A DNA stretch of 64,000 bases from Calditrichales bacterium. Lineage in GTDB: Bacteria; Calditrichota; Calditrichia; Calditrichales; J004. A model generated the notes under the pieces. It had not been told where the DNA came from and did not search any database. It was given only the letters and a program-made list of their open reading frames with translations. Positions within the stretch are counted from its first letter, which is position 1. Each line of letters begins with the position of its first letter. Both the position numbers and the translations under genes were made by a program. The DNA is taken from NCBI GenBank assembly GCA_965267575.1, contig OZ254086.1:1376001-1440000 (forward strand), given 5' to 3'. This document shows positions 1 through 64,000 of this stretch, piece by piece.

Positions 1-2
1 TT

Positions 3-206
3 GCCAACCGTCCGCGAAAGCACTGCACCACGGCACACTTCAATATGGTGGCGCTGGATGATGACGGCCGCCCGACGCCGGTACCGGATCTGATTACCGA
101 AACAGAACAGGAGCGGCAGGACTATGAAATTGCTGAGATCGTTAAAAAACAAGCTTTAATACGGAAACAGGAAGTACTAAAGCGTAGGGGCAATAAAGCG
201 AGGTAG
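3..206 (+). CDS. Acyl-CoA thioesterase (hotdog, YciA-like), C-terminal fragment; 5' end outside window
   Basis: Manual translation of frame 3: ANRPRKHCTTAHFNMVALDDDGRPTPVPDLITETEQERQDYEIA...KAR*. The VALD-x2-GRP-x-PVP motif is typical of YciA-type thioesterases. Confidence 0.75.
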   Translation, partial: ANRPRKHCTTAHFNMVALDDDGRPTPVPDLITETEQERQDYEIAEIVKKQALIRKQEVLKRRGNKAR

Positions 207-225
207 CCGAAGAATGCAGGCCTTA

Positions 226-420
226 TTACCGGTTAGACCTGCGGGCCTTTAACATTTTTTTGCGGGCTTCTTTTTGTTTGCGCTTCTTTTTTTCAGAAGG
301 CTTTTCATAAAAACTTCTTTTCTTCATTTCTTTGTAAAAGCCCTCTTTTTGCATGAGCCTTTTCAAAGTCTTCAAAGCACGTTCTACATTATTGTCATGT
401 ACTTTAATCTTCATTGGCAT
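226..420 (-). CDS. rpsU: 30S ribosomal protein S21
   Basis: MPMKIKVHDNNVERALKTLKR...FYEKPSEKKKRK matches the bS21 signature; ATG at 420 follows an AAGGA RBS. Confidence 0.95.
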   Translation of the reverse strand: MPMKIKVHDNNVERALKTLKRLMQKEGFYKEMKKRSFYEKPSEKKKRKQKEARKKMLKARRSNR

Positions 421-539
421 AGGCAATCTTCCTTTCTTTGGTTTTATTTTAGAAACCTTAAATATAACAAATATTTTTCTTATGATAAAATTTATTTTAT
501 CTTATTCTCTTTTTCCAACGACACGGTTTACTGACTTTT

Positions 540-2204
540 ATGCCCTTTATATTGCCCAAGCCCGATGCTTCCGTGATAAGCCTGTTCAAGGCCCTCAAAA
601 AAGAATGGCAGGTTGAACGGCTGCTGTTATTTACCACAGACGAGAAATCCAATAAAACAGTATGCGTTTTTTCCTCGGTGGAGCTAAACAATCATAAAGC
701 CTTTGATTATGATATTTTATCATTAACCGATGAAATCAGGGCATCAGCCGTGACGGACACAGCGCTAAAGTCTATATTCGACTATTACAAAGTGGATGTC
801 CTGTCTCCCATTGAATTACCGGCCTCAGGAAAAATCGTTCTGGGCCTGGCCCAAAACGCATCATTTAGCACTCATTCACGGGAGCTTATTCGTTTTACCG
901 TCCAGCAAAGCCTTAGCCGCCTCTATTTCAAGAGCATGCTGGAAGAGCAGCAGGTGATGATGAATCAGGTCATGTCGGAAGTGTCCTACATGCATGAAAT
1001 AGGGCGCGCCTTTGAAACGACCAGCAATCTTGATAACCTGCTTGAATACATTTTGGGCAAGGCGCAAAAGCTGCTGCAGGCAGAGTCATCTTCACTGATG
1101 ATGTATATTCCTGAAAGCAATGAGCTTGAATTTCGTGTTGTTTTCGGACCCAAGGCGCAAAAGGTAAAGCCGTTTAGATTGCCGGTGGGTCGCGGTATCG
1201 CCGGGTGGGTTGCGCAGAACCAGGAGCCCATTCTTATCGAAGACGCTTACAAGGATCCGCGCTTTGATCCCTCCTTCGACAAGCGCAGCGGATACAGAAC
1301 GCGAAGCATCCTGTGTGTACCGATGGTGCATAAGACAAATACGATCGGTGTAATGACCGTTCTGAACCGGTTGGACAAAAAGCCCTTTGAGAAAAAAGAC
1401 AAAGAGGCGCTAATGCTTTTTGCAACGCAGGCAGCGCTGGCAATCGAAAACGCGCGTCTTCTTATTGATGCCCTGGACAAAGAACGCCTGCACAAAGAGC
1501 TTCAGGTTGCTTCGGAAATACAAAAAAAGCTCATTCCTGATACCCTTCCTGTAATAAAGAATCTGGATATCAGCGCGGTTTATCTGCCCAGTAAAGAAGT
1601 AAGCGGCGATTACTACGATGTTATCCAGATAGATGAAAGGCGCTATGCTTTTGTAGTGGCGGACGTTGCCGGAAAGGGCATTCCCGGCGCTTTGCTGGTT
1701 TCCAATATGCAGGCCAGCCTCTATGCTTACCTGGAGGAAAACCCTGATCTTATTCACGTGGTTTCAAGGCTTAACCGGCGGCTTATTAATACCACCACAT
1801 CCGATCGTTACATCACCTTTTTTATAGGGATATACGATATGCAGGCCGGCGACTTTACCTATGTTAACGCCGGACACAACCCGCCAATGTTATTCAAAAA
1901 AAACTCCGTTGAGCTTTTAAGCACGGGCGGCATTTTTATCGGCAGCATGCAATGGCAATACCAAAAGGCAACAATTGAGCTGAGGCAGGGTGAACTGCTG
2001 CTGCTTTACACGGACGGCCTGGTGGAGGCCATGGATGAAAGCGAGGAAGAGTTTGGTGAAGAGAGACTTAAGCAGATTGTGCAAGATACCCGGGATAAAA
2101 GCAGTGCGGAGATAGAAAGTGGTATCCGGCGTGCCGTTAAGAAGCATACCGGCGGCAAGCAACTGGATGATGATTTTACGCTTATTGTAATTAAAAGAAA
2201 CTAA
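540..2204 (+). CDS. GAF-domain PP2C/SpoIIE (RsbU-like) serine phosphatase
   Basis: GAF region (GRGIAGWV, DPRF, SILCVPM) followed by PP2C motifs SGDYYD, ADVAGKG, NAGH, YTDGLVEA and DDFT. Confidence 0.9.
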   Translation: MPFILPKPDASVISLFKALKKEWQVERLLLFTTDEKSNKTVCVFSSVELNNHKAFDYDILSLTDEIRASAVTDTALKSIFDYYKVDVLSPIELPASGKIVLGLAQNASFSTHSRELIRFTVQQSLSRLYFKSMLEEQQVMMNQVMSEVSYMHEIGRAFETTSNLDNLLEYILGKAQKLLQAESSSLMMYIPESNELEFRVVFGPKAQKVKPFRLPVGRGIAGWVAQNQEPILIEDAYKDPRFDPSFDKRSGYRTRSILCVPMVHKTNTIGVMTVLNRLDKKPFEKKDKEALMLFATQAALAIENARLLIDALDKERLHKELQVASEIQKKLIPDTLPVIKNLDISAVYLPSKEVSGDYYDVIQIDERRYAFVVADVAGKGIPGALLVSNMQASLYAYLEENPDLIHVVSRLNRRLINTTTSDRYITFFIGIYDMQAGDFTYVNAGHNPPMLFKKNSVELLSTGGIFIGSMQWQYQKATIELRQGELLLLYTDGLVEAMDESEEEFGEERLKQIVQDTRDKSSAEIESGIRRAVKKHTGGKQLDDDFTLIVIKRN

Positions 2205-2233
2205 AAAGCCCCGCTCACAGGAACGGGGCTTTT
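2204..2233. terminator. Bidirectional intrinsic terminator
   Basis: AAAAGCCCCG-ctcacaggaa-CGGGGCTTTT between convergent genes. Confidence 0.85.
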
Positions 2234-2247
2234 AATTAATCTTCCCT

Positions 2248-2700
2248 TTACTCTACAACCTTCATAATACCATTCATTGTTTGCCAGTGACCGGGATAGG
2301 TGCAAACATAAGGATAATCACCCGGTTCATCCGGCACTTTAAACGTGACTTCCGTTTGCTGACCGGGTTGAGCCAGACCCGTTGCGGCGATAATGGCATC
2401 ACTATCCGGCAGGTAGCCTTTATCCGGACCGGCCGTCAAAGCATCCTGACCAATAACACCAATATCTGTACCGATATCAGTAATGACTACATTATGAACC
2501 ATGGCCGGTGATGTGGCCGTGTTGTTCATGATAATTTTTACCTGGCTGCCGGCCTTAACGGTAAATTCGGTCTGCTTATACTTCATTTCATTGCCAACCG
2601 GTAAAATGGTAATAACCTCTACTGAGCTACCACCGCAGCTGACAATAAATGCGAACGATATAACAGATAAAAACAAAGCTGATATCTTTTGGCGTATCAT
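2248..2700 (-). CDS. Blue copper (azurin/auracyanin-like cupredoxin) lipoprotein
   Basis: Lipobox-like IVSCGG; type-1 Cu ligands HNVV and C-T-Y-P-G-H-W-Q-T-M. Confidence 0.88.
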   Translation of the reverse strand: MIRQKISALFLSVISFAFIVSCGGSSVEVITILPVGNEMKYKQTEFTVKAGSQVKIIMNNTATSPAMVHNVVITDIGTDIGVIGQDALTAGPDKGYLPDSDAIIAATGLAQPGQQTEVTFKVPDEPGDYPYVCTYPGHWQTMNGIMKVVE

Positions 2701-2767
2701 ATTTCCTCCATTTTAAAATTCGCAATATGAAACAAATTACCAAAATCACATATTTCAAAATGTGAAT

Positions 2768-3613
2768 TTAAAAACGAAATGAACCGCCAATGGCAAAAGT
2801 AAAAGTCCTCGTCAGACCGTCCACATTTACTTTACGCTCCAGCGTGGCAAAAGCCGTTTTGACATACGCGCTCAAGTTTTGCTCCAAAGGATAACTGGCA
2901 ACAAATCCAATATTAACCTGCAGCGGATCGCTGTCCGCGACCGGCTCGTCAACACCGTTTGTGCGCACAAGAGATTCTTCAAGCCGCTTTATGGCCAATA
3001 CTTCGGCTGTTACGACAAATGGCTCGGCGTTAAACGAATAAGCGCCCTTAACGAATACATCATCACCACGCTTTAGGGGTTGTACATTATCGTTAAAAAC
3101 CCGCTCAACATATTGGTACCCAGCGGCAACAAGCCATTGGGAGTGGCGGTAATTCACGCCAAATAAAATATCACTTGTGCCAAGCCCCGTTTGGTACGAC
3201 ATGGGCAGGGCAGCGTCTGCGCGGGGATCACCCGTGGCGAGCTTGGAACCGATTTGTAAAGCCAGGCTGCTCTCATGCACTTTGTAAACAACCTGTTCCC
3301 AGGCGGCAATAATGTCACCGAAACCGGAAACGCTGCCCAGGGGACCGTCCTGCAACCTGAAAACCGGCGCGAAAATCAACAGGTAGCCGTTTTCTAAAAT
3401 CTTGAACCGGCCGTTAACCCGAATGGAATGATAATTGATCTCATCGTCCATACCGCTATAAGCATAGGAATACTCCAGACCAAGCTCGTTATGCAGGGCA
3501 AGAGCGCTGTCGGCGTTGCCCATGCCCAGATTGCATACACCCGCGTCTGAGCACTGTGCGGAAAGATTCGTGGCGCCGGTAAAAATTAAAAAGGCCAGAA
3601 AAAGCGTTCTCAT
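2768..3613 (-). CDS. Putative outer-membrane beta-barrel transporter (MetA-pathway/phenol-degradation-like)
   Basis: Signal peptide, mature N-terminus QCSDAGVC, G-x-GD and QTGLGTSD motifs, alternating hydrophobic strands and a C-terminal Phe. Confidence 0.6.
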   Translation of the reverse strand: MRTLFLAFLIFTGATNLSAQCSDAGVCNLGMGNADSALALHNELGLEYSYAYSGMDDEINYHSIRVNGRFKILENGYLLIFAPVFRLQDGPLGSVSGFGDIIAAWEQVVYKVHESSLALQIGSKLATGDPRADAALPMSYQTGLGTSDILFGVNYRHSQWLVAAGYQYVERVFNDNVQPLKRGDDVFVKGAYSFNAEPFVVTAEVLAIKRLEESLVRTNGVDEPVADSDPLQVNIGFVASYPLEQNLSAYVKTAFATLERKVNVDGLTRTFTFAIGGSFRF

Positions 3614-3625
3614 AAAAGCTCCTTG

Positions 3626-4825
3626 TTAAAAGCTGTAGATTTCAGGCTCCCGGATATCATATTTACGCCGCGTAAAAAAGTGATGTCTCTCTGTACTCAA
3701 CATGCGTCTGAAACCAAGCAGATGAAAAAAATCGACAACCAGCCAGCGCGCGATGCGTCTGTTAACCCGAAAGGTATGCGGATCATCATCCAAAGGTTTA
3801 ATACCGGGAAGCCACATCAGATAGCGATCGACATCCAGGCGGCGCAGCTTTGCGGATAACCGCAGCCAGAACATTCTTATTTCCGCGATTACAAAGAAAC
3901 CGTCGTCACCCTGTTTTTGATAAAGCGGCATAAATATGCGCCCACCCCTTGGTGCAACGATATCATTGTTTTCGCTGCGCGCCAAAAGCTGGCCGCGTCG
4001 TATCGACTGAAAATTAAAGTAACCGGGCAGCATGGTGAAATTCTCGTTCTTTCTGACCCCGTAGCGATAGCAGATCTCAAATACGCGTTTATTAAAAGCA
4101 TTACTTTGCTTCAGGCGCTTAAGGTGCTCGGCAAAAAAAGGAATACTGTCATTACTGATACATCCGGCAAAAACAAGCGCCAGCCAAATAAAGGAAATAT
4201 GATTTTCAATAGATGAAAGCGCGTCATGATGGCCGGCTTCAAAACCCATGGCCACGGGTCCCACTTCATTTATGTAGCTAAGCAACGGTCCATCGAGAAA
4301 CTCCTCGATACCCAGAATGATCGGTACAGGGAAGTGTAGTGCATACTCCCTGTTACGGATCGTATCACCGATGGTGATAAAAGGACAGCTATGTGACGAT
4401 GTAGTGTGAAGGTCGATCAGGTAGAACGGGGGCTTTGAGTTGTCAAAAATAGTCTGCAGACGGCGGTAAATTTCTATCTGTTCTAAAAAATCGGCGCCGC
4501 CGGGTTCCGGGCCGGAGCCGTTTTTCTTAATTGTTTCGATCCGCTCCGCCTGCCAAATGCGGTTTAAATCCTGGGCGATGTAACGCTGGCCCTTTTCCAG
4601 CGCCCGCAAATTACCACTCAGCGCGATAAACTCGCCACGAAAGCCAAAAACATTTTCACGGAGATAATTCAGGATATGCAGCAAAGCGAAGACGCCGCTT
4701 GGCTCATTGCCATGAATACCGGCCATAAAAATAAGCGTCGGTCCTTCTTCCTTGCCCGTAAAGCGGCCAATTTCCCTGTCAACGCGGACTTCTTTTTCAA
4801 GAGCTTTGCTTTTTACCGTAATCAT
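3626..4825 (-). CDS. Succinylglutamate desuccinylase/aspartoacylase family (M14) Zn hydrolase
   Basis: AGIHGNE (HxxE), DLNR, DLH and FEAG motifs. Confidence 0.85.
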   Translation of the reverse strand: MITVKSKALEKEVRVDREIGRFTGKEEGPTLIFMAGIHGNEPSGVFALLHILNYLRENVFGFRGEFIALSGNLRALEKGQRYIAQDLNRIWQAERIETIKKNGSGPEPGGADFLEQIEIYRRLQTIFDNSKPPFYLIDLHTTSSHSCPFITIGDTIRNREYALHFPVPIILGIEEFLDGPLLSYINEVGPVAMGFEAGHHDALSSIENHISFIWLALVFAGCISNDSIPFFAEHLKRLKQSNAFNKRVFEICYRYGVRKNENFTMLPGYFNFQSIRRGQLLARSENNDIVAPRGGRIFMPLYQKQGDDGFFVIAEIRMFWLRLSAKLRRLDVDRYLMWLPGIKPLDDDPHTFRVNRRIARWLVVDFFHLLGFRRMLSTERHHFFTRRKYDIREPEIYSF

Positions 4826-4831
4826 AAATTT

Positions 4832-6751
4832 TTATGAATTTGATCCTTCCAGTTCCTCAAACAGGGCATGACAGATTTTAACGAAATCGTACTCCGTAAC
4901 GATGCCGACCAGCTTCTTGCCAACCGTAACGGGAAGGCATTTCAGGTTCTTTTTGCGCATCACGCGCAGGGCGTCGATGGTGGGTGTTTCCGGTTTAACC
5001 GTTACGGGATTGCGGATCATGACATCGGCGATCGTAAGCCGGCCTGTTTCACCGCCGAAGCTTGTGCCGTAATAATGCATCAACAGGTCGGAAGAAATCA
5101 ATCCGCGCAGCTCGCCCTTGCTATTTTCCACGGGTACATGATGAAAATTGCGCCAGTCCATGATATTGGTAACGAGGTTAACCAGGTCTTCTTCCTTAAC
5201 CGTAAACAGATCCGTGGACATAATCTGAGAAATGTATTTATATCGGTTCACCCAGCTACCCCCTTCCTTTAACTGTGCCATATTCCAGGTGTGCACCGGC
5301 TTGCCGGCACGCTGGCGGTAAAACATGGCTGCCGTACAGGCCACGAGCGCCTCATCATTGGTCACTTCTTTTTTGAGTTGTGAAAAGGAGTCCAGCAGCC
5401 ACTGCGACCCGGTTCTTTGCGAATCTACACGTTCTTCAATAATGCCCATATAGGTGTCAATATCCTTTTCATCTATTTCGGCGTTTTTTAAGCCTGTGCG
5501 TGCTATGGGTATAAGCTCCTTAATGATCAGCTCATGAGAAGGGATCATCTTTTCGTGGCCGATCCATTTGAACTGCGCCCCAAGGCCCATGCGTCCGGCC
5601 TTTACGAAATTTGTCTTGGCTTCATCAAAATCGAGCTTTTCCCAGATGTTGCCGTACTCCGCGGGCATGCCTTTCATCAGGCCAAGCCAGAATGAGGTAT
5701 TGGCAACTTCGTCCACAATGGTAGGGCCGGAAGGCAGCAAGCGGCATTCGATGCGCAGATGCGGCTTGCCATTCATGATGCCGTAACACGGACGGTTCCA
5801 TTTATAGATCGATCCGTTATGCAGCATCAGGCTGTGCAGGCGGGGTATGCGTCCTTCACTGATCATCTCCATGGAATCTTCCTCGATTGGCGAGGTAAAG
5901 ATGACGTGGTGGCGGGCAATGTCTTCCTGGAAAAGCTCAATGATAGAGTTTTGAACCCAGTTGTTGCCAAAGAGCACACGCGGGCTCTTGTCGCGGATAA
6001 CTTTTGTCGATTTGCGAATATCAATGGACTGCTGGAACAGGGCAATCCGCGTTTCCCGCCAGAGCCGTTTGCCCAAAAGCAGGGGGCTGTTGGTCAACGC
6101 CGCCAAAACAGGCCCGGAAATAGCCTGGGCCCAATTATACTTGTCAACAAACTCATCGGTGTCAATCTGGTAATGTACCTGGAAGCTGGTGTTACATGCT
6201 TCGAACAAAATATTCTGATGTTTGGTGATCAGCTCGTCCGTGCCGTTTATATGCAGCTCAAAATGACCGCCGCGGAATTCCAGTAAAAGATCACTAAGAA
6301 TTTTATAGCGCGGGTTGGGTGTAATATTGTCCATTTCCAGATCGCTTTTCTGGATGGTTGGTAGAATACCGGTAAGCAGCGGTTTGGCCTCAAATTTCTC
6401 GGCAGACTTTTCCACGCGCTCCATTGCCTTGCGCAGACCCTGTTCAAGCTGGCTGAAACAATCGCCCTTAAAAAGCAACGGATCAAGATTCATTTCCATG
6501 TTGAAACGGGCGAGTTCCGTGGTAAAATGGGGATCGTTCAAATCTTCGAGAATATTCAGGTTTACCGGCGCAGGCTTCCAGTGCTTGTTAACAAGGCATA
6601 GTTCCTGCTCGGCGCCAATACGTTCAACGCCCTTTTCAAAAAGCCCCTTTTCAAGCATAATTTCAAGCGCTTTCACGTCTTTCAGCATGTTGTAGATAAA
6701 GTCGTTTTTTTCTTCCAGGCGCTTGCTGGTTTTAACACCATATTCACCCAT
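4832..6751 (-). CDS. Glutamate-cysteine ligase family 2 (GCS2/COOH-NH2 ligase) fused to a C-terminal CBS pair
   Basis: IGAEQE, TTELARFNME, CNTSFQVH, NSPLLLGKRLW-x-ETRI, WNRPCY and HLRIECR ligase motifs; CBS pair (IMSTDLFTV...GIVTEYD). Confidence 0.85.
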   Translation of the reverse strand: MGEYGVKTSKRLEEKNDFIYNMLKDVKALEIMLEKGLFEKGVERIGAEQELCLVNKHWKPAPVNLNILEDLNDPHFTTELARFNMEMNLDPLLFKGDCFSQLEQGLRKAMERVEKSAEKFEAKPLLTGILPTIQKSDLEMDNITPNPRYKILSDLLLEFRGGHFELHINGTDELITKHQNILFEACNTSFQVHYQIDTDEFVDKYNWAQAISGPVLAALTNSPLLLGKRLWRETRIALFQQSIDIRKSTKVIRDKSPRVLFGNNWVQNSIIELFQEDIARHHVIFTSPIEEDSMEMISEGRIPRLHSLMLHNGSIYKWNRPCYGIMNGKPHLRIECRLLPSGPTIVDEVANTSFWLGLMKGMPAEYGNIWEKLDFDEAKTNFVKAGRMGLGAQFKWIGHEKMIPSHELIIKELIPIARTGLKNAEIDEKDIDTYMGIIEERVDSQRTGSQWLLDSFSQLKKEVTNDEALVACTAAMFYRQRAGKPVHTWNMAQLKEGGSWVNRYKYISQIMSTDLFTVKEEDLVNLVTNIMDWRNFHHVPVENSKGELRGLISSDLLMHYYGTSFGGETGRLTIADVMIRNPVTVKPETPTIDALRVMRKKNLKCLPVTVGKKLVGIVTEYDFVKICHALFEELEGSNS

Positions 6752-6856
6752 AAGAAGCCCTCTGTTCGTGATACTGTGCAGGAATTTGTGCTGTAGAAAT
6801 GCGCGACCGGCTTGACCGCTCAGCTTAAAATAATACAGACGCTGTTAGCTGACAAC

Positions 6857-7561
6857 TTATAAAACCTGGTGAATTCCAAGGATATCAAGGTCGTTGCCGT
6901 CATAGCGGACCTTGTATCGGCGACCGTGATTTTCCAGCCGGGCAACGAAAGGGGAGGCCAAAACAGGCGTGTCCTGCGGCACCCAGGTCTTTTTCTTTTT
7001 GTCTACAATTATAAACAGACCGTTTTCATCGCCTGAAGCACCAAATGCGTCATAGTCGCCGCTCCAGTGTTCGATGGACGCTTCCTGTTCAAGCTTCTCA
7101 GCCATGGCGGCAACGTCGTCACAGGGCAGCCCCAATTCAGATATTTCCTGAATATTTTTTACCGAAAATGATTGATGCGGTGAGGATGTTAAATTATGGC
7201 GGGCGATGAATTCTACAATATTTCCGGCAGGATCTTCAAAATAAACCGCGTGCGCGTTCCAGGAGGGATAGTCCATAATAATATTGCCGCTGTCATCCAC
7301 CGGCAGCACATCGATCTTTTGCTGCTTTAGCCATTCGGCGGATTCCCCTATGAGGTTTTCTGATATGTTGAAAGCGAAATGATATTGGGCCGGACCGTCA
7401 TAGGGCATCTGCTCGAAAGTAAGCCAGCTGCGGCCGGCGCAAAAGGTGGCGTGCCCGGGACCTGAGCTTTCAGCATCCAGCTTTAGTGTGTTGCGGTAAA
7501 AATCCTCCATTTTATCCAGCTCTTTGCTATAGAGCGTAATGTGCTGAAAAAACATGATCAA
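6857..7561 (-). CDS. VOC/glyoxalase (ring-cleaving dioxygenase-like) protein
   Basis: FYRNTL, YHFAFNI and YFEDPAGNIVEFIAR VOC motifs. Confidence 0.8.
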   Translation of the reverse strand: MIMFFQHITLYSKELDKMEDFYRNTLKLDAESSGPGHATFCAGRSWLTFEQMPYDGPAQYHFAFNISENLIGESAEWLKQQKIDVLPVDDSGNIIMDYPSWNAHAVYFEDPAGNIVEFIARHNLTSSPHQSFSVKNIQEISELGLPCDDVAAMAEKLEQEASIEHWSGDYDAFGASGDENGLFIIVDKKKKTWVPQDTPVLASPFVARLENHGRRYKVRYDGNDLDILGIHQVL

Positions 7562-8241
7562 CCCTTTACGAGACGAGCGAGGCCGCTTCGGCTGACGGGT
7601 ATCTTTTCGCCGCTCTTCAAAACAGCAAGGCGGCTCTGCTCAATTTTTTCCAGATAATCCATATTTATGATATAAGAGCGGTGTACACGTTGGAACGCCT
7701 GTGATTGCAGTTCATCTTCCAGGCTGCTTAATGTTCCGTGGCGAAGATATTTCCCGTTTTCTGTAACAAAACAAACATAATCACCCTGGGCTTCAACGTA
7801 TTGAATATTATTAACAGGCACTACCATCCAGTTGTTGTTTTCCTTTATAAAAATACGACCGACATCAGGTTCCCGGCCTTCCGTACTCTGCATCTTCTGG
7901 CGCAGTTTGTCCAGGCAGCGCGCCAGTCTTTCATCGCTGACAGGCTTTAGCAGGTAATCCACCGCTTCAGCTTCAAAAGCCCGTACCGCATAGTCGTCGT
8001 AAGCTGTAATAAAAACAACGCGCATTGAATGCGGTGTCAGCTTCTGCAACAGTTCAAATCCATCCATTTCCGGCATTTGAATATCCAGAAAAAGTACGTC
8101 AACAGGTGTATTGGGGATTGTTTTTAAAGCCTGATGCGGATCGGTGGCAATACCTGTAATTTCAACATCGGGGTGTTTTTGAAGAGAGATCTTTATACTC
8201 TCGATGGCAAGTGGCTCGTCGTCAACCAGAAAGAGGTGCAT
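7558..8241 (-). CDS. LytTR-family response regulator
   Basis: Receiver domain (VDDE, FLDIQMP, YLLKP) plus LytTR domain (FQRVHRSYIIN, IPVSR). Confidence 0.93.
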   Translation of the reverse strand: MHLFLVDDEPLAIESIKISLQKHPDVEITGIATDPHQALKTIPNTPVDVLFLDIQMPEMDGFELLQKLTPHSMRVVFITAYDDYAVRAFEAEAVDYLLKPVSDERLARCLDKLRQKMQSTEGREPDVGRIFIKENNNWMVVPVNNIQYVEAQGDYVCFVTENGKYLRHGTLSSLEDELQSQAFQRVHRSYIINMDYLEKIEQSRLAVLKSGEKIPVSRSGLARLVKG

Positions 8242-9313
8242 CTTCTTGTGCCTGCGGTTTAGTCAATCTTGGAAGAAACATTCTTACACTAAAATATTGC
8301 TCTCCCTTATGGATTGTCAACCGTGCCTTTTCGCCGTAGCTGTGTTTTATACGATCTCGCAGGTTGTTAAGACCAAAACCGCTTCCGCTGCGCTTGCTGC
8401 TGTTTGCCCGCCAGGGGTTACTTACTTCAATAACAAGGTAGTGTTCGTTGGAATCAATTGTAAGTTCTACGGTGGACCCGCCGGAAATAGTTTCCACACC
8501 GTGCTTGACGGCGTTTTCCAAAAGCGGTTGAAGGCAAAAGGAGATGACGTATTCTTTATCCGGCCGGGTGTTTATGTTGCTTAGGAATTTGAGGCGGTTA
8601 CCCAAGCGCGTGCTTTCAATGGCGATATAATTTTCAGCGTGCTCCAGTTCTTCGGCCAGCGTTACATAATTATTGTCACTGTAGGCAAAGCTGTATCGTA
8701 AAAAATCTGCCAGGTTAAGACAGAGGGCACGCGCTTTGTCCGGCGCCGTGATGCACAAAGCGGAAAGCCCGTTCAGGCTGTTAAATAAAAAGTGCGGGTG
8801 AATGCGCGATTTGAGAAATTGCAGCTCCTGCCGGCCTGCCTTTAGCTGGCTTTGCAGAGCAAGGTTTTCAACCTGGCGGCCTTCTTCCAGCGCGAGGATA
8901 AGATAGCTTATACTGGTGCCCGAAATATATACAAGAAAAGACAGGATCAACAGAACGGGCACAAGCCGCTCAAAGGCGGTACGGTAAAGTTCCAGTCCGG
9001 TTAGCTGAACCAGCAGTTCACTGTACATCATCGAAAGTTGCAGGCCAATGGCCGACATAACCATGACGGTAATGCCGTGGCGCGCCAAAAAAGCACCAAG
9101 ACCAGCCGTATTAAGCGGCGTTACTTTGCAGAGATACCAGACGGAAAGAAATATGAGCAATTGCCCGGCGGCAACCGGTGCCGTCAGAATAAAGGCCTGC
9201 AAAAGGGCTAGGTCCGCAATCAGGTGAACAACGTAAATAACAGCCGCGCTGAACAAGGCCCATGCGATGCCCAGCGCGACTGTTGGTTTCCATTCCCCCA
9301 GAAAAGGATGCAT
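8222..9313 (-). CDS. LytS/YehU-type sensor histidine kinase
   Basis: TM helices, then LKSRIHPHFLFNSLN, QPLLENAVKHG and GSGFGLNNLR. Confidence 0.92.
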   Translation of the reverse strand: MHPFLGEWKPTVALGIAWALFSAAVIYVVHLIADLALLQAFILTAPVAAGQLLIFLSVWYLCKVTPLNTAGLGAFLARHGITVMVMSAIGLQLSMMYSELLVQLTGLELYRTAFERLVPVLLILSFLVYISGTSISYLILALEEGRQVENLALQSQLKAGRQELQFLKSRIHPHFLFNSLNGLSALCITAPDKARALCLNLADFLRYSFAYSDNNYVTLAEELEHAENYIAIESTRLGNRLKFLSNINTRPDKEYVISFCLQPLLENAVKHGVETISGGSTVELTIDSNEHYLVIEVSNPWRANSSKRSGSGFGLNNLRDRIKHSYGEKARLTIHKGEQYFSVRMFLPRLTKPQAQEDAPLSG

Positions 9314-9319
9314 GACAGA

Positions 9320-10009
9320 TTAGTTCTTGATTTCCACGCCACCCATTATCGCCGCTCCCGTAATTGTCAGTTTCCGGGGTTTTAGCGACGCAGCCGTTGT
9401 TTCGGGTTCGGGCGCTTCGGTTACGTTTTCCATTCCACCCAGCAAGGGCGTTCCCTTAAGATTTACCTGCCAATGGCGCGGCACACGGATTTCAATGCCA
9501 CCCCAGAAGGCAAACGTGTCAATAACCATTTCATCGCCGCTCATTTCGGCCTGGCGCAGATCCACCGTACCGCCGCCCATTATGGCCGTAATTTTGCCAC
9601 CCGTAAGCTGGCGCGAGGTAAACACCTGGTCGCCGCCGCCAAGAATCATATCCAGATGAATGTGATCACCGCTTAAATCGGTTTTATCGGTCTTCCAGAA
9701 ATGGTTTTTCAAAATGGCAATGCCAATCGCGATTAACACAAAAGGCCAAAGTTCAAATACGCGGAAGTAGACGACATCCAGACTGCGCAGCAAAAACAGC
9801 ACGCCGGCAATCAGAAAAAGCCAGCCCGAAAAAGACTGCCCGGTCTTATGCCCGTTTATGAGCTGGTTGGCACCGATGGCGATGAGAAAAACAGGCCAGA
9901 AATCAAACAGGTCCACTCCAAGACCCAGGCCCACATTATCCAGGAAAAGCATAATGCCTATAAAAATGATGGCCAGGCCAAAAAACGCTTTAATATCCAG
10001 TGAACGCAT
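9320..10009 (-). CDS. LiaF-like cell-envelope stress membrane protein (DUF2154-type)
   Basis: Four TM segments with WP motifs; C-terminal GG-rich domain (AIMGGGTVDLRQA, GGIEIRVP, AIMGGVEIKN). Confidence 0.82.
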   Translation of the reverse strand: MRSLDIKAFFGLAIIFIGIMLFLDNVGLGLGVDLFDFWPVFLIAIGANQLINGHKTGQSFSGWLFLIAGVLFLLRSLDVVYFRVFELWPFVLIAIGIAILKNHFWKTDKTDLSGDHIHLDMILGGGDQVFTSRQLTGGKITAIMGGGTVDLRQAEMSGDEMVIDTFAFWGGIEIRVPRHWQVNLKGTPLLGGMENVTEAPEPETTAASLKPRKLTITGAAIMGGVEIKN

Positions 10010-10035
10010 GATACACCTCCTTTTGTGTGTGGCCT

Positions 10036-10103
10036 AATGTACAGGCGCAGGGGGCATTATGTTACGAACCTTTCGATGAACGGTCATATGGTTCGGTGAA
10101 TGA
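10036..10103 (-). promoter_or_regulatory. Candidate LytTR direct-repeat site plus -10 element upstream of the liaF-like operon
   Basis: Minus-strand TCATTCACCGAA (10092-10103) and CCGTTCATCGAA (10072-10083), period 20 nt, followed by TACATT at 10036-10041. Confidence 0.5.
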
Positions 10104-10108
10104 CATTT

Positions 10109-11344
10109 TTAGCCAAAAAGTTTTATTGAAAGCATGTGCTTAAGCTCTTTGGCAGAATCAAAATCCGGCTTGATGTTTAAAGCCTGGTCCACATCATGAA
10201 CGGCGCTAACCCAATCATTCAGGTCGTAGTAAGTCAGCGCGCGCATGTAAAAACATTCATATTGCGATTTATTAATGCTCAATGATTGCTCGAAATCGTC
10301 CAGCGCCTGTTTGTATTTGCCACGCATACGGCAGGTAATGGCGCGGTTATTATAAGCACGGAAATTCTTGTCGTCATAATCCAGGGCCCTGCTGAAATCG
10401 TGCTCGGCCTTTTTGTATTCGGATAAAACAAAATAGGCCATACCACGGTGATTGTAGATTACCGAGCGTACGGGATCTTGCGTTTTCATCCGCAAAATTC
10501 GGGAATAGATCGCAATGGCTTTTTTAAAATTACCGTTACTGTGATACTGTAATCCTTCCAGAAGCAGCTTTTCCAGTGTGCTCTGCGGCTGTGTCGAGGA
10601 AGCCAGATCGAAGGTGCTGTTGCTCAGGTCCGGCTTTTCAACATTATCCAGAAGCGAAATACCCTTGGATATGTCTACCTTGTCCTCAACCGTCTTGCGC
10701 AGTTTAATGCCCTGAAGCTGGGTTTCGCGCTGGTAATCCCGTATTTCCTGGAAGATGACATCAGAAAGAGTGAGGATGGCGTTCAGCGAAGCCAGTTTTC
10801 TTTTTATGGGCTCATTAAGTAGCGAGAAGTTAGCTTTGTAAATCAACTCATGCTCAACCTCGGCCCAGGCATCCTGCAGGATTGTGCGCAACTGAACCTC
10901 GAACACATTGGCCGAAAAGGGCAGCAATTCATCCAGCGTATCGTCAGGAAGGCGAATAAGCATGTGGATAGAATCATAGCCGAATTCACGGAAAGAGTGT
11001 TTCAATCCCTTGCGCTCAATCTCCTGAATTTTAAAATGCTGCGATAAGATATTTTCAACACGGTCCAGGTCCTCCAGGAAGGGACAGATAATGCGCAGGC
11101 CCAGAACATCCGTCAGCTCCGGCCGCGAAGTCATATTTTTGAGACGCAGGATTTTTTCAAAATAGCTGGAGAAGCTTTTAACGCGGTATTTTACGTCGAT
11201 GTCGAGCCCGTTTTGTTCAAGCAGGTTGATGATGCGCTTTTGCAGCTTACGGATAATGACTTCATAGTCCCGGACAATTTTTTCGTAAGCCTGCTCGACT
11301 TTTTTCCGGTTGGGTATGTTTACGCGATTCTTTTTTCTGCTCAT
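10109..11344 (-). CDS. RelA/SpoT-type (p)ppGpp synthetase domain fused to C-terminal TPRs
   Basis: RVKS, DVLGLRI, GYDSIH and EVQLRT-x3-DAWAEVEH synthetase motifs; TPR repeats (YNHRGMAY, AYNNRA). Start moved to MSRKK at 11344. Confidence 0.88.
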   Translation of the reverse strand: MSRKKNRVNIPNRKKVEQAYEKIVRDYEVIIRKLQKRIINLLEQNGLDIDVKYRVKSFSSYFEKILRLKNMTSRPELTDVLGLRIICPFLEDLDRVENILSQHFKIQEIERKGLKHSFREFGYDSIHMLIRLPDDTLDELLPFSANVFEVQLRTILQDAWAEVEHELIYKANFSLLNEPIKRKLASLNAILTLSDVIFQEIRDYQRETQLQGIKLRKTVEDKVDISKGISLLDNVEKPDLSNSTFDLASSTQPQSTLEKLLLEGLQYHSNGNFKKAIAIYSRILRMKTQDPVRSVIYNHRGMAYFVLSEYKKAEHDFSRALDYDDKNFRAYNNRAITCRMRGKYKQALDDFEQSLSINKSQYECFYMRALTYYDLNDWVSAVHDVDQALNIKPDFDSAKELKHMLSIKLFG

Positions 11345-11404
11345 CTCATTCCCGTATTGCGTTGATACATAATATAAAAATAATTCCGGCACATTAAATG
11401 ATTA

Positions 11405-12121
11405 TTAGTCGCTGTATGACCTTAAACGCGACAGCAATTCAGCCGGAATTTCCGCCGAAAAACGGTAGCGCCCCTGATGTAGCAAGTCATTCATTTTTAT
11501 CAGCTCTTCATACCCCGGTCGTCCCACGTCAAAAGGCACTTTTTTTAAACGCGGCTCCTTTTTGCCAAAAGGCGGTTCCGGTTCGGCGGCAAACAGTTCG
11601 CCCCATAAAACAGGCGTGCAGCTGAACAAGACCCCGTGCCACCAGTTGGCTTCCCACCATTCGTTAAGACATTCGTTTATATCCTGAAAAAAGGCGCGGC
11701 TTTCGGCCAGGCGGATGCGTGAACCGGCCCGGGATTTGCCCTTGGTTTTTAAATAGCTGATCTGGGCCTTGCCCTGTTTTTTGCGCACCATATAGCGCCG
11801 GATGGATTTGTGCCGCTCACAAACGCCGTTTTCAAAGGTGCCCACGGCGGCGTAACCGGCCTGAATCAGAAACATCAGGTATGGCGGCGATTGCTCCTGC
11901 CAGGTATCAATATATTTGGTAGATTCCTGCCTGTTTTCGGAAAGGGCCCAAAAAACGGGAACATGAAGCCAGCCCAGGGCGTCTCCCTTTTCGCTGTACA
12001 CATCGATGCGGTTGCGTGATCTATCGATATCGGCAGGAAGATCTGAATTGAGAATAAAACGAAGCAGATTTACAACGGAACTGTAATTTAAGGTTCCTGA
12101 TATATTTTGCTCTTGATCCAT
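11405..12121 (-). CDS. Bacterial VLRF1 (Vms1/ANKZF1-like) release-factor homologue
   Basis: HKSIRRYMVRKKQGKAQ...KSRAGSRIRLAE resembles the Vms1 HK-x2-(H/R)RY-x-VR-x-KQG-x2-Q and S-x-AG-x2-(L/I)R motifs. Confidence 0.8.
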   Translation of the reverse strand: MDQEQNISGTLNYSSVVNLLRFILNSDLPADIDRSRNRIDVYSEKGDALGWLHVPVFWALSENRQESTKYIDTWQEQSPPYLMFLIQAGYAAVGTFENGVCERHKSIRRYMVRKKQGKAQISYLKTKGKSRAGSRIRLAESRAFFQDINECLNEWWEANWWHGVLFSCTPVLWGELFAAEPEPPFGKKEPRLKKVPFDVGRPGYEELIKMNDLLHQGRYRFSAEIPAELLSRLRSYSD

Positions 12122-12188
12122 ATAGGCCCGAAAAACATATTGTAAGGTTTATTAACGGCACCTGAACTTAGTACAATCCGGAGGAAAA

Positions 12189-13298
12189 ATGAAGCGAACG
12201 GTTGCTTTGATTGTAATCTTTTTAACTACAAGCCTTTTTGCCCAGAGTGCCAATTTCGATTTGCGATTAAAAGTGCACAACCCACCGCCCAGCATGAAGG
12301 TTCTTCTAAAAAAGTACAACCTGGCCCAAAACGTACAGCCGCTTATTGATACGCTGGCGCTGGATGCGGATAATTTTTTTCACCAGAAGTTGCAGGTAGA
12401 GCCGGGTATATACCAGCTTCATTTTACCGGTCTGGCAAAGGTGCCGCTGCCTGTGGTGCAGAACGGTCTGATGGGCGTGGTGGTCGATAATCGGGTTAAA
12501 AGCGGACCGGAAATTTTTCACTCCGGCGGCGTGCTGGCGGACATGATTCAGGAGTATGAATATTTCAGGAAGAAGACGTTCGCCAGACTGGTAACACCGG
12601 AACAGAAGAAGCTGGAAAAGGCGCTGAGCGATACATCCGACCTGGACCCGGCGCAGATTACGAGCGAAAAAGATCGCCAGGCGGAAAAATACCGCCAGGA
12701 GCTGGCCGATTTTGCCGCCCAATATTTAAAGAAAAGCGTCGTTTTCCTCTACGCCACCCTGCGAATGGATGAGCGCCACCTGGGCTTGATGAAAGAACAG
12801 CTGGCCTGGTTTCGTGAAAACATGCCGGATTTCGATCACCTGGATGAGCTGGAAGCAAAAATTAAGACCCTGGAAAAGCTGGCCACCGGCGCTGTTGCTC
12901 CGGAGATAACCCTGCCCGACCCGCAAGGCGAAATGCACAGCCTTTCCGGTTTACGCGGCAAGTACGTGCTGCTGGATTTCTGGGCCAGTTGGTGTTTGCC
13001 CTGCCGCCGGGAAAATCCGTTCTACGCCGAGCTATACAATCGTTATAAAAAGGACGGCTTTGATATTTTTTCGGTGGGTCTGGAAACCAACAAGACGCTA
13101 TGGGAGCAGGCCATTAAGCGTGACGGCATGACCTGGACACAGGTTTCCGATTTAGAGGGTTGGGGGAGCGCGGCGGCGGCCGAATATAACGTCACCTCTA
13201 TCCCGGCTAATTTTCTTATTGATCCGCAGGGCAGAATAATTGCCAGGGATTTGCGCGGCAGCCGTCTGGAAGAAAAGCTCCGGGAGCTGTTCGAATAG
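12189..13298 (+). CDS. TlpA-like thiol:disulfide reductase (AhpC/TSA domain), exported
   Basis: Signal peptide; LLDFWASWCLPCRRENP and IPANFLIDPQG. Confidence 0.9.
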   Translation: MKRTVALIVIFLTTSLFAQSANFDLRLKVHNPPPSMKVLLKKYNLAQNVQPLIDTLALDADNFFHQKLQVEPGIYQLHFTGLAKVPLPVVQNGLMGVVVDNRVKSGPEIFHSGGVLADMIQEYEYFRKKTFARLVTPEQKKLEKALSDTSDLDPAQITSEKDRQAEKYRQELADFAAQYLKKSVVFLYATLRMDERHLGLMKEQLAWFRENMPDFDHLDELEAKIKTLEKLATGAVAPEITLPDPQGEMHSLSGLRGKYVLLDFWASWCLPCRRENPFYAELYNRYKKDGFDIFSVGLETNKTLWEQAIKRDGMTWTQVSDLEGWGSAAAAEYNVTSIPANFLIDPQGRIIARDLRGSRLEEKLRELFE

Positions 13299-13304
13299 CC
13301 GCGA

Positions 13305-15122
13305 TCAGGTTTTTTTAAAAAGCAGGATTTTAAAAATACGAGGCCTTTTACGCTGCATATAGACGCTCTTGGAAAGGTGTTCCAGCAATTTCAGCTTGAG
13401 CGATTTGTCGTTTTCGGCCAGGTGCACCATAACATCATCGCCCGGCAGAATAACCGTTTCATGCTCCAGTTTTATTTCAGGGTTTTCCACCAGCAGGGCT
13501 ACTTTCCCGCCCTTTTCACATTGCGCCGCCAGATGCGCAAGGATTTCCGCGTGATTTTTCCAGAGATAGAAAAGACGGATGATGTCATCCTTTTTGCCCA
13601 TTAACTCCAGGCGGTTGATTGCGTCCTGAACATGGCGCGGTATTTTGGCAAACAAGCCCCGTTTTAAGCCCAGTTCACTTTCCAGCTGCTCTTTTTCCTC
13701 CTCGCTCATCGGTCTGCTGCCGATGATATTGGCCTCTTCCGCGCTTTTGTAGGCGCCCTTGCTGTTCAATATGGCGATCAAACGGCGGTCCTTTTCGAAA
13801 ACCCCGCGCAATGGCCAGGACGGTAAAACAGAAATAATGGCCGGATAGTTGCCTTCGGATTCGCTCATCACATCGCTGCAGCTTACAGTTGCCTCTCCCG
13901 TGGTTTTGCGGACAAAGGAGCGCCCTTTATGCAGGAGGAAAATATTGAAACAGATATCGAGAAGGTTCTTCTTGTACACTTCCATGAAGCGGATGGGCTC
14001 TTTTTTGCGCAAAGCCAGCGCCAGCGTGTTAACCAGTGCTGCAAAAAAGAGGCGGTTGACAGCTTCGTTGCGGGTCACAGCGGACATCTCGATTAAAAAC
14101 CGCGTAGCGGCAACAAACTTCAAAGTCATTTCATCGGGGGTGGCGTGGCCCAGCGTTTTAAGTCGCTTACGTTCTTCCGCCCAGAAAGAGAGGAACTGAC
14201 CTTCTGCGCTGTACAGGAAAAGATCTACCTGCGTGGCGGCACTGGCATTCATCAGCATCTTGATTTTACCCTGCATCTCGCCGATAAGCCGGTTGAACTC
14301 CTGGAAATCCACATGACCCTGAACGGCGTTTGCTGCTGCCAGCGCCTGCTGAATGGGATTTATGTCCAAGCCTATCATGTTTTGGCCGGCCAGCATGGCC
14401 TCCACCAAAATCATGCCTTCTCCGCAAAAAGGATTCAGCACGGCTGCATTTTCATCCGCGGCCAGGCTGTTTATCAATGCACGCAGCCAGCGTTTATCCG
14501 AGAAATCATGGACAGCATAACGGCGATCCAGCTGCAACGTGTAGTAATTGCCTTCGCCGGAGTAGGCGATCATTTCCGAAGGGTCTTTTGTGAAAGGCTT
14601 ATCCGGTTTATGCGAAAGTTCATCCTTTAAAATGCGCAGGTCCTGCTCTACTTCGGCCTCAAGCTGCGTGGTGCTGCCAATGTAAAAAGCACGGTCGAGA
14701 AAGTAGGCGTAGCTCCAGAAGCGATAGACGCGCCACAGGTAAATATTGAATTCCTGCAGGGGGCAATTCCTAAGCTCGTTGTTTAAAAAAGGCGGTTCGG
14801 GATCGAGAAGCTGCTGGAAAATGAAAAATTCTTTTATATAGGCCAGGCGACTCACCGCGCGGATCACATCAGGTAAATCTGTTCCGACCCACAAGTAGCC
14901 GTGGCGGCCGCGGCGGGGCAGGGAGTCGGTCAGTGCCTGCTGCAGGGGCAGGTCTTTTTCGACAATACGCTTTACTTCCGGTTGCTGGCTAAGCTGGAAA
15001 ATGTTATCAATAGCTGTTACCGGCCCGACCAGATGCTCGATTTCCCGTGCGGAAAGTTTTTCAACGGCGTCAGGATGTTCGTTGTGGTCGAAGATCTTAA
15101 AGAAAATAAACTTTCTGCGCAT
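13305..15122 (-). CDS. DNA-methyltransferase-like SAM-binding protein with degenerate catalytic motif
   Basis: Motif I-like VLNPFCGEGMILVEA-x6-IGLDINP; the expected TSPPY position reads ISVLPSW; C-terminal KGGKVALLVEN. Confidence 0.6.
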   Translation of the reverse strand: MRRKFIFFKIFDHNEHPDAVEKLSAREIEHLVGPVTAIDNIFQLSQQPEVKRIVEKDLPLQQALTDSLPRRGRHGYLWVGTDLPDVIRAVSRLAYIKEFFIFQQLLDPEPPFLNNELRNCPLQEFNIYLWRVYRFWSYAYFLDRAFYIGSTTQLEAEVEQDLRILKDELSHKPDKPFTKDPSEMIAYSGEGNYYTLQLDRRYAVHDFSDKRWLRALINSLAADENAAVLNPFCGEGMILVEAMLAGQNMIGLDINPIQQALAAANAVQGHVDFQEFNRLIGEMQGKIKMLMNASAATQVDLFLYSAEGQFLSFWAEERKRLKTLGHATPDEMTLKFVAATRFLIEMSAVTRNEAVNRLFFAALVNTLALALRKKEPIRFMEVYKKNLLDICFNIFLLHKGRSFVRKTTGEATVSCSDVMSESEGNYPAIISVLPSWPLRGVFEKDRRLIAILNSKGAYKSAEEANIIGSRPMSEEEKEQLESELGLKRGLFAKIPRHVQDAINRLELMGKKDDIIRLFYLWKNHAEILAHLAAQCEKGGKVALLVENPEIKLEHETVILPGDDVMVHLAENDKSLKLKLLEHLSKSVYMQRKRPRIFKILLFKKT

Positions 15123-15139
15123 AAGCCCCCGAAGATCCG

Positions 15140-16417
15140 CTAGATTAGGGTGTTGTCCGGAATAACCGTGCCTTTGGCTATGATAATGATCCCGTCACGG
15201 ATCGTAAAAAGCTCCTCTTCCGCTTCCTGGCGATTGTCTTTGTTTATGATCTGTACATTGTTGCCAATGCTGCAATTCATATCAATAATCGCGTTGCGGA
15301 TAATACAGTTCTTACCGATGCCCATATTGGGAGACTGGCGGTATTCATTCACAATGCGCTGTTCTATTGTCTCATAACGCGCGTTACCCATTATAATGGA
15401 GCGCTGCACAAGCGTACCTTCATCGATGTATGAACGAATCCCGATGACCGAATTTTCAATAATCGAACCCAGCAGGATCGACCCTTCGGCAATGATGCTT
15501 TGGTTTATCTGACACTTATTGATCTTGGATGCCGGCAGATAGCGCGGACGCGTGTAAAAAGGATAGCGCTCATCGTAAAAGTTAAAGCGCGGCACAGGAT
15601 TTGTGAAATCCATATGGGCGTCAAAAAAGGCCCGCACTGTCCCGATATCTTCCCAGTAGCCGTCAAAAAAGTAGGCCGCTACCTTTTTTCTATCAAGGCA
15701 ATCGGGAATGATCTCCTTGCCGAAATCTTCCTTGTCGTTATCGGCAAGCAGTTCAAAAAGCACCTCTTTTTTGAAAATATAAATCCCCATGGACGCGACA
15801 TGGGAACGTCCTTCGGGTTCTATCTTAAAGTTGCTGAAGAGTTTTTCATCTATGCGGTAATCATCCAGAACTTTCTGCTCTTTCGGCTTTTCATAAAATG
15901 ATGTTATTGTGCCTTTTTCATCGGCTTTCAATATTCCAAAACCACCTGCTTCGCCTTCAAAGATCGGCTTTACGGCGATAGAAATATCCGCTTCCATTTC
16001 AAGGTGAAAATCCAGAAAGGTTTTGTAATCCATCCTGTATAAATGGTCGCCGGAGAGGATGATGATGTTATCCCCGCAATCATGCAGAAAAGAGATGTTT
16101 TTGCGTACGGCATCCGCCGTTCCCTGGTACCAGTCCTGGCTCTCCGCTGTCTGCTGGGCGGCAAGAATGCGTATTGAGCCCTGGCTGAAATTGTCAAAAC
16201 GGTATGTATTGTAAATATGGCGGTGTAATGACTCAGTGTTGAATTGCGTCAGAATAAAGATATCGCGCACACCTGAGTGCAGGCAGTTGCTCATGGGTAT
16301 ATCGATAAGGCGGAATTTACCGCCGATGGGGACGGCCGGTTTAGCGCGCACCTTGGTTAACGGATCAAGGCGTGTGCCCCGACCTCCCCCAAGGATGACA
16401 GCTGACATATTATTCAT
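15140..16417 (-). CDS. glgC: Glucose-1-phosphate adenylyltransferase
   Basis: GGGRGTRL-x-PLT-x2-RAKPAVP, WYQGTADAVR, ILSGDHLY, ASMGIYIF, DFGKEIIP and YWEDIGT. Confidence 0.96.
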   Translation of the reverse strand: MNNMSAVILGGGRGTRLDPLTKVRAKPAVPIGGKFRLIDIPMSNCLHSGVRDIFILTQFNTESLHRHIYNTYRFDNFSQGSIRILAAQQTAESQDWYQGTADAVRKNISFLHDCGDNIIILSGDHLYRMDYKTFLDFHLEMEADISIAVKPIFEGEAGGFGILKADEKGTITSFYEKPKEQKVLDDYRIDEKLFSNFKIEPEGRSHVASMGIYIFKKEVLFELLADNDKEDFGKEIIPDCLDRKKVAAYFFDGYWEDIGTVRAFFDAHMDFTNPVPRFNFYDERYPFYTRPRYLPASKINKCQINQSIIAEGSILLGSIIENSVIGIRSYIDEGTLVQRSIIMGNARYETIEQRIVNEYRQSPNMGIGKNCIIRNAIIDMNCSIGNNVQIINKDNRQEAEEELFTIRDGIIIIAKGTVIPDNTLI

Positions 16418-16430
16418 AGTGGCCTTTCGT

Positions 16431-16778
16431 TTATGAGGATTGAGAAAATTTCAGGATGGCCTGTTCGTCAAATCCGATATGATAGCGATTGTCTTTTTCC
16501 AGCAGCGGCCTGGTGATCATGCTCTGGTTTTGCAGGAGCAGATCAAAAAGCTCTTCATCCTGAATGTCTCTGCCGGAAAGACCCAGCTTTCTGTAGGTTG
16601 TACCTCTTTTATTGACAATCTTTTCAAGACCAAGTTCCTGAGTTATCCCGCTAAGCTTTTCGCGGGTTAGGGGATGTTTCTTAACATCAATAAAAGTATA
16701 AGAAATATTTTTTTTATCCAAGAGAGAACGGGTTTCGCGTATCTTGTTGCAAGAAGGAACACCGTAAAGCGTTATCAA
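16431..16778 (-). CDS. ArsC/Spx family (YffB-like) protein
   Basis: ITLYGVPSC, NKRGTTYRKL, MITRPLL and HIGF. Confidence 0.85.
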   Translation of the reverse strand: MITLYGVPSCNKIRETRSLLDKKNISYTFIDVKKHPLTREKLSGITQELGLEKIVNKRGTTYRKLGLSGRDIQDEELFDLLLQNQSMITRPLLEKDNRYHIGFDEQAILKFSQSS

Positions 16779-16849
16779 AGTATTTCTCCCGGTATGATTA
16801 TTAGCACACTTGTTAATATAAATATGGTATAATCAAAAAGCCATGCAAC

Positions 16850-18040
16850 CTATTCATTAAAAGCCGCGGCAACAACATTGGCTACCAGGCTTCTCAAACG
16901 CACCACGCTGCCTTTATCATGGGGATGTGCGCGGTTTGTTAACAATACGATCGCTAAATCCTTTTCCGGATCTATGACCAGCGATGTACCCGTATAGCCT
17001 GTATGTCCGTAGGCTCCGGCGCTTAGCAAATCGCCCTGGTTGGAGGCGTAGGCGCTGGAAAAATCCCAGCCCAAAGCACGGCCGAATTGTTCATAGCCCT
17101 GCGGAATATGCGTAAGCGCGTGAACCGCGGCAGGACTTAATATGCGTTTCCCGCCCAATGTACCTTTATGCAGCATCATCCGGGCAAAAAGAATAAGATC
17201 ATCCGCAGTGGAGAAGAGTCCGGCATTACCGGACACACACTTCATTGATTCGCGCGCCAGGGGATCATGAACGGTTCCCTTCAGGGGCGTGTCATTAATA
17301 ATCTCCGTCGGGGCACAAAATGCAAGCATCTCGCTATCCGGCTCGTAAAATGTATTGTGCATGCCCAGCGGCTCAAAGATGTTGCGGCTGCAAAAAACAT
17401 CCAGCGATTGCCCGCTGACTTTTTCGACGATCCTTTGCAGTGTCACAAAGTTCAGACAGCTGTACACGAATTTGCTGCCTGGTGCTGAATGGCGTTCCAC
17501 GTGCTGAATATGGTTAAAAAGTATCTCTTCGTCGGCACCGTTGTATTTTTCCCGCAGCATCTCGGGGGCTGCGTATGCAGGCAGGCCGGACGTATGTGTT
17601 AACAGATGAATAAGCCGCACCGGCGCGCGGTTGCCGTTTTCACCGGGTCCGCTCTCGAAGTCCGGGAAAAAGCGTGCAACGCGATCCAGCAAACGCAACT
17701 CGCCTCGCTCTATCAACATCATGATGGCGCTGGCTGTGGCGACCGGCTTGGTGATGGAGGCCAGATCAAAGATCGTTTCCTCCGTCATGGGCGTTTTTTC
17801 CGGGACAAGGCTTTTATGCCCGTAGGCTTTTTTGTAGATCGTTTTATCCTTGTACAGCACGGCAAGTACCGCCCCCGGAATGTCTCCGTTACTAATCGCT
17901 TTCTCAATGACGTCATCGGCGATCGCTAATCGATCACTGTCAAATCCGCCGGAAATGTTCTGTGCCAGCGCAAAATTAGCGGCTATTAACACTGCCATAA
18001 ACTGCGGTGTGATTTTTTCCCTAAGTATATTAAAAATCAT
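16850..18040 (-). CDS. Serine hydrolase, beta-lactamase class C family
   Basis: FDLASITK (SxxK), LLTHTSG, VYSCLNF and GHTGYTG; ATG at 18040 follows GAAGGA. Confidence 0.88.
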   Translation of the reverse strand: MIFNILREKITPQFMAVLIAANFALAQNISGGFDSDRLAIADDVIEKAISNGDIPGAVLAVLYKDKTIYKKAYGHKSLVPEKTPMTEETIFDLASITKPVATASAIMMLIERGELRLLDRVARFFPDFESGPGENGNRAPVRLIHLLTHTSGLPAYAAPEMLREKYNGADEEILFNHIQHVERHSAPGSKFVYSCLNFVTLQRIVEKVSGQSLDVFCSRNIFEPLGMHNTFYEPDSEMLAFCAPTEIINDTPLKGTVHDPLARESMKCVSGNAGLFSTADDLILFARMMLHKGTLGGKRILSPAAVHALTHIPQGYEQFGRALGWDFSSAYASNQGDLLSAGAYGHTGYTGTSLVIDPEKDLAIVLLTNRAHPHDKGSVVRLRSLVANVVAAAFNE

Positions 18041-18125
18041 AATGATACATCCTTCTGCGAAGTTGCTAATATGGGGCAACTCTGTTAAATTTCACTAATT
18101 TACTTTTATCGTCCATGGAGTTGAA

Positions 18126-19445
18126 ATGTCCCGGAAAATCGCGATTCGCAAGGAAAATATAGATCTAACTGAAAAACGCGCACCACTTTCACCCAAACAT
18201 GTCGGTCGTCTCATAAAAGAACACAACATTACGGTTATGGTGGAGTCCTGGCCCAACCGCCACTTTCCTGATCAACAATTTAAAGAAAATGGTGCTTTTA
18301 TTTCCAGCCAATTGGAAGATGCCAACCTGATTCTCGGTGTAAAAGAAGTGCCCATAGACGATTTGATTGAGAATAAGGCGTTTTGTTTCTTTTCCCATAC
18401 CATCAAAGGCCAATCCTATAACATGCCTCTGCTGCGTAAAATTCTGGATATGAACGTTACTTTAATGGATTATGAAAAAGTAACCGATGAAAAAGACCGT
18501 CGCCTGATTTTTTTTGGTCCGTATGCCGGGCTGGCAGGGGCCATTAACGGGCTGTGGCTGCTTGGCCGCCGCCTGGATTGCGAGAATATTGATAATCCGT
18601 TTAGTTTAATTAACCAGGCGCGCAGCTATAAAAACCTGGGAGAAGCCAGGCAGGCGGTACGGCGTTGCGCCGAGCAGATCAAGAAGAATGGATTGCCCGA
18701 TACCGGCAAACCATGGACTATTGCCATAACGGGCAATGGTACCGTCTCACATGGCGCTCAGGAGATTATCGATCTGCTGCCGGTGAAGAATGTTACGCCC
18801 GAAGAATTCCGTAGGATGCAAAAAGACAACAGCTTTGATTTGACCTCTCTGTACAAAGTGGTTATCGATTGCGACAATTTTGTAAAGACCAAAGACCCTA
18901 ATGGCGAATTTGGCTGGGAGGATTATTTTGCCCATCCGGAGAAATATGAAGCCGATTTTGCGCGCTATCTGCCGGATATCACTTTGCTTGTAAATGCCAT
19001 ATTCTGGGACAAAATGTATCCCAGGCTTGTAACGAAGGAAGACATAGCCTCGCTTTGGGAAAAAGACGATCAACCCAACCTGCGCGTTATTGCAGACATA
19101 ACCTGCGACCCGGAAGGCTCGATAGAGTGCACCTTGAAGACAACGACTTCGGAAAACCCGGCGTATGTTTTTCACCCGGAATCGGAAGATCTTGATTATG
19201 GCGTTAAAGGGCGCGGCCCGGTTATTCTGGCCGTTGACAAATTGCCCAGCGAGCTGCCCGAGGAAGCAACACACTTTTTCGCAGACGCGCTTTCGCCTTT
19301 TATCCCGGGCCTGGCAGGCACGGATTTTACAAAGCCGTTTGAAGATCTGGACATGCCGGCGGAATTCAAGCGCGCCGTCATCGCTCATCAGGGCGAGCTG
19401 ACACCGGATTTTGAATATCTCTATCAGTTTTTGCAGGGCTATTGA
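18126..19445 (+). CDS. Lysine-ketoglutarate reductase/saccharopine dehydrogenase (AlaDH/PNT fold)
   Basis: IAIRKE-x5-EKRAPLSP, FFSHTIKGQ-x-YNM, DYEK, G-x-G-x-VS-x-GAQE, IADITCD and AVDKLPSELP. Confidence 0.82.
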   Translation: MSRKIAIRKENIDLTEKRAPLSPKHVGRLIKEHNITVMVESWPNRHFPDQQFKENGAFISSQLEDANLILGVKEVPIDDLIENKAFCFFSHTIKGQSYNMPLLRKILDMNVTLMDYEKVTDEKDRRLIFFGPYAGLAGAINGLWLLGRRLDCENIDNPFSLINQARSYKNLGEARQAVRRCAEQIKKNGLPDTGKPWTIAITGNGTVSHGAQEIIDLLPVKNVTPEEFRRMQKDNSFDLTSLYKVVIDCDNFVKTKDPNGEFGWEDYFAHPEKYEADFARYLPDITLLVNAIFWDKMYPRLVTKEDIASLWEKDDQPNLRVIADITCDPEGSIECTLKTTTSENPAYVFHPESEDLDYGVKGRGPVILAVDKLPSELPEEATHFFADALSPFIPGLAGTDFTKPFEDLDMPAEFKRAVIAHQGELTPDFEYLYQFLQGY

Positions 19446-19464
19446 ACGGAGGCAGCACAAAAAA

Positions 19465-21249
19465 ATGGCCTCAATAAGCAAAACAACAAAACGGACTATG
19501 AAAGATCAAAACGATCAAAATATTGTCCTTGAAGGAATTACGGCTTCGGAAGGAATCTCGATCGGCCGGATCGTCGTTTATCGCACCGATTTTGACGACG
19601 TAACCCGTTATGATATTTCCGACGATGAGATCGAAGAGGAACTGGAACGATACCACGCTGCTGTGGAAGAGATAAATGCTGTTTTCAAGGAGAACAAGTC
19701 CCGCGTCGAATCTGAGATAGGCGAAGAGAGCGCCCGGATCTATGATGCCTACCTGCTCATCCTGAGTGATCCCTTTTTTCAGCAGGAGATCCCCGATGCC
19801 ATAGAACAGGAAAAGACCAACGCCGAAGCGGTGATACTTTCGCATCTGCGCCGCTATGAAAAGCACTTTACCGACGTAAAAAACGAGTATCTGCGCGAAC
19901 GTATCGGCGACATCCGCGGCATAAGCCGGCGTATTATTTATCATCTTTTGCAGAGCGAATCACAATCAGGCACCTCCGGCAGGACCGCGCGTATTGTGGT
20001 GGCCCGTGAACTAACCCCGGCAGACAGCATCCACTTTCACCACAAAAGCCTGCACGGGATCATAACGGAATATGGCGGAAAAACCAGTCATGCCGCCATT
20101 CTGGCCCGCTCCATAGAAGTACCCGCCCTGGTCGGTGTTAAAAATCTTCTCAAGCACGCGCAAAACGATCAAAAAGCGATAATTGACGGCGCCACCGGCA
20201 AGATCATCCTCAATCCCGATGAACGCTGGCTGAAGATCTATGAGGACAAAAAGCAGGATTTTCTTAAACGTAAAAAAGACCTTTACGGGCTGATTGACAG
20301 GCCCCTTAAAAAAATCGGATCGCGCTGCATACGTCTGTTGGCCAATATCAACGAGCCTGGTGAGGTGGAAGCTGCCCTGCGCTACAAAGCGGATGGTGTT
20401 GGTCTCTACCGTACGGAATTGCAGTTTGTGGCCCGCGAACGGTTTCTTACCGAAGAGGAGCAGTTTGCGCTCTACAAAGATTGCGTTGAAAAGTTTAACG
20501 GCAGCGAAGTGGTAATACGCATTCTGGATCTCGGCGGCGATAAGTTTTTACCGTTTTCCGACCTGCAACGCGAGGCCAATCCGTTTCTGGGCTGGCGCTC
20601 CGTGCGCATTCTGCTAAGTGAAACAGAGATTTTCAAGCATCAACTAAAAGCTATTTTCCGGGCCGCGGCATACGGCAAAGCCAAAATCCTGATCCCGATG
20701 ATCTCGAGCAAAGAAGAGATCATTGCCTGCAAGGAAATTATTCGTGAATCCCTGGCCGAACTAGAAGCCGACAAAATTAAACACGATCCCAATGTCGAGA
20801 TAGGCGTGATGATCGAAATACCGTCGGCGGCTATCCTGATCAGCTATCTGATTGAGGAGATCGATTTTGTAAGCATCGGCACCAACGATCTTATTCAATA
20901 CACGCTGGCCGTGGATCGCAACAACGAAAAAGTGGCGCATTTTTACCAGCCGCTAAATCCTGCCGTGCTTAATCTCATTTACAAGGTGGCCAAGGAGTGC
21001 CGGCACCATGGTAAGGGTCTCTCAGTGTGCGGTGAAATGGCCGGTGATCCGTTGTATACACAGTTGCTGCTGGCCCTCGGCGTTGATGATCTGAGCATGC
21101 AGCCTTCGTCAATCCCCGAAATCAAGAACATAATCCTCAACACCGAACCCCGCGTGCTGAAAGAGATCGAGAAGCGCATGTTATCTTACTGCTCGATCGA
21201 TACATTACGCGATTTTCTGGCCCGCGAAATGGAAAAAGCCAACCGCTGA
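19465..21249 (+). CDS. ptsI: Phosphoenolpyruvate-protein phosphotransferase (PTS enzyme I)
   Basis: GGKTSHAAILARS (phospho-His), GVGLYRTE, NPFLGWR, SIGTNDLIQYTLAVDR and SVCGEMAG. Start is 19465 or 19498. Confidence 0.93.
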   Translation: MASISKTTKRTMKDQNDQNIVLEGITASEGISIGRIVVYRTDFDDVTRYDISDDEIEEELERYHAAVEEINAVFKENKSRVESEIGEESARIYDAYLLILSDPFFQQEIPDAIEQEKTNAEAVILSHLRRYEKHFTDVKNEYLRERIGDIRGISRRIIYHLLQSESQSGTSGRTARIVVARELTPADSIHFHHKSLHGIITEYGGKTSHAAILARSIEVPALVGVKNLLKHAQNDQKAIIDGATGKIILNPDERWLKIYEDKKQDFLKRKKDLYGLIDRPLKKIGSRCIRLLANINEPGEVEAALRYKADGVGLYRTELQFVARERFLTEEEQFALYKDCVEKFNGSEVVIRILDLGGDKFLPFSDLQREANPFLGWRSVRILLSETEIFKHQLKAIFRAAAYGKAKILIPMISSKEEIIACKEIIRESLAELEADKIKHDPNVEIGVMIEIPSAAILISYLIEEIDFVSIGTNDLIQYTLAVDRNNEKVAHFYQPLNPAVLNLIYKVAKECRHHGKGLSVCGEMAGDPLYTQLLLALGVDDLSMQPSSIPEIKNIILNTEPRVLKEIEKRMLSYCSIDTLRDFLAREMEKANR

Positions 21250-21261
21250 AAGGAGTTGATC

Positions 21262-21612
21262 ATGCTGCGCAACCTGGTTCTACGTTTTTTTATTAACGCC
21301 GTGGCCCTGTGGCTGGTGGACGTGATGTTTACCGATATATGGTTCATGGATACGCCGGCGCTTTTCATAACGGCCATTGTTTTCGGATTGCTGAATGCCG
21401 TGATCAAACCGCTGCTGCTCTTTTTTACACTGCCCATCAATTTGCTTACCCTGGGTCTGTTCACGCTTATCATCAACGCGATTGTTCTGGAGCTGGCGGA
21501 TTGGCTTATTGACAGCTTTGTGGTTGACGGCTTCGGAACGGCCATCCTGGCGGCGCTTTTCATAAGCATAATCAGCACTATCCTTAGCAGCTTGTTGAGA
21601 GAAGAACGCTAA
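21262..21612 (+). CDS. 4-TM phage-holin-family membrane protein (YvlD-like)
   Basis: GLLNAVIKPLL-x2-FTLPI-x2-LTLGLFTLIINA signature; AAGGAG RBS. Confidence 0.85.
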   Translation: MLRNLVLRFFINAVALWLVDVMFTDIWFMDTPALFITAIVFGLLNAVIKPLLLFFTLPINLLTLGLFTLIINAIVLELADWLIDSFVVDGFGTAILAALFISIISTILSSLLREER

Positions 21613-21619
21613 TTGCACA

Positions 21620-21703
21620 TTGACCGGGTCAATATTGATGAACGGGTTTATGTCCGTTAAAAAGAGAAAATAATCTTGTAAATCCTGTAATCCCGCTTAA
21701 AAA
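21620..21703. repeat. Degenerate AATCCTGT-type hairpin repeat remnant
   Basis: TAATCTTGTAAATCCTGTAATCCCG tandem motif with a loosely complementary upstream arm (TTGACCGGG...AACGGGTT). Confidence 0.35.
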
Positions 21704-21721
21704 TATTTAGGAGATTGTAAA

Positions 21722-22456
21722 ATGCGCACAGGAAACCCCGCACTTAGTGATAAAACTTTTGCGCTGACCGGTGCTTCGGAGCAGCGTATGACGCTAAACG
21801 GTGTTGTAAACAAAAGCGGCATCATGCTGATGATACTGCTGGTTTGCGCACTCTATGTCTGGAACCGCTTTTTCAGCACGGGCCAGGCGGCCGAAGCCGT
21901 TATGCCCTTTTTATGGGGCGGATTGATTGGCGGGCTTGTTGTAGCGCTGGTTACTGTTTTCAAGCCCCATCTCGCCAAATACACGGCGATACCTTATGCC
22001 GCCCTGGAAGGTCTGGCGCTGGGCGCCATCTCGGCTTTTTTTGAGGCGCGTTATCCGGGCATCGTGTTGCAGGCGGTAGGCCTCACTTTCGCTGTGTTTT
22101 TTAGCCTTTTGGTTGTCTACCGTTCGGGAATGATCAAGGTAACCGAGAACTTTAAAATGATGGTGGTCGCGGCCACCGGCGGCATTTTTGTGGTCTACAT
22201 GATCAGCTTTGTCATGTCCTTTTTTGGCAGTTCGATTCCGTTTATCCATGAAGGGGGCATTATAGGTATTGGTTTCAGTTTGTTTGTAGTGGCTATTGCC
22301 GCACTCAACCTGGTTTTGGATTTTGACTTTATCGAAAAAGGTGTGGAACGCGGTGCTCCACAGTACATGGAATGGTATGGGTCTTTCGCGTTGCTGGTGA
22401 CGCTGGTGTGGCTGTATTTGGAGATTCTGCGCCTGCTGGCAAAGACGCGCCGCTGA
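21722..22456 (+). CDS. Bax inhibitor-1/YccA-like membrane protein
   Basis: RTGNP, YAALEG, LVLDFDFIE-x-GV-x2-GAP-x-YMEW and LVWLYLEILRLL. Confidence 0.88.
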   Translation: MRTGNPALSDKTFALTGASEQRMTLNGVVNKSGIMLMILLVCALYVWNRFFSTGQAAEAVMPFLWGGLIGGLVVALVTVFKPHLAKYTAIPYAALEGLALGAISAFFEARYPGIVLQAVGLTFAVFFSLLVVYRSGMIKVTENFKMMVVAATGGIFVVYMISFVMSFFGSSIPFIHEGGIIGIGFSLFVVAIAALNLVLDFDFIEKGVERGAPQYMEWYGSFALLVTLVWLYLEILRLLAKTRR

Positions 22457-22497
22457 CTGTGAGTAAATCAATAAATTTTTAAATCTTAGGAAGAGAA

Positions 22498-23694
22498 ATG
22501 AAAATATTATCGCAACGCGGCATGGAAATGCCTTCATCGCCCATTCGTCGCCTGGTGCCATTTGCCGACCAGGCATTGGCCGCGGGTAAGCACGTTTATT
22601 ATCTCAATATCGGCCAGCCGGATATAAAAACGCCCGAGCAGTTTTTACACCCCATAAAAAATATGGATATGCCTGTTGTGGCCTATGGCCCCTCGGCCGG
22701 GTACCTCTCGCTGCGCAAGAAGTTTGCAGAATACTATCGCAAAAATGACATAAACGTCGATGCCGAAAATATCCTGATTACCACCGGCGGCAGCGAGGCG
22801 ATCATTTTTACTTTAATGGCCATAACAGACCCCGGTGATGAGGTCATCATTCCCGAGCCGTTTTATACCAATTACAACGGCTTTGCGGTGGAGGCCGGTG
22901 TTAAAGTTGTGCCCATTCCATCTACCATTGAAGAAGATTTTCAGCTTCCGCCGATCAGCAGCATCCGCGAAAAGATCAACAAGCGCACCCGCGCCATCAT
23001 GATCTGCAACCCCAACAATCCCACCGGCTACGTTTACTCGCGGGGAGAAATGGAGGCTCTGCGTGATATCGTCAAAGAGCACGATCTGTTTCTGCTGACC
23101 GACGAGGTCTACCGTGAATTTGTTTATGACGGCCGCAAGCATGTTTCAGCGATGCATTTCCCGGAGATCAGCGACCGCGTGGTGATGCTGGACAGTGTTT
23201 CCAAGCGCTACTCGGCCTGCGGCGCGCGCATCGGGATGATCGTTTCGCGCAACATGGAAGTCATTGAATCCGCACTAAAGTTCGGTATGGCGCGATTGTG
23301 TCCTCCCAGTATTGAGCAAATCGGAGCGGAGGCAGCGGTAGATACGCCACAGAGCTATTTTGATGAAGTGATCGCCGAATATACGCAACGCCGTAATACC
23401 ATGGTTTCATTGCTGAAAGAGATTCCCGGTGTGATTTGTCCTGACGTGCGCGGGGCGTTTTACCTGGTGGCCCAACTGCCCGTGGATGATGCCGACCGTT
23501 TTTGCCAATGGCTGCTTACCGATTTCCACGTGAACAACGAAACAGTAATGATGGCACCGGCCAACGGTTTTTACAGCACACCCAACATCGGCCAAAACCA
23601 GGTGCGCATTGCTTACGTGCTGAACATCGAGTCGATCAAAAAGGCTATGCATATCCTCGCCGAAGGCCTGAAGGTTTATCCCGGACGCGCATAG
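22498..23694 (+). CDS. PLP-dependent aminotransferase class I/II (aspartate aminotransferase-like)
   Basis: NIGQPD, CNPNNPTG, DEVYREF and SVSKRYSACGARIG. Confidence 0.92.
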   Translation: MKILSQRGMEMPSSPIRRLVPFADQALAAGKHVYYLNIGQPDIKTPEQFLHPIKNMDMPVVAYGPSAGYLSLRKKFAEYYRKNDINVDAENILITTGGSEAIIFTLMAITDPGDEVIIPEPFYTNYNGFAVEAGVKVVPIPSTIEEDFQLPPISSIREKINKRTRAIMICNPNNPTGYVYSRGEMEALRDIVKEHDLFLLTDEVYREFVYDGRKHVSAMHFPEISDRVVMLDSVSKRYSACGARIGMIVSRNMEVIESALKFGMARLCPPSIEQIGAEAAVDTPQSYFDEVIAEYTQRRNTMVSLLKEIPGVICPDVRGAFYLVAQLPVDDADRFCQWLLTDFHVNNETVMMAPANGFYSTPNIGQNQVRIAYVLNIESIKKAMHILAEGLKVYPGRA

Positions 23695-23695
23695 C

Positions 23696-24295
23696 GTGCA
23701 GTTGCGACTCTTCCTTTCCGTTATTCCGCTGTTTGTGATTCTGCTTTTGGCGCCGGAGGGCATTTATGCTCAGCGCATTTCGCTGGAGGTGGAACGCGAT
23801 ACGGTCTATTATGCTGTCTTTGGCGAAGACCGTGCCGAGATTTACCACTGGCTCCGGAAAAACGGCCCCCAGGCCAACGGCACAAGGGCCGCGGCTCTGC
23901 TAAACTATGCCATTGGCTGGGACGTGGAGTACGGCGGCTTTAACGAGGGTAATTACACAATCCGCTCCGGCCGCGTTAAGCTGCATATGACATGGACCTT
24001 CCCCTTTTGGGCATCCTACGATAAAACCGATGACCCGTCACTCAGGTCTCAATGGGATGATTTTTACAAATCACTGGAAAGGCACGAGGACGGCCATAAA
24101 AAGATCGTGTTGGAACATGCCGGCCGCCTTGTAGATTTGCTGAAGGATTATACTGAAAGCGACAAAGTCAGATTCAGCGAAATACTTGAAGAAAAAGCCA
24201 ATGCCATCATCGATGCCTGCGAAAGGGAAAACAATGCCTATGATAATGACACATCCTACGGCAAAGAGCAGGGCGGCATCTGGCTGATTAAGTAA
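23696..24295 (+). CDS. DUF922-like secreted Zn-dependent protease
   Basis: Signal peptide; W-x2-F-x3-L-x2-HEDGH (HExxH); YD-x2-T-x2-G-x2-QG C-terminus. Confidence 0.75.
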   Translation: MQLRLFLSVIPLFVILLLAPEGIYAQRISLEVERDTVYYAVFGEDRAEIYHWLRKNGPQANGTRAAALLNYAIGWDVEYGGFNEGNYTIRSGRVKLHMTWTFPFWASYDKTDDPSLRSQWDDFYKSLERHEDGHKKIVLEHAGRLVDLLKDYTESDKVRFSEILEEKANAIIDACERENNAYDNDTSYGKEQGGIWLIK

Positions 24296-24318
24296 AGTTC
24301 TCCTTCACTGAGGAAATA

Positions 24319-24344
24319 GATCCCGGCGCGGGGGCCGGGATGAC
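24319..24344. repeat. REP-like palindrome (GTC-prefixed), probable terminator between convergent genes
   Basis: ATCCCGGC-gcgggg-GCCGGGAT followed by GAC; minus strand reads GTCATCCCGGC...GCCGGGATC. Confidence 0.6.
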
Positions 24345-24362
24345 ACGTATGTCGTTCCGATA

Positions 24363-24992
24363 TTATTCTAATAATGGCTTCAACACCTCCCACACATTTT
24401 CAGCCACAATCACGTGGCCGGCGGCGTTGGGGTGAATGCCATCGGGCAGGTTTAGTTCTTTAAAGCCGCCGACATCCTTCAGCAAAAAGGGTATCAATTT
24501 TGTATCGGCCTCTTTGGCTACCTGTGGATAAACCTGCCTGAATTCCTTCGTGTATTCCGGACCCAGGTTGGGTGGTATCTGCATGCCGGCTAAAACGACC
24601 GTAACACCCGGGTTTTTTGCGCGTACCTTTTCAACAATCTCAAAGAGGTTTTGGCGCGTTACATTCAGCCCGATGCCGCGCAGGCCGTCGTTGCCGCCCA
24701 GGGCCAGGATGAAAATATCCACGGGTTGGCGCAGCAGCCAGTCGATGCGACGCAACCCGCCGCTGGTTGTCTCGCCACTGAGACCCGCGTTGACCACCTT
24801 GTAATTCAAACCGAGCGAATCGATTTTGTGTTGCAGGTGCGCGGGATAAGCCTGCTCTGTGGAAAGACCGTAGCCGGCGGTAATGCTGTTGCCGAGGATC
24901 AGAATATTTTTTGTTTTGGCGGAGTTTGTATCCTGCGCGCCGCAAAGCGCATAAAAGAGTAACAGAAACGAGATTAAAACAGAACTGCGCAT
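24363..24992 (-). CDS. tesA: SGNH/GDSL arylesterase (TesA-like)
   Basis: GNSITAGYGL, NAGLSGETT, LGGNDGLRG and DGIHPN; divergent from ybbAP as in E. coli. Confidence 0.85.
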   Translation of the reverse strand: MRSSVLISFLLLFYALCGAQDTNSAKTKNILILGNSITAGYGLSTEQAYPAHLQHKIDSLGLNYKVVNAGLSGETTSGGLRRIDWLLRQPVDIFILALGGNDGLRGIGLNVTRQNLFEIVEKVRAKNPGVTVVLAGMQIPPNLGPEYTKEFRQVYPQVAKEADTKLIPFLLKDVGGFKELNLPDGIHPNAAGHVIVAENVWEVLKPLLE

Positions 24993-25080
24993 GGTCGGGT
25001 TATCCTTTCGCTGGAATCGAATCGATGATTTCACAATCTAAGATGATCAGGACCTTTCAGCCACAGACGGAGCAAAAAAT

Positions 25081-25782
25081 ATGAAAGCCATTCTTGCCCT
25101 GAAAGCAATCGAAAAACGCTTTGAGAGCGCCGGGCGCTCATTACAGGTTCTCAACGACATCTCTTTTGAGATTGATCCCAAAACAAGCTGCGCCATTGTC
25201 GGCCCATCCGGCAGCGGCAAAACCACGCTGCTGGGAATTTGTGCAGGCTTGGAACGTCCCAGTTCGGGAAAAATTTCCCTGGCCGGTATGGAAATCAACA
25301 ACAAAAGCGAGGATGAGCTGGCCGCTCTGCGCAACCAGAAGGTCGGCTTTGTTTTCCAGAACTTCCAGCTGATGCCCACGTTGACCGCACTTGAAAATGT
25401 GATGGTACCGGCGGAGTTGCTGCAGCGCGATAATCCCCGTGAACGCGCCGTTGAGCTTTTGGGCCGCGTCGGGCTGGAGGACCGCCTCGATCATTATCCC
25501 GTTCAGCTCTCCGGCGGTGAGCAGCAGCGTGTGGCTTTAGCCCGCGCCTTTATCAACCAACCGGAAATACTTTTTGCCGATGAGCCCACCGGTAACCTCG
25601 ATGATGAAACCAGCCACACCGTGGAAGAGCTCCTTTTTGATTTGAACAGCACACAGGGCACAACCCTGATCCTTGTAACCCACGACCTGGAGCTGGCCCG
25701 GCGCTGTGACCGCGTGATCCGGCTGAAGGGTGGCCACATCGAAGAAGACACCCGTTCCGTGGAGCAGGAAAACTATGTCTGA
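25081..25782 (+). CDS. ybbA: ABC transporter ATP-binding protein (YbbA-like)
   Basis: GPSGSGKT, LSGGEQQR, FADEPTGNLD and LVTHD. Confidence 0.88.
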   Translation: MKAILALKAIEKRFESAGRSLQVLNDISFEIDPKTSCAIVGPSGSGKTTLLGICAGLERPSSGKISLAGMEINNKSEDELAALRNQKVGFVFQNFQLMPTLTALENVMVPAELLQRDNPRERAVELLGRVGLEDRLDHYPVQLSGGEQQRVALARAFINQPEILFADEPTGNLDDETSHTVEELLFDLNSTQGTTLILVTHDLELARRCDRVIRLKGGHIEEDTRSVEQENYV

Positions 25783-28303
25783 TAAAATATCCTGGTCCTG
25801 GGCGGCACGCATGGCCTGGCGCGACAGTCGCAGCCGCCGCGGACGCTTTTTGCTTTTTGTCTCCTCCATCATGGTGGGCATTGCCGCGCTGGTTGCCATC
25901 GATTCTTTTCGCATTAACCTGGACGCCGCCGTAAATGAAGAGGCCAAAACCCTGCTCGGCGCCGACCTGGTGCTGCGTTCCAACCGCGCTTTTAATTATA
26001 ATGTAAACACCTTTTTGGACACCCTCTCCAACCCGGTCGTCCGTGAGATCAGCTTCAGCACGATGATCTACTTCCCGAAAACCGGGAACAGCCGCCTGGG
26101 ACGTCTGCGCGCCATCGAAGAGGGGTTTCCCTTTTACGGCTCGGTGAAAACCAATCCCGTGGGCGTGTATGAAAAGCTGGGCCAAAGCAATCATGTCTTG
26201 ATTGATGAAACGATGCTGGTGCAATACGACGCGCAACCGGGCGACACCGTGCGCATCGGCTACAGTACCTTTGAAATTGGCGGAGCTGTAAAGGCGGTCT
26301 CCGGCGAAACCGCTGCCGGTTCTACCATCGCGCCAATGGTGTTTTTACCCATGAGCGAGGTAGACAAAACCGGGCTGCTGCAATTCGGCTCCATCGCCAT
26401 TTACCGCGCCTACATCAAGTCGACCCCCGGACAGGACATAGATGCCTTTGTGGCGGCCAACGAAAATTTCTTTAAGGAAAACAGCGTCCGTTACCGCACC
26501 GTTGAATCACGCAAGCGCCAGTTGGGCCGGGTGATTGACAACCTCAACGCCTTTCTCAGCCTGATCGGTTTTTTTGCTCTGTTGCTTGGCGGCATCGGCG
26601 TGGCCAGCGCGGTGAATGTGCACGTGCGCCAGAAGCTGGACAGCGTAGCGATATTGCGTTCACTGGGAGGGGGCGCCTGGCAGGTCTTTGCCATCTACCT
26701 GATTCAAACGCTTTCTTTTGGATTTATCGGCGCGCTACTCGGTGTGGCCTTTGGCGTGGCCGTTCAGTTTGGCCTGCCGCTCATTTTCCAGAACTTTTTG
26801 CCGGTAACGGTGAACGTTTTTGTCGTGCCGTCGGCCTTGCTGCAGGGCCTGTTTGCCGGATTTTTTATGACCAGCCTGTTTACATTACTGCCGCTGGTTT
26901 CCCTGCGTCGCGTGCCGCCGTTGCGCAGTCTGCGTGCTTCGTACGAGGGCGAAAAAAACCGTGACCCGCTGCAATACCTTGTTCTTGTTTTACTGGGATT
27001 GTTTTTTCTGGCCTTTGTGGCCCTGCAGGTGAACAACTGGCAAACGGGCATCGTCTTTAGCCTGGCGTTACTTGTTGCCATCATTTTGTTCGGCTACAGC
27101 GCCCGTTTTGTAGTGCGACTGATCCGGCGCTTTTTCCCCAAGAGCTGGCCTTATGCCTGGCGCCAGGGTCTGGCCAACCTTTACCGTCCCAACAATCAAA
27201 GCTCTATTTTGATTTTATCACTGGGACTGGGTGCTTTCCTGATCAGTACGATGTTTTTGACACAGGACGCGCTGTTGCGCCAGGTCTCTTTCAGCGACGA
27301 AGGCGAGCGCCCCAACTTGGTGCTGTTCGATGTGCAAAGTGACCAGATTCAGGCCGTGGAAGATACACTACAATCTCGCGGATTACCGCTGCTACAGCAG
27401 GCGCCGATTGTGACCATGCGTTTGCAGGAAGTGCGTGATGAAGACGTGGTAGAGATGCGCAAAGACACCACCGACCGCTATGAAAAATGGGTTCTGAACA
27501 ACGAGCTGCGTGTGACCTACCGTGACTACCTGCAAGAGTCAGAAGAGCTGGTGGAAGGCAGTTTTCCGCGCACGGGCAGCGATACCATCTTCGTCTCCGT
27601 GGCCGATGGCCTGGTGGACGCGCTGGACCTGAAACTGGGCGATCGCATTGTCTACGATGTGCAGGGTGTACCCCTGGAAACCTACGTGGGCAGCATCCGC
27701 CGCGTAAACTGGCAGCAGTTCTCGCCCAACTTTCTCACCGTGTTTCCGCCGGGAGTGCTGGAAGCAGCGCCACAGTTTCACGTGGTTGTGACCCGGGTTT
27801 CTCCGCGTGAAAAAGCCGCCCAATTTCAACGGGCCATGGTGCAGGCTTTTCCCAATGTCTCTATCATAGACCTGGCGCTGGTGCTGCAAACCGTGGAAAA
27901 CGTGCTGGACCAGATCAGTTTTGTTATCCGTTTTATGGCCTCGTTTACAATCCTTACCGGCGTCATTGTTCTGATTGGCGCGTTGACAATAAGTCGTTTT
28001 CAGCGATTGACGGAGAGTGTCCTGCTGCGTACGCTGGGCGCCTCGAAGCAGATAGTGCGTCGCATTATGACGCTGGAGTATGTCTTTTTGGGAAGCCTGG
28101 CCGCGCTGCTGGGTATTTTAATGGCGCTGGCCACAAGCGCGCTGTTTACGGTGACGGTGTTTGATGTATTGTTCCAGCCGCCCTGGCTGGAGTTGGGTGG
28201 TTTGTTCGCGGCCCTTTGTCTGCTGACCGTCGCCATCGGCTGGCTCAACAGCCGCGGGATATTTGACCGCTCGCCGCTGGAAGTGCTAAGGCAGGAGGCG
28301 TAG
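25775..28303 (+). CDS. ybbP: ABC transporter permease (YbbP/FtsX-MacB type)
   Basis: AWRDSR, LLGADL, EEGFPFYG and PNLVLFDVQ; two FtsX-like TM blocks; start overlaps the ybbA stop. Confidence 0.88.
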   Translation: MSDKISWSWAARMAWRDSRSRRGRFLLFVSSIMVGIAALVAIDSFRINLDAAVNEEAKTLLGADLVLRSNRAFNYNVNTFLDTLSNPVVREISFSTMIYFPKTGNSRLGRLRAIEEGFPFYGSVKTNPVGVYEKLGQSNHVLIDETMLVQYDAQPGDTVRIGYSTFEIGGAVKAVSGETAAGSTIAPMVFLPMSEVDKTGLLQFGSIAIYRAYIKSTPGQDIDAFVAANENFFKENSVRYRTVESRKRQLGRVIDNLNAFLSLIGFFALLLGGIGVASAVNVHVRQKLDSVAILRSLGGGAWQVFAIYLIQTLSFGFIGALLGVAFGVAVQFGLPLIFQNFLPVTVNVFVVPSALLQGLFAGFFMTSLFTLLPLVSLRRVPPLRSLRASYEGEKNRDPLQYLVLVLLGLFFLAFVALQVNNWQTGIVFSLALLVAIILFGYSARFVVRLIRRFFPKSWPYAWRQGLANLYRPNNQSSILILSLGLGAFLISTMFLTQDALLRQVSFSDEGERPNLVLFDVQSDQIQAVEDTLQSRGLPLLQQAPIVTMRLQEVRDEDVVEMRKDTTDRYEKWVLNNELRVTYRDYLQESEELVEGSFPRTGSDTIFVSVADGLVDALDLKLGDRIVYDVQGVPLETYVGSIRRVNWQQFSPNFLTVFPPGVLEAAPQFHVVVTRVSPREKAAQFQRAMVQAFPNVSIIDLALVLQTVENVLDQISFVIRFMASFTILTGVIVLIGALTISRFQRLTESVLLRTLGASKQIVRRIMTLEYVFLGSLAALLGILMALATSALFTVTVFDVLFQPPWLELGGLFAALCLLTVAIGWLNSRGIFDRSPLEVLRQEA

Positions 28304-28503
28304 TCCGGACTGCGATTCGTGTGATGGAATGATTTTGTGATTAGAATAAGGCCCAATCAGAGTCCGTCATGTAATCATCAAAATCATAGTTTATGACAAT
28401 TACCCCTGTCTGAACTATGATTCGTATGATGGTGTGATTTTGTGATTAGAAGATTTACAAAATCATAGTCCATCACATAATCCAAAAAATCAAGGTTCAG
28501 ACA
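28302..28503. repeat. Hairpin-repeat doublet A+B (28302-28398 and 28407-28503)
   Basis: Each unit has inverted ends of the TGTCTGAACTATGATT...AATCATAGTTCAGACA type (unit A is more degenerate), internal TGATGG or CCATCA/CCGTCA and TGTGATT/AATCA arms; 8-nt linker ATTACCCC. Confidence 0.9.
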
Positions 28504-28888
28504 ATTTTCTTTGCACCCGCTTAAACTGCAAACTCCTGCTGCCGAAATTAATCAATAGTCCTACTTCCATATTATACGCTTCCAGGTAGTTAATCGCTTG
28601 CGCCAGGTGTACATGTTCCAGTTGAATAATAGCTTTTAGCTCAACCATTATCTTGTCATCAACAAAAAAATCAACCCGTCGTGTGCCGATGTTTTGATCA
28701 TCATAATAAATGGGCATTTCCATCTCACGCTCAAAAGAAAGCCCCTGCTTGGTCATCTCAATCGCAAGGGCGCGCTGATAGATGACCTCCTGAAATCCAT
28801 TGCCCAACGTTGAATGCACTTTCATCGCGCAGCCAATGATTCTGGATGTTAAGTCGGAGTATTTGTATTCCGGGTTAATGTTACTCAT
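28490..28888 (-). CDS. GxxExxY protein (PD-(D/E)xK nuclease superfamily)
   Basis: IIGCAMKVHSTLGNGFQEVIYQRAL (GxxExxY), RVDFFVDDKIMVELKA and AQAINYL-x7-GLLINFG; start set at MSNINPEYKY. Confidence 0.92.
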   Translation of the reverse strand: MSNINPEYKYSDLTSRIIGCAMKVHSTLGNGFQEVIYQRALAIEMTKQGLSFEREMEMPIYYDDQNIGTRRVDFFVDDKIMVELKAIIQLEHVHLAQAINYLEAYNMEVGLLINFGSRSLQFKRVQRKLSEP

Positions 28889-28920
28889 GTGTCTAAACTT
28901 TGATTGTTGGTTGAAGCATT

Positions 28921-29110
28921 TGTCTGAACTATGATTCGTGTGATGAAATGATTTTGTGATTAGAAGATTTCTCCAATCACAGTCCGTCACAAAATCACAG
29001 TTTAGACAATCTTCCTGTCTGACCATGATTCCTGTGATGGTGTGATTTTATGATTAGAAGATTTCCTAATCACAGTCCATCACGTAATCAAATAAATCAT
29101 AGTTCAGACT
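28921..29110. repeat. Hairpin-repeat doublet A'+B' (28921-29008 and 29016-29110)
   Basis: Same unit family as 28302-28503 in direct orientation; 7-nt linker ATCTTCC. Confidence 0.9.
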
Positions 29111-30224
29111 ACTTCAAATTCTCAGGATTCAGCCCCTTCAAATCATCCACCACAAACAGACCGCCTTTGCGGATCAGTGTGTCATCAAAGTAGATTTCGC
29201 CGCCGCCATACTCCGCTGTCTGGATGCAGACCATGTCCCAGTGGATGTTGCTGCGGTTGCCGTTGTCGGCATCCTCGTAGGCCTGGCCCGGTGTGAAGTG
29301 GAAAGAGCCGGCGATCTTCTCGTCAAACAAAATATCCAGCATCGGTTTGGTGATCCAGGGGTTAAAACCGATGGCAAATTCACCGATGTAGCGCGAACCG
29401 TCGTCGGTATCTAAAATTTCGTTGAGGCGTGTGCTGTTGCTGGCGCTGGCTTCAATAATCTTGCCATCCTTAAATGTGAGCTTGATGTTGCTGAACACCG
29501 TCCCCTGGTAGATCGTATCGGCACTGTAACGTAGGGTGCCATTTACCGAATCACGCACGGGCGCTGTAAACACCTCGCCATCGGGAATGTTGTGGCTGCC
29601 GGCGCAGGGCACCACGGGGATATCCTTGATGCTGAAACGCAGGTCGGTGCCGGGACCCTTGATGTAGACTTTGTCTGTCTTTTGCATGCGTTCCTTCAGT
29701 TTTTTCGCGGCAGTGGCCATCTTCTTGTAATCAAGCGTACAAACGTCGAAATAAAACTGCTCGAAAGCCTCGCTGCTTTTCTGCGCCTGCTGGGCCATTG
29801 AAGGCGTCGGCCAGCGCAGTACGCACCACTTGGTTTTGGGCACGCGGATATTGAAATGAACCGGCTTCAGCCAATGCTCCTCGTACAAGCGCATCTTGTC
29901 GGAAGGCACATCGGACATCTCCGAGATGTTGTAGCTGCCGCGCAAACCAAGATAGGCCTGCACCTGCTTCATGCGATAAGCCTCCACATCGGCCGTAGCC
30001 AGCATCGTTTTTTCATCGCCGTCACGCAGCAGTTCGCGCATCAGCGTGTTGTTTTTGATTGTCAACAGGGGAATGCCGCCGGCTTGCCTTACCCGCCGTA
30101 TCAGCGCCACTATGAATTCCTTTGGAATGTCAATGGCCTCGATGAGAATTTTTTCCCCTTTTTGCAAATTTGTAGAATGGCCGATTAATACATTTGCAAG
30201 TTTGTCAAAGCGTGGGTCATGCAT
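29109..30224 (-). CDS. Aminopeptidase, peptidase M29 (AmpS/AmpT-like)
   Basis: NIPDGEVFTAP, GEFAIG-x-N, LFDEKI-x2-SFH-x2-PG-x-AY and HWD. Confidence 0.9.
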   Translation of the reverse strand: MHDPRFDKLANVLIGHSTNLQKGEKILIEAIDIPKEFIVALIRRVRQAGGIPLLTIKNNTLMRELLRDGDEKTMLATADVEAYRMKQVQAYLGLRGSYNISEMSDVPSDKMRLYEEHWLKPVHFNIRVPKTKWCVLRWPTPSMAQQAQKSSEAFEQFYFDVCTLDYKKMATAAKKLKERMQKTDKVYIKGPGTDLRFSIKDIPVVPCAGSHNIPDGEVFTAPVRDSVNGTLRYSADTIYQGTVFSNIKLTFKDGKIIEASASNSTRLNEILDTDDGSRYIGEFAIGFNPWITKPMLDILFDEKIAGSFHFTPGQAYEDADNGNRSNIHWDMVCIQTAEYGGGEIYFDDTLIRKGGLFVVDDLKGLNPENLK

Positions 30225-30253
30225 GGTTTTTCTCCGTATTTCTTAAGATTCTA

Positions 30254-30341
30254 TTCCCCCTTATCAAAGGGGGTTAGGGGTTGTCTTTCAAGGTGTCCAT
30301 TATTTACAAAATAACCCGTTAATCTCTTTTTTGAGGGGAAA
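30254..30341. repeat. CCCCCTT-n-AAGGGGG REP-like palindrome with a degenerate inverted partner
   Basis: TTCCCCCTTATCAAAGGGGGTTAGGGGTT, then AACCCGTTAATCTCTTTTTTGAGGGGAA as a loose reverse complement. Confidence 0.5.
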
Positions 30342-30366
30342 CCAGATTGATTTTCAATTCACGGTA

Positions 30367-31188
30367 TTACTCGCCCGTAATTACTTCACCCTTCTCGTAA
30401 TCATATTCTGAGCCCATAGTGCTGTGCGGTATGGCAAAAACGAGAATCAGGATCACCGCTGCGGCGACAAATAGAGTGTTACGGCGTTGTTTTAAATTCG
30501 CAACTATGGCAATCGCCCAAACGATTACAGCGAGCAACGTTTTATTGTCCGTTAAATCCCAGCCAAACGGCACGCCTGTCCAGAAAGCATCGAAGGCGTA
30601 CTTTTGCACAATGGGTCCCAGGATGAGCCCGCCGATAAACAGGACGACCAGGGTACTCAGGGCCATGCGCCAGGCCAGTGGATGCTTGCGTAGCGCCAGC
30701 AACCCGCACCACGTGGAGAGCCACAATCCGACAAACATGAACACAATATGACTTGCCAGCACCGGCGTAGGAACGGCGCCCTTAAAACGGATCACCACCG
30801 GGTTATCCCGGGCAACTTCTGCCCGGTCATTGCCATCCTGCAACACAATGTAATAGGCCAGCTTGCCGGCAGCCGGTTGCTCGGGCAGCAGGGCGCTGAG
30901 CGTGTCGCGGGTGCGAATAAACGGAGCCGCGCTAAATTCATCATTCGTGGGATAGCGCTTGTAAAAAAGCGTCGCTGAAACCGACGTATCCGGCGCCAGG
31001 AGCGGAATCAGGCAGGGCGTGCCTTTTTCATGGCTGCGCGGAAGCTCAAACGTAAAGGACGTATTGTTAAGTGTAACCGAAACGTTTTTCTCCCAGGTAG
31101 GTCCGGTTGCCCGCTGGTAGTAAAGTGTGGCCAGTACAATTATAAGTGCCACTATCGCCCAGGGCCAGGATTTTTTTTGATTTTCCAT
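30367..31188 (-). CDS. Conserved hypothetical integral membrane protein
   Basis: N-terminal TM (YQRATGPT), soluble domain, four C-terminal TMs with VQKYAF-x3-WTG-x-PFG-x-DLTDNKTL. Confidence 0.7.
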   Translation of the reverse strand: MENQKKSWPWAIVALIIVLATLYYQRATGPTWEKNVSVTLNNTSFTFELPRSHEKGTPCLIPLLAPDTSVSATLFYKRYPTNDEFSAAPFIRTRDTLSALLPEQPAAGKLAYYIVLQDGNDRAEVARDNPVVIRFKGAVPTPVLASHIVFMFVGLWLSTWCGLLALRKHPLAWRMALSTLVVLFIGGLILGPIVQKYAFDAFWTGVPFGWDLTDNKTLLAVIVWAIAIVANLKQRRNTLFVAAAVILILVFAIPHSTMGSEYDYEKGEVITGE

Positions 31189-31307
31189 TTGCGATTTTTC
31201 TGTAAAACCACCTTAGTCAAAAAACTGATATTTCCCTTAGAAAAGGGGGCAAAACCTAATACTAAATTAAACAATGAAGCGATTACAAAAAACCACAGAC
31301 GGAAAAT

Positions 31308-31336
31308 AAAAAAGCCCGCCGGGTCAGGGCGGGCTT
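31308..31336 (-). terminator. Intrinsic terminator of the tricorn protease gene
   Basis: AAAAAAGCCCGCC-gggtcag-GGCGGGCTT, giving a U tract on the minus strand. Confidence 0.8.
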
Positions 31337-31353
31337 GCTTGTGTCAGCTTATC

Positions 31354-34300
31354 CTAATTTTTTTTGTCAGGTGCCGGTGGCAGGCCGGGAATCTCTTTTT
31401 CGGCAGTCTCCAGTTCCTTCAGGATCTCTTCAATGGCGCGGTCAAGCTGCGCGTCATTGCCTATAAATTCCTGGTGCGGATCGTTGTCTACAAAAATGTC
31501 CGGTTCCACACCAATGCCCTCCATCAGCCATTCGGTGCCTTCCAGGTTGTAGCGCGAAAATTCCGGCTTGTTCAGCGAGCCGCCATCGATAAAGGGCAGC
31601 GAACCGCGGATACCGACAACACCACCCCAGGTGCGTTTGCCGACCACCTTGCCCAGGTTGTGCTTCTTAAAACGGAACGTGAAAATATCGCCGTCTGAAG
31701 CGGAAAATTCGTCGGCCAGGCAGATCATGGGGCCGTAGAGTGTGGCACCGGGGTTAACGCCGGGGCTGGCGTTACGGGCCATGTTGATCATAACCGCTTC
31801 ACGGCGCAGTCTTTCAATGATCATCGGTGAAACGTTGCCGCCGCCATTGCCGCGTACATCCACGATCAGCGCTTTCTTGCGCAACTGCGGATAGAAATGC
31901 TCCACAAATTCGTTCAGACCGCCGGGGCCCATATCAGGAATGTGCAGGTAGCCCACTTTACCATCTGTTGCTTCATTCACCTTTTTGATATTGGTATGCA
32001 CCCAGTCGGTGTAATAAAGCTGCGATTCATCAGCCACCGGCTCGATCAGCACCTCGCGGCTGCCGGCCTCCTGCGGAGCGCTGTTTACAGTGATGCGGAC
32101 GGGTTTGCCGGCTTTGTTAAGGAGAGCGCTGAAGGGATTGCCCATACCCTTGGTTGATTCATCTTCGATAGCGATGATATAATCGCCCTCGCTGATATCC
32201 AGGCCTACCTGGGTCAGCGGCGAAATCGTTGATTTGTCCCAGTTTTTGCCTGGCAGGATTTGTGTAATCCTGAAGAATCCGGAACTGTGCTTTTCCAGCT
32301 CGGCGCCAAGCAGGCCGGTTTGAATGCGTTTGGGCTGGGGGCGATCGCCACCGCCGACATAAGCGTGACCCACATTCAGCTCGCTGATCATCTCGCCAAT
32401 AACATAGGTCAGGTCGTTGCGGTGGTTAACGTGAGCTACAAGCGGCGCGTACTTATCGCGGATGGCCGGCCAGTCTACGCCGTGCATGTTGGGGACGTAG
32501 AAAAAGTCGCGCATCTGGCGCCAGCTTTCGTTGAATATCTGCGCCCATTCGGCTTTGTAATCCACATGCGCTTCCATGTTGGAAAGATTGAGCTTCTTGT
32601 CGGTGTTGATCGGACCGGAGGGCATATCGATAATAGCGTAGGCATTGCCCATTCCTACAAGCATCTTTTTGCCATCGGCGGATACTTCATAGCCGTTTAT
32701 CTCGCCCAGTTCAGTCTCTTTTTTCTCGGACAGGTTATACAAAAACAGCTTTGATTTCGGATCGCCGGAACCCTGGCGGATGTAATAAACCTTGCCGTCC
32801 GTGCCGTAAAGGTTGCGGTATGCCGAGGAGGCAATCGGCAGCACGACGATGCGATCTACAATATTGTCAAAATCGACCGTTACACTGACGTCGCCTTCTT
32901 TCTTTTCTTCCTCTTTGGAAGCGTTTACTTCATCATTTTCAGGGGCCAGCGGTGAAGGTGTTGATGCATTCAGAGTCAGCAGATAGACGCGGGCCATATC
33001 CTGGTAAGCGTGGTTCCACTCCGTCCAGCTGTAGATCGGATTAAAATCGCGGCTGGAGGTGAACATCAGGTATTTGCCGTCCTTGCTGAAAGCGGGCGAC
33101 CCCGAATTGTACCAGGCATCCGTTACCGGCCGGCTGTTGCCGCTGGCCAGCTCGTAGATGTAGATACGCTGCATTACCTCTTCTTCCGGGAAGCTGTAAG
33201 CAATAAAGCGGCTGTCGGGCGACCAGGTGTATTCGCCGATTTCCCATGCCGTAGCCTGGGCCACTTTTGTTGTTTTCTTTGTGTTGATATCCGTGTAGTA
33301 AAGCGTCTGAGAACGGTCGGCCCAGAGCAGCCTTTTACTGTCGGGAGACCAGTAGGGCTGGTACTTATAAGGCTTGCCGTTGTCGGTGATTCTCTGCGGC
33401 GGTTTCAGCCCGTCTTTGTCCTGAATGTAAATCTCATCTTCGCCGCTGGCATCGGAAATAAAAGCGATCCACTTGCCATCGGGCGACCATTTGGAATTAC
33501 GCTCGTGAATAGACGAGGTCCCGGTCAGGTTATAGGTGATGCCCTCTTTGGCGGGAACAGTGAAAACGTCGCCGCGCGCGCCGAACAAAGCACGCTTGCC
33601 GTCAGGGGCGATCTCATAGTTGGTTACTTCTTTGTCCACGCTTTTCAGCTCGGAGCGGGAAGCCAGGAAATCATTGGCGATTGTAATAGCGACTTTTTGC
33701 GGCTGATTGCTTTGTGTATCGAATTTGTAGATATAGCCGCCGTTTTCATATACGATGTAGCGTTGGCCGGCAGAAGGAAATTTAATGTCAAAATCGGCGT
33801 AGTCGGTCAGCCGTGTTTGCTCTTTACTCGCCGTATCATACACGTAGAGATTCATGCGCTTGTTGGGGCCGCGGTCGGAAAGAAAATAGATCTTATCAGC
33901 GATCCACATCGGGATAATATCCTGGGCCTCGTTATTTGTGAGGTTAGTGGTCTGTTTTGTGTTGAAATCAAACATCCAGACATCATCGGCCATGCCGCCG
34001 CGGTAACGCTTCCAGGTACGGAATTCGCGGAAGATGCGGTTAAAGGCCATTTTGCCGCCATCGGCGGAGTAGGAAAGAAAGCCGCCGCGGATAACCGGGA
34101 TCTGCTCGGGAAGCCCGCCATCCAGATCAACCGTGTACAACGATCCGTTAAAGCTGTTAAACGAACGCATCCGGGAGCGGAAGGCGATTTTTTTGCCATC
34201 CGGCGTCCAGTCCATCACAATGTTGTTGGGACCCATGCGGTCACCGATATCATCGCGGCCAAGCGTGGCTGTGTAGGTCAGACGCTTTGGTGTGCCTCCT

Positions 34301-34578
34301 TCCGCGGGCACAACGAAAACTTCGGTGTTGCCATCATACTGTCCGGTAAATGCAATGGTTTGCCCATCCGGTGAATAGCGGGCAAACATTTCGTAGCCGT
34401 CGTGGCTGGTCAGTTTGCGCGCCATGCCGCCGTCCAGGGAAACGGTATAAAGGTCACCGGCATAAGTAAATACCAGTTGCTGATCATTGGTCGCCGGAAA
34501 ACGAAGCAACCGTGCTTCATCCTGGGCCGCAAGCTGGGCCGTGAAGACAAATACGATCGCGAAAAACAGAAAACGCAT
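31354..34578 (-). CDS. Tricorn protease homologue (peptidase S41, PD40 propellers plus PDZ)
   Basis: Signal peptide MRFLFF..., RTWKRYRGG, repeated WSPD, DVRGNGGG, SASDGDIF and GKRTWGGVVG. Confidence 0.93.
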   Translation of the reverse strand: MRFLFFAIVFVFTAQLAAQDEARLLRFPATNDQQLVFTYAGDLYTVSLDGGMARKLTSHDGYEMFARYSPDGQTIAFTGQYDGNTEVFVVPAEGGTPKRLTYTATLGRDDIGDRMGPNNIVMDWTPDGKKIAFRSRMRSFNSFNGSLYTVDLDGGLPEQIPVIRGGFLSYSADGGKMAFNRIFREFRTWKRYRGGMADDVWMFDFNTKQTTNLTNNEAQDIIPMWIADKIYFLSDRGPNKRMNLYVYDTASKEQTRLTDYADFDIKFPSAGQRYIVYENGGYIYKFDTQSNQPQKVAITIANDFLASRSELKSVDKEVTNYEIAPDGKRALFGARGDVFTVPAKEGITYNLTGTSSIHERNSKWSPDGKWIAFISDASGEDEIYIQDKDGLKPPQRITDNGKPYKYQPYWSPDSKRLLWADRSQTLYYTDINTKKTTKVAQATAWEIGEYTWSPDSRFIAYSFPEEEVMQRIYIYELASGNSRPVTDAWYNSGSPAFSKDGKYLMFTSSRDFNPIYSWTEWNHAYQDMARVYLLTLNASTPSPLAPENDEVNASKEEEKKEGDVSVTVDFDNIVDRIVVLPIASSAYRNLYGTDGKVYYIRQGSGDPKSKLFLYNLSEKKETELGEINGYEVSADGKKMLVGMGNAYAIIDMPSGPINTDKKLNLSNMEAHVDYKAEWAQIFNESWRQMRDFFYVPNMHGVDWPAIRDKYAPLVAHVNHRNDLTYVIGEMISELNVGHAYVGGGDRPQPKRIQTGLLGAELEKHSSGFFRITQILPGKNWDKSTISPLTQVGLDISEGDYIIAIEDESTKGMGNPFSALLNKAGKPVRITVNSAPQEAGSREVLIEPVADESQLYYTDWVHTNIKKVNEATDGKVGYLHIPDMGPGGLNEFVEHFYPQLRKKALIVDVRGNGGGNVSPMIIERLRREAVMINMARNASPGVNPGATLYGPMICLADEFSASDGDIFTFRFKKHNLGKVVGKRTWGGVVGIRGSLPFIDGGSLNKPEFSRYNLEGTEWLMEGIGVEPDIFVDNDPHQEFIGNDAQLDRAIEEILKELETAEKEIPGLPPAPDKKN

Positions 34579-34734
34579 AGCAATGCTCCTTGTAATTGTT
34601 AGGCGGGAAGAAAATACACTACGCGCGTTTTTAAGCTTGGTTGCGCGCATTTTGATGTATAAAAAGCCGGGCCACGGACAGCAGCAAAAAAGGCGCCCGT
34701 CCCGGCTATAATTGAATAAAGCCATATAAACAGT

Positions 34735-35271
34735 CTAAAGTTTCTTGTCCAGCTCGCGGATGCTTTCATAAGCCTGAATGAATTGCTCCTCCGTACGCTG
34801 CAGGTATTCCGTCACTTCGTCGATATAGCCGTCTGCCGAAGCCGACCAGACGCGGTTGAGATAGCGCTCACCCGTCGCGAAATGGTTCATTACCTCAGCG
34901 TAAGCATTCAGGCCGTGGACAAGGCCGATGCTTTTGCGCGCGTCCACGAAAATTTGCAAGTCTTCAGTCAGCTTCTCGTCAATCAGCGCATGGATCGCCT
35001 GGGGATGTGTCGGATCGAGCTGCCCGCGGATTTCCTTAACATCTTTTACAATCCGTTCCAGGCTGGCCTCAATATTCTTCATATTGCTGGTCAGCGTTTC
35101 CTCGTGCATGGCCTCTTTTTTGGTGCTGCTGCGAATGACCACAACCCCTATCACGCCCACCACAAAGGTGAGCGCAAACCAGAGCCAGTCCACATGGCGG
35201 GTTTCTACGACAGCCACAAGTGAAGCCGCAATAAAACCCAACGTAATTAATATATATCCGATTGCTTTCAT
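34735..35271 (-). CDS. Hypothetical membrane protein associated with the OPT transporter
   Basis: Two N-terminal TMs and a helical domain with FATGERYLNRVWSASADGY; 9 nt downstream of the OPT gene. Confidence 0.65.
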   Translation of the reverse strand: MKAIGYILITLGFIAASLVAVVETRHVDWLWFALTFVVGVIGVVVIRSSTKKEAMHEETLTSNMKNIEASLERIVKDVKEIRGQLDPTHPQAIHALIDEKLTEDLQIFVDARKSIGLVHGLNAYAEVMNHFATGERYLNRVWSASADGYIDEVTEYLQRTEEQFIQAYESIRELDKKL

Positions 35272-35280
35272 GGCGGCCTC

Positions 35281-37011
35281 CTAGTTCATACCCTGAAAAA
35301 TGAAATAAATGGCAAAGCCCACACCGACAAGCGCTTCACCAACGATCAACCCTGCGGCAGCCGGGATACCAACCTGCTCGCTCCAGCCTTTGCCCATTTT
35401 CCAATCGGTGAACAGGCGCAGCAAAGTGCCCAGGCTGTAGGTTAGGACGATATTAAACGGGAGATAGAATCCCAGCCCGACAAGCACACCGAGTCCGCCC
35501 ACACCGCTGGCGCTGAGCAACGCTCCCAGTCCGGCACCGGCGATATATTTTTGAACAGGCACATCACCGCCCAAAATACCATCAATCATGCTGGCCAGGG
35601 CCTGACCCTGCGGCGCCGGTAAACGTTCGCTGCCAAGACCGTATGCTTCGTGCAGGATGAAGATCAGCACCATGATTACCGCGGGACCGATCCAGACACC
35701 CCAGAACTGACCGGCCTGTTGCTTGCGTGGCGCGGCACCGACCAGGTAACCGGTTTTCAGGTCCATCATCAGGTCCGTTGCCTGGGACATGGCCACACAG
35801 GCAGCGGCGCCAACCAGCAGGGATGAAATGATGGCGGCGCGATCGCCCAGACCCGAACTGATGATGATAAGAATGGTAACCGCGATCAGCGTCATACCAC
35901 TTAACGGCGACCAGTTGGTACGGCCGATACATTCGGCAAGAATGACACCGGCTACCCAGACCCAAACCGTACCCAACAAAGCCATCAACGCGCCACGGAA
36001 AAAGCCCATCTCTTCCGTTGAATAAATGGCTATGGCGAAAAGCAGAATCGCGGCCAGGGCGACGGCAACATAGAGTAGCTTGATCGGCATCTCTTCGGTG
36101 GAAACAGCCGTTTTTAGCTTCGAAGCCGTTTGCATACTGCGGATGGCGCTGGTAATAAGCGGCAGGGCCAGGACGATGCCCATCATGGCACCGCCGATCA
36201 GCATACCGATACCCACAGGGCGGAACAGCTCATAGCGCAAATAGCTGGGCATCGATTGTCCTGCTTCGGCCAGCACTTCGGGTGTAGGCAGCAGGCCCAA
36301 TCCCGAAAGAATAGGAGCTAACACCCAGTAACAGGTAAAGCCGCCGACGATAAAAAAGAAGCCGCCTTTACCGGCGATGTAGGCTGCGCCCAGCGTCAGC
36401 AGCGACACGTACCAGACGCCGTTCATGTACTCGGGCATACCGATCTGCGCGCCAAGGTTCCAGTTTTCAAAGCCTGTCGTTTGGCTGATAAAGTGTAGAA
36501 TCGCACTGACCGCCGCGCCTCCCAGAAGATAAAACGCCTTACGAATCCCGGCACCAGGAGATTTTAGAATAGTAGCGACCGCCACGCCTCCGGGATAGGT
36601 CAGTCGCTCAAAATCTATCATTTGCTTGCGCAGCGGTATAATAAAAGCCACGCCCAAAACACCGCCGGCGATACAGGCAAAGACCATCACAACAGCATTG
36701 AAATCGGTCTGCCCCAGAATAAACAAGGCCGGTACCGAAAACATCATACCGCTGGATGCGCCGTTAACGGCACTGGCCACTGTCTGGTTGATGTTGTTCT
36801 CGATGATGCTGCTGCGCCCCATCAGACCGCGAAGGATACCAAAACCAAGAATGGCCGCCAGCTCCGAGCCCTCGATGGAAAAGCCCAGAATAAGGGCGGC
36901 GTAACCGATGCTTAATGCGATCAGAATTCCTAAAACATAACCCACAAGTACCGCGGTAGGTGTCAGTTCAGGATACGGCCCGCGCCGTACAATATGCTCC
37001 GTTTGTGCCAC
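35281..37011 (-). CDS. OPT/YSL family oligopeptide transporter
   Basis: ELT, ENNINQTVAS, LTYPGGVAVATIL, SPLSG, DLKTGYLVGA-x-PRKQ and PAPQ; GTG start after GGGGGA. Confidence 0.9.
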   Translation of the reverse strand: MAQTEHIVRRGPYPELTPTAVLVGYVLGILIALSIGYAALILGFSIEGSELAAILGFGILRGLMGRSSIIENNINQTVASAVNGASSGMMFSVPALFILGQTDFNAVVMVFACIAGGVLGVAFIIPLRKQMIDFERLTYPGGVAVATILKSPGAGIRKAFYLLGGAAVSAILHFISQTTGFENWNLGAQIGMPEYMNGVWYVSLLTLGAAYIAGKGGFFFIVGGFTCYWVLAPILSGLGLLPTPEVLAEAGQSMPSYLRYELFRPVGIGMLIGGAMMGIVLALPLITSAIRSMQTASKLKTAVSTEEMPIKLLYVAVALAAILLFAIAIYSTEEMGFFRGALMALLGTVWVWVAGVILAECIGRTNWSPLSGMTLIAVTILIIISSGLGDRAAIISSLLVGAAACVAMSQATDLMMDLKTGYLVGAAPRKQQAGQFWGVWIGPAVIMVLIFILHEAYGLGSERLPAPQGQALASMIDGILGGDVPVQKYIAGAGLGALLSASGVGGLGVLVGLGFYLPFNIVLTYSLGTLLRLFTDWKMGKGWSEQVGIPAAAGLIVGEALVGVGFAIYFIFQGMN

Positions 37012-37207
37012 GCTGAGTCCCCCTATGTGTGAAAGTAAGTTGCAAGTTGCGTACTTAAAATAAGGAAATCGGCCATTTCTCAAAACAAAAAATAATCTGC
37101 AAAAGAACAGAAATATCAGTTGATTTTGTGAAATAATTCTTTATTATATATAGAATTTTTAGATAACCTTCCATAGGGGACTGGATGGGGACGGAAGGGC
37201 GTCTGCC

Positions 37208-38611
37208 TTACGAGACAGACGCCTTTTTTATTTTTAACTGTTCAGCCTTTTTTGCCAGCTCCGCGCGGCCCGCCTTGATAGATCCGGCGCTTTCTTCCGG
37301 CAACTCAAAAAAATAGTCCGGCACTTTAAAGCCGGCCAAATGCTTTTTCAGATAAGATCGTATTTCTTCGAACTTTATGCTTTTTCCCTTTACAAAAGCC
37401 GCCGGCCTGCGACCAAATTCTTTATCGGAAACCGCCACCACAATTGCCCGGTCAACCGCGGGATGCTTCAAAAGGATTCGCTCAATTTCTTCCGGCTGAA
37501 TGTTTTCCCCGCCGCTGATAAACATATTGTCCTTGCGTCCGCTAATTTTCAGTTTTCCGTTTCTGTCCATTTCACCCAAATCACCGCTCAAAAACCAGCC
37601 GCTTCGATCAAACGGTTTTTCCAGGGCGCCGTTTTCAAGATAGCCCAAAAAGCGCGTTTCACCGGCCAGGGCAACTTCACCATCTTTTAAGACCTTAGCC
37701 TTTCTGTAGGGCAATATGGTAGCCGCTTGGGGATTGTCCGGATTGGCTATGGCAACCGTGCTGGCCATCTCGGTCAAACCGTAGCCGGGATAGAGCATGT
37801 TCAGGCCCAATTCGCGGGCGGCGTGCAGCAGGTTTTGCGCTATGGCGCTGCCGCCAAGCAAAATGCGCGATTGTTTCAGTTGCCCGGTGACATTCCCTGC
37901 GGACAACAGGCGTTGAAGTTGCGTGGCCACCAGCGAGATGTGCGTAGGCTGGTGGTCAATGACAGCCTCTTCCAATGACGCACTATCTTTAACCGGGATG
38001 ACGCTTGCCCCGGCAACCATTGCCCGTGTTAGAATTGCCAGTCCGCTTACATGGTGCATTGGCAGGCATAACAGCCAGCGGCTGGGCGTGCCGAAGTCAA
38101 GTGTTTGGTTAATACCCAGCGCACTGAAGTAGTGGTTGCCAATGGAATGAAGCACGTACTTGGGGTTCCCGCCGCTGCCCGATGTCAGTACAATCGTGGC
38201 CGGGCTTTTCAGTTTAAGTGGAGGAGCAGCGAGTGGCACGGCTGACCCGGCTAATAAATCTTCTATGTAGAGGCGCTTATGATCGCTGCCGAAGGCAGTG
38301 CTTTTGGAGGTTGCTAAAACAGCGTCGCAGTCACTAAGATGTTTGGACAGTGTTGCAGGAGGTAATTTGGCATTAAGCGGAAAGACGGTGTGCCCCTCAT
38401 ACCAGGAGGCCACAAGCAAAGCGGCGAAATCGGAAGCAGGCAGACCGGCGCAGGCGATAACAGTCGGTTTTGTAAGCCTTTCCCGCAAAGATCCGCGAAG
38501 TATATCTATGCGCTCCAATAGATGCCCATAATCTTGCGCTACATTGCCGTGGCAAAATGGCGATGCCGCATTGGCGACCATTGAGCCGTAAAGGTCCCAG
38601 GTACGTTTCAT
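37208..38611 (-). CDS. menE: o-Succinylbenzoate-CoA ligase
   Basis: TSGSGGNPK, YGLTEMAS, SGDLG and GRKDNMFISGGENIQPEEIE; located in the men operon. Confidence 0.9.
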   Translation of the reverse strand: MKRTWDLYGSMVANAASPFCHGNVAQDYGHLLERIDILRGSLRERLTKPTVIACAGLPASDFAALLVASWYEGHTVFPLNAKLPPATLSKHLSDCDAVLATSKSTAFGSDHKRLYIEDLLAGSAVPLAAPPLKLKSPATIVLTSGSGGNPKYVLHSIGNHYFSALGINQTLDFGTPSRWLLCLPMHHVSGLAILTRAMVAGASVIPVKDSASLEEAVIDHQPTHISLVATQLQRLLSAGNVTGQLKQSRILLGGSAIAQNLLHAARELGLNMLYPGYGLTEMASTVAIANPDNPQAATILPYRKAKVLKDGEVALAGETRFLGYLENGALEKPFDRSGWFLSGDLGEMDRNGKLKISGRKDNMFISGGENIQPEEIERILLKHPAVDRAIVVAVSDKEFGRRPAAFVKGKSIKFEEIRSYLKKHLAGFKVPDYFFELPEESAGSIKAGRAELAKKAEQLKIKKASVS

Positions 38612-39648
38612 GGCACCTCTTGCAACACGCTGCGGTCCGGCTCGATTTGCTGCATGGCTGTTATTGAGTCGGCCGTTGGGGTATCCAGCTTTGCCAGATC
38701 GTTTTCAAAGAAGCGGGAGGTATCAAGTCCGTGCGCCGTTTTAGCGGCAAGAGCAGCGGCCAGGTGCGCCAGGAGATTTAATCCGACGGCGCTTTCAAAA
38801 ACGCTGCTGATGGTGCAGTCGATACCCGCGTTTTGTGCCGCGCGCGCCCAGGCCAGTGTTTTAAAGATGCCATGCAGCGAAGGCTTCAGAACCAAAGCCC
38901 GGCATCCACCGGGAAATTGCACGGCGTCCGGCCGCAAGTCACGCAGCGACTCATCGAGCGCGAAGGGCAGACCGGTTTGCGTGTAAAAGCTTTCCAGGTC
39001 TGAAGGTTTTTTCAGCGGCTCCTCGATGTATTCAATGGGAGCTTGCAGCTTGTCAGTAAAGAGGACTGCTTCTTCAAGCGACCAGCTTCGATTGGCATCC
39101 AGGCGTATGGTTGTGCCCTTCCTCAGCATCCGGGCAATGCGGTTTACAAAGGAGGCTTCTTTCACCGGACTGTGCCGGCCGACTTTTATTTTAATGCTGT
39201 GAAAATTATCAACGATCGCCTTTAAGCTATTTTCATCATCTGACATGGAGACAAGCGCATTGAGCCGGACGGATGAAGCGGAGCCGGGATTAAGCGCCGT
39301 ATGCAGGGTTAGGTTCTGATTTATGGCAAAAATTTGCAGCCACAAACCCTGCAGGGCAAAGCGCAAACTGGGTGGCCAGGCGGCAGTTGTTAGCATATTG
39401 GGCTCGCGTTCAGGACTGTTCAGGTTTGTCAACAGGAAACCGGCTTCATGCCGCAGAGTCAGGACCTGTTCCACCGTTTCGCGGTGCAGTCCCGGCAACG
39501 GCGCGGCCTCACTCCAGAGGGACAGACCCGAGTCGGTTACGCCTTCAACTACAATACCATGCCGCCGTGTAAGTCGTTGACCCATCATTAGCAGCGGGGC
39601 TTTCAAACGGCGATTGTATTGATACCAGCGCAGAGATTTAAAATACAT
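38608..39648 (-). CDS. menC: o-Succinylbenzoate synthase
   Basis: EAAPLPG, KIKVG, RLDANRSW, YIEEP, ALDESL and GLDT. Confidence 0.9.
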   Translation of the reverse strand: MYFKSLRWYQYNRRLKAPLLMMGQRLTRRHGIVVEGVTDSGLSLWSEAAPLPGLHRETVEQVLTLRHEAGFLLTNLNSPEREPNMLTTAAWPPSLRFALQGLWLQIFAINQNLTLHTALNPGSASSVRLNALVSMSDDENSLKAIVDNFHSIKIKVGRHSPVKEASFVNRIARMLRKGTTIRLDANRSWSLEEAVLFTDKLQAPIEYIEEPLKKPSDLESFYTQTGLPFALDESLRDLRPDAVQFPGGCRALVLKPSLHGIFKTLAWARAAQNAGIDCTISSVFESAVGLNLLAHLAAALAAKTAHGLDTSRFFENDLAKLDTPTADSITAMQQIEPDRSVLQEVP

Positions 39649-39652
39649 CGGA

Positions 39653-40528
39653 TCAGGCGATCCAGCCTATGGCAAAAATAAGGCTGTAAAGGAATAGAAT
39701 TTTACCCGTGTTGGCCAAAACCTTATTCAGAGGTGCCCCGGCGCTGCCGTCCAGCACCATGCGAATGCCGGGCACGGCGGGAAAAAGCACCAGGAGAGTC
39801 AGAATAGACAAATAGTTTTCGTGCGTCATGTAGATCAGGATCAGTGGAACGAGGCAGGCAGCCAGCATACTCGCAATGTATTCGAAGCGGGCAAAGGCCA
39901 CGCCGAAGCGCACGGCCAGCGTCCGTTTGCCGGCCAGACGATCGGTTTTAATATCACGCAAATTGTTGACTGTGAGGATGGCCATGGAAATAAAGCCCGG
40001 CGCCAGCCCCGCCACCAGCACCACCGCTGTCATATCCAGCGTTTGTACATAATAACTGCCACCTACGGCAACAGGCCCGAAAAAGACCAGCACAAAAATA
40101 TCACCCAACCCGTTATAACCCAGCGGATAGGGACCGCCGGTATAAAGAATACCAAACAGGATCGAGAGCAATCCAATCAACAGGATGGGCCAGCCGCCTC
40201 TGAAAATGAGATATAGCCCGATAATAAAAGCGAGAGTGAAGGTGAGAATAAAGGCACGCTTCATTACAGCAGGTGCAATAAGCCCGGTCTGCGTCGCCCG
40301 ACGGGGGCCAAGACGCTCGTGGTTGTCCGCGCCCTTTTTAAAATCAAAATAGTCGTTGGCGTAGTTGGTGCCGATTTGTATCAGCAGTGCGCCGAGCAGG
40401 GCCGCAAGCGCCGCGGGAAGATGAAAGCCGCCATCGTGAAAGGCCATGGCGCTGCCCATGATAACGGGCGCGGCCGCAGCCGGCAGTGTTTTGGGGCGGC
40501 TGGCTTCAATCCAGATACTGAGATTCAT
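39653..40528 (-). CDS. menA: 1,4-dihydroxy-2-naphthoate polyprenyltransferase
   Basis: RPKTL, NYANDYFD, YTGGP and NNLRDI-x-TD-x2-AGKRTLAV. Confidence 0.93.
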   Translation of the reverse strand: MNLSIWIEASRPKTLPAAAAPVIMGSAMAFHDGGFHLPAALAALLGALLIQIGTNYANDYFDFKKGADNHERLGPRRATQTGLIAPAVMKRAFILTFTLAFIIGLYLIFRGGWPILLIGLLSILFGILYTGGPYPLGYNGLGDIFVLVFFGPVAVGGSYYVQTLDMTAVVLVAGLAPGFISMAILTVNNLRDIKTDRLAGKRTLAVRFGVAFARFEYIASMLAACLVPLILIYMTHENYLSILTLLVLFPAVPGIRMVLDGSAGAPLNKVLANTGKILFLYSLIFAIGWIA

Positions 40529-40543
40529 AACCGATAATCTTGA

Positions 40544-41368
40544 TTAAGGCCTGCGTGTAAATTTGGCAAAGTCCGGTTTGCGCTTTTCCAGGAATGCATT
40601 CTTACCTTCCTGACCTTCTTCGCTCATATAGAACAGCATGGTGGCGGCGCCGGCCAGTTCCTGCAGACCGGCTTGTCCGTCACAGTCGGCATTAAGGGCC
40701 GCCTTCAGGCAACGGATGGCTGTGGGTGAGTTGGCCAGGATATCTTTGCACCATTCGATTGTTTCTTCTTCCAGTTTTGCATAAGGCACAACCGTATTCA
40801 CAAGGCCCATATCCAGCGCCTGCTGCGCGTCGTACTGGCGGCAGAGAAACCAGATCTCGCGTGCCTTTTTCTGACCCACGATACGCGCCATATAGCTGGC
40901 GCCGTAGCCGCCGTCGAAGGAGCCTACCTTGGGACCGGTTTGTCCGAAGCGCGCGTTATCCGCGGCAATGGTCAGATCGCACATCAGGTGCAGAACGTGC
41001 CCGCCCCCGATGGCGTATCCCGCTACCATGGCGATGACCGGTTTGGGACAGGTGCGGATCTGGCGCTGAAAGTCGAGCACGTTCAGCCGATGCACGCCGT
41101 CATCACCGACATAACCGGCTTCGCCCCTTACACGCTGGTCACCACCGGAGCAAAAGGCCTTTTCGCCTTCACCCGTCAATATGATAACGCCGATGCTGCT
41201 GTCGTCACGGGCGTCAGCCAGTGCCTGCATCATTTCCTGCACGGTAAGCGGACGAAAAGCGTTGCGTACTTCCGGCCTGTTTATGGTGATTTTGGCGATG
41301 CCAGACGGATCGCTCGATTTTTCATATTTAATGTCTTCAAAATTTAAAGCGCTTGACCATTGCGTCAT
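40544..41368 (-). CDS. menB: 1,4-dihydroxy-2-naphthoyl-CoA synthase
   Basis: [30 protein letters not shown] and [15 protein letters not shown]. Confidence 0.97.
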
Positions 41369-41390
41369 TTTTAACCCCTATCTCGTTTTA

Positions 41391-42176
41391 TTAGCGAATT
41401 GACAAATTTAAGAAGCTTACAAGATGTTCTGCAAATAGCTGTGGTTGCATAAAGTGTGTGTTGTGGCTGCAGTTTTTCATGGCAATGCTTTTAAACGACA
41501 TATTTAGCTGCAGCATTTCATGTGTGATTTGCCGGTATCGTACATCATCCTCACCGTGGATTAACAGCGTTGGCTTTTTAAATGCCGGCAAAAGGACCCT
41601 GTAATTTGTCTGAACACCCGGCGAGTACGCCACAATCGCCTGCGCTATGTTTTCTTTGTCCTGTGCTAGCCGGCTTTGCAGAAGCTGCCGGAAGTGTGGC
41701 GCCGATTTAATGCCCATAAACAGATCAGCGTCATACCAGGCGTTCAGAAACAGAGCATAGTCTGCGCGGATGGCCGCGGCGCGGCTTTTATCCTGTTCCA
41801 GGCGCGCCTGTTTGTGTGGTCCTTCGGGCATGCCCGGAGATGTTGACTCCAGGATAATCGCGCTGACATAGGCCGGATAATGCAGCGCAAAATCAAGTGC
41901 AACGCGCCCTCCAAGCGAATAACCGCACAGCGCAATATGGGGAAGATCGTAGTTGTCTAAAATGTCCAGGATTAGCGAGCGGGCGGCATCAAAGCCCGGT
42001 TTGGTTTTGCCGGCGGAAGCATGTCCAGGCAGATCGGCGGCTATCAAAAAATACTGATTCCGGGCGTAGCCGGCCACTTCAGACCAGTCAACGGCGGAGC
42101 CCATAAAGCCATGCAGAAGCAGAACCGCCGGTTTTTCCGGGTTGCCCCAGGTCAGGCCATATTTTGTTTTAACCAT
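41391..42176 (-). CDS. menH: SHCHC synthase (alpha/beta hydrolase)
   Basis: LHGFMG, DLPGH, GYSLGGR and HNTH; lies between menD and menB. Confidence 0.88.
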   Translation of the reverse strand: MVKTKYGLTWGNPEKPAVLLLHGFMGSAVDWSEVAGYARNQYFLIAADLPGHASAGKTKPGFDAARSLILDILDNYDLPHIALCGYSLGGRVALDFALHYPAYVSAIILESTSPGMPEGPHKQARLEQDKSRAAAIRADYALFLNAWYDADLFMGIKSAPHFRQLLQSRLAQDKENIAQAIVAYSPGVQTNYRVLLPAFKKPTLLIHGEDDVRYRQITHEMLQLNMSFKSIAMKNCSHNTHFMQPQLFAEHLVSFLNLSIR

Positions 42177-43891
42177 TGGGCGATCTCTTCACTCAGCTTG
42201 CGTTGAAATGTTTTGTGCTGCTCCAGGTTAGCGACGCGTTCGGACTCTATTTCGATAAGGTGATGGCCGCTCTTATTTTGCAAAAGTGCGGCTAACTCTT
42301 TTAGCGAGGCCGGACGCGCGTATTGCAGGCCGAACATATTAGCCGCGTGCTCAAAATGGAGGTCATGTGGCGTCCCAAAAAACGGCTCAAAAACGGGTGC
42401 GTGTTTTGCAACCGGCAGAAAATGAAAAATGCCCCCGCCGTGATTGTTGATGACGACTATCGTGGCCTGCTGCTCCAGCGCTTTTACAAGTTGCAGACTG
42501 CTTAAATCGTGCAGCAGCGCCAGATCACCCATCAGCAGCATAAGCGGTTTGCCTGTACCCCGCGCAAATCCGGCCGCGCTGGCCACCGTACCATCGATGC
42601 CGCTGGCGCCGCGGTTGGCCGCAACAACGGGCGCCGGACTAACAGGCTGTGCGTACATATCCAAATCACGTACGGGCATGCTGGAGGCCATAAACAACGC
42701 CTTGCCCGCGCAAAAGCGGCTAAGGCACAGCGCAGCAGAGGCCTCGTTCAAGTCATCATCCAGTCCGGTAGCAATTTTCACGGCCATATGATCGTTTAGC
42801 TGCTTCATCCAGCGCCAGTCCCACGCCGGTTTTGCCTCTAATCCGGAGAGCGCCATACAAAAGGCTGCAATATCGGAGGTAACGCGCCAGGTTACTTTGT
42901 GTAATGGATCCACCCGCTTTTCACGTGGTGAGATATGGATGTATTGTTCAATATGCTTGCCCAGCCATTGCATTACTCTTTTCGACACGAACGGCCCTCC
43001 GAAATGCAAAACGGTTTTCCCTTTCAGCCGCTTGGCAAAGTCGTCATTCAGCAATAGCTGATCAAAATGGGCGATTAGATTGGAGCATGTGCCGTCCAGC
43101 CTTATCGGACAGGTAATGTCCGCTATCACCGGCAGGTTGAAATCTGACGCCAGTTTTTTTATAGCCTGCGCATCGGCTTGAGTTACGCGTCCGCATAAAA
43201 TAACACTGTTGCCCAGATCAATCCCGGCAAATTGATTGCCGGAAAATGAAACAAAAGGGTTCCCGCTGCTGATTTTGGTAAACGGCCGGTTGCCTTTGCT
43301 CCAGCCCTCCAATGGAGTCAGGTAATCCGGGTCGATGGGCTGCGGGTCGGGTGCCAGTGGTTCGCGGAACATGCAATTAAGGTGAACCGGCCCTGCATTC
43401 TGCCCAACGGACTTTTGCAGAGCATAATTGATTGTCGAAAGGACAAAAGGCGCCTCTATTTTTTCATCCGGGCAGGGCATTTCAAAAAACCAGCGTACGT
43501 ATCCGCCAAAAAGTTTTGTTTGATCAATAGTTTGGTTGGCGGCGGAATCTTTCAACTCCGGCGGACGGTCGGCGCTTAAGATAAGCAAGGGCAGGTTTTC
43601 CGAGGATGCCTCAATTACCGCCGGATAATAGTTGGCCGCCGCTGTCCCCGATGTGCACATCAAAACGGCCGGTTGACCGCTGGCCCTGGCGTGGCCCAGT
43701 GCGAAGAAAGCCGCGGCGCGCTCATCAAAAATAATGTGTGTATTGGCCCTGGGATTTTCAGCGGCAGCAAAGGTGAGCGGCGTACTGCGCGAACCGGGCG
43801 AAATGACAAAAGTGATGATGCCCTGCCGCGTCAGCTCCTCAACGATCAGGTCGCTCCACAGTTGGTTTAGATTTGCGGCAGCCTTCAACAT
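42152..43891 (-). CDS. menD: SEPHCHC synthase
   Basis: SPGSRSTPL, DERAAAFFALG, TSGTA, NRGASGIDG, GDL and NNHGGGIF. Confidence 0.96.
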   Translation of the reverse strand: MLKAAANLNQLWSDLIVEELTRQGIITFVISPGSRSTPLTFAAAENPRANTHIIFDERAAAFFALGHARASGQPAVLMCTSGTAAANYYPAVIEASSENLPLLILSADRPPELKDSAANQTIDQTKLFGGYVRWFFEMPCPDEKIEAPFVLSTINYALQKSVGQNAGPVHLNCMFREPLAPDPQPIDPDYLTPLEGWSKGNRPFTKISSGNPFVSFSGNQFAGIDLGNSVILCGRVTQADAQAIKKLASDFNLPVIADITCPIRLDGTCSNLIAHFDQLLLNDDFAKRLKGKTVLHFGGPFVSKRVMQWLGKHIEQYIHISPREKRVDPLHKVTWRVTSDIAAFCMALSGLEAKPAWDWRWMKQLNDHMAVKIATGLDDDLNEASAALCLSRFCAGKALFMASSMPVRDLDMYAQPVSPAPVVAANRGASGIDGTVASAAGFARGTGKPLMLLMGDLALLHDLSSLQLVKALEQQATIVVINNHGGGIFHFLPVAKHAPVFEPFFGTPHDLHFEHAANMFGLQYARPASLKELAALLQNKSGHHLIEIESERVANLEQHKTFQRKLSEEIAQWLKQNMA

Positions 43892-43906
43892 GGAGATGTC
43901 TTTCTG

Positions 43907-45337
43907 TTAGCGCGAGACAGAATGGGGTGTGTCCGCGGGAAGAATAGTTTCCTCGTCCTCAGGGGAGAGGGCACGCAGGAAGCTGGCGATTTTGCTTTCA
44001 ATCTCTTCCCACTCTTTTTCCGCATCGGAGCCTTGCACAATACCGGCTCCGGAGTAAAGGTAAAGATCTTTATGGTCAATCAATCCAGAGCGGATGGCTA
44101 CAGCAAATTCGGCCATATTCTGGCCTACCCAACCGACAGGTCCCGCATACCAGCCGCGGTCAAAAGGCTCAATCTTTTCAATCTCCTGCTGCGACGCTTC
44201 CGTTGGCACGCCGCCCACCGCCGGTGTGGGATGCAGACTGTCCAGAATATCCGGATCGGCCACTTCCGTGCGCAGTTCACCTTTAAACTGCAGTCGCAGG
44301 TGTTGCAATCGCGAAAGCTTTAAAACGTTCAGGCCGCCGTTTTGCTTACGGCTGCTGCAAATGCCATCGAGCGCCTGGCGGATGCTGTCCACCACATAGC
44401 GGTGTTCGCGCACGTCCTTTTCACTGTTCAGGAGATCCTGCTCCAGCTGTAAATCTTCTTCGGGGTTATGTCCGCGGCGGCGTGTGCCGGCAACGGCCTC
44501 TGTGTGGATCTGTCGTCCGCCTCGTTTGTACAGCTGCTCCGGTGTGCCGCCGATAAAGGCGATATTATGCTGCGGCTGGAAACAAAAATAGTAGGCACGG
44601 TGATTGTTAAGACGCAGCTTCCACAATAAGTCAATAACCGGGATATCCTGCTCAAAGCGAAACAGCGACTTACGCGCCAGGACGATCTTATCCAGTTTTT
44701 TCTGAGAAATAGCCTGCAAAGCCTCATCGATCTTGCGGTGCCAGACATTGCGTTCGGGCAAATCCTTACGCTCGTTCAGATCCGGCAGGCGTTTTATCTG
44801 CGGCGGCGCTTCAAACACGAGTTGATGCAATTGTTCGAGAACACGCTCCTGTGTCTGCTCGCGCGGCTCACTGTTCATCAGCGGAATGTTGGCGGCCAGA
44901 ACGGTCTCACTGCCTTCACGAAACACTTCGAACAGCGGCACTATAAAACGAAAGGATGTAAACGGCTGCCAGTGGAATCCCGAGCTGTGGCTGCGGCTGA
45001 AGCGCATGCCGCCGTAATAGCGTATCCCGGGTGAGGAATGTTTCAGATATTCGTTTAATCTGCTGAAAATAGCCTTGTTGTCTGCCGTAAGCGATCCGCA
45101 GACTACATCCGATTCGCCGACACCTGCCATTTCAAAGCGGCTTTCACGATCGCGCCAATAGGTTTTGGCGGCATTCTTCTGCGCGGCCAGCCAAAGCAGG
45201 GCGTCACATTTATTAAGGGCTATCTCTACGCGGATGATGCGTTTTGGTCCGCCCGGGGGCTCCTGTTCAATGGCCCGGTTAATGGCGTTTTCCAAATCGT
45301 TTTTTGCTGCGAAATATACAGAGCTGCACTGTGTCAT
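43907..45337 (-). CDS. menF: Isochorismate synthase
   Basis: KIVLAR, GTPE, EAVAGT, KD-x2-EH, LHPTPAVGG, RGWYAG and GAGIV. ATG at 45337 overlaps the menG stop (TAATG). Confidence 0.9.
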   Translation of the reverse strand: MTQCSSVYFAAKNDLENAINRAIEQEPPGGPKRIIRVEIALNKCDALLWLAAQKNAAKTYWRDRESRFEMAGVGESDVVCGSLTADNKAIFSRLNEYLKHSSPGIRYYGGMRFSRSHSSGFHWQPFTSFRFIVPLFEVFREGSETVLAANIPLMNSEPREQTQERVLEQLHQLVFEAPPQIKRLPDLNERKDLPERNVWHRKIDEALQAISQKKLDKIVLARKSLFRFEQDIPVIDLLWKLRLNNHRAYYFCFQPQHNIAFIGGTPEQLYKRGGRQIHTEAVAGTRRRGHNPEEDLQLEQDLLNSEKDVREHRYVVDSIRQALDGICSSRKQNGGLNVLKLSRLQHLRLQFKGELRTEVADPDILDSLHPTPAVGGVPTEASQQEIEKIEPFDRGWYAGPVGWVGQNMAEFAVAIRSGLIDHKDLYLYSGAGIVQGSDAEKEWEEIESKIASFLRALSPEDEETILPADTPHSVSR

Positions 45338-46101
45338 TACGATGTTGTTTTGTCTCCGCTGTAAATCGTTGCAATTCCAAAAGTAAGCGGCTTTTGTTTT
45401 ACATTCCTGTATCCGTTTTCCTCCATCAGACGGCAAAAAGCGTCGCCGTACGGGAAGCTTTCAACAGTTTTATTGAGATACCTGTAGGCGTAACTGTCTC
45501 CGGAAAGTGACCCGCCGATGATCGGCAAAATATGGCGAAAATAAAAAAGATACAGCTTTTTCATCAAGCTGTTTTTTGGCAGGGAGAATTCAAGCACCAG
45601 CAGGCGACCGCCATGCTTCAGAACGCGTTTCATGTTTTGCAGGGAGCGACTCACGTCGGTTACGTTGCGTATGCCAAAAGCGATAGTCACCACATCAAAG
45701 GCCGCTTCATCCAGCGCAATTTCCGTGGCGTCACCGGTTTGCAACTTTAAGCGATTGTCCAGCTGCAGACGTTGCAGCTTTTCGCGGCCCACGCTGAGCA
45801 TTTTTTCAGACATATCGATGCCCACGCCTTCAATCCGGGCGGAGGCATGCTTTTGCAGGGAGATCAGTACATCAGCGGTTCCGGTAGCTACATCGAGTAC
45901 GCGCAGCTTTTGGCCGGCGGGCAGAAGGCGCGCCAGTTTTTTGCGCCAGGCGACATCCTGCCGCAGAGAAAGCATGCGGTTTAACAGGTCATAACGGTGG
46001 GCAATGCGGTCAAACATGAGCCACACTTTTTGCCTGGAAATATCCTGTTGTTCTAAGCCGGTCTTGCTTTGAGGCATGGTATCCATGTTTGTGAAATTCA
46101 T
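45337..46101 (-). CDS. menG: Demethylmenaquinone methyltransferase
   Basis: MFDRIAHRYDLLN, LDVATGTAD, AFGIRNV, RVLK-x-GG, LEFS and AYRYL. Confidence 0.93.
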   Translation of the reverse strand: MNFTNMDTMPQSKTGLEQQDISRQKVWLMFDRIAHRYDLLNRMLSLRQDVAWRKKLARLLPAGQKLRVLDVATGTADVLISLQKHASARIEGVGIDMSEKMLSVGREKLQRLQLDNRLKLQTGDATEIALDEAAFDVVTIAFGIRNVTDVSRSLQNMKRVLKHGGRLLVLEFSLPKNSLMKKLYLFYFRHILPIIGGSLSGDSYAYRYLNKTVESFPYGDAFCRLMEENGYRNVKQKPLTFGIATIYSGDKTTS

Positions 46102-46187
46102 CTCTTTTCCAATAAAGCGTAAACGCTAAATCTATCACAAATATTCAGTTTGGTCAAATGGATAAATGCTCTCTAAAACGGGAGAAG

Positions 46188-46209
46188 AAAAGGCGCCCCG
46201 AAGGACGCC
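46188..46209 (-). terminator. Intrinsic terminator with a UUCG tetraloop
   Basis: Minus strand GGCGTCC-TTCG-GGGCGCC-TTTT just after the 46220 stop. Confidence 0.75.
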
Positions 46210-46219
46210 GGTTTTAGCT

Positions 46220-47125
46220 TTACTTGCGGTTTCGGGGTGTGGGCATGGCGCCGGGGCCCATTTCCGGCATATCTTTTTTCTTGAATCCCGAAGGGGGTAA
46301 AAAGGTACCGCTGGGATGGGACACTTCCTCAATGGATATCAGACGGTACATGGACACATCGCTGTAACCCGTCTCGGAGGAGATTTCCGTTGATGCAGCG
46401 GGCCAGCCTTCCTTGATGTTGTCCCATACTTTTCTTTCTGTTTTGGCGCCCATCGGGTCTATATCAAGCATGCCTTCAAAAGCCCTGCGTATATCCTCTT
46501 TCTCCGTTGTTATCCAGTATTGACGCCGTTCGCTGTCGCCAACAGAGACAATGTATTCCTCACAATCATAGCCGTTTACATTAAGGCTTCGCCCGGTGCT
46601 TTTTACGTCAACTGGCTGCTCCTCTTCACCGCCCATCATGCCCATTTGCTTCATCCGGGCTTTTGCTTCCGGCGGCATGTTGGCCATCATCTGCTCCATC
46701 GCCGGCATCTGTTGCGCCATCATCTTTTCCATTTGTTCGCGCATTTCGCGTACTTTTTCTATATCAATTTCATAGTACGAATTTTCAGCCCAGTTTATGG
46801 AGTAAATTTTCTGCTTACCCTGGTCCATGATGTGGCTCATTTTATCGCCTTCTTCCACCATGTCTACACGAAATTTGTCCTTGCCCAGATAAAGCACATT
46901 TTTTTCGTGTTCGGTTTCCAGATCACTCTTTTCAAGGCTGGTCTCAACTTCGTCCAGGCTTTTTCCAAAAAAGAAAGTGGCCATGTCATCAACCGAAGGG
47001 TCCTCGTTTTGCATAAGCGCGAAAATGGTTTCGGAATCAAGTGATAACTGCTCGGTCTCAACGAGGAAGTCCTGCGCGGGCAGCATGGCAAAGAACAATA
47101 ATATAAAAGTTAAAAGAAAACGCAT
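46220..47125 (-). CDS. DUF4412-like exported protein
   Basis: Signal peptide, Met/Gln-rich linker, TG-x4-NGYDCEEY and a C-terminal F-x-PP-x-GFKK. Confidence 0.7.
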   Translation of the reverse strand: MRFLLTFILLFFAMLPAQDFLVETEQLSLDSETIFALMQNEDPSVDDMATFFFGKSLDEVETSLEKSDLETEHEKNVLYLGKDKFRVDMVEEGDKMSHIMDQGKQKIYSINWAENSYYEIDIEKVREMREQMEKMMAQQMPAMEQMMANMPPEAKARMKQMGMMGGEEEQPVDVKSTGRSLNVNGYDCEEYIVSVGDSERRQYWITTEKEDIRRAFEGMLDIDPMGAKTERKVWDNIKEGWPAASTEISSETGYSDVSMYRLISIEEVSHPSGTFLPPSGFKKKDMPEMGPGAMPTPRNRK

Positions 47126-47301
47126 GGTGAACGTCCTTTCATTTAATAAGAAGTAAACACGCGGGTAAAAAGTAATCGGGAAATATCGTTATGGCCATCA
47201 ATATATGAAAAGTTGTATCTGCGTTGAATTAAATTTTTATGTGGTTTATCTTGCTGCTTTCATTTTCTCGTTACTTTTCACATCATAACACAGGAATGGT
47301 C

Positions 47302-48858
47302 ATGTCACAATCCAAAAAGATTGAAAAAAACGGCAACGGTTCGTTTTTGCTCAAGGCGCTGAACTGGATTGAGGTAATCGGCAACAAGCTGCCCGATCCG
47401 GCGATGCTCTTTTTGTTTGGTCTGTTTATCGTCTGGATTCTCTCCTGGCTGCTGGCTCCGGTTGCTTTTTCGGAAATAAACCCGCGTACGGGCGATCCCA
47501 TTCAGGTAATAAATCTTTTAACGGGAGCCAATATTGCCAATTTCCTTTCTACGATGGTCAACACCTTCGTCAACTTTGTACCGCTTGGTGTCGTGCTTGT
47601 CGCCATGCTTGGTGTAGGCGTTGCCGAACACTCCGGATACATTAATGCCGGGCTCAAATTGTTGCTCAATTTCACTCCTAAATCTCTGCTGACACCGATG
47701 GTGATTTTGGTCGGAATCATCAGTCACACGGCGGTGGATGCCGGCTATGTGCTTGTGATACCGCTTGGCGGTGTAATTTTCTATGCCGCGGGAAGGCATC
47801 CTCTGGCGGGTATTGCGGCGGCATTTGCCGGGGTGTCCGGCGGCTTTAGCGCCAACTTTGTGCCGTCTGCGATTGACCCCTTGCTGCAGGGCTTTACGCA
47901 GGCAGCCGCGCAGATACTTGATACAAGCTATGAAGTGAATCCGCTGTGTAACTACTACTTCACCGCCTCGTCCGGTATCATCATCATTGCCCTTGGCTGG
48001 TTGCTAACGGACAAGGTGATTGAGCCGCGACTGGATAAAAACGATCCCGTCGATGAAGACGCAGAAGAGACGCCCGAGATGGAAAATCTGGGAAGCAAAG
48101 AAAAGGCGGCTTTTTGGGTTGCCACCGCTACCATTATCCTCGGGCTGGTCATTTTGTTCTTTGCAGCGATTCCTGCTGACTCGCCGCTGCGTGATGCCGA
48201 AGGCGCGCTGGATTCCTTCCGCGCACCGCTGATGCAATCGATTGTACCGCTTATCTTTATTCTCTTCTGGATTCCGGGCATGGTTTTTGGCTTTATGACC
48301 AAAACCTTCAAATCGGCCAAGGACATGATCGATACGATGACCAAGGCGATGAACGGTATGAGCTACTACATCGTGATGGCCTTTTTCTGCGCACTGTTTA
48401 TTGACGCTTTTGGCGATTCCAATATCGGCGCTTTGCTGGCCCTGAAGGGCGCTTCCTTCTTGCAGGCGCTTGCTTTACCCGGCGAGGTAACGATCGTAGG
48501 CATTATTTTTCTGACCGCGTTTGTAAACCTGTTTGTTGGCTCGGCCAGCGCCAAGTGGGCTTTAATCGGTCCCATTTTTGTGCCGATGCTGATGCAGGTG
48601 GGTATTTCACCGGAACTGACGCAAGCCGCATACAGGGTTGGGGATTCTTCTTCAAACATCATTACGCCGCTGATGCCCTATTTCCCGCTGGTAGTGGTTT
48701 TCTGTCAGCGCTATGTAAAGAAAACGGGAATCGGAACTCTCATCTCAATGATGTTACCTTATTCCGTCGTTTTCCTGATCGTCTGGTCTATTTACCTGGT
48801 GATTTACTGGATTCTTGGTATCCCGCTGGGTCTGCAGGCCACGTACGTTTACCCGTAA
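47302..48858 (+). CDS. AbgT family (p-aminobenzoyl-glutamate/YdaH) transporter
   Basis: IE-x2-[29 protein letters not shown] and AYRVGDS-x2[10 protein letters not shown]. Confidence 0.92.
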
Positions 48859-48862
48859 AAAC

Positions 48863-48894
48863 AAAAAAAGGGAGCCAAAATTGGCTCCCTTTTT
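48863..48894. terminator. Bidirectional intrinsic terminator
   Basis: AAAAAAAGGGAGCCAA-aa-TTGGCTCCCTTTTT between convergent genes. Confidence 0.88.
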
Positions 48895-48906
48895 CTTTAT
48901 TAGAAG

Positions 48907-49485
48907 TTATTGTGTTATTACCTCTGCCTGCTGCTCCATTTCCTGTTCGTCCGGCAAACTCTCTACAAGCTGCTTAAAGTTTTGCAGCCCCTGCTCGAAC
49001 TGCGGCCCGATCATGCCTTCCATGCCCAGGTTCATATAGCGCATCATGTAACTGGGGCTCTCACCCTCGATCGCCCAGGTTACGTCGGTCGTCGTACTGT
49101 CAATTTCTTCAAAAGTCCATAGATCTTTGGCAACGGACTGGTAGGGGGATACAAATTCCAGCCGGCTCTCGATGCGGCTGTAAGGTTCAAAAGAAACAAG
49201 AGTCAGACTGCCAACACCGACCGTGTCACCTTCCCATGACCATTTGGAGCCTACTTCGCCCGGTGTGCCGCTCATTTCATCATAGGCGGATGGTTCCATT
49301 TGTGACCATGGATTCCACTCCAAATAGTATTCATAATTTTTGGCGATCATAAATGTTTTTTCCACAGGCGCGTTCACTGTGACGGAACGCTCCACCCTGT
49401 ATTCGGAATCGACAAAAGCCGGAATGATCACAATGATTAGGACAATAACGGCAACGGCGATTAAAATACCCTTGAGTATTTTCAT
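48907..49485 (-). CDS. SRPBCC/polyketide cyclase family protein, membrane-anchored
   Basis: N-terminal TM, VERSVTVNAP, WNPW and FEQGLQNFK. Confidence 0.82.
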   Translation of the reverse strand: MKILKGILIAVAVIVLIIVIIPAFVDSEYRVERSVTVNAPVEKTFMIAKNYEYYLEWNPWSQMEPSAYDEMSGTPGEVGSKWSWEGDTVGVGSLTLVSFEPYSRIESRLEFVSPYQSVAKDLWTFEEIDSTTTDVTWAIEGESPSYMMRYMNLGMEGMIGPQFEQGLQNFKQLVESLPDEQEMEQQAEVITQ

Positions 49486-49562
49486 ACTTCCTCCCCTGAG
49501 TAATGAGTTTAGTCGTTGGAGCCTGAATATAGCCTAAAAAGCGTGAGGATAAAAGAATGACT

Positions 49563-50579
49563 TTAAATGACAATAATTTCGCCGCCCGCCGCGTCCATAA
49601 CTTTGCGCCACTGCTGCTGATGGCGCAGCCGGGCAATCTCCAGTTGATGCCATAGCGCGTCAGGATTGGCCAGGCTGATGTTTTTATTGAAATATGCTTT
49701 GAATGAATCAGGGGAGGTATCCCTCATAACAGCGTACATGCGGTTAACCGGCGTCAAAACGCGACGTGCCTTTTCAGAAAGAAGCTCAATTTCTGCATCC
49801 ACATCCTTGCTGTAAACTTCCTCATAAAGCACGGAGAGTCTCTCTAAATCGGACGGGCTTACACCTCTGTCCAGTGTGTTTTCCAGGAGGTCGGACAAGG
49901 CATTAAGCGTGTGCGTTGTCTGCTCAAGGTCGGCCATCAGCGCCCCCATAACGCCCCCGCGACGGATAACCACAAGGTATTTATCCATGGTTTGCGGCGG
50001 ACCGGGATTTTTATTGGACAGGCTGATGCTTATCTCGGAGAGCTTAAGCAGGCTGAATGAAAGGGCGGCTATTTCGGCGCTTGTCGTTTCACCCGCATCG
50101 CTCAGGGAAAAACAGCGCTGGAATTCTTCCGCGGCAAACGTTGCGTTCCAGAACGCGGGCAGCAGATTTTCCCGTTTCAGTGCTTTGTATTCATTGAGAT
50201 TCTGATAGGCCAGGGGCTCGTTACTGCTGTCAATTCCGGCCAGGCAACTCCCCGCTTCGTTAAAAAAGCGCCACTCGTACAGCAGACGCTCGCTGGCCGG
50301 CATAACCCTGCCCAGGATGCTGTTGCGCTGCGCCAGTAAATCGCTCAGGCCGCAGCCGTCATAATCAAACATATCGAAGAAACCGATCCGCGTTTCCTGC
50401 AGCTTCACCTGGACGGCACGCTTGCGTGGATAATTTTCCAGACTGCTGGAGAAGGGGGCAACCGGCTGGCCCAGTATGCTGGACAGGCTGTCGGCATAAG
50501 CGTTATCCAATGATGATTTCTTTCCGGATTGACAGCTTACTAAAAAAAACAGGGCGATTAAGATTAAAAGAGATTTCAC
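49563..50579 (-). CDS. DUF3080-like lipoprotein
   Basis: Lipobox LVSC; C-x-L-x2-L-x-AQRNS-x-LGRV-x4-RL-x-YE and FWNA motifs. Confidence 0.65.
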   Translation of the reverse strand: MKSLLILIALFFLVSCQSGKKSSLDNAYADSLSSILGQPVAPFSSSLENYPRKRAVQVKLQETRIGFFDMFDYDGCGLSDLLAQRNSILGRVMPASERLLYEWRFFNEAGSCLAGIDSSNEPLAYQNLNEYKALKRENLLPAFWNATFAAEEFQRCFSLSDAGETTSAEIAALSFSLLKLSEISISLSNKNPGPPQTMDKYLVVIRRGGVMGALMADLEQTTHTLNALSDLLENTLDRGVSPSDLERLSVLYEEVYSKDVDAEIELLSEKARRVLTPVNRMYAVMRDTSPDSFKAYFNKNISLANPDALWHQLEIARLRHQQQWRKVMDAAGGEIIVI

Positions 50580-50591
50580 TTTTCCACACTT

Positions 50592-51245
50592 TCAGGATTT
50601 GGCGGCTGCCGGTTTACGGCGCTGGTAATAGCGGCAGTAGTCGCTGAGAAAACACTCTTCACAAAGCGGATTGCGTGCACGGCAAACTTTGCGTCCATGC
50701 CAGATCAGCCAGTGATGCGCCGCCGACCACTTTTCAGTAGCGATATTTTTCATCAACTGCTCTTCTGTCTTCAGCACGTTTTTGGCATTGGCCAGTCCTA
50801 TGCGATTGCTTACACGAAATACGTGTGTATCAACGGCGATGGCCGGAAAATCGCTGGTTATGCTTAAAACCACGTTGGCTGTTTTGCGGCCTACGCCGGG
50901 CAATTTTACCAACTCTTCGCGTGTTTGAGGCACCCGGCCATTGTATTGCTCCGCCAGGATGCGGCACGTTTCAACAACGTTTTTAGCTTTGGATTTATAC
51001 AGTCCGACCGTTTTTATATACTCTTCCATTTCGGCGGTGCTAAGCTGCGCCATCGAAGCGGCATCAGGGTAATCACGGTAAAGTTCTTTGGTGACAATGT
51101 TGACCCGCTTGTCCGTGCTCTGTGCTGCCAGCATGGTTGAAATCAGCAATTGGAAAGGCGTCGTGTAATCCAGCGCGGTTTCCGTTCCGCCATACTCCTT
51201 TTCAAGAAGTTCCAGGGCCTTTTTGTTTTTTTCTTTGCGCGTCAT
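50592..51245 (-). CDS. nth: Endonuclease III
   Basis: LAAQSTD, LPGVGRKTANVV, AVDTHV and a C-x6-C-x2-C-x5-C FeS motif. Confidence 0.95.
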   Translation of the reverse strand: MTRKEKNKKALELLEKEYGGTETALDYTTPFQLLISTMLAAQSTDKRVNIVTKELYRDYPDAASMAQLSTAEMEEYIKTVGLYKSKAKNVVETCRILAEQYNGRVPQTREELVKLPGVGRKTANVVLSITSDFPAIAVDTHVFRVSNRIGLANAKNVLKTEEQLMKNIATEKWSAAHHWLIWHGRKVCRARNPLCEECFLSDYCRYYQRRKPAAAKS

Positions 51246-51375
51246 CCTTCACATCCTTTTTGAAAACGCCATCAAGTTAGGGTTCCCGCCTATTTTTTTC
51301 AAAAAGGAAGCTTTCACCTCTATCGGATAATTTTCTATATTGCCGCTTTTAACAGCACAACAGGAGATTATATTC

Positions 51376-52302
51376 GTGAGCGGTGAAGAGAAAAAGCTTT
51401 TGCGGCCGTCGGTCGAGGAGATCGACGCCATCCTCGGTAAACAGTTTAAGGTGCTCGACGATGGCTTTATACGCGTTGTCGATTACATGGGCAGTGATGC
51501 TGCCATCGTGCAGGCTGCGCGCGTTTCCTATGGCGAAGGGACAAAAAAGGTGCATGAGGATCGTGGATTGATCCGCTACCTGATGCGCCACCGCCATACC
51601 ACGCCGTTTGAAATGTGTGAGATAAAATTCCATGTACGCGTGCCGATGGACGCCTGGCGCCAGTGGATTCGCCACCGCACGGCCAACGTTAACGAATACA
51701 GCACGCGCTATTCCGTGGCAATCGACGCGGCGCAGGCAACGGAACCCGGGGGATGGCGTTCACAATCGGATTCCAACAGGCAGGGCAGCGCCGGCTATCT
51801 GCCAAAAGATCTGGGCCGTGAACTGACGGAGCAGGAAAAAGAGCTGCATGAAACCAGCCGCCGCATTTATGAAGAGCGCCTGGAAAAAGGCGTTGCCCGC
51901 GAACAGGCGCGCAAGGATCTGCCCCTTTGCACCTACACCGAAGCGTATTGGAAAATCGATCTGCACAACCTGTTGCACTTTCTTTCCCTGCGCATGGACA
52001 GCCACGCGCAATACGAAATCCGTGCCTACGCCGAAGTGATCGGAAAAGAAGTTGTCAGCCGCTGGTGCCCGGCAGTCTGGGAAGCGTTTATGGATTACCG
52101 CGCCAACGCCCGCTTTTTATCCGGCATCGATGTCCAGGTAATACGCGAGCTGGCTGCCGGCAACCCGCAAGAGGCCACTAAAATTTTGGAAGAGGCCGGT
52201 ATGATCAAATACCGCGACGGCAAGCGCCTTCGCAACCGTGAAAGAGCCGAGCTGGAGGCCAAATTGGAAGAGTTGAACCTGCCGGTACCGTGGAAGGAGT
52301 AA
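51376..52302 (+). CDS. thyX: FAD-dependent thymidylate synthase
   Basis: AARVSY, HTTPFE, RHRTANVNEYS (RHRx7S), AREQAR and AQYEIR; GTG start after AGGAG. Confidence 0.95.
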   Translation: MSGEEKKLLRPSVEEIDAILGKQFKVLDDGFIRVVDYMGSDAAIVQAARVSYGEGTKKVHEDRGLIRYLMRHRHTTPFEMCEIKFHVRVPMDAWRQWIRHRTANVNEYSTRYSVAIDAAQATEPGGWRSQSDSNRQGSAGYLPKDLGRELTEQEKELHETSRRIYEERLEKGVAREQARKDLPLCTYTEAYWKIDLHNLLHFLSLRMDSHAQYEIRAYAEVIGKEVVSRWCPAVWEAFMDYRANARFLSGIDVQVIRELAAGNPQEATKILEEAGMIKYRDGKRLRNRERAELEAKLEELNLPVPWKE

Positions 52303-52385
52303 AAATTCCAAATTGGCAAATGCCAAATAACAAATGAGCACCCTCCTTTGGCGACACGGGCAACAAAGGGATACTGCCAAACTGC

Positions 52386-54056
52386 TTATTGCGAATTTTC
52401 CGTGTAGCCCGGCCCCTTTACAAACCTGCCCGGCAACGCGCCCGTATGCTCGCCATCTCTCAGGACCTGTTTCCCGTTCACAAAAACATGCTGCACGCCG
52501 GTGCTGTATTGATGCGGTTGCTCAAACGTGGCGTGGTCCTGAATCATCGCCGGATCAAACACCACAACGTCTGCGAAATAACCCTGGCGCAGATAACCGC
52601 GCTCACGCAGATTGAGCTTGTCGGCGGACAGGCCTGTCAGCTTATGGATCGCCTCATGCAGCGGGATAACCTGCTCTTCGCGGACGTATTTGCCCAGCAG
52701 TCTCGCAAAGTTCCCGTAGGCGCGGGGGTGCGGACTGCTTTGTAAAAAAATGCCTTCCGGCGCCATGGACCCGGCATCGCTGCAAAAGGTCATATAAGGC
52801 AGTTTGATCTGCCGTTTTACATTTTCCTCGCTCATCAAAAAGAATACGGCTTCCACGCGGCTGCTGTCCTCCAGCACCAGGTCTATTGCCGTTTGCTCCG
52901 GCGATTGCCCGCGCATTTCGGCCACTTCGGCCAGGGTTTTGCCAACGTAGGGGCGCAGCTTTTCCGTGCGGAAAGAACTCAGCAAAATACCGTCCGCGCC
53001 CGAGCCATAGTAGAAATTTTCCCACTCATCGCTGTCCTGCACCATTTCCGCAGCAACCTTTGCACGGGTTTCGGGATCGCGCAGTCTTTCGGCCCAGGCG
53101 TCATAACCGCCCTCCTGTACCCAGGGCGGCATGGTGGCGTTTAGTCCGGTTGCGCCGGCAATGTAAAGGTACATGTCAGCGGCAATGTCCAGTCCGGCTT
53201 GGCGTGCAGAGTCGATTTTGGCAATGACCTGATCCAGTTTGTCATGATTGTTTTTGCCGGCCGCCTTAAGATGGTAGATCTCCCCGCGGATGCCGGTGGC
53301 TTCGACGATTTGAATTAGCTCATCAATGGCCTGCAGCAGCTTATTGCCCTCACTGCGCAGATGGGTTGTGTAAATGCCGCCGTGTTTGGCTGCTACTTCG
53401 CATAAGGCGATCAGCTCTTCTGTTTGGGCATAAAAAGCCGGCGCGTAGATCAGCGAAGACCCTACGCCGAGCGCTCCTTCACGCATGGCCTGGTCCACCA
53501 GCAGCCTCATACTGTCCAGTTCCGTCTCTGTCGGCGGCCGGTCTTCCTGACCGATCTGGTGAATGCGCAGGGTGGTGGCGCCAACCATGCTGGCCACATT
53601 AGGCGAAACACCTTTCTCTTCCAGGTAGGTCAGATATCCACCCAGCGTGGACCACTCCACGCCGTAAACAATCTCATCCTGGCTCTCCTCGTGCCTTTTT
53701 ATCATCTCGCTGTTCCAGGGCCCCATGCTCCAGCCTTCGCCAAAAACCTCCAGCGTCACACCCTGACGGATATCACTTTGCGATTTGCCGTCATGGATCA
53801 GCGATCGCGTGGCCCAGCTCAACATGTTTATAAAACCCGGCGCCACGGCTTTTCCCGACGCATCTATGACCATCGCGGCGCTTGCTTCGCTTAAGTCGCC
53901 CATTTTAACAATACGATCGCCCTTAATGGCCAGATCGGTTTTTACGCCTTCCGATAAACTGCCGTCGTAAACGGTACCGTTTTTGATAATGACATCGTAG
54001 TCAGGCGAGCTGCAGGCAAATAAAGAGAGAATCAATAAAAAAGATAGTTTACGCAC
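52386..54056 (-). CDS. N-acyl-D-amino-acid deacylase (amidohydrolase) lipoprotein
   Basis: Lipobox LFAC; APGFIN, GVTLEV-x-GE, HLRSE, YHLK, CSD, HPRAYG and ADVVVFDP. Confidence 0.88.
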   Translation of the reverse strand: MRKLSFLLILSLFACSSPDYDVIIKNGTVYDGSLSEGVKTDLAIKGDRIVKMGDLSEASAAMVIDASGKAVAPGFINMLSWATRSLIHDGKSQSDIRQGVTLEVFGEGWSMGPWNSEMIKRHEESQDEIVYGVEWSTLGGYLTYLEEKGVSPNVASMVGATTLRIHQIGQEDRPPTETELDSMRLLVDQAMREGALGVGSSLIYAPAFYAQTEELIALCEVAAKHGGIYTTHLRSEGNKLLQAIDELIQIVEATGIRGEIYHLKAAGKNNHDKLDQVIAKIDSARQAGLDIAADMYLYIAGATGLNATMPPWVQEGGYDAWAERLRDPETRAKVAAEMVQDSDEWENFYYGSGADGILLSSFRTEKLRPYVGKTLAEVAEMRGQSPEQTAIDLVLEDSSRVEAVFFLMSEENVKRQIKLPYMTFCSDAGSMAPEGIFLQSSPHPRAYGNFARLLGKYVREEQVIPLHEAIHKLTGLSADKLNLRERGYLRQGYFADVVVFDPAMIQDHATFEQPHQYSTGVQHVFVNGKQVLRDGEHTGALPGRFVKGPGYTENSQ

Positions 54057-54085
54057 GGAGACCTCCATCGCTGTGAAAGGGATGC

Positions 54086-54574
54086 TTAAATTTGTTTGTA
54101 GCGTAATTGCCGGCGGATGGCGTAGCCGATGACCAAAACGATATAACCGATCAGGAGCGGCCAGAAGAGACCCGGATCGAGCGAAGCCGCCTCGGACAAA
54201 TTGGCGCGGTAGACGATGGCCGAGATGAGACCAAGAAAAAGCATGGTCATGGCGCCAATAATGTTCAGATCGCCCCGCAGATCTTGGATGGTTTGTTCAC
54301 GGCGCTCCGGGGCAAGCCAGTATTTCTTGTTTGGTACGTTAATCAGGTCATCAGGCAATTTGGCCATCATTTTCCCCACGCCCCAGAATACAAGCAGCAC
54401 AAATAGAGTAACCCCCGAAATAAGATAAACGTACATCTCTTTGCTCAGCCAGGAATCGGCCGAACCGCTAAAACTGAAATGAATAGCCATGGTTTCGGGG
54501 ATGGCCGGGTAGTAGTAAAAATGGATCGAAATAAAAAAGAAAATAGCCAGAAACATAAAGATGCGGCCGTTCAT
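54086..54574 (-). CDS. DUF1648 membrane protein
   Basis: PETMAIHF-x3-G-x-ADSW and INVPNKKYW; four TMs. Confidence 0.75.
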   Translation of the reverse strand: MNGRIFMFLAIFFFISIHFYYYPAIPETMAIHFSFSGSADSWLSKEMYVYLISGVTLFVLLVFWGVGKMMAKLPDDLINVPNKKYWLAPERREQTIQDLRGDLNIIGAMTMLFLGLISAIVYRANLSEAASLDPGLFWPLLIGYIVLVIGYAIRRQLRYKQI

Positions 54575-55569
54575 GCGCTCTCCTCACGCTCAATGAATTG
54601 AAGTAAATTCTCAAAATGCGACTGCCACTTTTGGCGAAAGGATTCGCGCCGGCTTTGATCCAGCTTAATCGCGATGTTGCTGTTCTGGCGTGCCTGCTTT
54701 ACTGTACGGATACCCGGGATCACCGTGGAAACAGCATCAAAAGCCAGGATGTAAGCAAAGGCGAGGTCCGCCTGCGACACATCCAGTTCGTCGGCAAAAT
54801 CGCGGAAAGGCGCCAGGTCCTTTACGGCACGTTCCAGAACATGCGGCTTCAGGCGGAAATGGCGGTGATCATCTTTATCGAACTGTGCGCCATCATCGAA
54901 TTTGCCGGTAAGCAGGCCAAACTGCAGCGGCATACGTGCGATGATGCCGTAACCCTTTTCACTGGCTTTGTCCAGGAGTCCGTAGGCGCGTTGGTTTATC
55001 ACATTAAAAACAAACTGGAAACCATCACCGAGATTATGGTCCATCATGTACTCCGCTTCCGGAAAAGGATCATAGGTGTTTAGCGACAAGCCCCAGTAGC
55101 GGATTTTGCCCTGCTTCTTAAGCTGCTCCATCGCCTCAACACAGCCGCCTTCCAGCAAGTGCTTTAACTTTGCGGAATGAAGCTGGTAATAATCGATCTG
55201 ATCGCGTTTCAGACGTTTCAGGCTTTCATCGCAAGCGTCAAGAATATGCTCCCTGCTATAGTCCAATGCGATCGTGTCATCAGGCATGGCGCGGTGGCCC
55301 ACCTTGGTCGCGATGATCACTTTATCGCTGTTGCCAAAAGCTTCACCGATCAGTTTTTCGGAATGGCCCAGACCATAAAAATCCGCGGTATCATAAAAAT
55401 TGATGCCGCGGTCGAATGCTTCCTTTAAAGCGTTCAGCGATTCCTTGTCATCCGTACCGCCCCAGCCGATGGCCACATCACCGACCTTGGCCGGACCGCC
55501 AATGGCCCAGGCCCCGAAACCAATCTCGCAGACACGCAGTTCACTGCGGCCGAAATGTCGACGTGTCAC
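54571..55569 (-). CDS. Aldo/keto reductase
   Basis: IGFGAWAIGG, DTADFYG, ATKVG, DYYQLH and VIPG. Confidence 0.9.
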   Translation of the reverse strand: MTRRHFGRSELRVCEIGFGAWAIGGPAKVGDVAIGWGGTDDKESLNALKEAFDRGINFYDTADFYGLGHSEKLIGEAFGNSDKVIIATKVGHRAMPDDTIALDYSREHILDACDESLKRLKRDQIDYYQLHSAKLKHLLEGGCVEAMEQLKKQGKIRYWGLSLNTYDPFPEAEYMMDHNLGDGFQFVFNVINQRAYGLLDKASEKGYGIIARMPLQFGLLTGKFDDGAQFDKDDHRHFRLKPHVLERAVKDLAPFRDFADELDVSQADLAFAYILAFDAVSTVIPGIRTVKQARQNSNIAIKLDQSRRESFRQKWQSHFENLLQFIEREESA

Positions 55570-56081
55570 TCTTTAGGGCCTTCGCCGGGTGCCTGGCTGC
55601 CCAGCTTCTGGTCAAGCAGGAAGAGCGCGCTGGGATTGTCACCAACCATTTTGCACTGCTGAATGATATCCTGGGCTTCCTTCTCTTCTTCCACCTGTTC
55701 CTCGATAAACCACTGCAGCATCACCTGCGTCGGATAGTCGCCCTCCTTAACCGAAAGCTCGTACAGCTTGTGGATCAGCGCTGTCACATGCTCCTCATGT
55801 TCCAGCTGCTTTTCAAAGATCTGGCGGTGATTCTTAAAGCTTGTCGGTGGCTGCGGAATGGCCTGCAGCTCAACTTCACCGTCACGGTCCAGAATGTAGT
55901 TGTAGATTTTCATGGCATGGTCGCGCTCTTCCTCGCTTTTCAGCTTCAGGAAGGCAGCCATACCTGGCAGGTCATTGGCCTCGCACCAGGCCGACATGGA
56001 AAGATAGTAGTACTCGGAATAAAGCTCATCCTTAACCTGCGTATTTAAAGCCTCCAGCATCTTTTTGCTAAGCTTGGCCAT
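55566..56081 (-). CDS. ftnA: Non-heme ferritin
   Basis: Ferroxidase ligands E-x2-S-x3-YLSM, EE-x2-H and QWFIEEQVEEE. Confidence 0.92.
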   Translation of the reverse strand: MAKLSKKMLEALNTQVKDELYSEYYYLSMSAWCEANDLPGMAAFLKLKSEEERDHAMKIYNYILDRDGEVELQAIPQPPTSFKNHRQIFEKQLEHEEHVTALIHKLYELSVKEGDYPTQVMLQWFIEEQVEEEKEAQDIIQQCKMVGDNPSALFLLDQKLGSQAPGEGPKE

Positions 56082-56179
56082 AATAATTCTCCTGTTTTTT
56101 GATGATTGTTAAAATACAAAATGCACTCTTACCGCCCAAAAATGTCAGACATTGTTAACAAGCGCCATACGCATGTCGC

Positions 56180-57262
56180 TCACTTCCAGCGGTAGCGACG
56201 CGCGCTTCCCAGCAGCCCGAAAAAAATCACATACAGGGGATAGGTCAGCGCAAACATAAACAAACCCGCCAGGCCGCATTTTTCATCCAGTTTTGTAGAA
56301 AAAAATTTCAGGGCGATCGTTTCCACGGCCGCTTTTGCGCCAAGGGCTGAAAGCCAGATTTCCGGTGAAAGCCCAAAAATCCACGGCGCCCCATACAGGA
56401 CGGCATGCGCGGCAAAAATCACCAGCGAAATCATAACGCTGCCCGGCGATTTCTGCAACAGTTTGCTGTTCTTACGCACCTGCTGCTGGAACACATCGGC
56501 TTTGCCTGCCGGCGGCAGCGTCTCTGTTGTGATGTCCTTTCCCGCCGCAAAACGGATCTCTCCTTTCAGCCTGCGCCGGAAAAGCTCTGTTAAATGCACA
56601 TCATCGCCGCTGGCAAAAGCGGACAGCCGTGGATAGCCGCCGCTCTGCAGGTAAGCGTCTTTCCTGTAAGTCATATTACGGCCCACGCTGGAGTTGGGAA
56701 AACCAAGCCGCGCCGGCAGAGCGATCATTATGCCGGAAAAAAGATTGTCCATGCGCAGCCAGGCGTTCAGCCAACCCGCTTGCTTTTTTATGCGGCTATG
56801 ACCCAAAACCATCAGCGTGTTCTTGTCAAAGGCCCCGGCCAGCGCATTTAGCCATCCGCCGGGCACCGTGCAATCGGCATCGGTAACGGCAATGATTTGT
56901 CCACGGGCTTTTTGAATCGCCGTATGCAGGGCGTTTTTCTTACCTGGCAATGCCGTGCTTTTTGTATCTAATTTTATCACCTGCCAGTTGTCTTTTTCGC
57001 GGCCATGCTGCTCCATAATAGCTGCCGTGTTATCCTGTGAAGCGTCATCCACAAGAATGACTTCGTAGTTTTTCTGCGGGTATTCCAGCTTTTTAAAGCT
57101 TTCCAAAAGCGGCACAATGCGGAGGCTTTCGTTACGCGCGGCAACAATGACAGAAAAAAAGGGAAGCTCCGTCGAACCGCCGTTCCGCTTTGCGAGGAAA
57201 AGCCGCATAAGCAGCGCAAGAAACAACGCATATAGGAAAATCGAAATAATCAGGATTAACAT
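56180..57262 (-). CDS. Glycosyltransferase family 2 (membrane-associated)
   Basis: SVIVAARNE, VDDAS-x-D, GKK-x-AL, TDADC, SGDD and QQVRK. Confidence 0.88.
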   Translation of the reverse strand: MLILIISIFLYALFLALLMRLFLAKRNGGSTELPFFSVIVAARNESLRIVPLLESFKKLEYPQKNYEVILVDDASQDNTAAIMEQHGREKDNWQVIKLDTKSTALPGKKNALHTAIQKARGQIIAVTDADCTVPGGWLNALAGAFDKNTLMVLGHSRIKKQAGWLNAWLRMDNLFSGIMIALPARLGFPNSSVGRNMTYRKDAYLQSGGYPRLSAFASGDDVHLTELFRRRLKGEIRFAAGKDITTETLPPAGKADVFQQQVRKNSKLLQKSPGSVMISLVIFAAHAVLYGAPWIFGLSPEIWLSALGAKAAVETIALKFFSTKLDEKCGLAGLFMFALTYPLYVIFFGLLGSARRYRWK

Positions 57263-57340
57263 GGGGCCGTGTAAAGTTGAACTGAAACAACAAAATAGCT
57301 AATCTAGCGCTTTCCGAACAAGAAAAATGAAGCGGAGCTT

Positions 57341-58432
57341 ATGCTGAACGAACTTGTCTTGCCAAACCTTATGAAATCTCTTACGCCGCGCCGCGCCGGC
57401 AACCTGCTGAAAACGGGCAGTTCCTATCTGCTGTCTGCCTTAATGGACAAGCCGGTTATCTGGGGCAAGCCTTCCATCCTGACCATCGAACCGACCAATA
57501 TCTGCAACTTGCGCTGCCCGTTGTGCACCACAGGCTCCGGCGACATGAACCGCGTTAACGGCAAGATGCACCTGGACACCTTCCGTAACATCATCGATAA
57601 AATGGGCGATGACATATTTTTCCTGCTACTCTACCACCAGGGCGAACCCTATATCAACAAAGATTTTCTGGAATTTGTGCGCCTGGCAAAGGAAAAAAAG
57701 ATCTACACCACCACCAGCACCAACGCCCACTATTTCAGCGACGAAGTCATTAACGCCACGATCGATGCCGGGCTGGACAGTATGATCGTTTCGCTGGATG
57801 GCGTTACGCAGGAGGTGTACGAGCGCTACCGCGTAAAGGGCAAAGTGGATAAGGTCATAGAATCCACGGCGCGTTTTATGGAAATAAAGCGCCGGCGCAA
57901 AGCCAAATATCCGCTTATCGCCCTGCAGTTCCTGGTGATGAAGCATAATGAGCACGAGCTGTCCGCCGTAAAAAAACTGGCCGCCGATATAGGTGTGGAC
58001 CGCTTGCTGATCAAGAACATAGAAGTGCACAACGAAGAAGAGGCGGCAGAGTGGCTGCCGTCGGAAGATAAGTATCGCCGCTACAACTTTGACGGACAGA
58101 GCCTGCAGGTCAAAAACGGCAGCAAGAAATCGTGCCCGCGCGTCTGGAATTCCACGCTGATCAATTGGGACGGCTCTGTGGTGCCGTGCTGTTTTGATAA
58201 AAACGGCGAGCATGAGCTCGGTAATATCAACAGCGCGGAAAACCTGGATGCCTTATGGAATGGTGATGCCTATGCCGCTTTTCGCAAACGATTGCTGCAC
58301 CAGCGCGAAAGCATCGACATGTGCCGCAACTGCAACCAGGGCCTGGGCAGCTTTGTTTTCAACATCCGCACCAAAAAGAAGCAATCGGACAAAAAAGAAA
58401 ATAAATCTCCTTTTGTAATCCTGAATCAATAA
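57341..58432 (+). CDS. Radical SAM protein with SPASM/twitch domain
   Basis: CNLRCPLC (CxxxCxxC), GEP and SLDG; C-terminal C-x2-VW...G-x-VVPCC...C-x2-C. Confidence 0.9.
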   Translation: MLNELVLPNLMKSLTPRRAGNLLKTGSSYLLSALMDKPVIWGKPSILTIEPTNICNLRCPLCTTGSGDMNRVNGKMHLDTFRNIIDKMGDDIFFLLLYHQGEPYINKDFLEFVRLAKEKKIYTTTSTNAHYFSDEVINATIDAGLDSMIVSLDGVTQEVYERYRVKGKVDKVIESTARFMEIKRRRKAKYPLIALQFLVMKHNEHELSAVKKLAADIGVDRLLIKNIEVHNEEEAAEWLPSEDKYRRYNFDGQSLQVKNGSKKSCPRVWNSTLINWDGSVVPCCFDKNGEHELGNINSAENLDALWNGDAYAAFRKRLLHQRESIDMCRNCNQGLGSFVFNIRTKKKQSDKKENKSPFVILNQ

Positions 58433-58518
58433 TCCTTGCAGGCATTGCATTGAATATTCTTTGCCCGATATATTCCCATTACTGAAAATGCCTCACAAGC
58501 CGTGGATGGGAATATAGC

Positions 58519-59424
58519 ATGAGCCTTCTTGATAAACTTGTCGTCTGGTCTATCCCCTTTGTACCCAAGCCGCTGGTCGGCTATTTTTCGCGCGATTATA
58601 TCGCCGGGGACAGCCGTGAACATGCCGTCAGCAAAGTGAAGGAACTAAACAGTCTGGGCATGATGGCTACGCTGGATTTTCTTGGTGAAGAGATTACCAA
58701 TAAAGCCCAGGCCGAAGCCGCGGCCAATGAATACATCGCCATGCTGGATATCATCGAACAGGAAAAGCTGGACTCGAATATTTCGATTAAGCCAACCCAC
58801 ATGGGGCTGAATCTTGATCAGGAGTTTGCCCATAGAAATATCCGCCGCATTGTGGAAAAAGCCAAAGAACACGGCAATTTTGTCCGCATTGACATGGAAG
58901 ACCGCCACGTTACAACTAAAACCATCGAATTATATCTGAAGTTAAAAAAAGACTTTGAAGGACATGTCGGTACGGTGATACAATCTTACCTGCGCCGTAC
59001 CAATGATGATGTGGGCGCGCTGATTGAGCACAGGGCAAATCTGCGCCTGTGCAAGGGCATTTATGTTGAACCCCGCGAAGTGGCCTTCAAGGATATGGCG
59101 ATCATAAACGAATGCTACAAGTACAACCTGGAACGGCTGCTTAAGAATGGCTGCTATGTCGGCATAGCCACCCACGATGAGAAGCTTATCTGGCACGCCT
59201 TACGCATTATCGACGCGCTTAACCTGCCCCGGGAGGCTTACGAATTCCAGATGCTGCTGGGCGTGGACGAGCAGCTGCGCGACATCCTGGTTAAGTCCGG
59301 ACATCGCCTGCGTGTGTATGTGCCATACGGCCACGATTGGTACGCCTATTCCACGCGCCGTTTAAAGGAAAACCCGCGTATGGCGGGCATGGTGTTTCGC
59401 AAAATCTTTGGACTAAACCATTAA
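58519..59424 (+). CDS. Monofunctional proline dehydrogenase
   Basis: SIKPT, RIDME, QSYL-x-R, LRLCKG-x-Y, ATHD, EFQML-x-G, YVPYG and YSTRRL-x-E. Confidence 0.92.
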   Translation: MSLLDKLVVWSIPFVPKPLVGYFSRDYIAGDSREHAVSKVKELNSLGMMATLDFLGEEITNKAQAEAAANEYIAMLDIIEQEKLDSNISIKPTHMGLNLDQEFAHRNIRRIVEKAKEHGNFVRIDMEDRHVTTKTIELYLKLKKDFEGHVGTVIQSYLRRTNDDVGALIEHRANLRLCKGIYVEPREVAFKDMAIINECYKYNLERLLKNGCYVGIATHDEKLIWHALRIIDALNLPREAYEFQMLLGVDEQLRDILVKSGHRLRVYVPYGHDWYAYSTRRLKENPRMAGMVFRKIFGLNH

Positions 59425-59427
59425 TTT

Positions 59428-60867
59428 TTATTTTTCGAATACTTTTAACCTCGCCTCAATCCAGCTGATAAAATCCAGGTAATCCAGCACATTGCTCCTG
59501 GATTGTGAAGATTCCTCTCTGAACAGATTGTCCTTGATATGAGATAATATTTTTTCGTGTTGGTCTTTTGTGGACGTGCTGAGCCTGGAGAAGCCGTTTA
59601 ACAATACTTTTTCATAGCTCTGCAGCATGCGCTTTTTCTTTAGAAAGCGGCGGCAGGACTCCACGGCGTAGCGCAGCAGATTCATATTGCCCAGCTCAAA
59701 GTGAATGATCAGGTAGAGCAGGTGCGCAAAAGCAAGAATGTCTTCCCGCGGATGAACAAAACGATCGTTTAAAACACGATTGAGGCGACGCAGAGCCGCT
59801 TCATGATCGGACGCCAGAAAAAAGAGGTAAGCGCATTGATAGCGCAGCGACAACCGGTAATTTTCAGGCAGGTCTGTGTGCTTTTCCAGGAAAGCTTCTA
59901 TAGTAGCTACACGCTTAAGGCCGGTCTCAAAATCACGCACATCGCGGTAAAATTCCAGTTCCACATTGAATAGTTGCAACACAGCTCTGCGGCTGATCGT
60001 TTTGTTCCGGCCGTAAAATTTAGCGGCCTTCTCCAACAGAAAGCGGGCTTTTTGAAGGTCCCTGAATTGCAGTGCCATGCCAATTGTATTATTAAGCGAT
60101 GTGAGATAGCTGGTGCCCTGTGTCTCTAACATGACCGGTTTTTCTTCCCATAGCTGCAATACTTTTTCGGCCTCCGGCAAACAAGCGTCACGATTGTTGT
60201 GCATGGCATACCAGGTCTGGCGTATAAAATGATATTGTGTGGCTGCAGCTAAAGATAAAGGCTTTTCTTTTCCATCCAGCACATCACGCAGGGCCTGCGG
60301 CGGGTCGGACAGCGACTCAAAAAGCTGCGTGGACATTATCCTGAAACGGTTCTCCTGCTCGATGATCCTGTGGATTTCCGTTTCTTCATGCAAAACCAGG
60401 CGCAATTCAATGTCCCGTTGCCTGCGGGCGAAACTTTCATTCGCGAGACGTCTTTTCAGTGCCAGATATGACAAGGCCTCCGGCCACATTTCCAGCTCGC
60501 GTGCTCTTTCCAAACCCGCTTTGAGATGCCGCGAGCAGAAACTCCACAAACCGCGTGCATATAAAAATTCGCACTCGCTGAACTGCCGCCGGCAGCGGCT
60601 TTCGGGGCTGTTTTGCAGCTCCTGCGCGGAGAAAGCCGCCAGTATTTGTCCACGCAGGTAATTCTTTAAAACGTGGAACTGTCGCAGGAAAGGCTCTCCG
60701 GCAAAGTATTCACGCAAAGCGGATTCATCATAAATATCCTGGGCATCGATGGCGTCAAACAGGCGCGCGTAGGCTGTTCCGTTACGGGCAACGTTTTGCC
60801 GGAAATGTGCTTTTTCGCGCTCAGTGAGCGATTTAATCAGGTAAAAAAGTTCTTCTCTTTTGAGCAT
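59428..60867 (-). CDS. Conserved hypothetical all-helical protein (putative N-terminal DNA-binding plus TPR-like region)
   Basis: LFYLIKSLTEREK...LFDAID-x-Q-x2-YDE N-terminus; helical repeats; ends LDYLDFISWIEA. No catalytic motif recognised. Confidence 0.65.
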   Translation of the reverse strand: MLKREELFYLIKSLTEREKAHFRQNVARNGTAYARLFDAIDAQDIYDESALREYFAGEPFLRQFHVLKNYLRGQILAAFSAQELQNSPESRCRRQFSECEFLYARGLWSFCSRHLKAGLERARELEMWPEALSYLALKRRLANESFARRQRDIELRLVLHEETEIHRIIEQENRFRIMSTQLFESLSDPPQALRDVLDGKEKPLSLAAATQYHFIRQTWYAMHNNRDACLPEAEKVLQLWEEKPVMLETQGTSYLTSLNNTIGMALQFRDLQKARFLLEKAAKFYGRNKTISRRAVLQLFNVELEFYRDVRDFETGLKRVATIEAFLEKHTDLPENYRLSLRYQCAYLFFLASDHEAALRRLNRVLNDRFVHPREDILAFAHLLYLIIHFELGNMNLLRYAVESCRRFLKKKRMLQSYEKVLLNGFSRLSTSTKDQHEKILSHIKDNLFREESSQSRSNVLDYLDFISWIEARLKVFEK

Positions 60868-61000
60868 TGTTCCTACGTTTTGCCGCTATTTAGCAGACAG
60901 AATGTATTATAATTAATAATTGGTGAACAAAATAGATAAAAATTGTTCTACGTTTTATCAAAACTTTGTGATTGTTTCGCCGTAAAGCACAGCCTATAAT
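60866..61000. promoter_or_regulatory. Divergent promoter region with a direct repeat and a sigma70-like promoter
   Basis: ATTGTTCCTACGTTTT (60866-60881) and ATTGTTCTACGTTTT (60942-60956); TTGTTT (60972)-17 nt-TATAAT (60995) facing the VOC gene. Confidence 0.6.
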
Positions 61001-61048
61001 TACGCCGGGCGCTCACGAAACAGACACAAACATACAATAGGAGGAGAT

Positions 61049-61423
61049 ATGGCAAACGCGATCAACTGGTTTGAAATACCCGCAACGGATATAGACCGTG
61101 CCCGTGCTTTTTACGGCAAGGTCTTTAGCGGTGAGATTGAAGTAACGGAAATGGGCGGTATTAAGATGGCTTTTCTGCCCGGTGATTATATGAGCGGTGA
61201 ACTGACCGGCGCTTTGTGCCAGGGAGAAGGCTATGAACCCACGGACAAAGGCGCGCTGCTTTACCTTAATGGCGGGGAAGACCTGAGCGAACGCCTGGCC
61301 CTTGCCGAAAAGGCCGGCGCAAAAGTGCTTTTACCAAAGACAAAAATCTCCGATGAAATAGGCTTTATGGCCATCTTTCTCGACAGCGAAGGTAACCGCG
61401 TTGCCTTTCATTCGCCGCGCTAA
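61049..61423 (+). CDS. VOC/glyoxalase/bleomycin-resistance family protein
   Basis: INWFEIPATD-x2-RA-x2-FY and FLDSEGN; AGGAGG RBS. Confidence 0.9.
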   Translation: MANAINWFEIPATDIDRARAFYGKVFSGEIEVTEMGGIKMAFLPGDYMSGELTGALCQGEGYEPTDKGALLYLNGGEDLSERLALAEKAGAKVLLPKTKISDEIGFMAIFLDSEGNRVAFHSPR

Positions 61424-61433
61424 ATTAAAAGCT

Positions 61434-61463
61434 GCTCCCGGATGATGCACGCCGGGAGCTTTT
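61434..61463 (+). terminator. Intra-operon terminator-like hairpin
   Basis: GCTCCCGG-atgatgcacg-CCGGGAGC-TTTT. Confidence 0.65.
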
Positions 61464-61485
61464 GACTTTTTGACAAGGGGGAGCC

Positions 61486-61962
61486 ATGGAGAGGACGCTT
61501 AATGATATTATCGCTTTGTATAATCTGAACAACCGCTTACTAAAACGTTGCTTTGACGCTATCTCCACGCAGCAGGCAGACAGGCCATTGCAGGCTGAAT
61601 TGCCTCCTGTAAACTGGCTGCTGGGGCATATCACCCGCACGCGTTATCACATCATGGAGCTGCTGGGCGCAAAACGGTCGCACGAGTTTCTTAGTGCTTA
61701 CGGAGAGCCTTACAACGCGAAAACCCGTTACCCCTCGGTGGCGGAAATAATTCAGGCCTGGCGCGGGGTTGAGGATGACCTTATTAAAATGATGAAGGAT
61801 GCAGGCGCCGACAAGCTGAACCAAGCTATAGATTACGATTTGCCTCATGGTGACAAAACGGTACTAGGTGCGATCGTATTTTTTTGCTATCACGAGACGT
61901 GGCATGTGGGACAGATCTCAGCGCAGTGCCGCATAGCCGGTCTGCCCGGATTGGCCGGATAA
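61486..61962 (+). CDS. DinB/YfiT family protein
   Basis: WLLGH and HE-x2-H-x-GQI metal triad. Confidence 0.85.
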   Translation: MERTLNDIIALYNLNNRLLKRCFDAISTQQADRPLQAELPPVNWLLGHITRTRYHIMELLGAKRSHEFLSAYGEPYNAKTRYPSVAEIIQAWRGVEDDLIKMMKDAGADKLNQAIDYDLPHGDKTVLGAIVFFCYHETWHVGQISAQCRIAGLPGLAG

Positions 61963-61978
61963 AAATGAGGAGCCGATA

Positions 61979-62641
61979 ATGACTTTTTTTGAACAGGATT
62001 TTGTTCGCTTCTTTCAGGAGCTGCGGGCGAATAACGAGCGCGATTGGTTCAACGCCAACAAAAAGCGCTTTAAGCAAAATGTGCAACAGCCGTTTAAAGC
62101 TTTTCTGGCCATGCTGCTGGGCCGCATCCATGAAGACGATCCTGAAATACCGCCTTCGCCGGATGAAGCTGTTTTTCGTATTTACCGCGACGTTCGTTTT
62201 TCCCAGGACAAGTCGCCATACAAGACGCATATGGGCGCACTTATTGCTCCCGGGGGCCGACGGGAGAAACGGCCCGGTAATTACATTCAGATGAATGACG
62301 AGCAGATCTTATTTTACGGCGGCGCTTACTGGCTGGAAAAAAACGAGCTGGAGAAGGCACGTGCGCGGCTGCTGAAAGAGCCTGGCACGTTTCAGGCCAT
62401 CGTTGATGATCCCGCATTCCGCAAGGCATTTGGGGAAGTGCAGGGTGAAAAATACAAGCGCATCCCGCCGCATTTGAAAGAGGACGCCGAAAAACAACCA
62501 TGGCTTTTTTACAAGAGCTTTTACTTCGGCACCAGCCTGCCCGTTGATATGATCTTTTCCGACGAGCTTCCGGACAAGCTGTTTGAGCTTTACAAAACCG
62601 GCAAGGCATTCAACCTTTATATGCGCGAAACCATCGCCTGA
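61979..62641 (+). CDS. DUF2461 family protein
   Basis: FF-x2-L-x2-NN-x-RDWF and FRIYRDVRFS-x-DKSPYKT. Confidence 0.88.
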   Translation: MTFFEQDFVRFFQELRANNERDWFNANKKRFKQNVQQPFKAFLAMLLGRIHEDDPEIPPSPDEAVFRIYRDVRFSQDKSPYKTHMGALIAPGGRREKRPGNYIQMNDEQILFYGGAYWLEKNELEKARARLLKEPGTFQAIVDDPAFRKAFGEVQGEKYKRIPPHLKEDAEKQPWLFYKSFYFGTSLPVDMIFSDELPDKLFELYKTGKAFNLYMRETIA

Positions 62642-62645
62642 ACGT

Positions 62646-63452
62646 TTACTCCGGTGCCAGGCCTTCTGCTTTGTTGGCCGATGTAACAATTCCCTGAATC
62701 AGCGCCGAGCTGAATCCGGCATGTTCCATCTTGTTAAGGCCGGCGATTGTGCAACCGAGCGGCGTCGTCACTTTGTCGATTTCAAATTCGGGGTGGCGCT
62801 TGTTTTTCAGCAGCAGCGTCGCGGCGCCTTTTGCTGTTTGTGCCGCCATGGAAAGCGCCTCTTCCGCATGAAAACCAATCTCAATACCACCTTGAGACGC
62901 GGCACGGATGGCGCGAAGGAAAAAGGCAATACCGCATGCCGCCAGGGCCGTAGCCGACGTCATCTGAGTTTCCTCAATAACCAGTGTGCTGCCCAGCATG
63001 TTAAATAGCTCTTTGGCTTTTTCCAATGCAGGATCCTTTCTATTCACGGCGCTCAGACAGGTCATCGATTCGCCCATGGCAATGGCCGTGTTTGGCATGG
63101 CACGTACGATTTGCAGGGGCTTTGCAACCTTTCCGGCGATATGCGCAACCGTAACAGCTGTAGCAACGGAAATAAGGATTTGTCTTTCATTCAGGTCGGC
63201 GCCGATTTCATCCAGCACCTTATCTACCTGATGCGGTTCCACGGCGAGTATAACGATGCCGCACTCCCGGACGGCTGTTTTGTTGTCGGCAGATACCCGG
63301 CAACCTTCATCCGCAAAGCCGCTGATAAGCTCTGCTCTGCGTCGCGTCAGATATAAATTGTCCGCCTTAACGGCCTTCCTTTCAAGAAAGCCGCGGGCTA
63401 ATGCCCCTCCGATATTGCCGGTGCCGATGATGGCGATTTTCTCGTTTAGCAT
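62646..63452 (-). CDS. proC: Pyrroline-5-carboxylate reductase
   Basis: IIGTGNIG, LAVEP, RAMPNT and VTTP-x-G-x-TI-x-GL. Confidence 0.93.
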   Translation of the reverse strand: MLNEKIAIIGTGNIGGALARGFLERKAVKADNLYLTRRRAELISGFADEGCRVSADNKTAVRECGIVILAVEPHQVDKVLDEIGADLNERQILISVATAVTVAHIAGKVAKPLQIVRAMPNTAIAMGESMTCLSAVNRKDPALEKAKELFNMLGSTLVIEETQMTSATALAACGIAFFLRAIRAASQGGIEIGFHAEEALSMAAQTAKGAATLLLKNKRHPEFEIDKVTTPLGCTIAGLNKMEHAGFSSALIQGIVTSANKAEGLAPE

Positions 63453-63595
63453 AAGGGCTCCCCTGTTTACTGATGATTTAATTGAATAGCCAAAAGTAAG
63501 TAAAAAAGGGAAATGACTGAAAACTGTTTTGAGTGGTTGTTTGATTTAGGTGTGTGGAACGAAGCACCGGCAGACGAAAGGCTGATTGCGGATTG

Positions 63596-64000
63596 CTAAA
63601 CGGCCTGTTCCAGAAAAGGCTGGACCTTATTGATCAGGTCATGGGGTTTGTAGGGTTTTTGCAGAAAGCCGCACAGGCCATCGCCTTTAAAGCGCCTGGT
63701 AGCCTCCTGCTCGCTGTAGCCGCTGGAGAGGATCACTTTTACATCCTCACGTATGCGTTTCAGTTCCTGGAATGCTTCGCGGCCGTTGAGGTGTGGCATG
63801 GTCATATCCATCAAAACAAGGTGGATCTCCTCGTGATTTTCTTCAAAAACACGCACCGCGTCACGTCCGTCATCTGCTGTGATAACATTGAGGCCGGCGC
63901 CTTCCAGCGTTGTTTTGCCCAGCTGGCGTATGGCCTCATCATCATCCACAACCATCACGGTACCGCTTCCGCGCCAGTCCTTCATGGCGGCAGCGTCCCC
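63596..64000 (-). CDS. C-terminal receiver domain of a probable hybrid histidine kinase; 5' end outside window
   Basis: Frame open to the window edge; GSGTVMVVDDD, MDMTMP, SSGYS and FLQKPY. Confidence 0.8.
   Translation of the reverse strand, partial: GDAAAMKDWRGSGTVMVVDDDEAIRQLGKTTLEGAGLNVITADDGRDAVRVFEENHEEIHLVLMDMTMPHLNGREAFQELKRIREDVKVILSSGYSEQEATRRFKGDGLCGFLQKPYKPHDLINKVQPFLEQAV

Follow-up and report, generated by a model that had tools for sequence, protein, structure and literature searches.

An AT-rich island of 809 bp (28302..29110) in the 64-kb window, the whole stretch of DNA that was analysed, may be a small selfish cassette, in which a GxxExxY nuclease gene lies within an array of its own palindromic units; we would give this reading an even chance. 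That the gene and the hairpins belong together is supported by sequence comparisons, within the island and at related loci. Taken with its repeat-framed siblings in other bacteria, the locus suggests a kind of selfish DNA element that has yet to be described, and no description of such hairpin-framed GxxExxY cassettes was found in the literature that we searched.

The island and its palindromic units

The composition of the island is foreign to its host: its GC content is 38.9%, and the 2-kb flanks have 55.5% and 52.0%. It occupies the entire gap that separates the stop codons of two convergent host genes, one for a ybbP-like permease and one for an M29 peptidase, and its outermost palindromic units (U1 and U4) even enter those codons: the ybbP-like stop, a TAG at 28301-28303, overlaps the first 2 nt of U1, and the M29 peptidase stop, on the minus strand at 29109-29111, overlaps the last 2 nt of U4. 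TA dinucleotides border the array at its outer ends only; elsewhere the palindrome just continues into the flank. No clear target-site duplication was seen at the island, and no transposase was found in the 64-kb window. A tRNA scan found none, and an Rfam scan of the window gave nothing at gathering scores (four sub-threshold matches of eukaryotic type, E up to 1) and no rRNA; the island sits between protein-coding genes.

The original prediction listed four related imperfect palindromes of 88-97 nt, and all four were confirmed at the coordinates given: U1 (28302..28398), U2 (28407..28503), U3 (28921..29008), in which the right arm is 9 nt shorter than in the other units, and U4 (29016..29110). 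Mean column identity across their four-way alignment is 83%. The arms are made of TGATT/AATCA sub-repeats spaced at 8-9 nt, with some gaps of 17-18 nt, and each unit is a short element with terminal inverted repeats, a feature of MITEs. Absent from the earlier list was a fifth, truncated left arm (U2.5, 28890..28920), which starts 1 nt from the ATG of the nuclease gene and equals the U3 left arm in 21 of 27 aligned columns. The terminus TGTCTGAACTATGATT, allowing up to 3 mismatches, has 6 matches in the window, all at the island locus, whereas 100 shuffles averaged 0.26 and never gave more than 2; a 23-mer from the loop side has 3 matches where 0 are expected.

Three of the units fold far better than shuffled sequences, with RNA z-scores of -3.9 to -6.7 on both strands and DNA z-scores of -3.0 to -4.6 (U2, RNA -5.8 and -5.4, DNA -3.7; U3, RNA -5.3 and -6.2, DNA -4.6; U4, RNA -3.9 and -6.7, DNA -3.0), but U1, at 75-84% identity to the others, is degenerate and folds weakly (z -1.4 as RNA, -0.9 as DNA). 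The proposed arrangement of the units as an A-B doublet repeated as A'-B' on the other side of the gene found modest backing in the 4 informative alignment columns that pair U1 with U3 and U2 with U4 (1 pairs U1 with U4, 0 pair U1 with U2), but overall identities (U2-U3 85%, U2-U4 85%, U1-U3 84%) do not discriminate.

Searches for the unit family elsewhere gave little. In the remaining 63 kb of the window there are 0 copies, a result that rules out, at the 5% level, only more than about 225 copies evenly dispersed over the genome. A blastn comparison of the island with plasmids gave no match, nor did tblastn against phages, and a 46-aa peptide derived from the repeat brought up no candidates when used as a query. 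A scan of a genome collection without the source genome for the invariant unit core returned 23 single matches in unrelated taxa, which were rejected as chance, the unit HMM having aligned no further than the pattern itself.

Every copy of the family in the window thus lies at one locus, and U1 is decaying, both of which would fit an intergenic terminator hairpin that was duplicated in tandem at this locus alone and has nothing to do with the gene. We regard this as very improbable, since footprints of the unit termini adjoin homologues of the gene on other contigs, and since the hairpin-gene-hairpin layout occurs twice in Gemmatirosa with unrelated sequences (both described below). The attC-like part of the original prediction fares worse still. 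A small, promoter-poor gene beside imperfect palindromes of attC-like length does recall the gene cassettes of integrons; the units would then be attC sites, with an IntI integrase recombining them. However, an integrase domain was found in 0 of the 59 window ORFs scanned, and the unit ends, GTTCAGA / TCTGAAC, depart from the consensus of the attC core, GTTRRRY / RYYYAAC. Moreover, the units are doubled on both sides of the gene, not one per cassette, and the sibling cassettes stand singly inside ordinary operons, so that we find an integron origin scarcely credible.

The GxxExxY gene and its junctions with the repeats

One 132-aa GxxExxY gene does lie between the unit doublets, as claimed, with some corrections: it is on the minus strand (28490..28888, GC 42.6%), its 3′ end is inside U2, and the truncated arm must be added to the array. 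The right terminus of U2 (28488-28503) encodes the last four codons of the gene (LSEP) and its stop. Because 14 of the 16 positions of this terminus are complementary to the first 16 nt of U2.5 (28890-28905), the two make up an inverted-repeat bracket proximal to the gene. The gene is downstream of the M29 peptidase gene and co-oriented with it; hence the cassette is probably transcribed by read-through, and the promoter-poor nuclease gene would be expressed in this way.

The protein matches PF13366 (PDDEXK_3; E 6e-41, 139.9 bits against a cut-off of 22), which is its only Pfam hit, and TIGR04256 (E 1e-42, 145.2 bits against a cut-off of 35). The motif G-F-Q-E-V-I-Y is followed by D...E-L-K; among 58 diverse sequences, conservation reaches at least 90% at E35, Y38, D74 and K86, and each of the 9 sibling proteins has E or D as its middle acidic residue. 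An AF2 model reached a pLDDT of 91.9 (an earlier run from 18 close sequences, pLDDT 47, was set aside), and its best Foldseek neighbor in the PDB is Cas4 SSO0001 (E 1e-4, TM 0.57), followed by 3ijm, lambda exonuclease and Hjc, with the homing endonuclease I-Bth0305I at rank 44. These neighbors bear out the PD-(D/E)xK fold that had been ascribed to the family: as modelled, the protein is a minimal PD-(D/E)xK nuclease with a restriction-endonuclease-like fold and its active-site residues kept. No solved structure was found in the PDB by sequence, PADLOC returned nothing beyond Cas4b at E 0.045, and PHROGs held one matching family, of unknown function. The family is large, with 17,270 representative clusters (50% identity) for PF13366/GxxExxY at E<=1e-3; our search of the literature on it found no functional study, and no biochemical datum tying any member to hairpins.

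The overlap of gene and repeat leaves a trace in protein databases. Translated, the unit termini read LSEL*/LSEP* in the frame of the gene and NHSSD/NQGSD in another frame, and footprints of this kind, seen as peptide tails rather than DNA, occur in 14 of the 119 listed non-self homologues. Eight of the 14 end in [LM]SE[LP], and some of these tails may be protein ends that were simply inherited; another 3 carry NHSSD immediately ahead of the gene start, and the last 3 read through into NQGSD. The termini thus adjoin homologues on other contigs, and in homologues of 76-92% identity the junctions of gene and unit are kept to the nucleotide frame. P0098 (BLASTP, 64% identity across 168 aligned residues, which include the extension) has an N-terminal extension that can be aligned to what a whole unit and the truncated arm together encode. 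Close GxxExxY relatives, at 75-86% identity, are present in records named Calditrichaceae and Dysgonamonadaceae, and the close subfamily looks, from these sequences, to have spread horizontally.

Sibling loci and rival accounts of the repeats

Repeats flank GxxExxY genes well beyond this window. At 7 of the 9 loci that we read as DNA, the flank-repeat score exceeded that of every control (55 other window ORFs under one scoring rule, maximum 11): the window itself, Bernardetia, Fusobacteria, Prevotella, B. finegoldii, Gemmatirosa and Sphingomonas. The scores of the other 2, in Treponema and Persicobacter, were not above the controls, and the Persicobacter arms, used as queries, matched only their own locus. 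A tenth locus, a second GxxExxY gene of Gemmatirosa, has hairpin arms of 58-71 nt on both sides. The class of repeat motif partly tracks the protein subfamily across phyla, and CAGAGGAC, a short motif, turns up again in hosts from different phyla; the link of motif to protein is imperfect, because Prevotella has GATT-type arms, yet its protein is only 30% identical to that of the window.

The complementary arms here, of 16-32 nt, are 387-503 nt apart, and the upstream neighbor is co-oriented with the GxxExxY gene at 8 of the 8 loci with known neighbors. Both features, together with the good folding of the window units as RNA on the sense strand, are what one would expect if the hairpins acted at the RNA level, in the manner of the intervening sequences (IVSs) of 23S rRNA: RNase III would cut the arm stems in a read-through transcript, releasing or insulating the cassette mRNA and limiting polar effects, and the nuclease would have its target elsewhere, the hairpins not being its sites. 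The architecture also fits. The sections of PMC4990558 that deal with ORF-bearing 23S rRNA IVSs describe elements of 428-444 nt that have a terminal stem of 28 bp, carry an ORF of about 120 aa, are excised by RNase III and have a GC content below that of the host, and treat them as selfish. The likeness to such elements (for example, those encoding S23p), as far as that account goes, covers the size of the ORF (about 120-130 aa), of its complementary termini (about 28 nt) and of the element (about 430 nt), and the low GC, and at the window locus complementary termini likewise enclose the ORF and GC is below the 52-56% of the flanks. The differences are that the window element is outside rRNA, that its ORF encodes a nuclease rather than a four-helix-bundle protein, and that each of its ends is a full palindrome, doubled. 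Against RNA-level action, the units fold about equally on both strands and their G-T pairs are distributed over both, so that we see no strand-specific RNA signal in them; moreover, 0 of 31 predicted pairs show a compensatory change, the recurrence of CAGAGGAC across phyla is not required by pairing alone, and the dispersed solo and nested hairpins of Gemmatirosa (see below) need spread at the DNA level. On balance, we think this account unlikely, at perhaps one chance in five. Processing of the transcript by RNase III and a selfish nature of the cassette are not mutually exclusive.

Signs of mobility come from two siblings. In Sphingomonas parapaucimobilis, a 437-bp cassette with ends TTCACGCG.../...CGCGTGAA lies at the fabD-fabG junction; in S. 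paeninsulae, the same junction is without the cassette, gene and arms being missing together, and the inverted-repeat ends mark the insertion. Similar comparisons were uninformative for the radA junction of B. finegoldii, where Phocaeicola, considered as an empty site, has a different gene of 215 aa, and for the Bernardetia junction no usable relative was found. In Gemmatirosa, the hairpin that flanks the first GxxExxY gene occupies no fewer than 40 places in one replicon and no fewer than 39 in another; within 196 kb, it is solo at 9 of 11 places, and some hairpins are nested, inserted in each other's loops. The hairpins of the second Gemmatirosa gene belong to another family, which is solo at 2 more places. 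The pairing of hairpin and gene was followed at these two of the three GxxExxY places in the replicon.

This mostly solo distribution, and the insertion of hairpins into one another's loops, could also mean that the hairpins are an independent MITE- or REP-like family, served by another enzyme, and that GxxExxY genes land in or become trapped between repeats as safe or preferred sites, with no enzymatic link. The TA dinucleotides at the outer ends of the window array would suit such a family, as would the stacking of the window units in a convergent intergenic gap, like REP/BIME arrays. The passages of PMC2817692 on BIMEs describe regularly spaced palindromes at the 3′ ends of convergent genes, and in that the window array resembles them; BIMEs differ in enclosing no gene and in having much shorter units. 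Four observations argue against independence. Both examined Gemmatirosa genes have their own hairpin family on each side, and, with 11 places in 196 kb, chance would set a hairpin no more than 150 nt away on each side of a given gene with a probability of about 7e-5. Arms and gene are jointly absent from the empty site in Sphingomonas, and the junctions of gene and unit are frame-conserved in homologues of 76-92% identity. An independent family seems improbable, with slightly less than one chance in five.

A candidate nuclease-hairpin partnership

The original prediction likened the locus to a REPIN/RAYT unit, and the likeness stands in the flanking hairpins and in the dispersed, mostly solo Gemmatirosa family. 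It fails on the enzyme: because this is not an HUH/Y1 transposase, the cassette is not a member of the REPIN/RAYT class. By analogy, the best reading is that the selfish cassette works like REPIN/RAYT, with a PD-(D/E)xK nuclease replacing the tyrosine transposase. Both systems bracket a short enzyme gene with hairpin-forming repeats (in the window, two units per side plus the truncated arm), both disperse the repeat mostly as solo copies (in the Gemmatirosa sibling), and each GxxExxY gene has its own type of repeat, as each RAYT has its own type of REPIN. The differences go beyond the replacement of the transposase by a nuclease of about 130 aa. The arms here, assembled from sub-repeats of 8-11 nt, measure 35-45 nt, against the 20-40 bp given for REPs in PMC3733652. 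REPIN-RAYT systems are, by the summary of bioRxiv 10.1101/2022.05.22.493013, mostly inherited vertically, whereas the close GxxExxY subfamily looks horizontally spread. Lastly, dispersed copies are seen in the Gemmatirosa sibling and none in the 63 kb surveyed for the window family.

Two other known systems share features with the cassette. As in MITEs and foldback elements, short palindromic units share arms with the repeats that bracket the gene, and insertions are nested (in the Gemmatirosa sibling). The arms of foldback elements are made of short tandem sub-repeats, as are those of the window units. Unlike such elements, the locus has no transposase of a known class, and its gene is between units rather than within one. 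Free-standing homing endonuclease genes, some of which use the PD-(D/E)xK fold (I-Bth0305I), resemble the siblings as small nuclease genes between conserved host genes (fabD and fabG) that are present or absent among relatives, but they are not characteristically framed by inverted or palindromic repeats of their own.

That the nuclease acts on the hairpins is our inference, as is the route by which the element would move. The gene and its repeats would be inherited and moved as one, and the palindromic units would be either the ends of the element or gene-less derivatives of these, just as MITEs and REPINs derive from parent elements. In the mechanism that we favor, the nuclease would recognize the periodic TGATT/AATCA arms as extruded hairpins or cruciforms, or as single-stranded DNA, and cut at them; host repair or replication would then copy units, and occasionally the gene, to new sites. 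No lone PD-(D/E)xK nuclease is known to perform transposition.

A broader proposal is that GxxExxY proteins in general are the mobilizing nucleases of unrecognized, cross-phylum hairpin (foldback) elements with periodic arms, each subfamily co-evolving with its own repeat motif, and hence the PD-(D/E)xK counterpart of RAYT/REPIN; the window would then hold one element with its gene and four gene-less units. We offer this tentatively, as something that is possible and still rather doubtful. Should GxxExxY genes prove to be the engine, or just the cargo, of selfish cassettes with hairpin flanks, a common “hypothetical” gene would gain a role, GxxExxY insertions within conserved operons such as fabD-fabG would be accounted for, and there would be a candidate enzyme for the dispersed palindromic repeats of phyla in which no RAYT has been implicated. 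A nuclease that singles out a long, programmable-looking periodic hairpin would be an interesting reagent, too.

A low-GC island between convergent genes

The island at 28302-29110, made up of four palindromic units (U1 to U4) and a GxxExxY nuclease gene, takes up all the space that separates a convergent pair of host genes. On the left is a ybbP-like ABC permease gene on the plus strand (25730-28303), whose TAG is overlapped by U1 (28302-28398), and on the right an M29 aminopeptidase gene on the minus strand (29109-30224), whose stop is overlapped by U4 (29016-29110). GC content is 38.9% for the island and 42.6% for the gene; the 2-kb flanks stand at 55.5% and 52.0%. Outside the island, the window consists of ordinary chromosomal DNA and has no second PF13366 gene, integrase, or transposase; neither Rfam families nor tRNAs were found anywhere in the window. 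The longest permease ORF, from the GTG at 25730, overlaps the preceding ABC ATPase gene (25081-25782) by 53 nt, and the true start probably lies further downstream. Elsewhere, at 10109-12121, a gene for a RelA/SpoT-domain protein with TPR repeats has as its same-strand neighbor the gene for bVLRF1 (Bacteroidetes VLRF1 release factor), a domain that takes its name from Bacteroidetes and so indicates Bacteroidota. The stretch 37208-45436 carries, on one strand, a menaquinone-type run (AMP-binding, MenC-like, UbiA, enoyl-CoA hydratase, hydrolase, TPP enzyme, and chorismate-binding).

Re-reading of the sequence bore out the original prediction of four imperfect palindromes, 88-97 nt long and related to one another: U1, U2 (28407-28503), U3 (28921-29008), and U4, with 83% mean column identity in a 4-way alignment. 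Their arms are formed by sub-repeats, TGATT on the left and AATCA on the right, spaced by 8-9 nt with some gaps of 17-18 nt. The unit terminus TGTCTGAACTATGATT, with 3 mismatches allowed, has 6 matches in the 64-kb window, every one at this locus (100 shuffles: mean 0.26, maximum 2), and the loop-side 23-mer has 3 matches versus 0 expected. No unit was found in the other 63 kb, which rules out only more than ~225 evenly spread copies. U2, U3, and U4 fold far better than shuffled controls, both as RNA on either strand (z −3.9 to −6.7) and as DNA (z −3.0 to −4.6), whereas folding of U1 is weak (z only −1.4 and −0.9), marking it as a decayed unit. The proposal that the units form two repeated doublets, U1 resembling U3 and U2 resembling U4, stands only in part: four informative columns support these pairs and one opposes them, but the pairs cannot be told apart by overall identity.

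The nuclease gene and its junctions

The predicted 132-aa gene between the doublets was recovered on the minus strand at 28490-28888, with matches to PF13366 (6e-41) and TIGR04256 “GxxExxY” (1e-42). Two features had escaped the original prediction. The right terminus of U2 is the 3′ end of the gene, encoding its last four codons and stop (LSEP*), and a truncated fifth left arm (28890-28920) starts 1 nt from the ATG. Together, these bracket the gene with a short inverted repeat; read from the sequence, 28488-28503 and 28890-28905 are complementary at 14 of 16 positions.

The structure predicted for the product (pLDDT 91.9, from a model on 58 diverse sequences) is that of a minimal PD-(D/E)xK domain, with Cas4 SSO0001 (E 1e-4, TM 0.57), a Spirosoma restriction-endonuclease-like protein, lambda exonuclease, and Hjc as the closest solved folds; a search by sequence turned up no solved structure. 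Since E35, D74, and K86 are conserved at 90% or more across the 58 diverse sequences, and all 9 proteins from sibling loci (GxxExxY genes in other organisms' records) have E or D as the middle acidic residue, the product is expected to be an active nuclease. The family is large, at 17,270 representative clusters (E ≤ 1e-3). Two matched stretches occur in 21 of the 150 best representatives, in proteins of ~250-570 aa; these homologues, among them P0124, P0143, P0146, P0147, and P0165, are tandem fusions of GxxExxY-like stretches, an arrangement that would fit a dimeric working unit. The window's own subfamily is unusually conserved, the best 120 matches being 74-100% identical and taking in records named Calditrichaceae and Dysgonamonadaceae.

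Translated, the unit terminus reads LSEL* or LSEP* in the frame of the gene and NHSSD or NQGSD in another frame, so that a junction can leave a peptide footprint. Among the 119 non-self homologues in the best-match listing, 8 end in [LM]SE[LP], 3 have NHSSD immediately ahead of the gene start, and 3 read through into NQGSD; the N-terminal extension of one homologue, P0098, aligns with a translated full unit plus truncated arm. Because such footprints occur in close homologues, the same gene-unit junctions appear to be present on other contigs within the subfamily. Footprints were absent from all 150 more distant representatives. A scan for the unit core in a genome collection that does not hold the source genome gave 23 matches, none reaching beyond the pattern, and a plasmid collection held nothing similar to the island.

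Repeats and neighbors at sibling loci

By tblastn, GxxExxY genes were found at 10 places in 8 plasmid or chromid records, and the DNA was read for 9 of them. Flanking repeats were scored by one rule (200 nt outward and 60 nt inward, ungapped) at the window and the eight best sibling places, with 55 other window ORFs as controls (maximum score 11, inverted or direct). Seven of the 9 loci scored above the control maximum: the window (inverted repeat score [IR] 13, direct repeat score [DR] 43), Bernardetia (IR 16), Fusobacteria (DR 25), Prevotella (DR 21), B. finegoldii (IR 21), Gemmatirosa gene 1 (IR 32, DR 26), and Sphingomonas (IR 19). The Treponema locus equaled the maximum, and Persicobacter, with gapped GATT/AATC arms only, did not exceed it.

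In part, the class of repeat motif goes with the protein subfamily and not with the host: GATT-type arms are found in the window and in Persicobacter, whose proteins are 59% identical, and CAGAG-type arms in B. finegoldii, Bernardetia, and Gemmatirosa (proteins 43-55% identical among themselves). Prevotella is an exception. Persicobacter sp. JZB09 (record stretch L024:1605-3032) holds the closest DNA-readable relative of the window gene, with GATT-periodic arms at 1605-1677 and 2231-2310, a 143-aa ORF of unassigned family between them, and AATC-periodic arms at 2409-2448, 2953-2992, and 2993-3032, which end in ...AATCAAGGCT (compare ...AATCAAGGTTCAGACA in the window). A short motif, AATCCGTGT, is common to the flanking repeats of the Fusobacteria (L026:2296-2948) and Treponema (L027:2443-2903) cassettes, whose proteins are 40% identical.

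In Sphingomonas and at Gemmatirosa gene 2, the ORF extends into the repeat downstream of it, just as it does in the window. The upstream neighbor is co-oriented with the GxxExxY gene at all 8 loci with known neighbors, and both neighbors are at all 6 annotated plasmid loci (for example, fabD-X-fabG and radA-X-FAD). Gemmatirosa gene 2 lies between convergent permease genes, with hairpin arms of 58-71 nt on both sides and a motif unlike that of gene 1. These permeases (L036:29813-35669) are of the ADOP/FtsX type, the same broad family as the window's left neighbor; the likeness may reflect a common preference for such sites or simply chance.

Insertion, dispersal, and known systems

In Sphingomonas parapaucimobilis, fabD and fabG are separated by a 437-bp cassette with inverted ends, TTCACGCG... 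on one side and ...CGCGTGAA on the other; in S. paeninsulae, the cassette is absent and ~32 nt separate the fabD stop from the fabG start. In Gemmatirosa, a hairpin of ~85 nt flanks gene 1 on both sides and occurs at no fewer than 40 and 39 places in two replicons. Within 196 kb, it occupies 11 places, 2 flanking the gene and 9 solo, 3 of the latter being hairpins nested inside hairpins; solo hairpins of the gene 2 family occur at two more places. The nested hairpins of NZ_CP007129.1 (910001-1106233; L033-L036), one in another's loop (e.g., 975500-975650, 988238-988404, and 1083849-1084003), have near-perfect arms, (GCAGAGGAC)n, and termini TTGAACC/GGTTCAA, and their inner arms resemble the inverted repeat bracketing the B. 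finegoldii gene. The hairpins flanking gene 1 are 100% self-complementary. Gene 1 itself (L030:1493-1868) lies in two frames, as two tblastn pieces, owing either to a frameshift that has made it a pseudogene or to an error in sequencing.

The evidence fits a selfish cassette that keeps a PD-(D/E)xK nuclease gene and its palindromic repeats together as it moves. Such repeats can also occur as gene-less copies, sometimes dispersed, and the nuclease would bind or cut the hairpins; for the window's own unit family, mobility and dispersal are putative. The original prediction had likened the element to REPIN/RAYT, hairpin repeats with their tyrosine transposase, and the likeness of working holds: an enzyme gene with its hairpin repeats, the repeats also gene-less, as in the dispersed, mostly solo flanking hairpin of Gemmatirosa. 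Membership does not, because the window enzyme, a PD-(D/E)xK nuclease, belongs to another enzyme class. The alternative likeness to integron attC cassettes was rejected, since the window has no integrase and neither core sites nor unit arrangement fit. The main rival is that the stems act at the RNA level: the cassette resembles in overall shape the ORF-bearing 23S rRNA intervening sequence described in PMC4990558 (28-bp terminal stem, ~430 nt, low GC, RNase III excision), and such a role could coexist with one at the DNA level. Literature searches, with subscription journals mostly outside coverage, found nothing on the function of the GxxExxY/PDDEXK_3/PF13366/TIGR04256 family or its repeats. 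There is a fair chance that the window locus shows, for the first time, an element of a new class.
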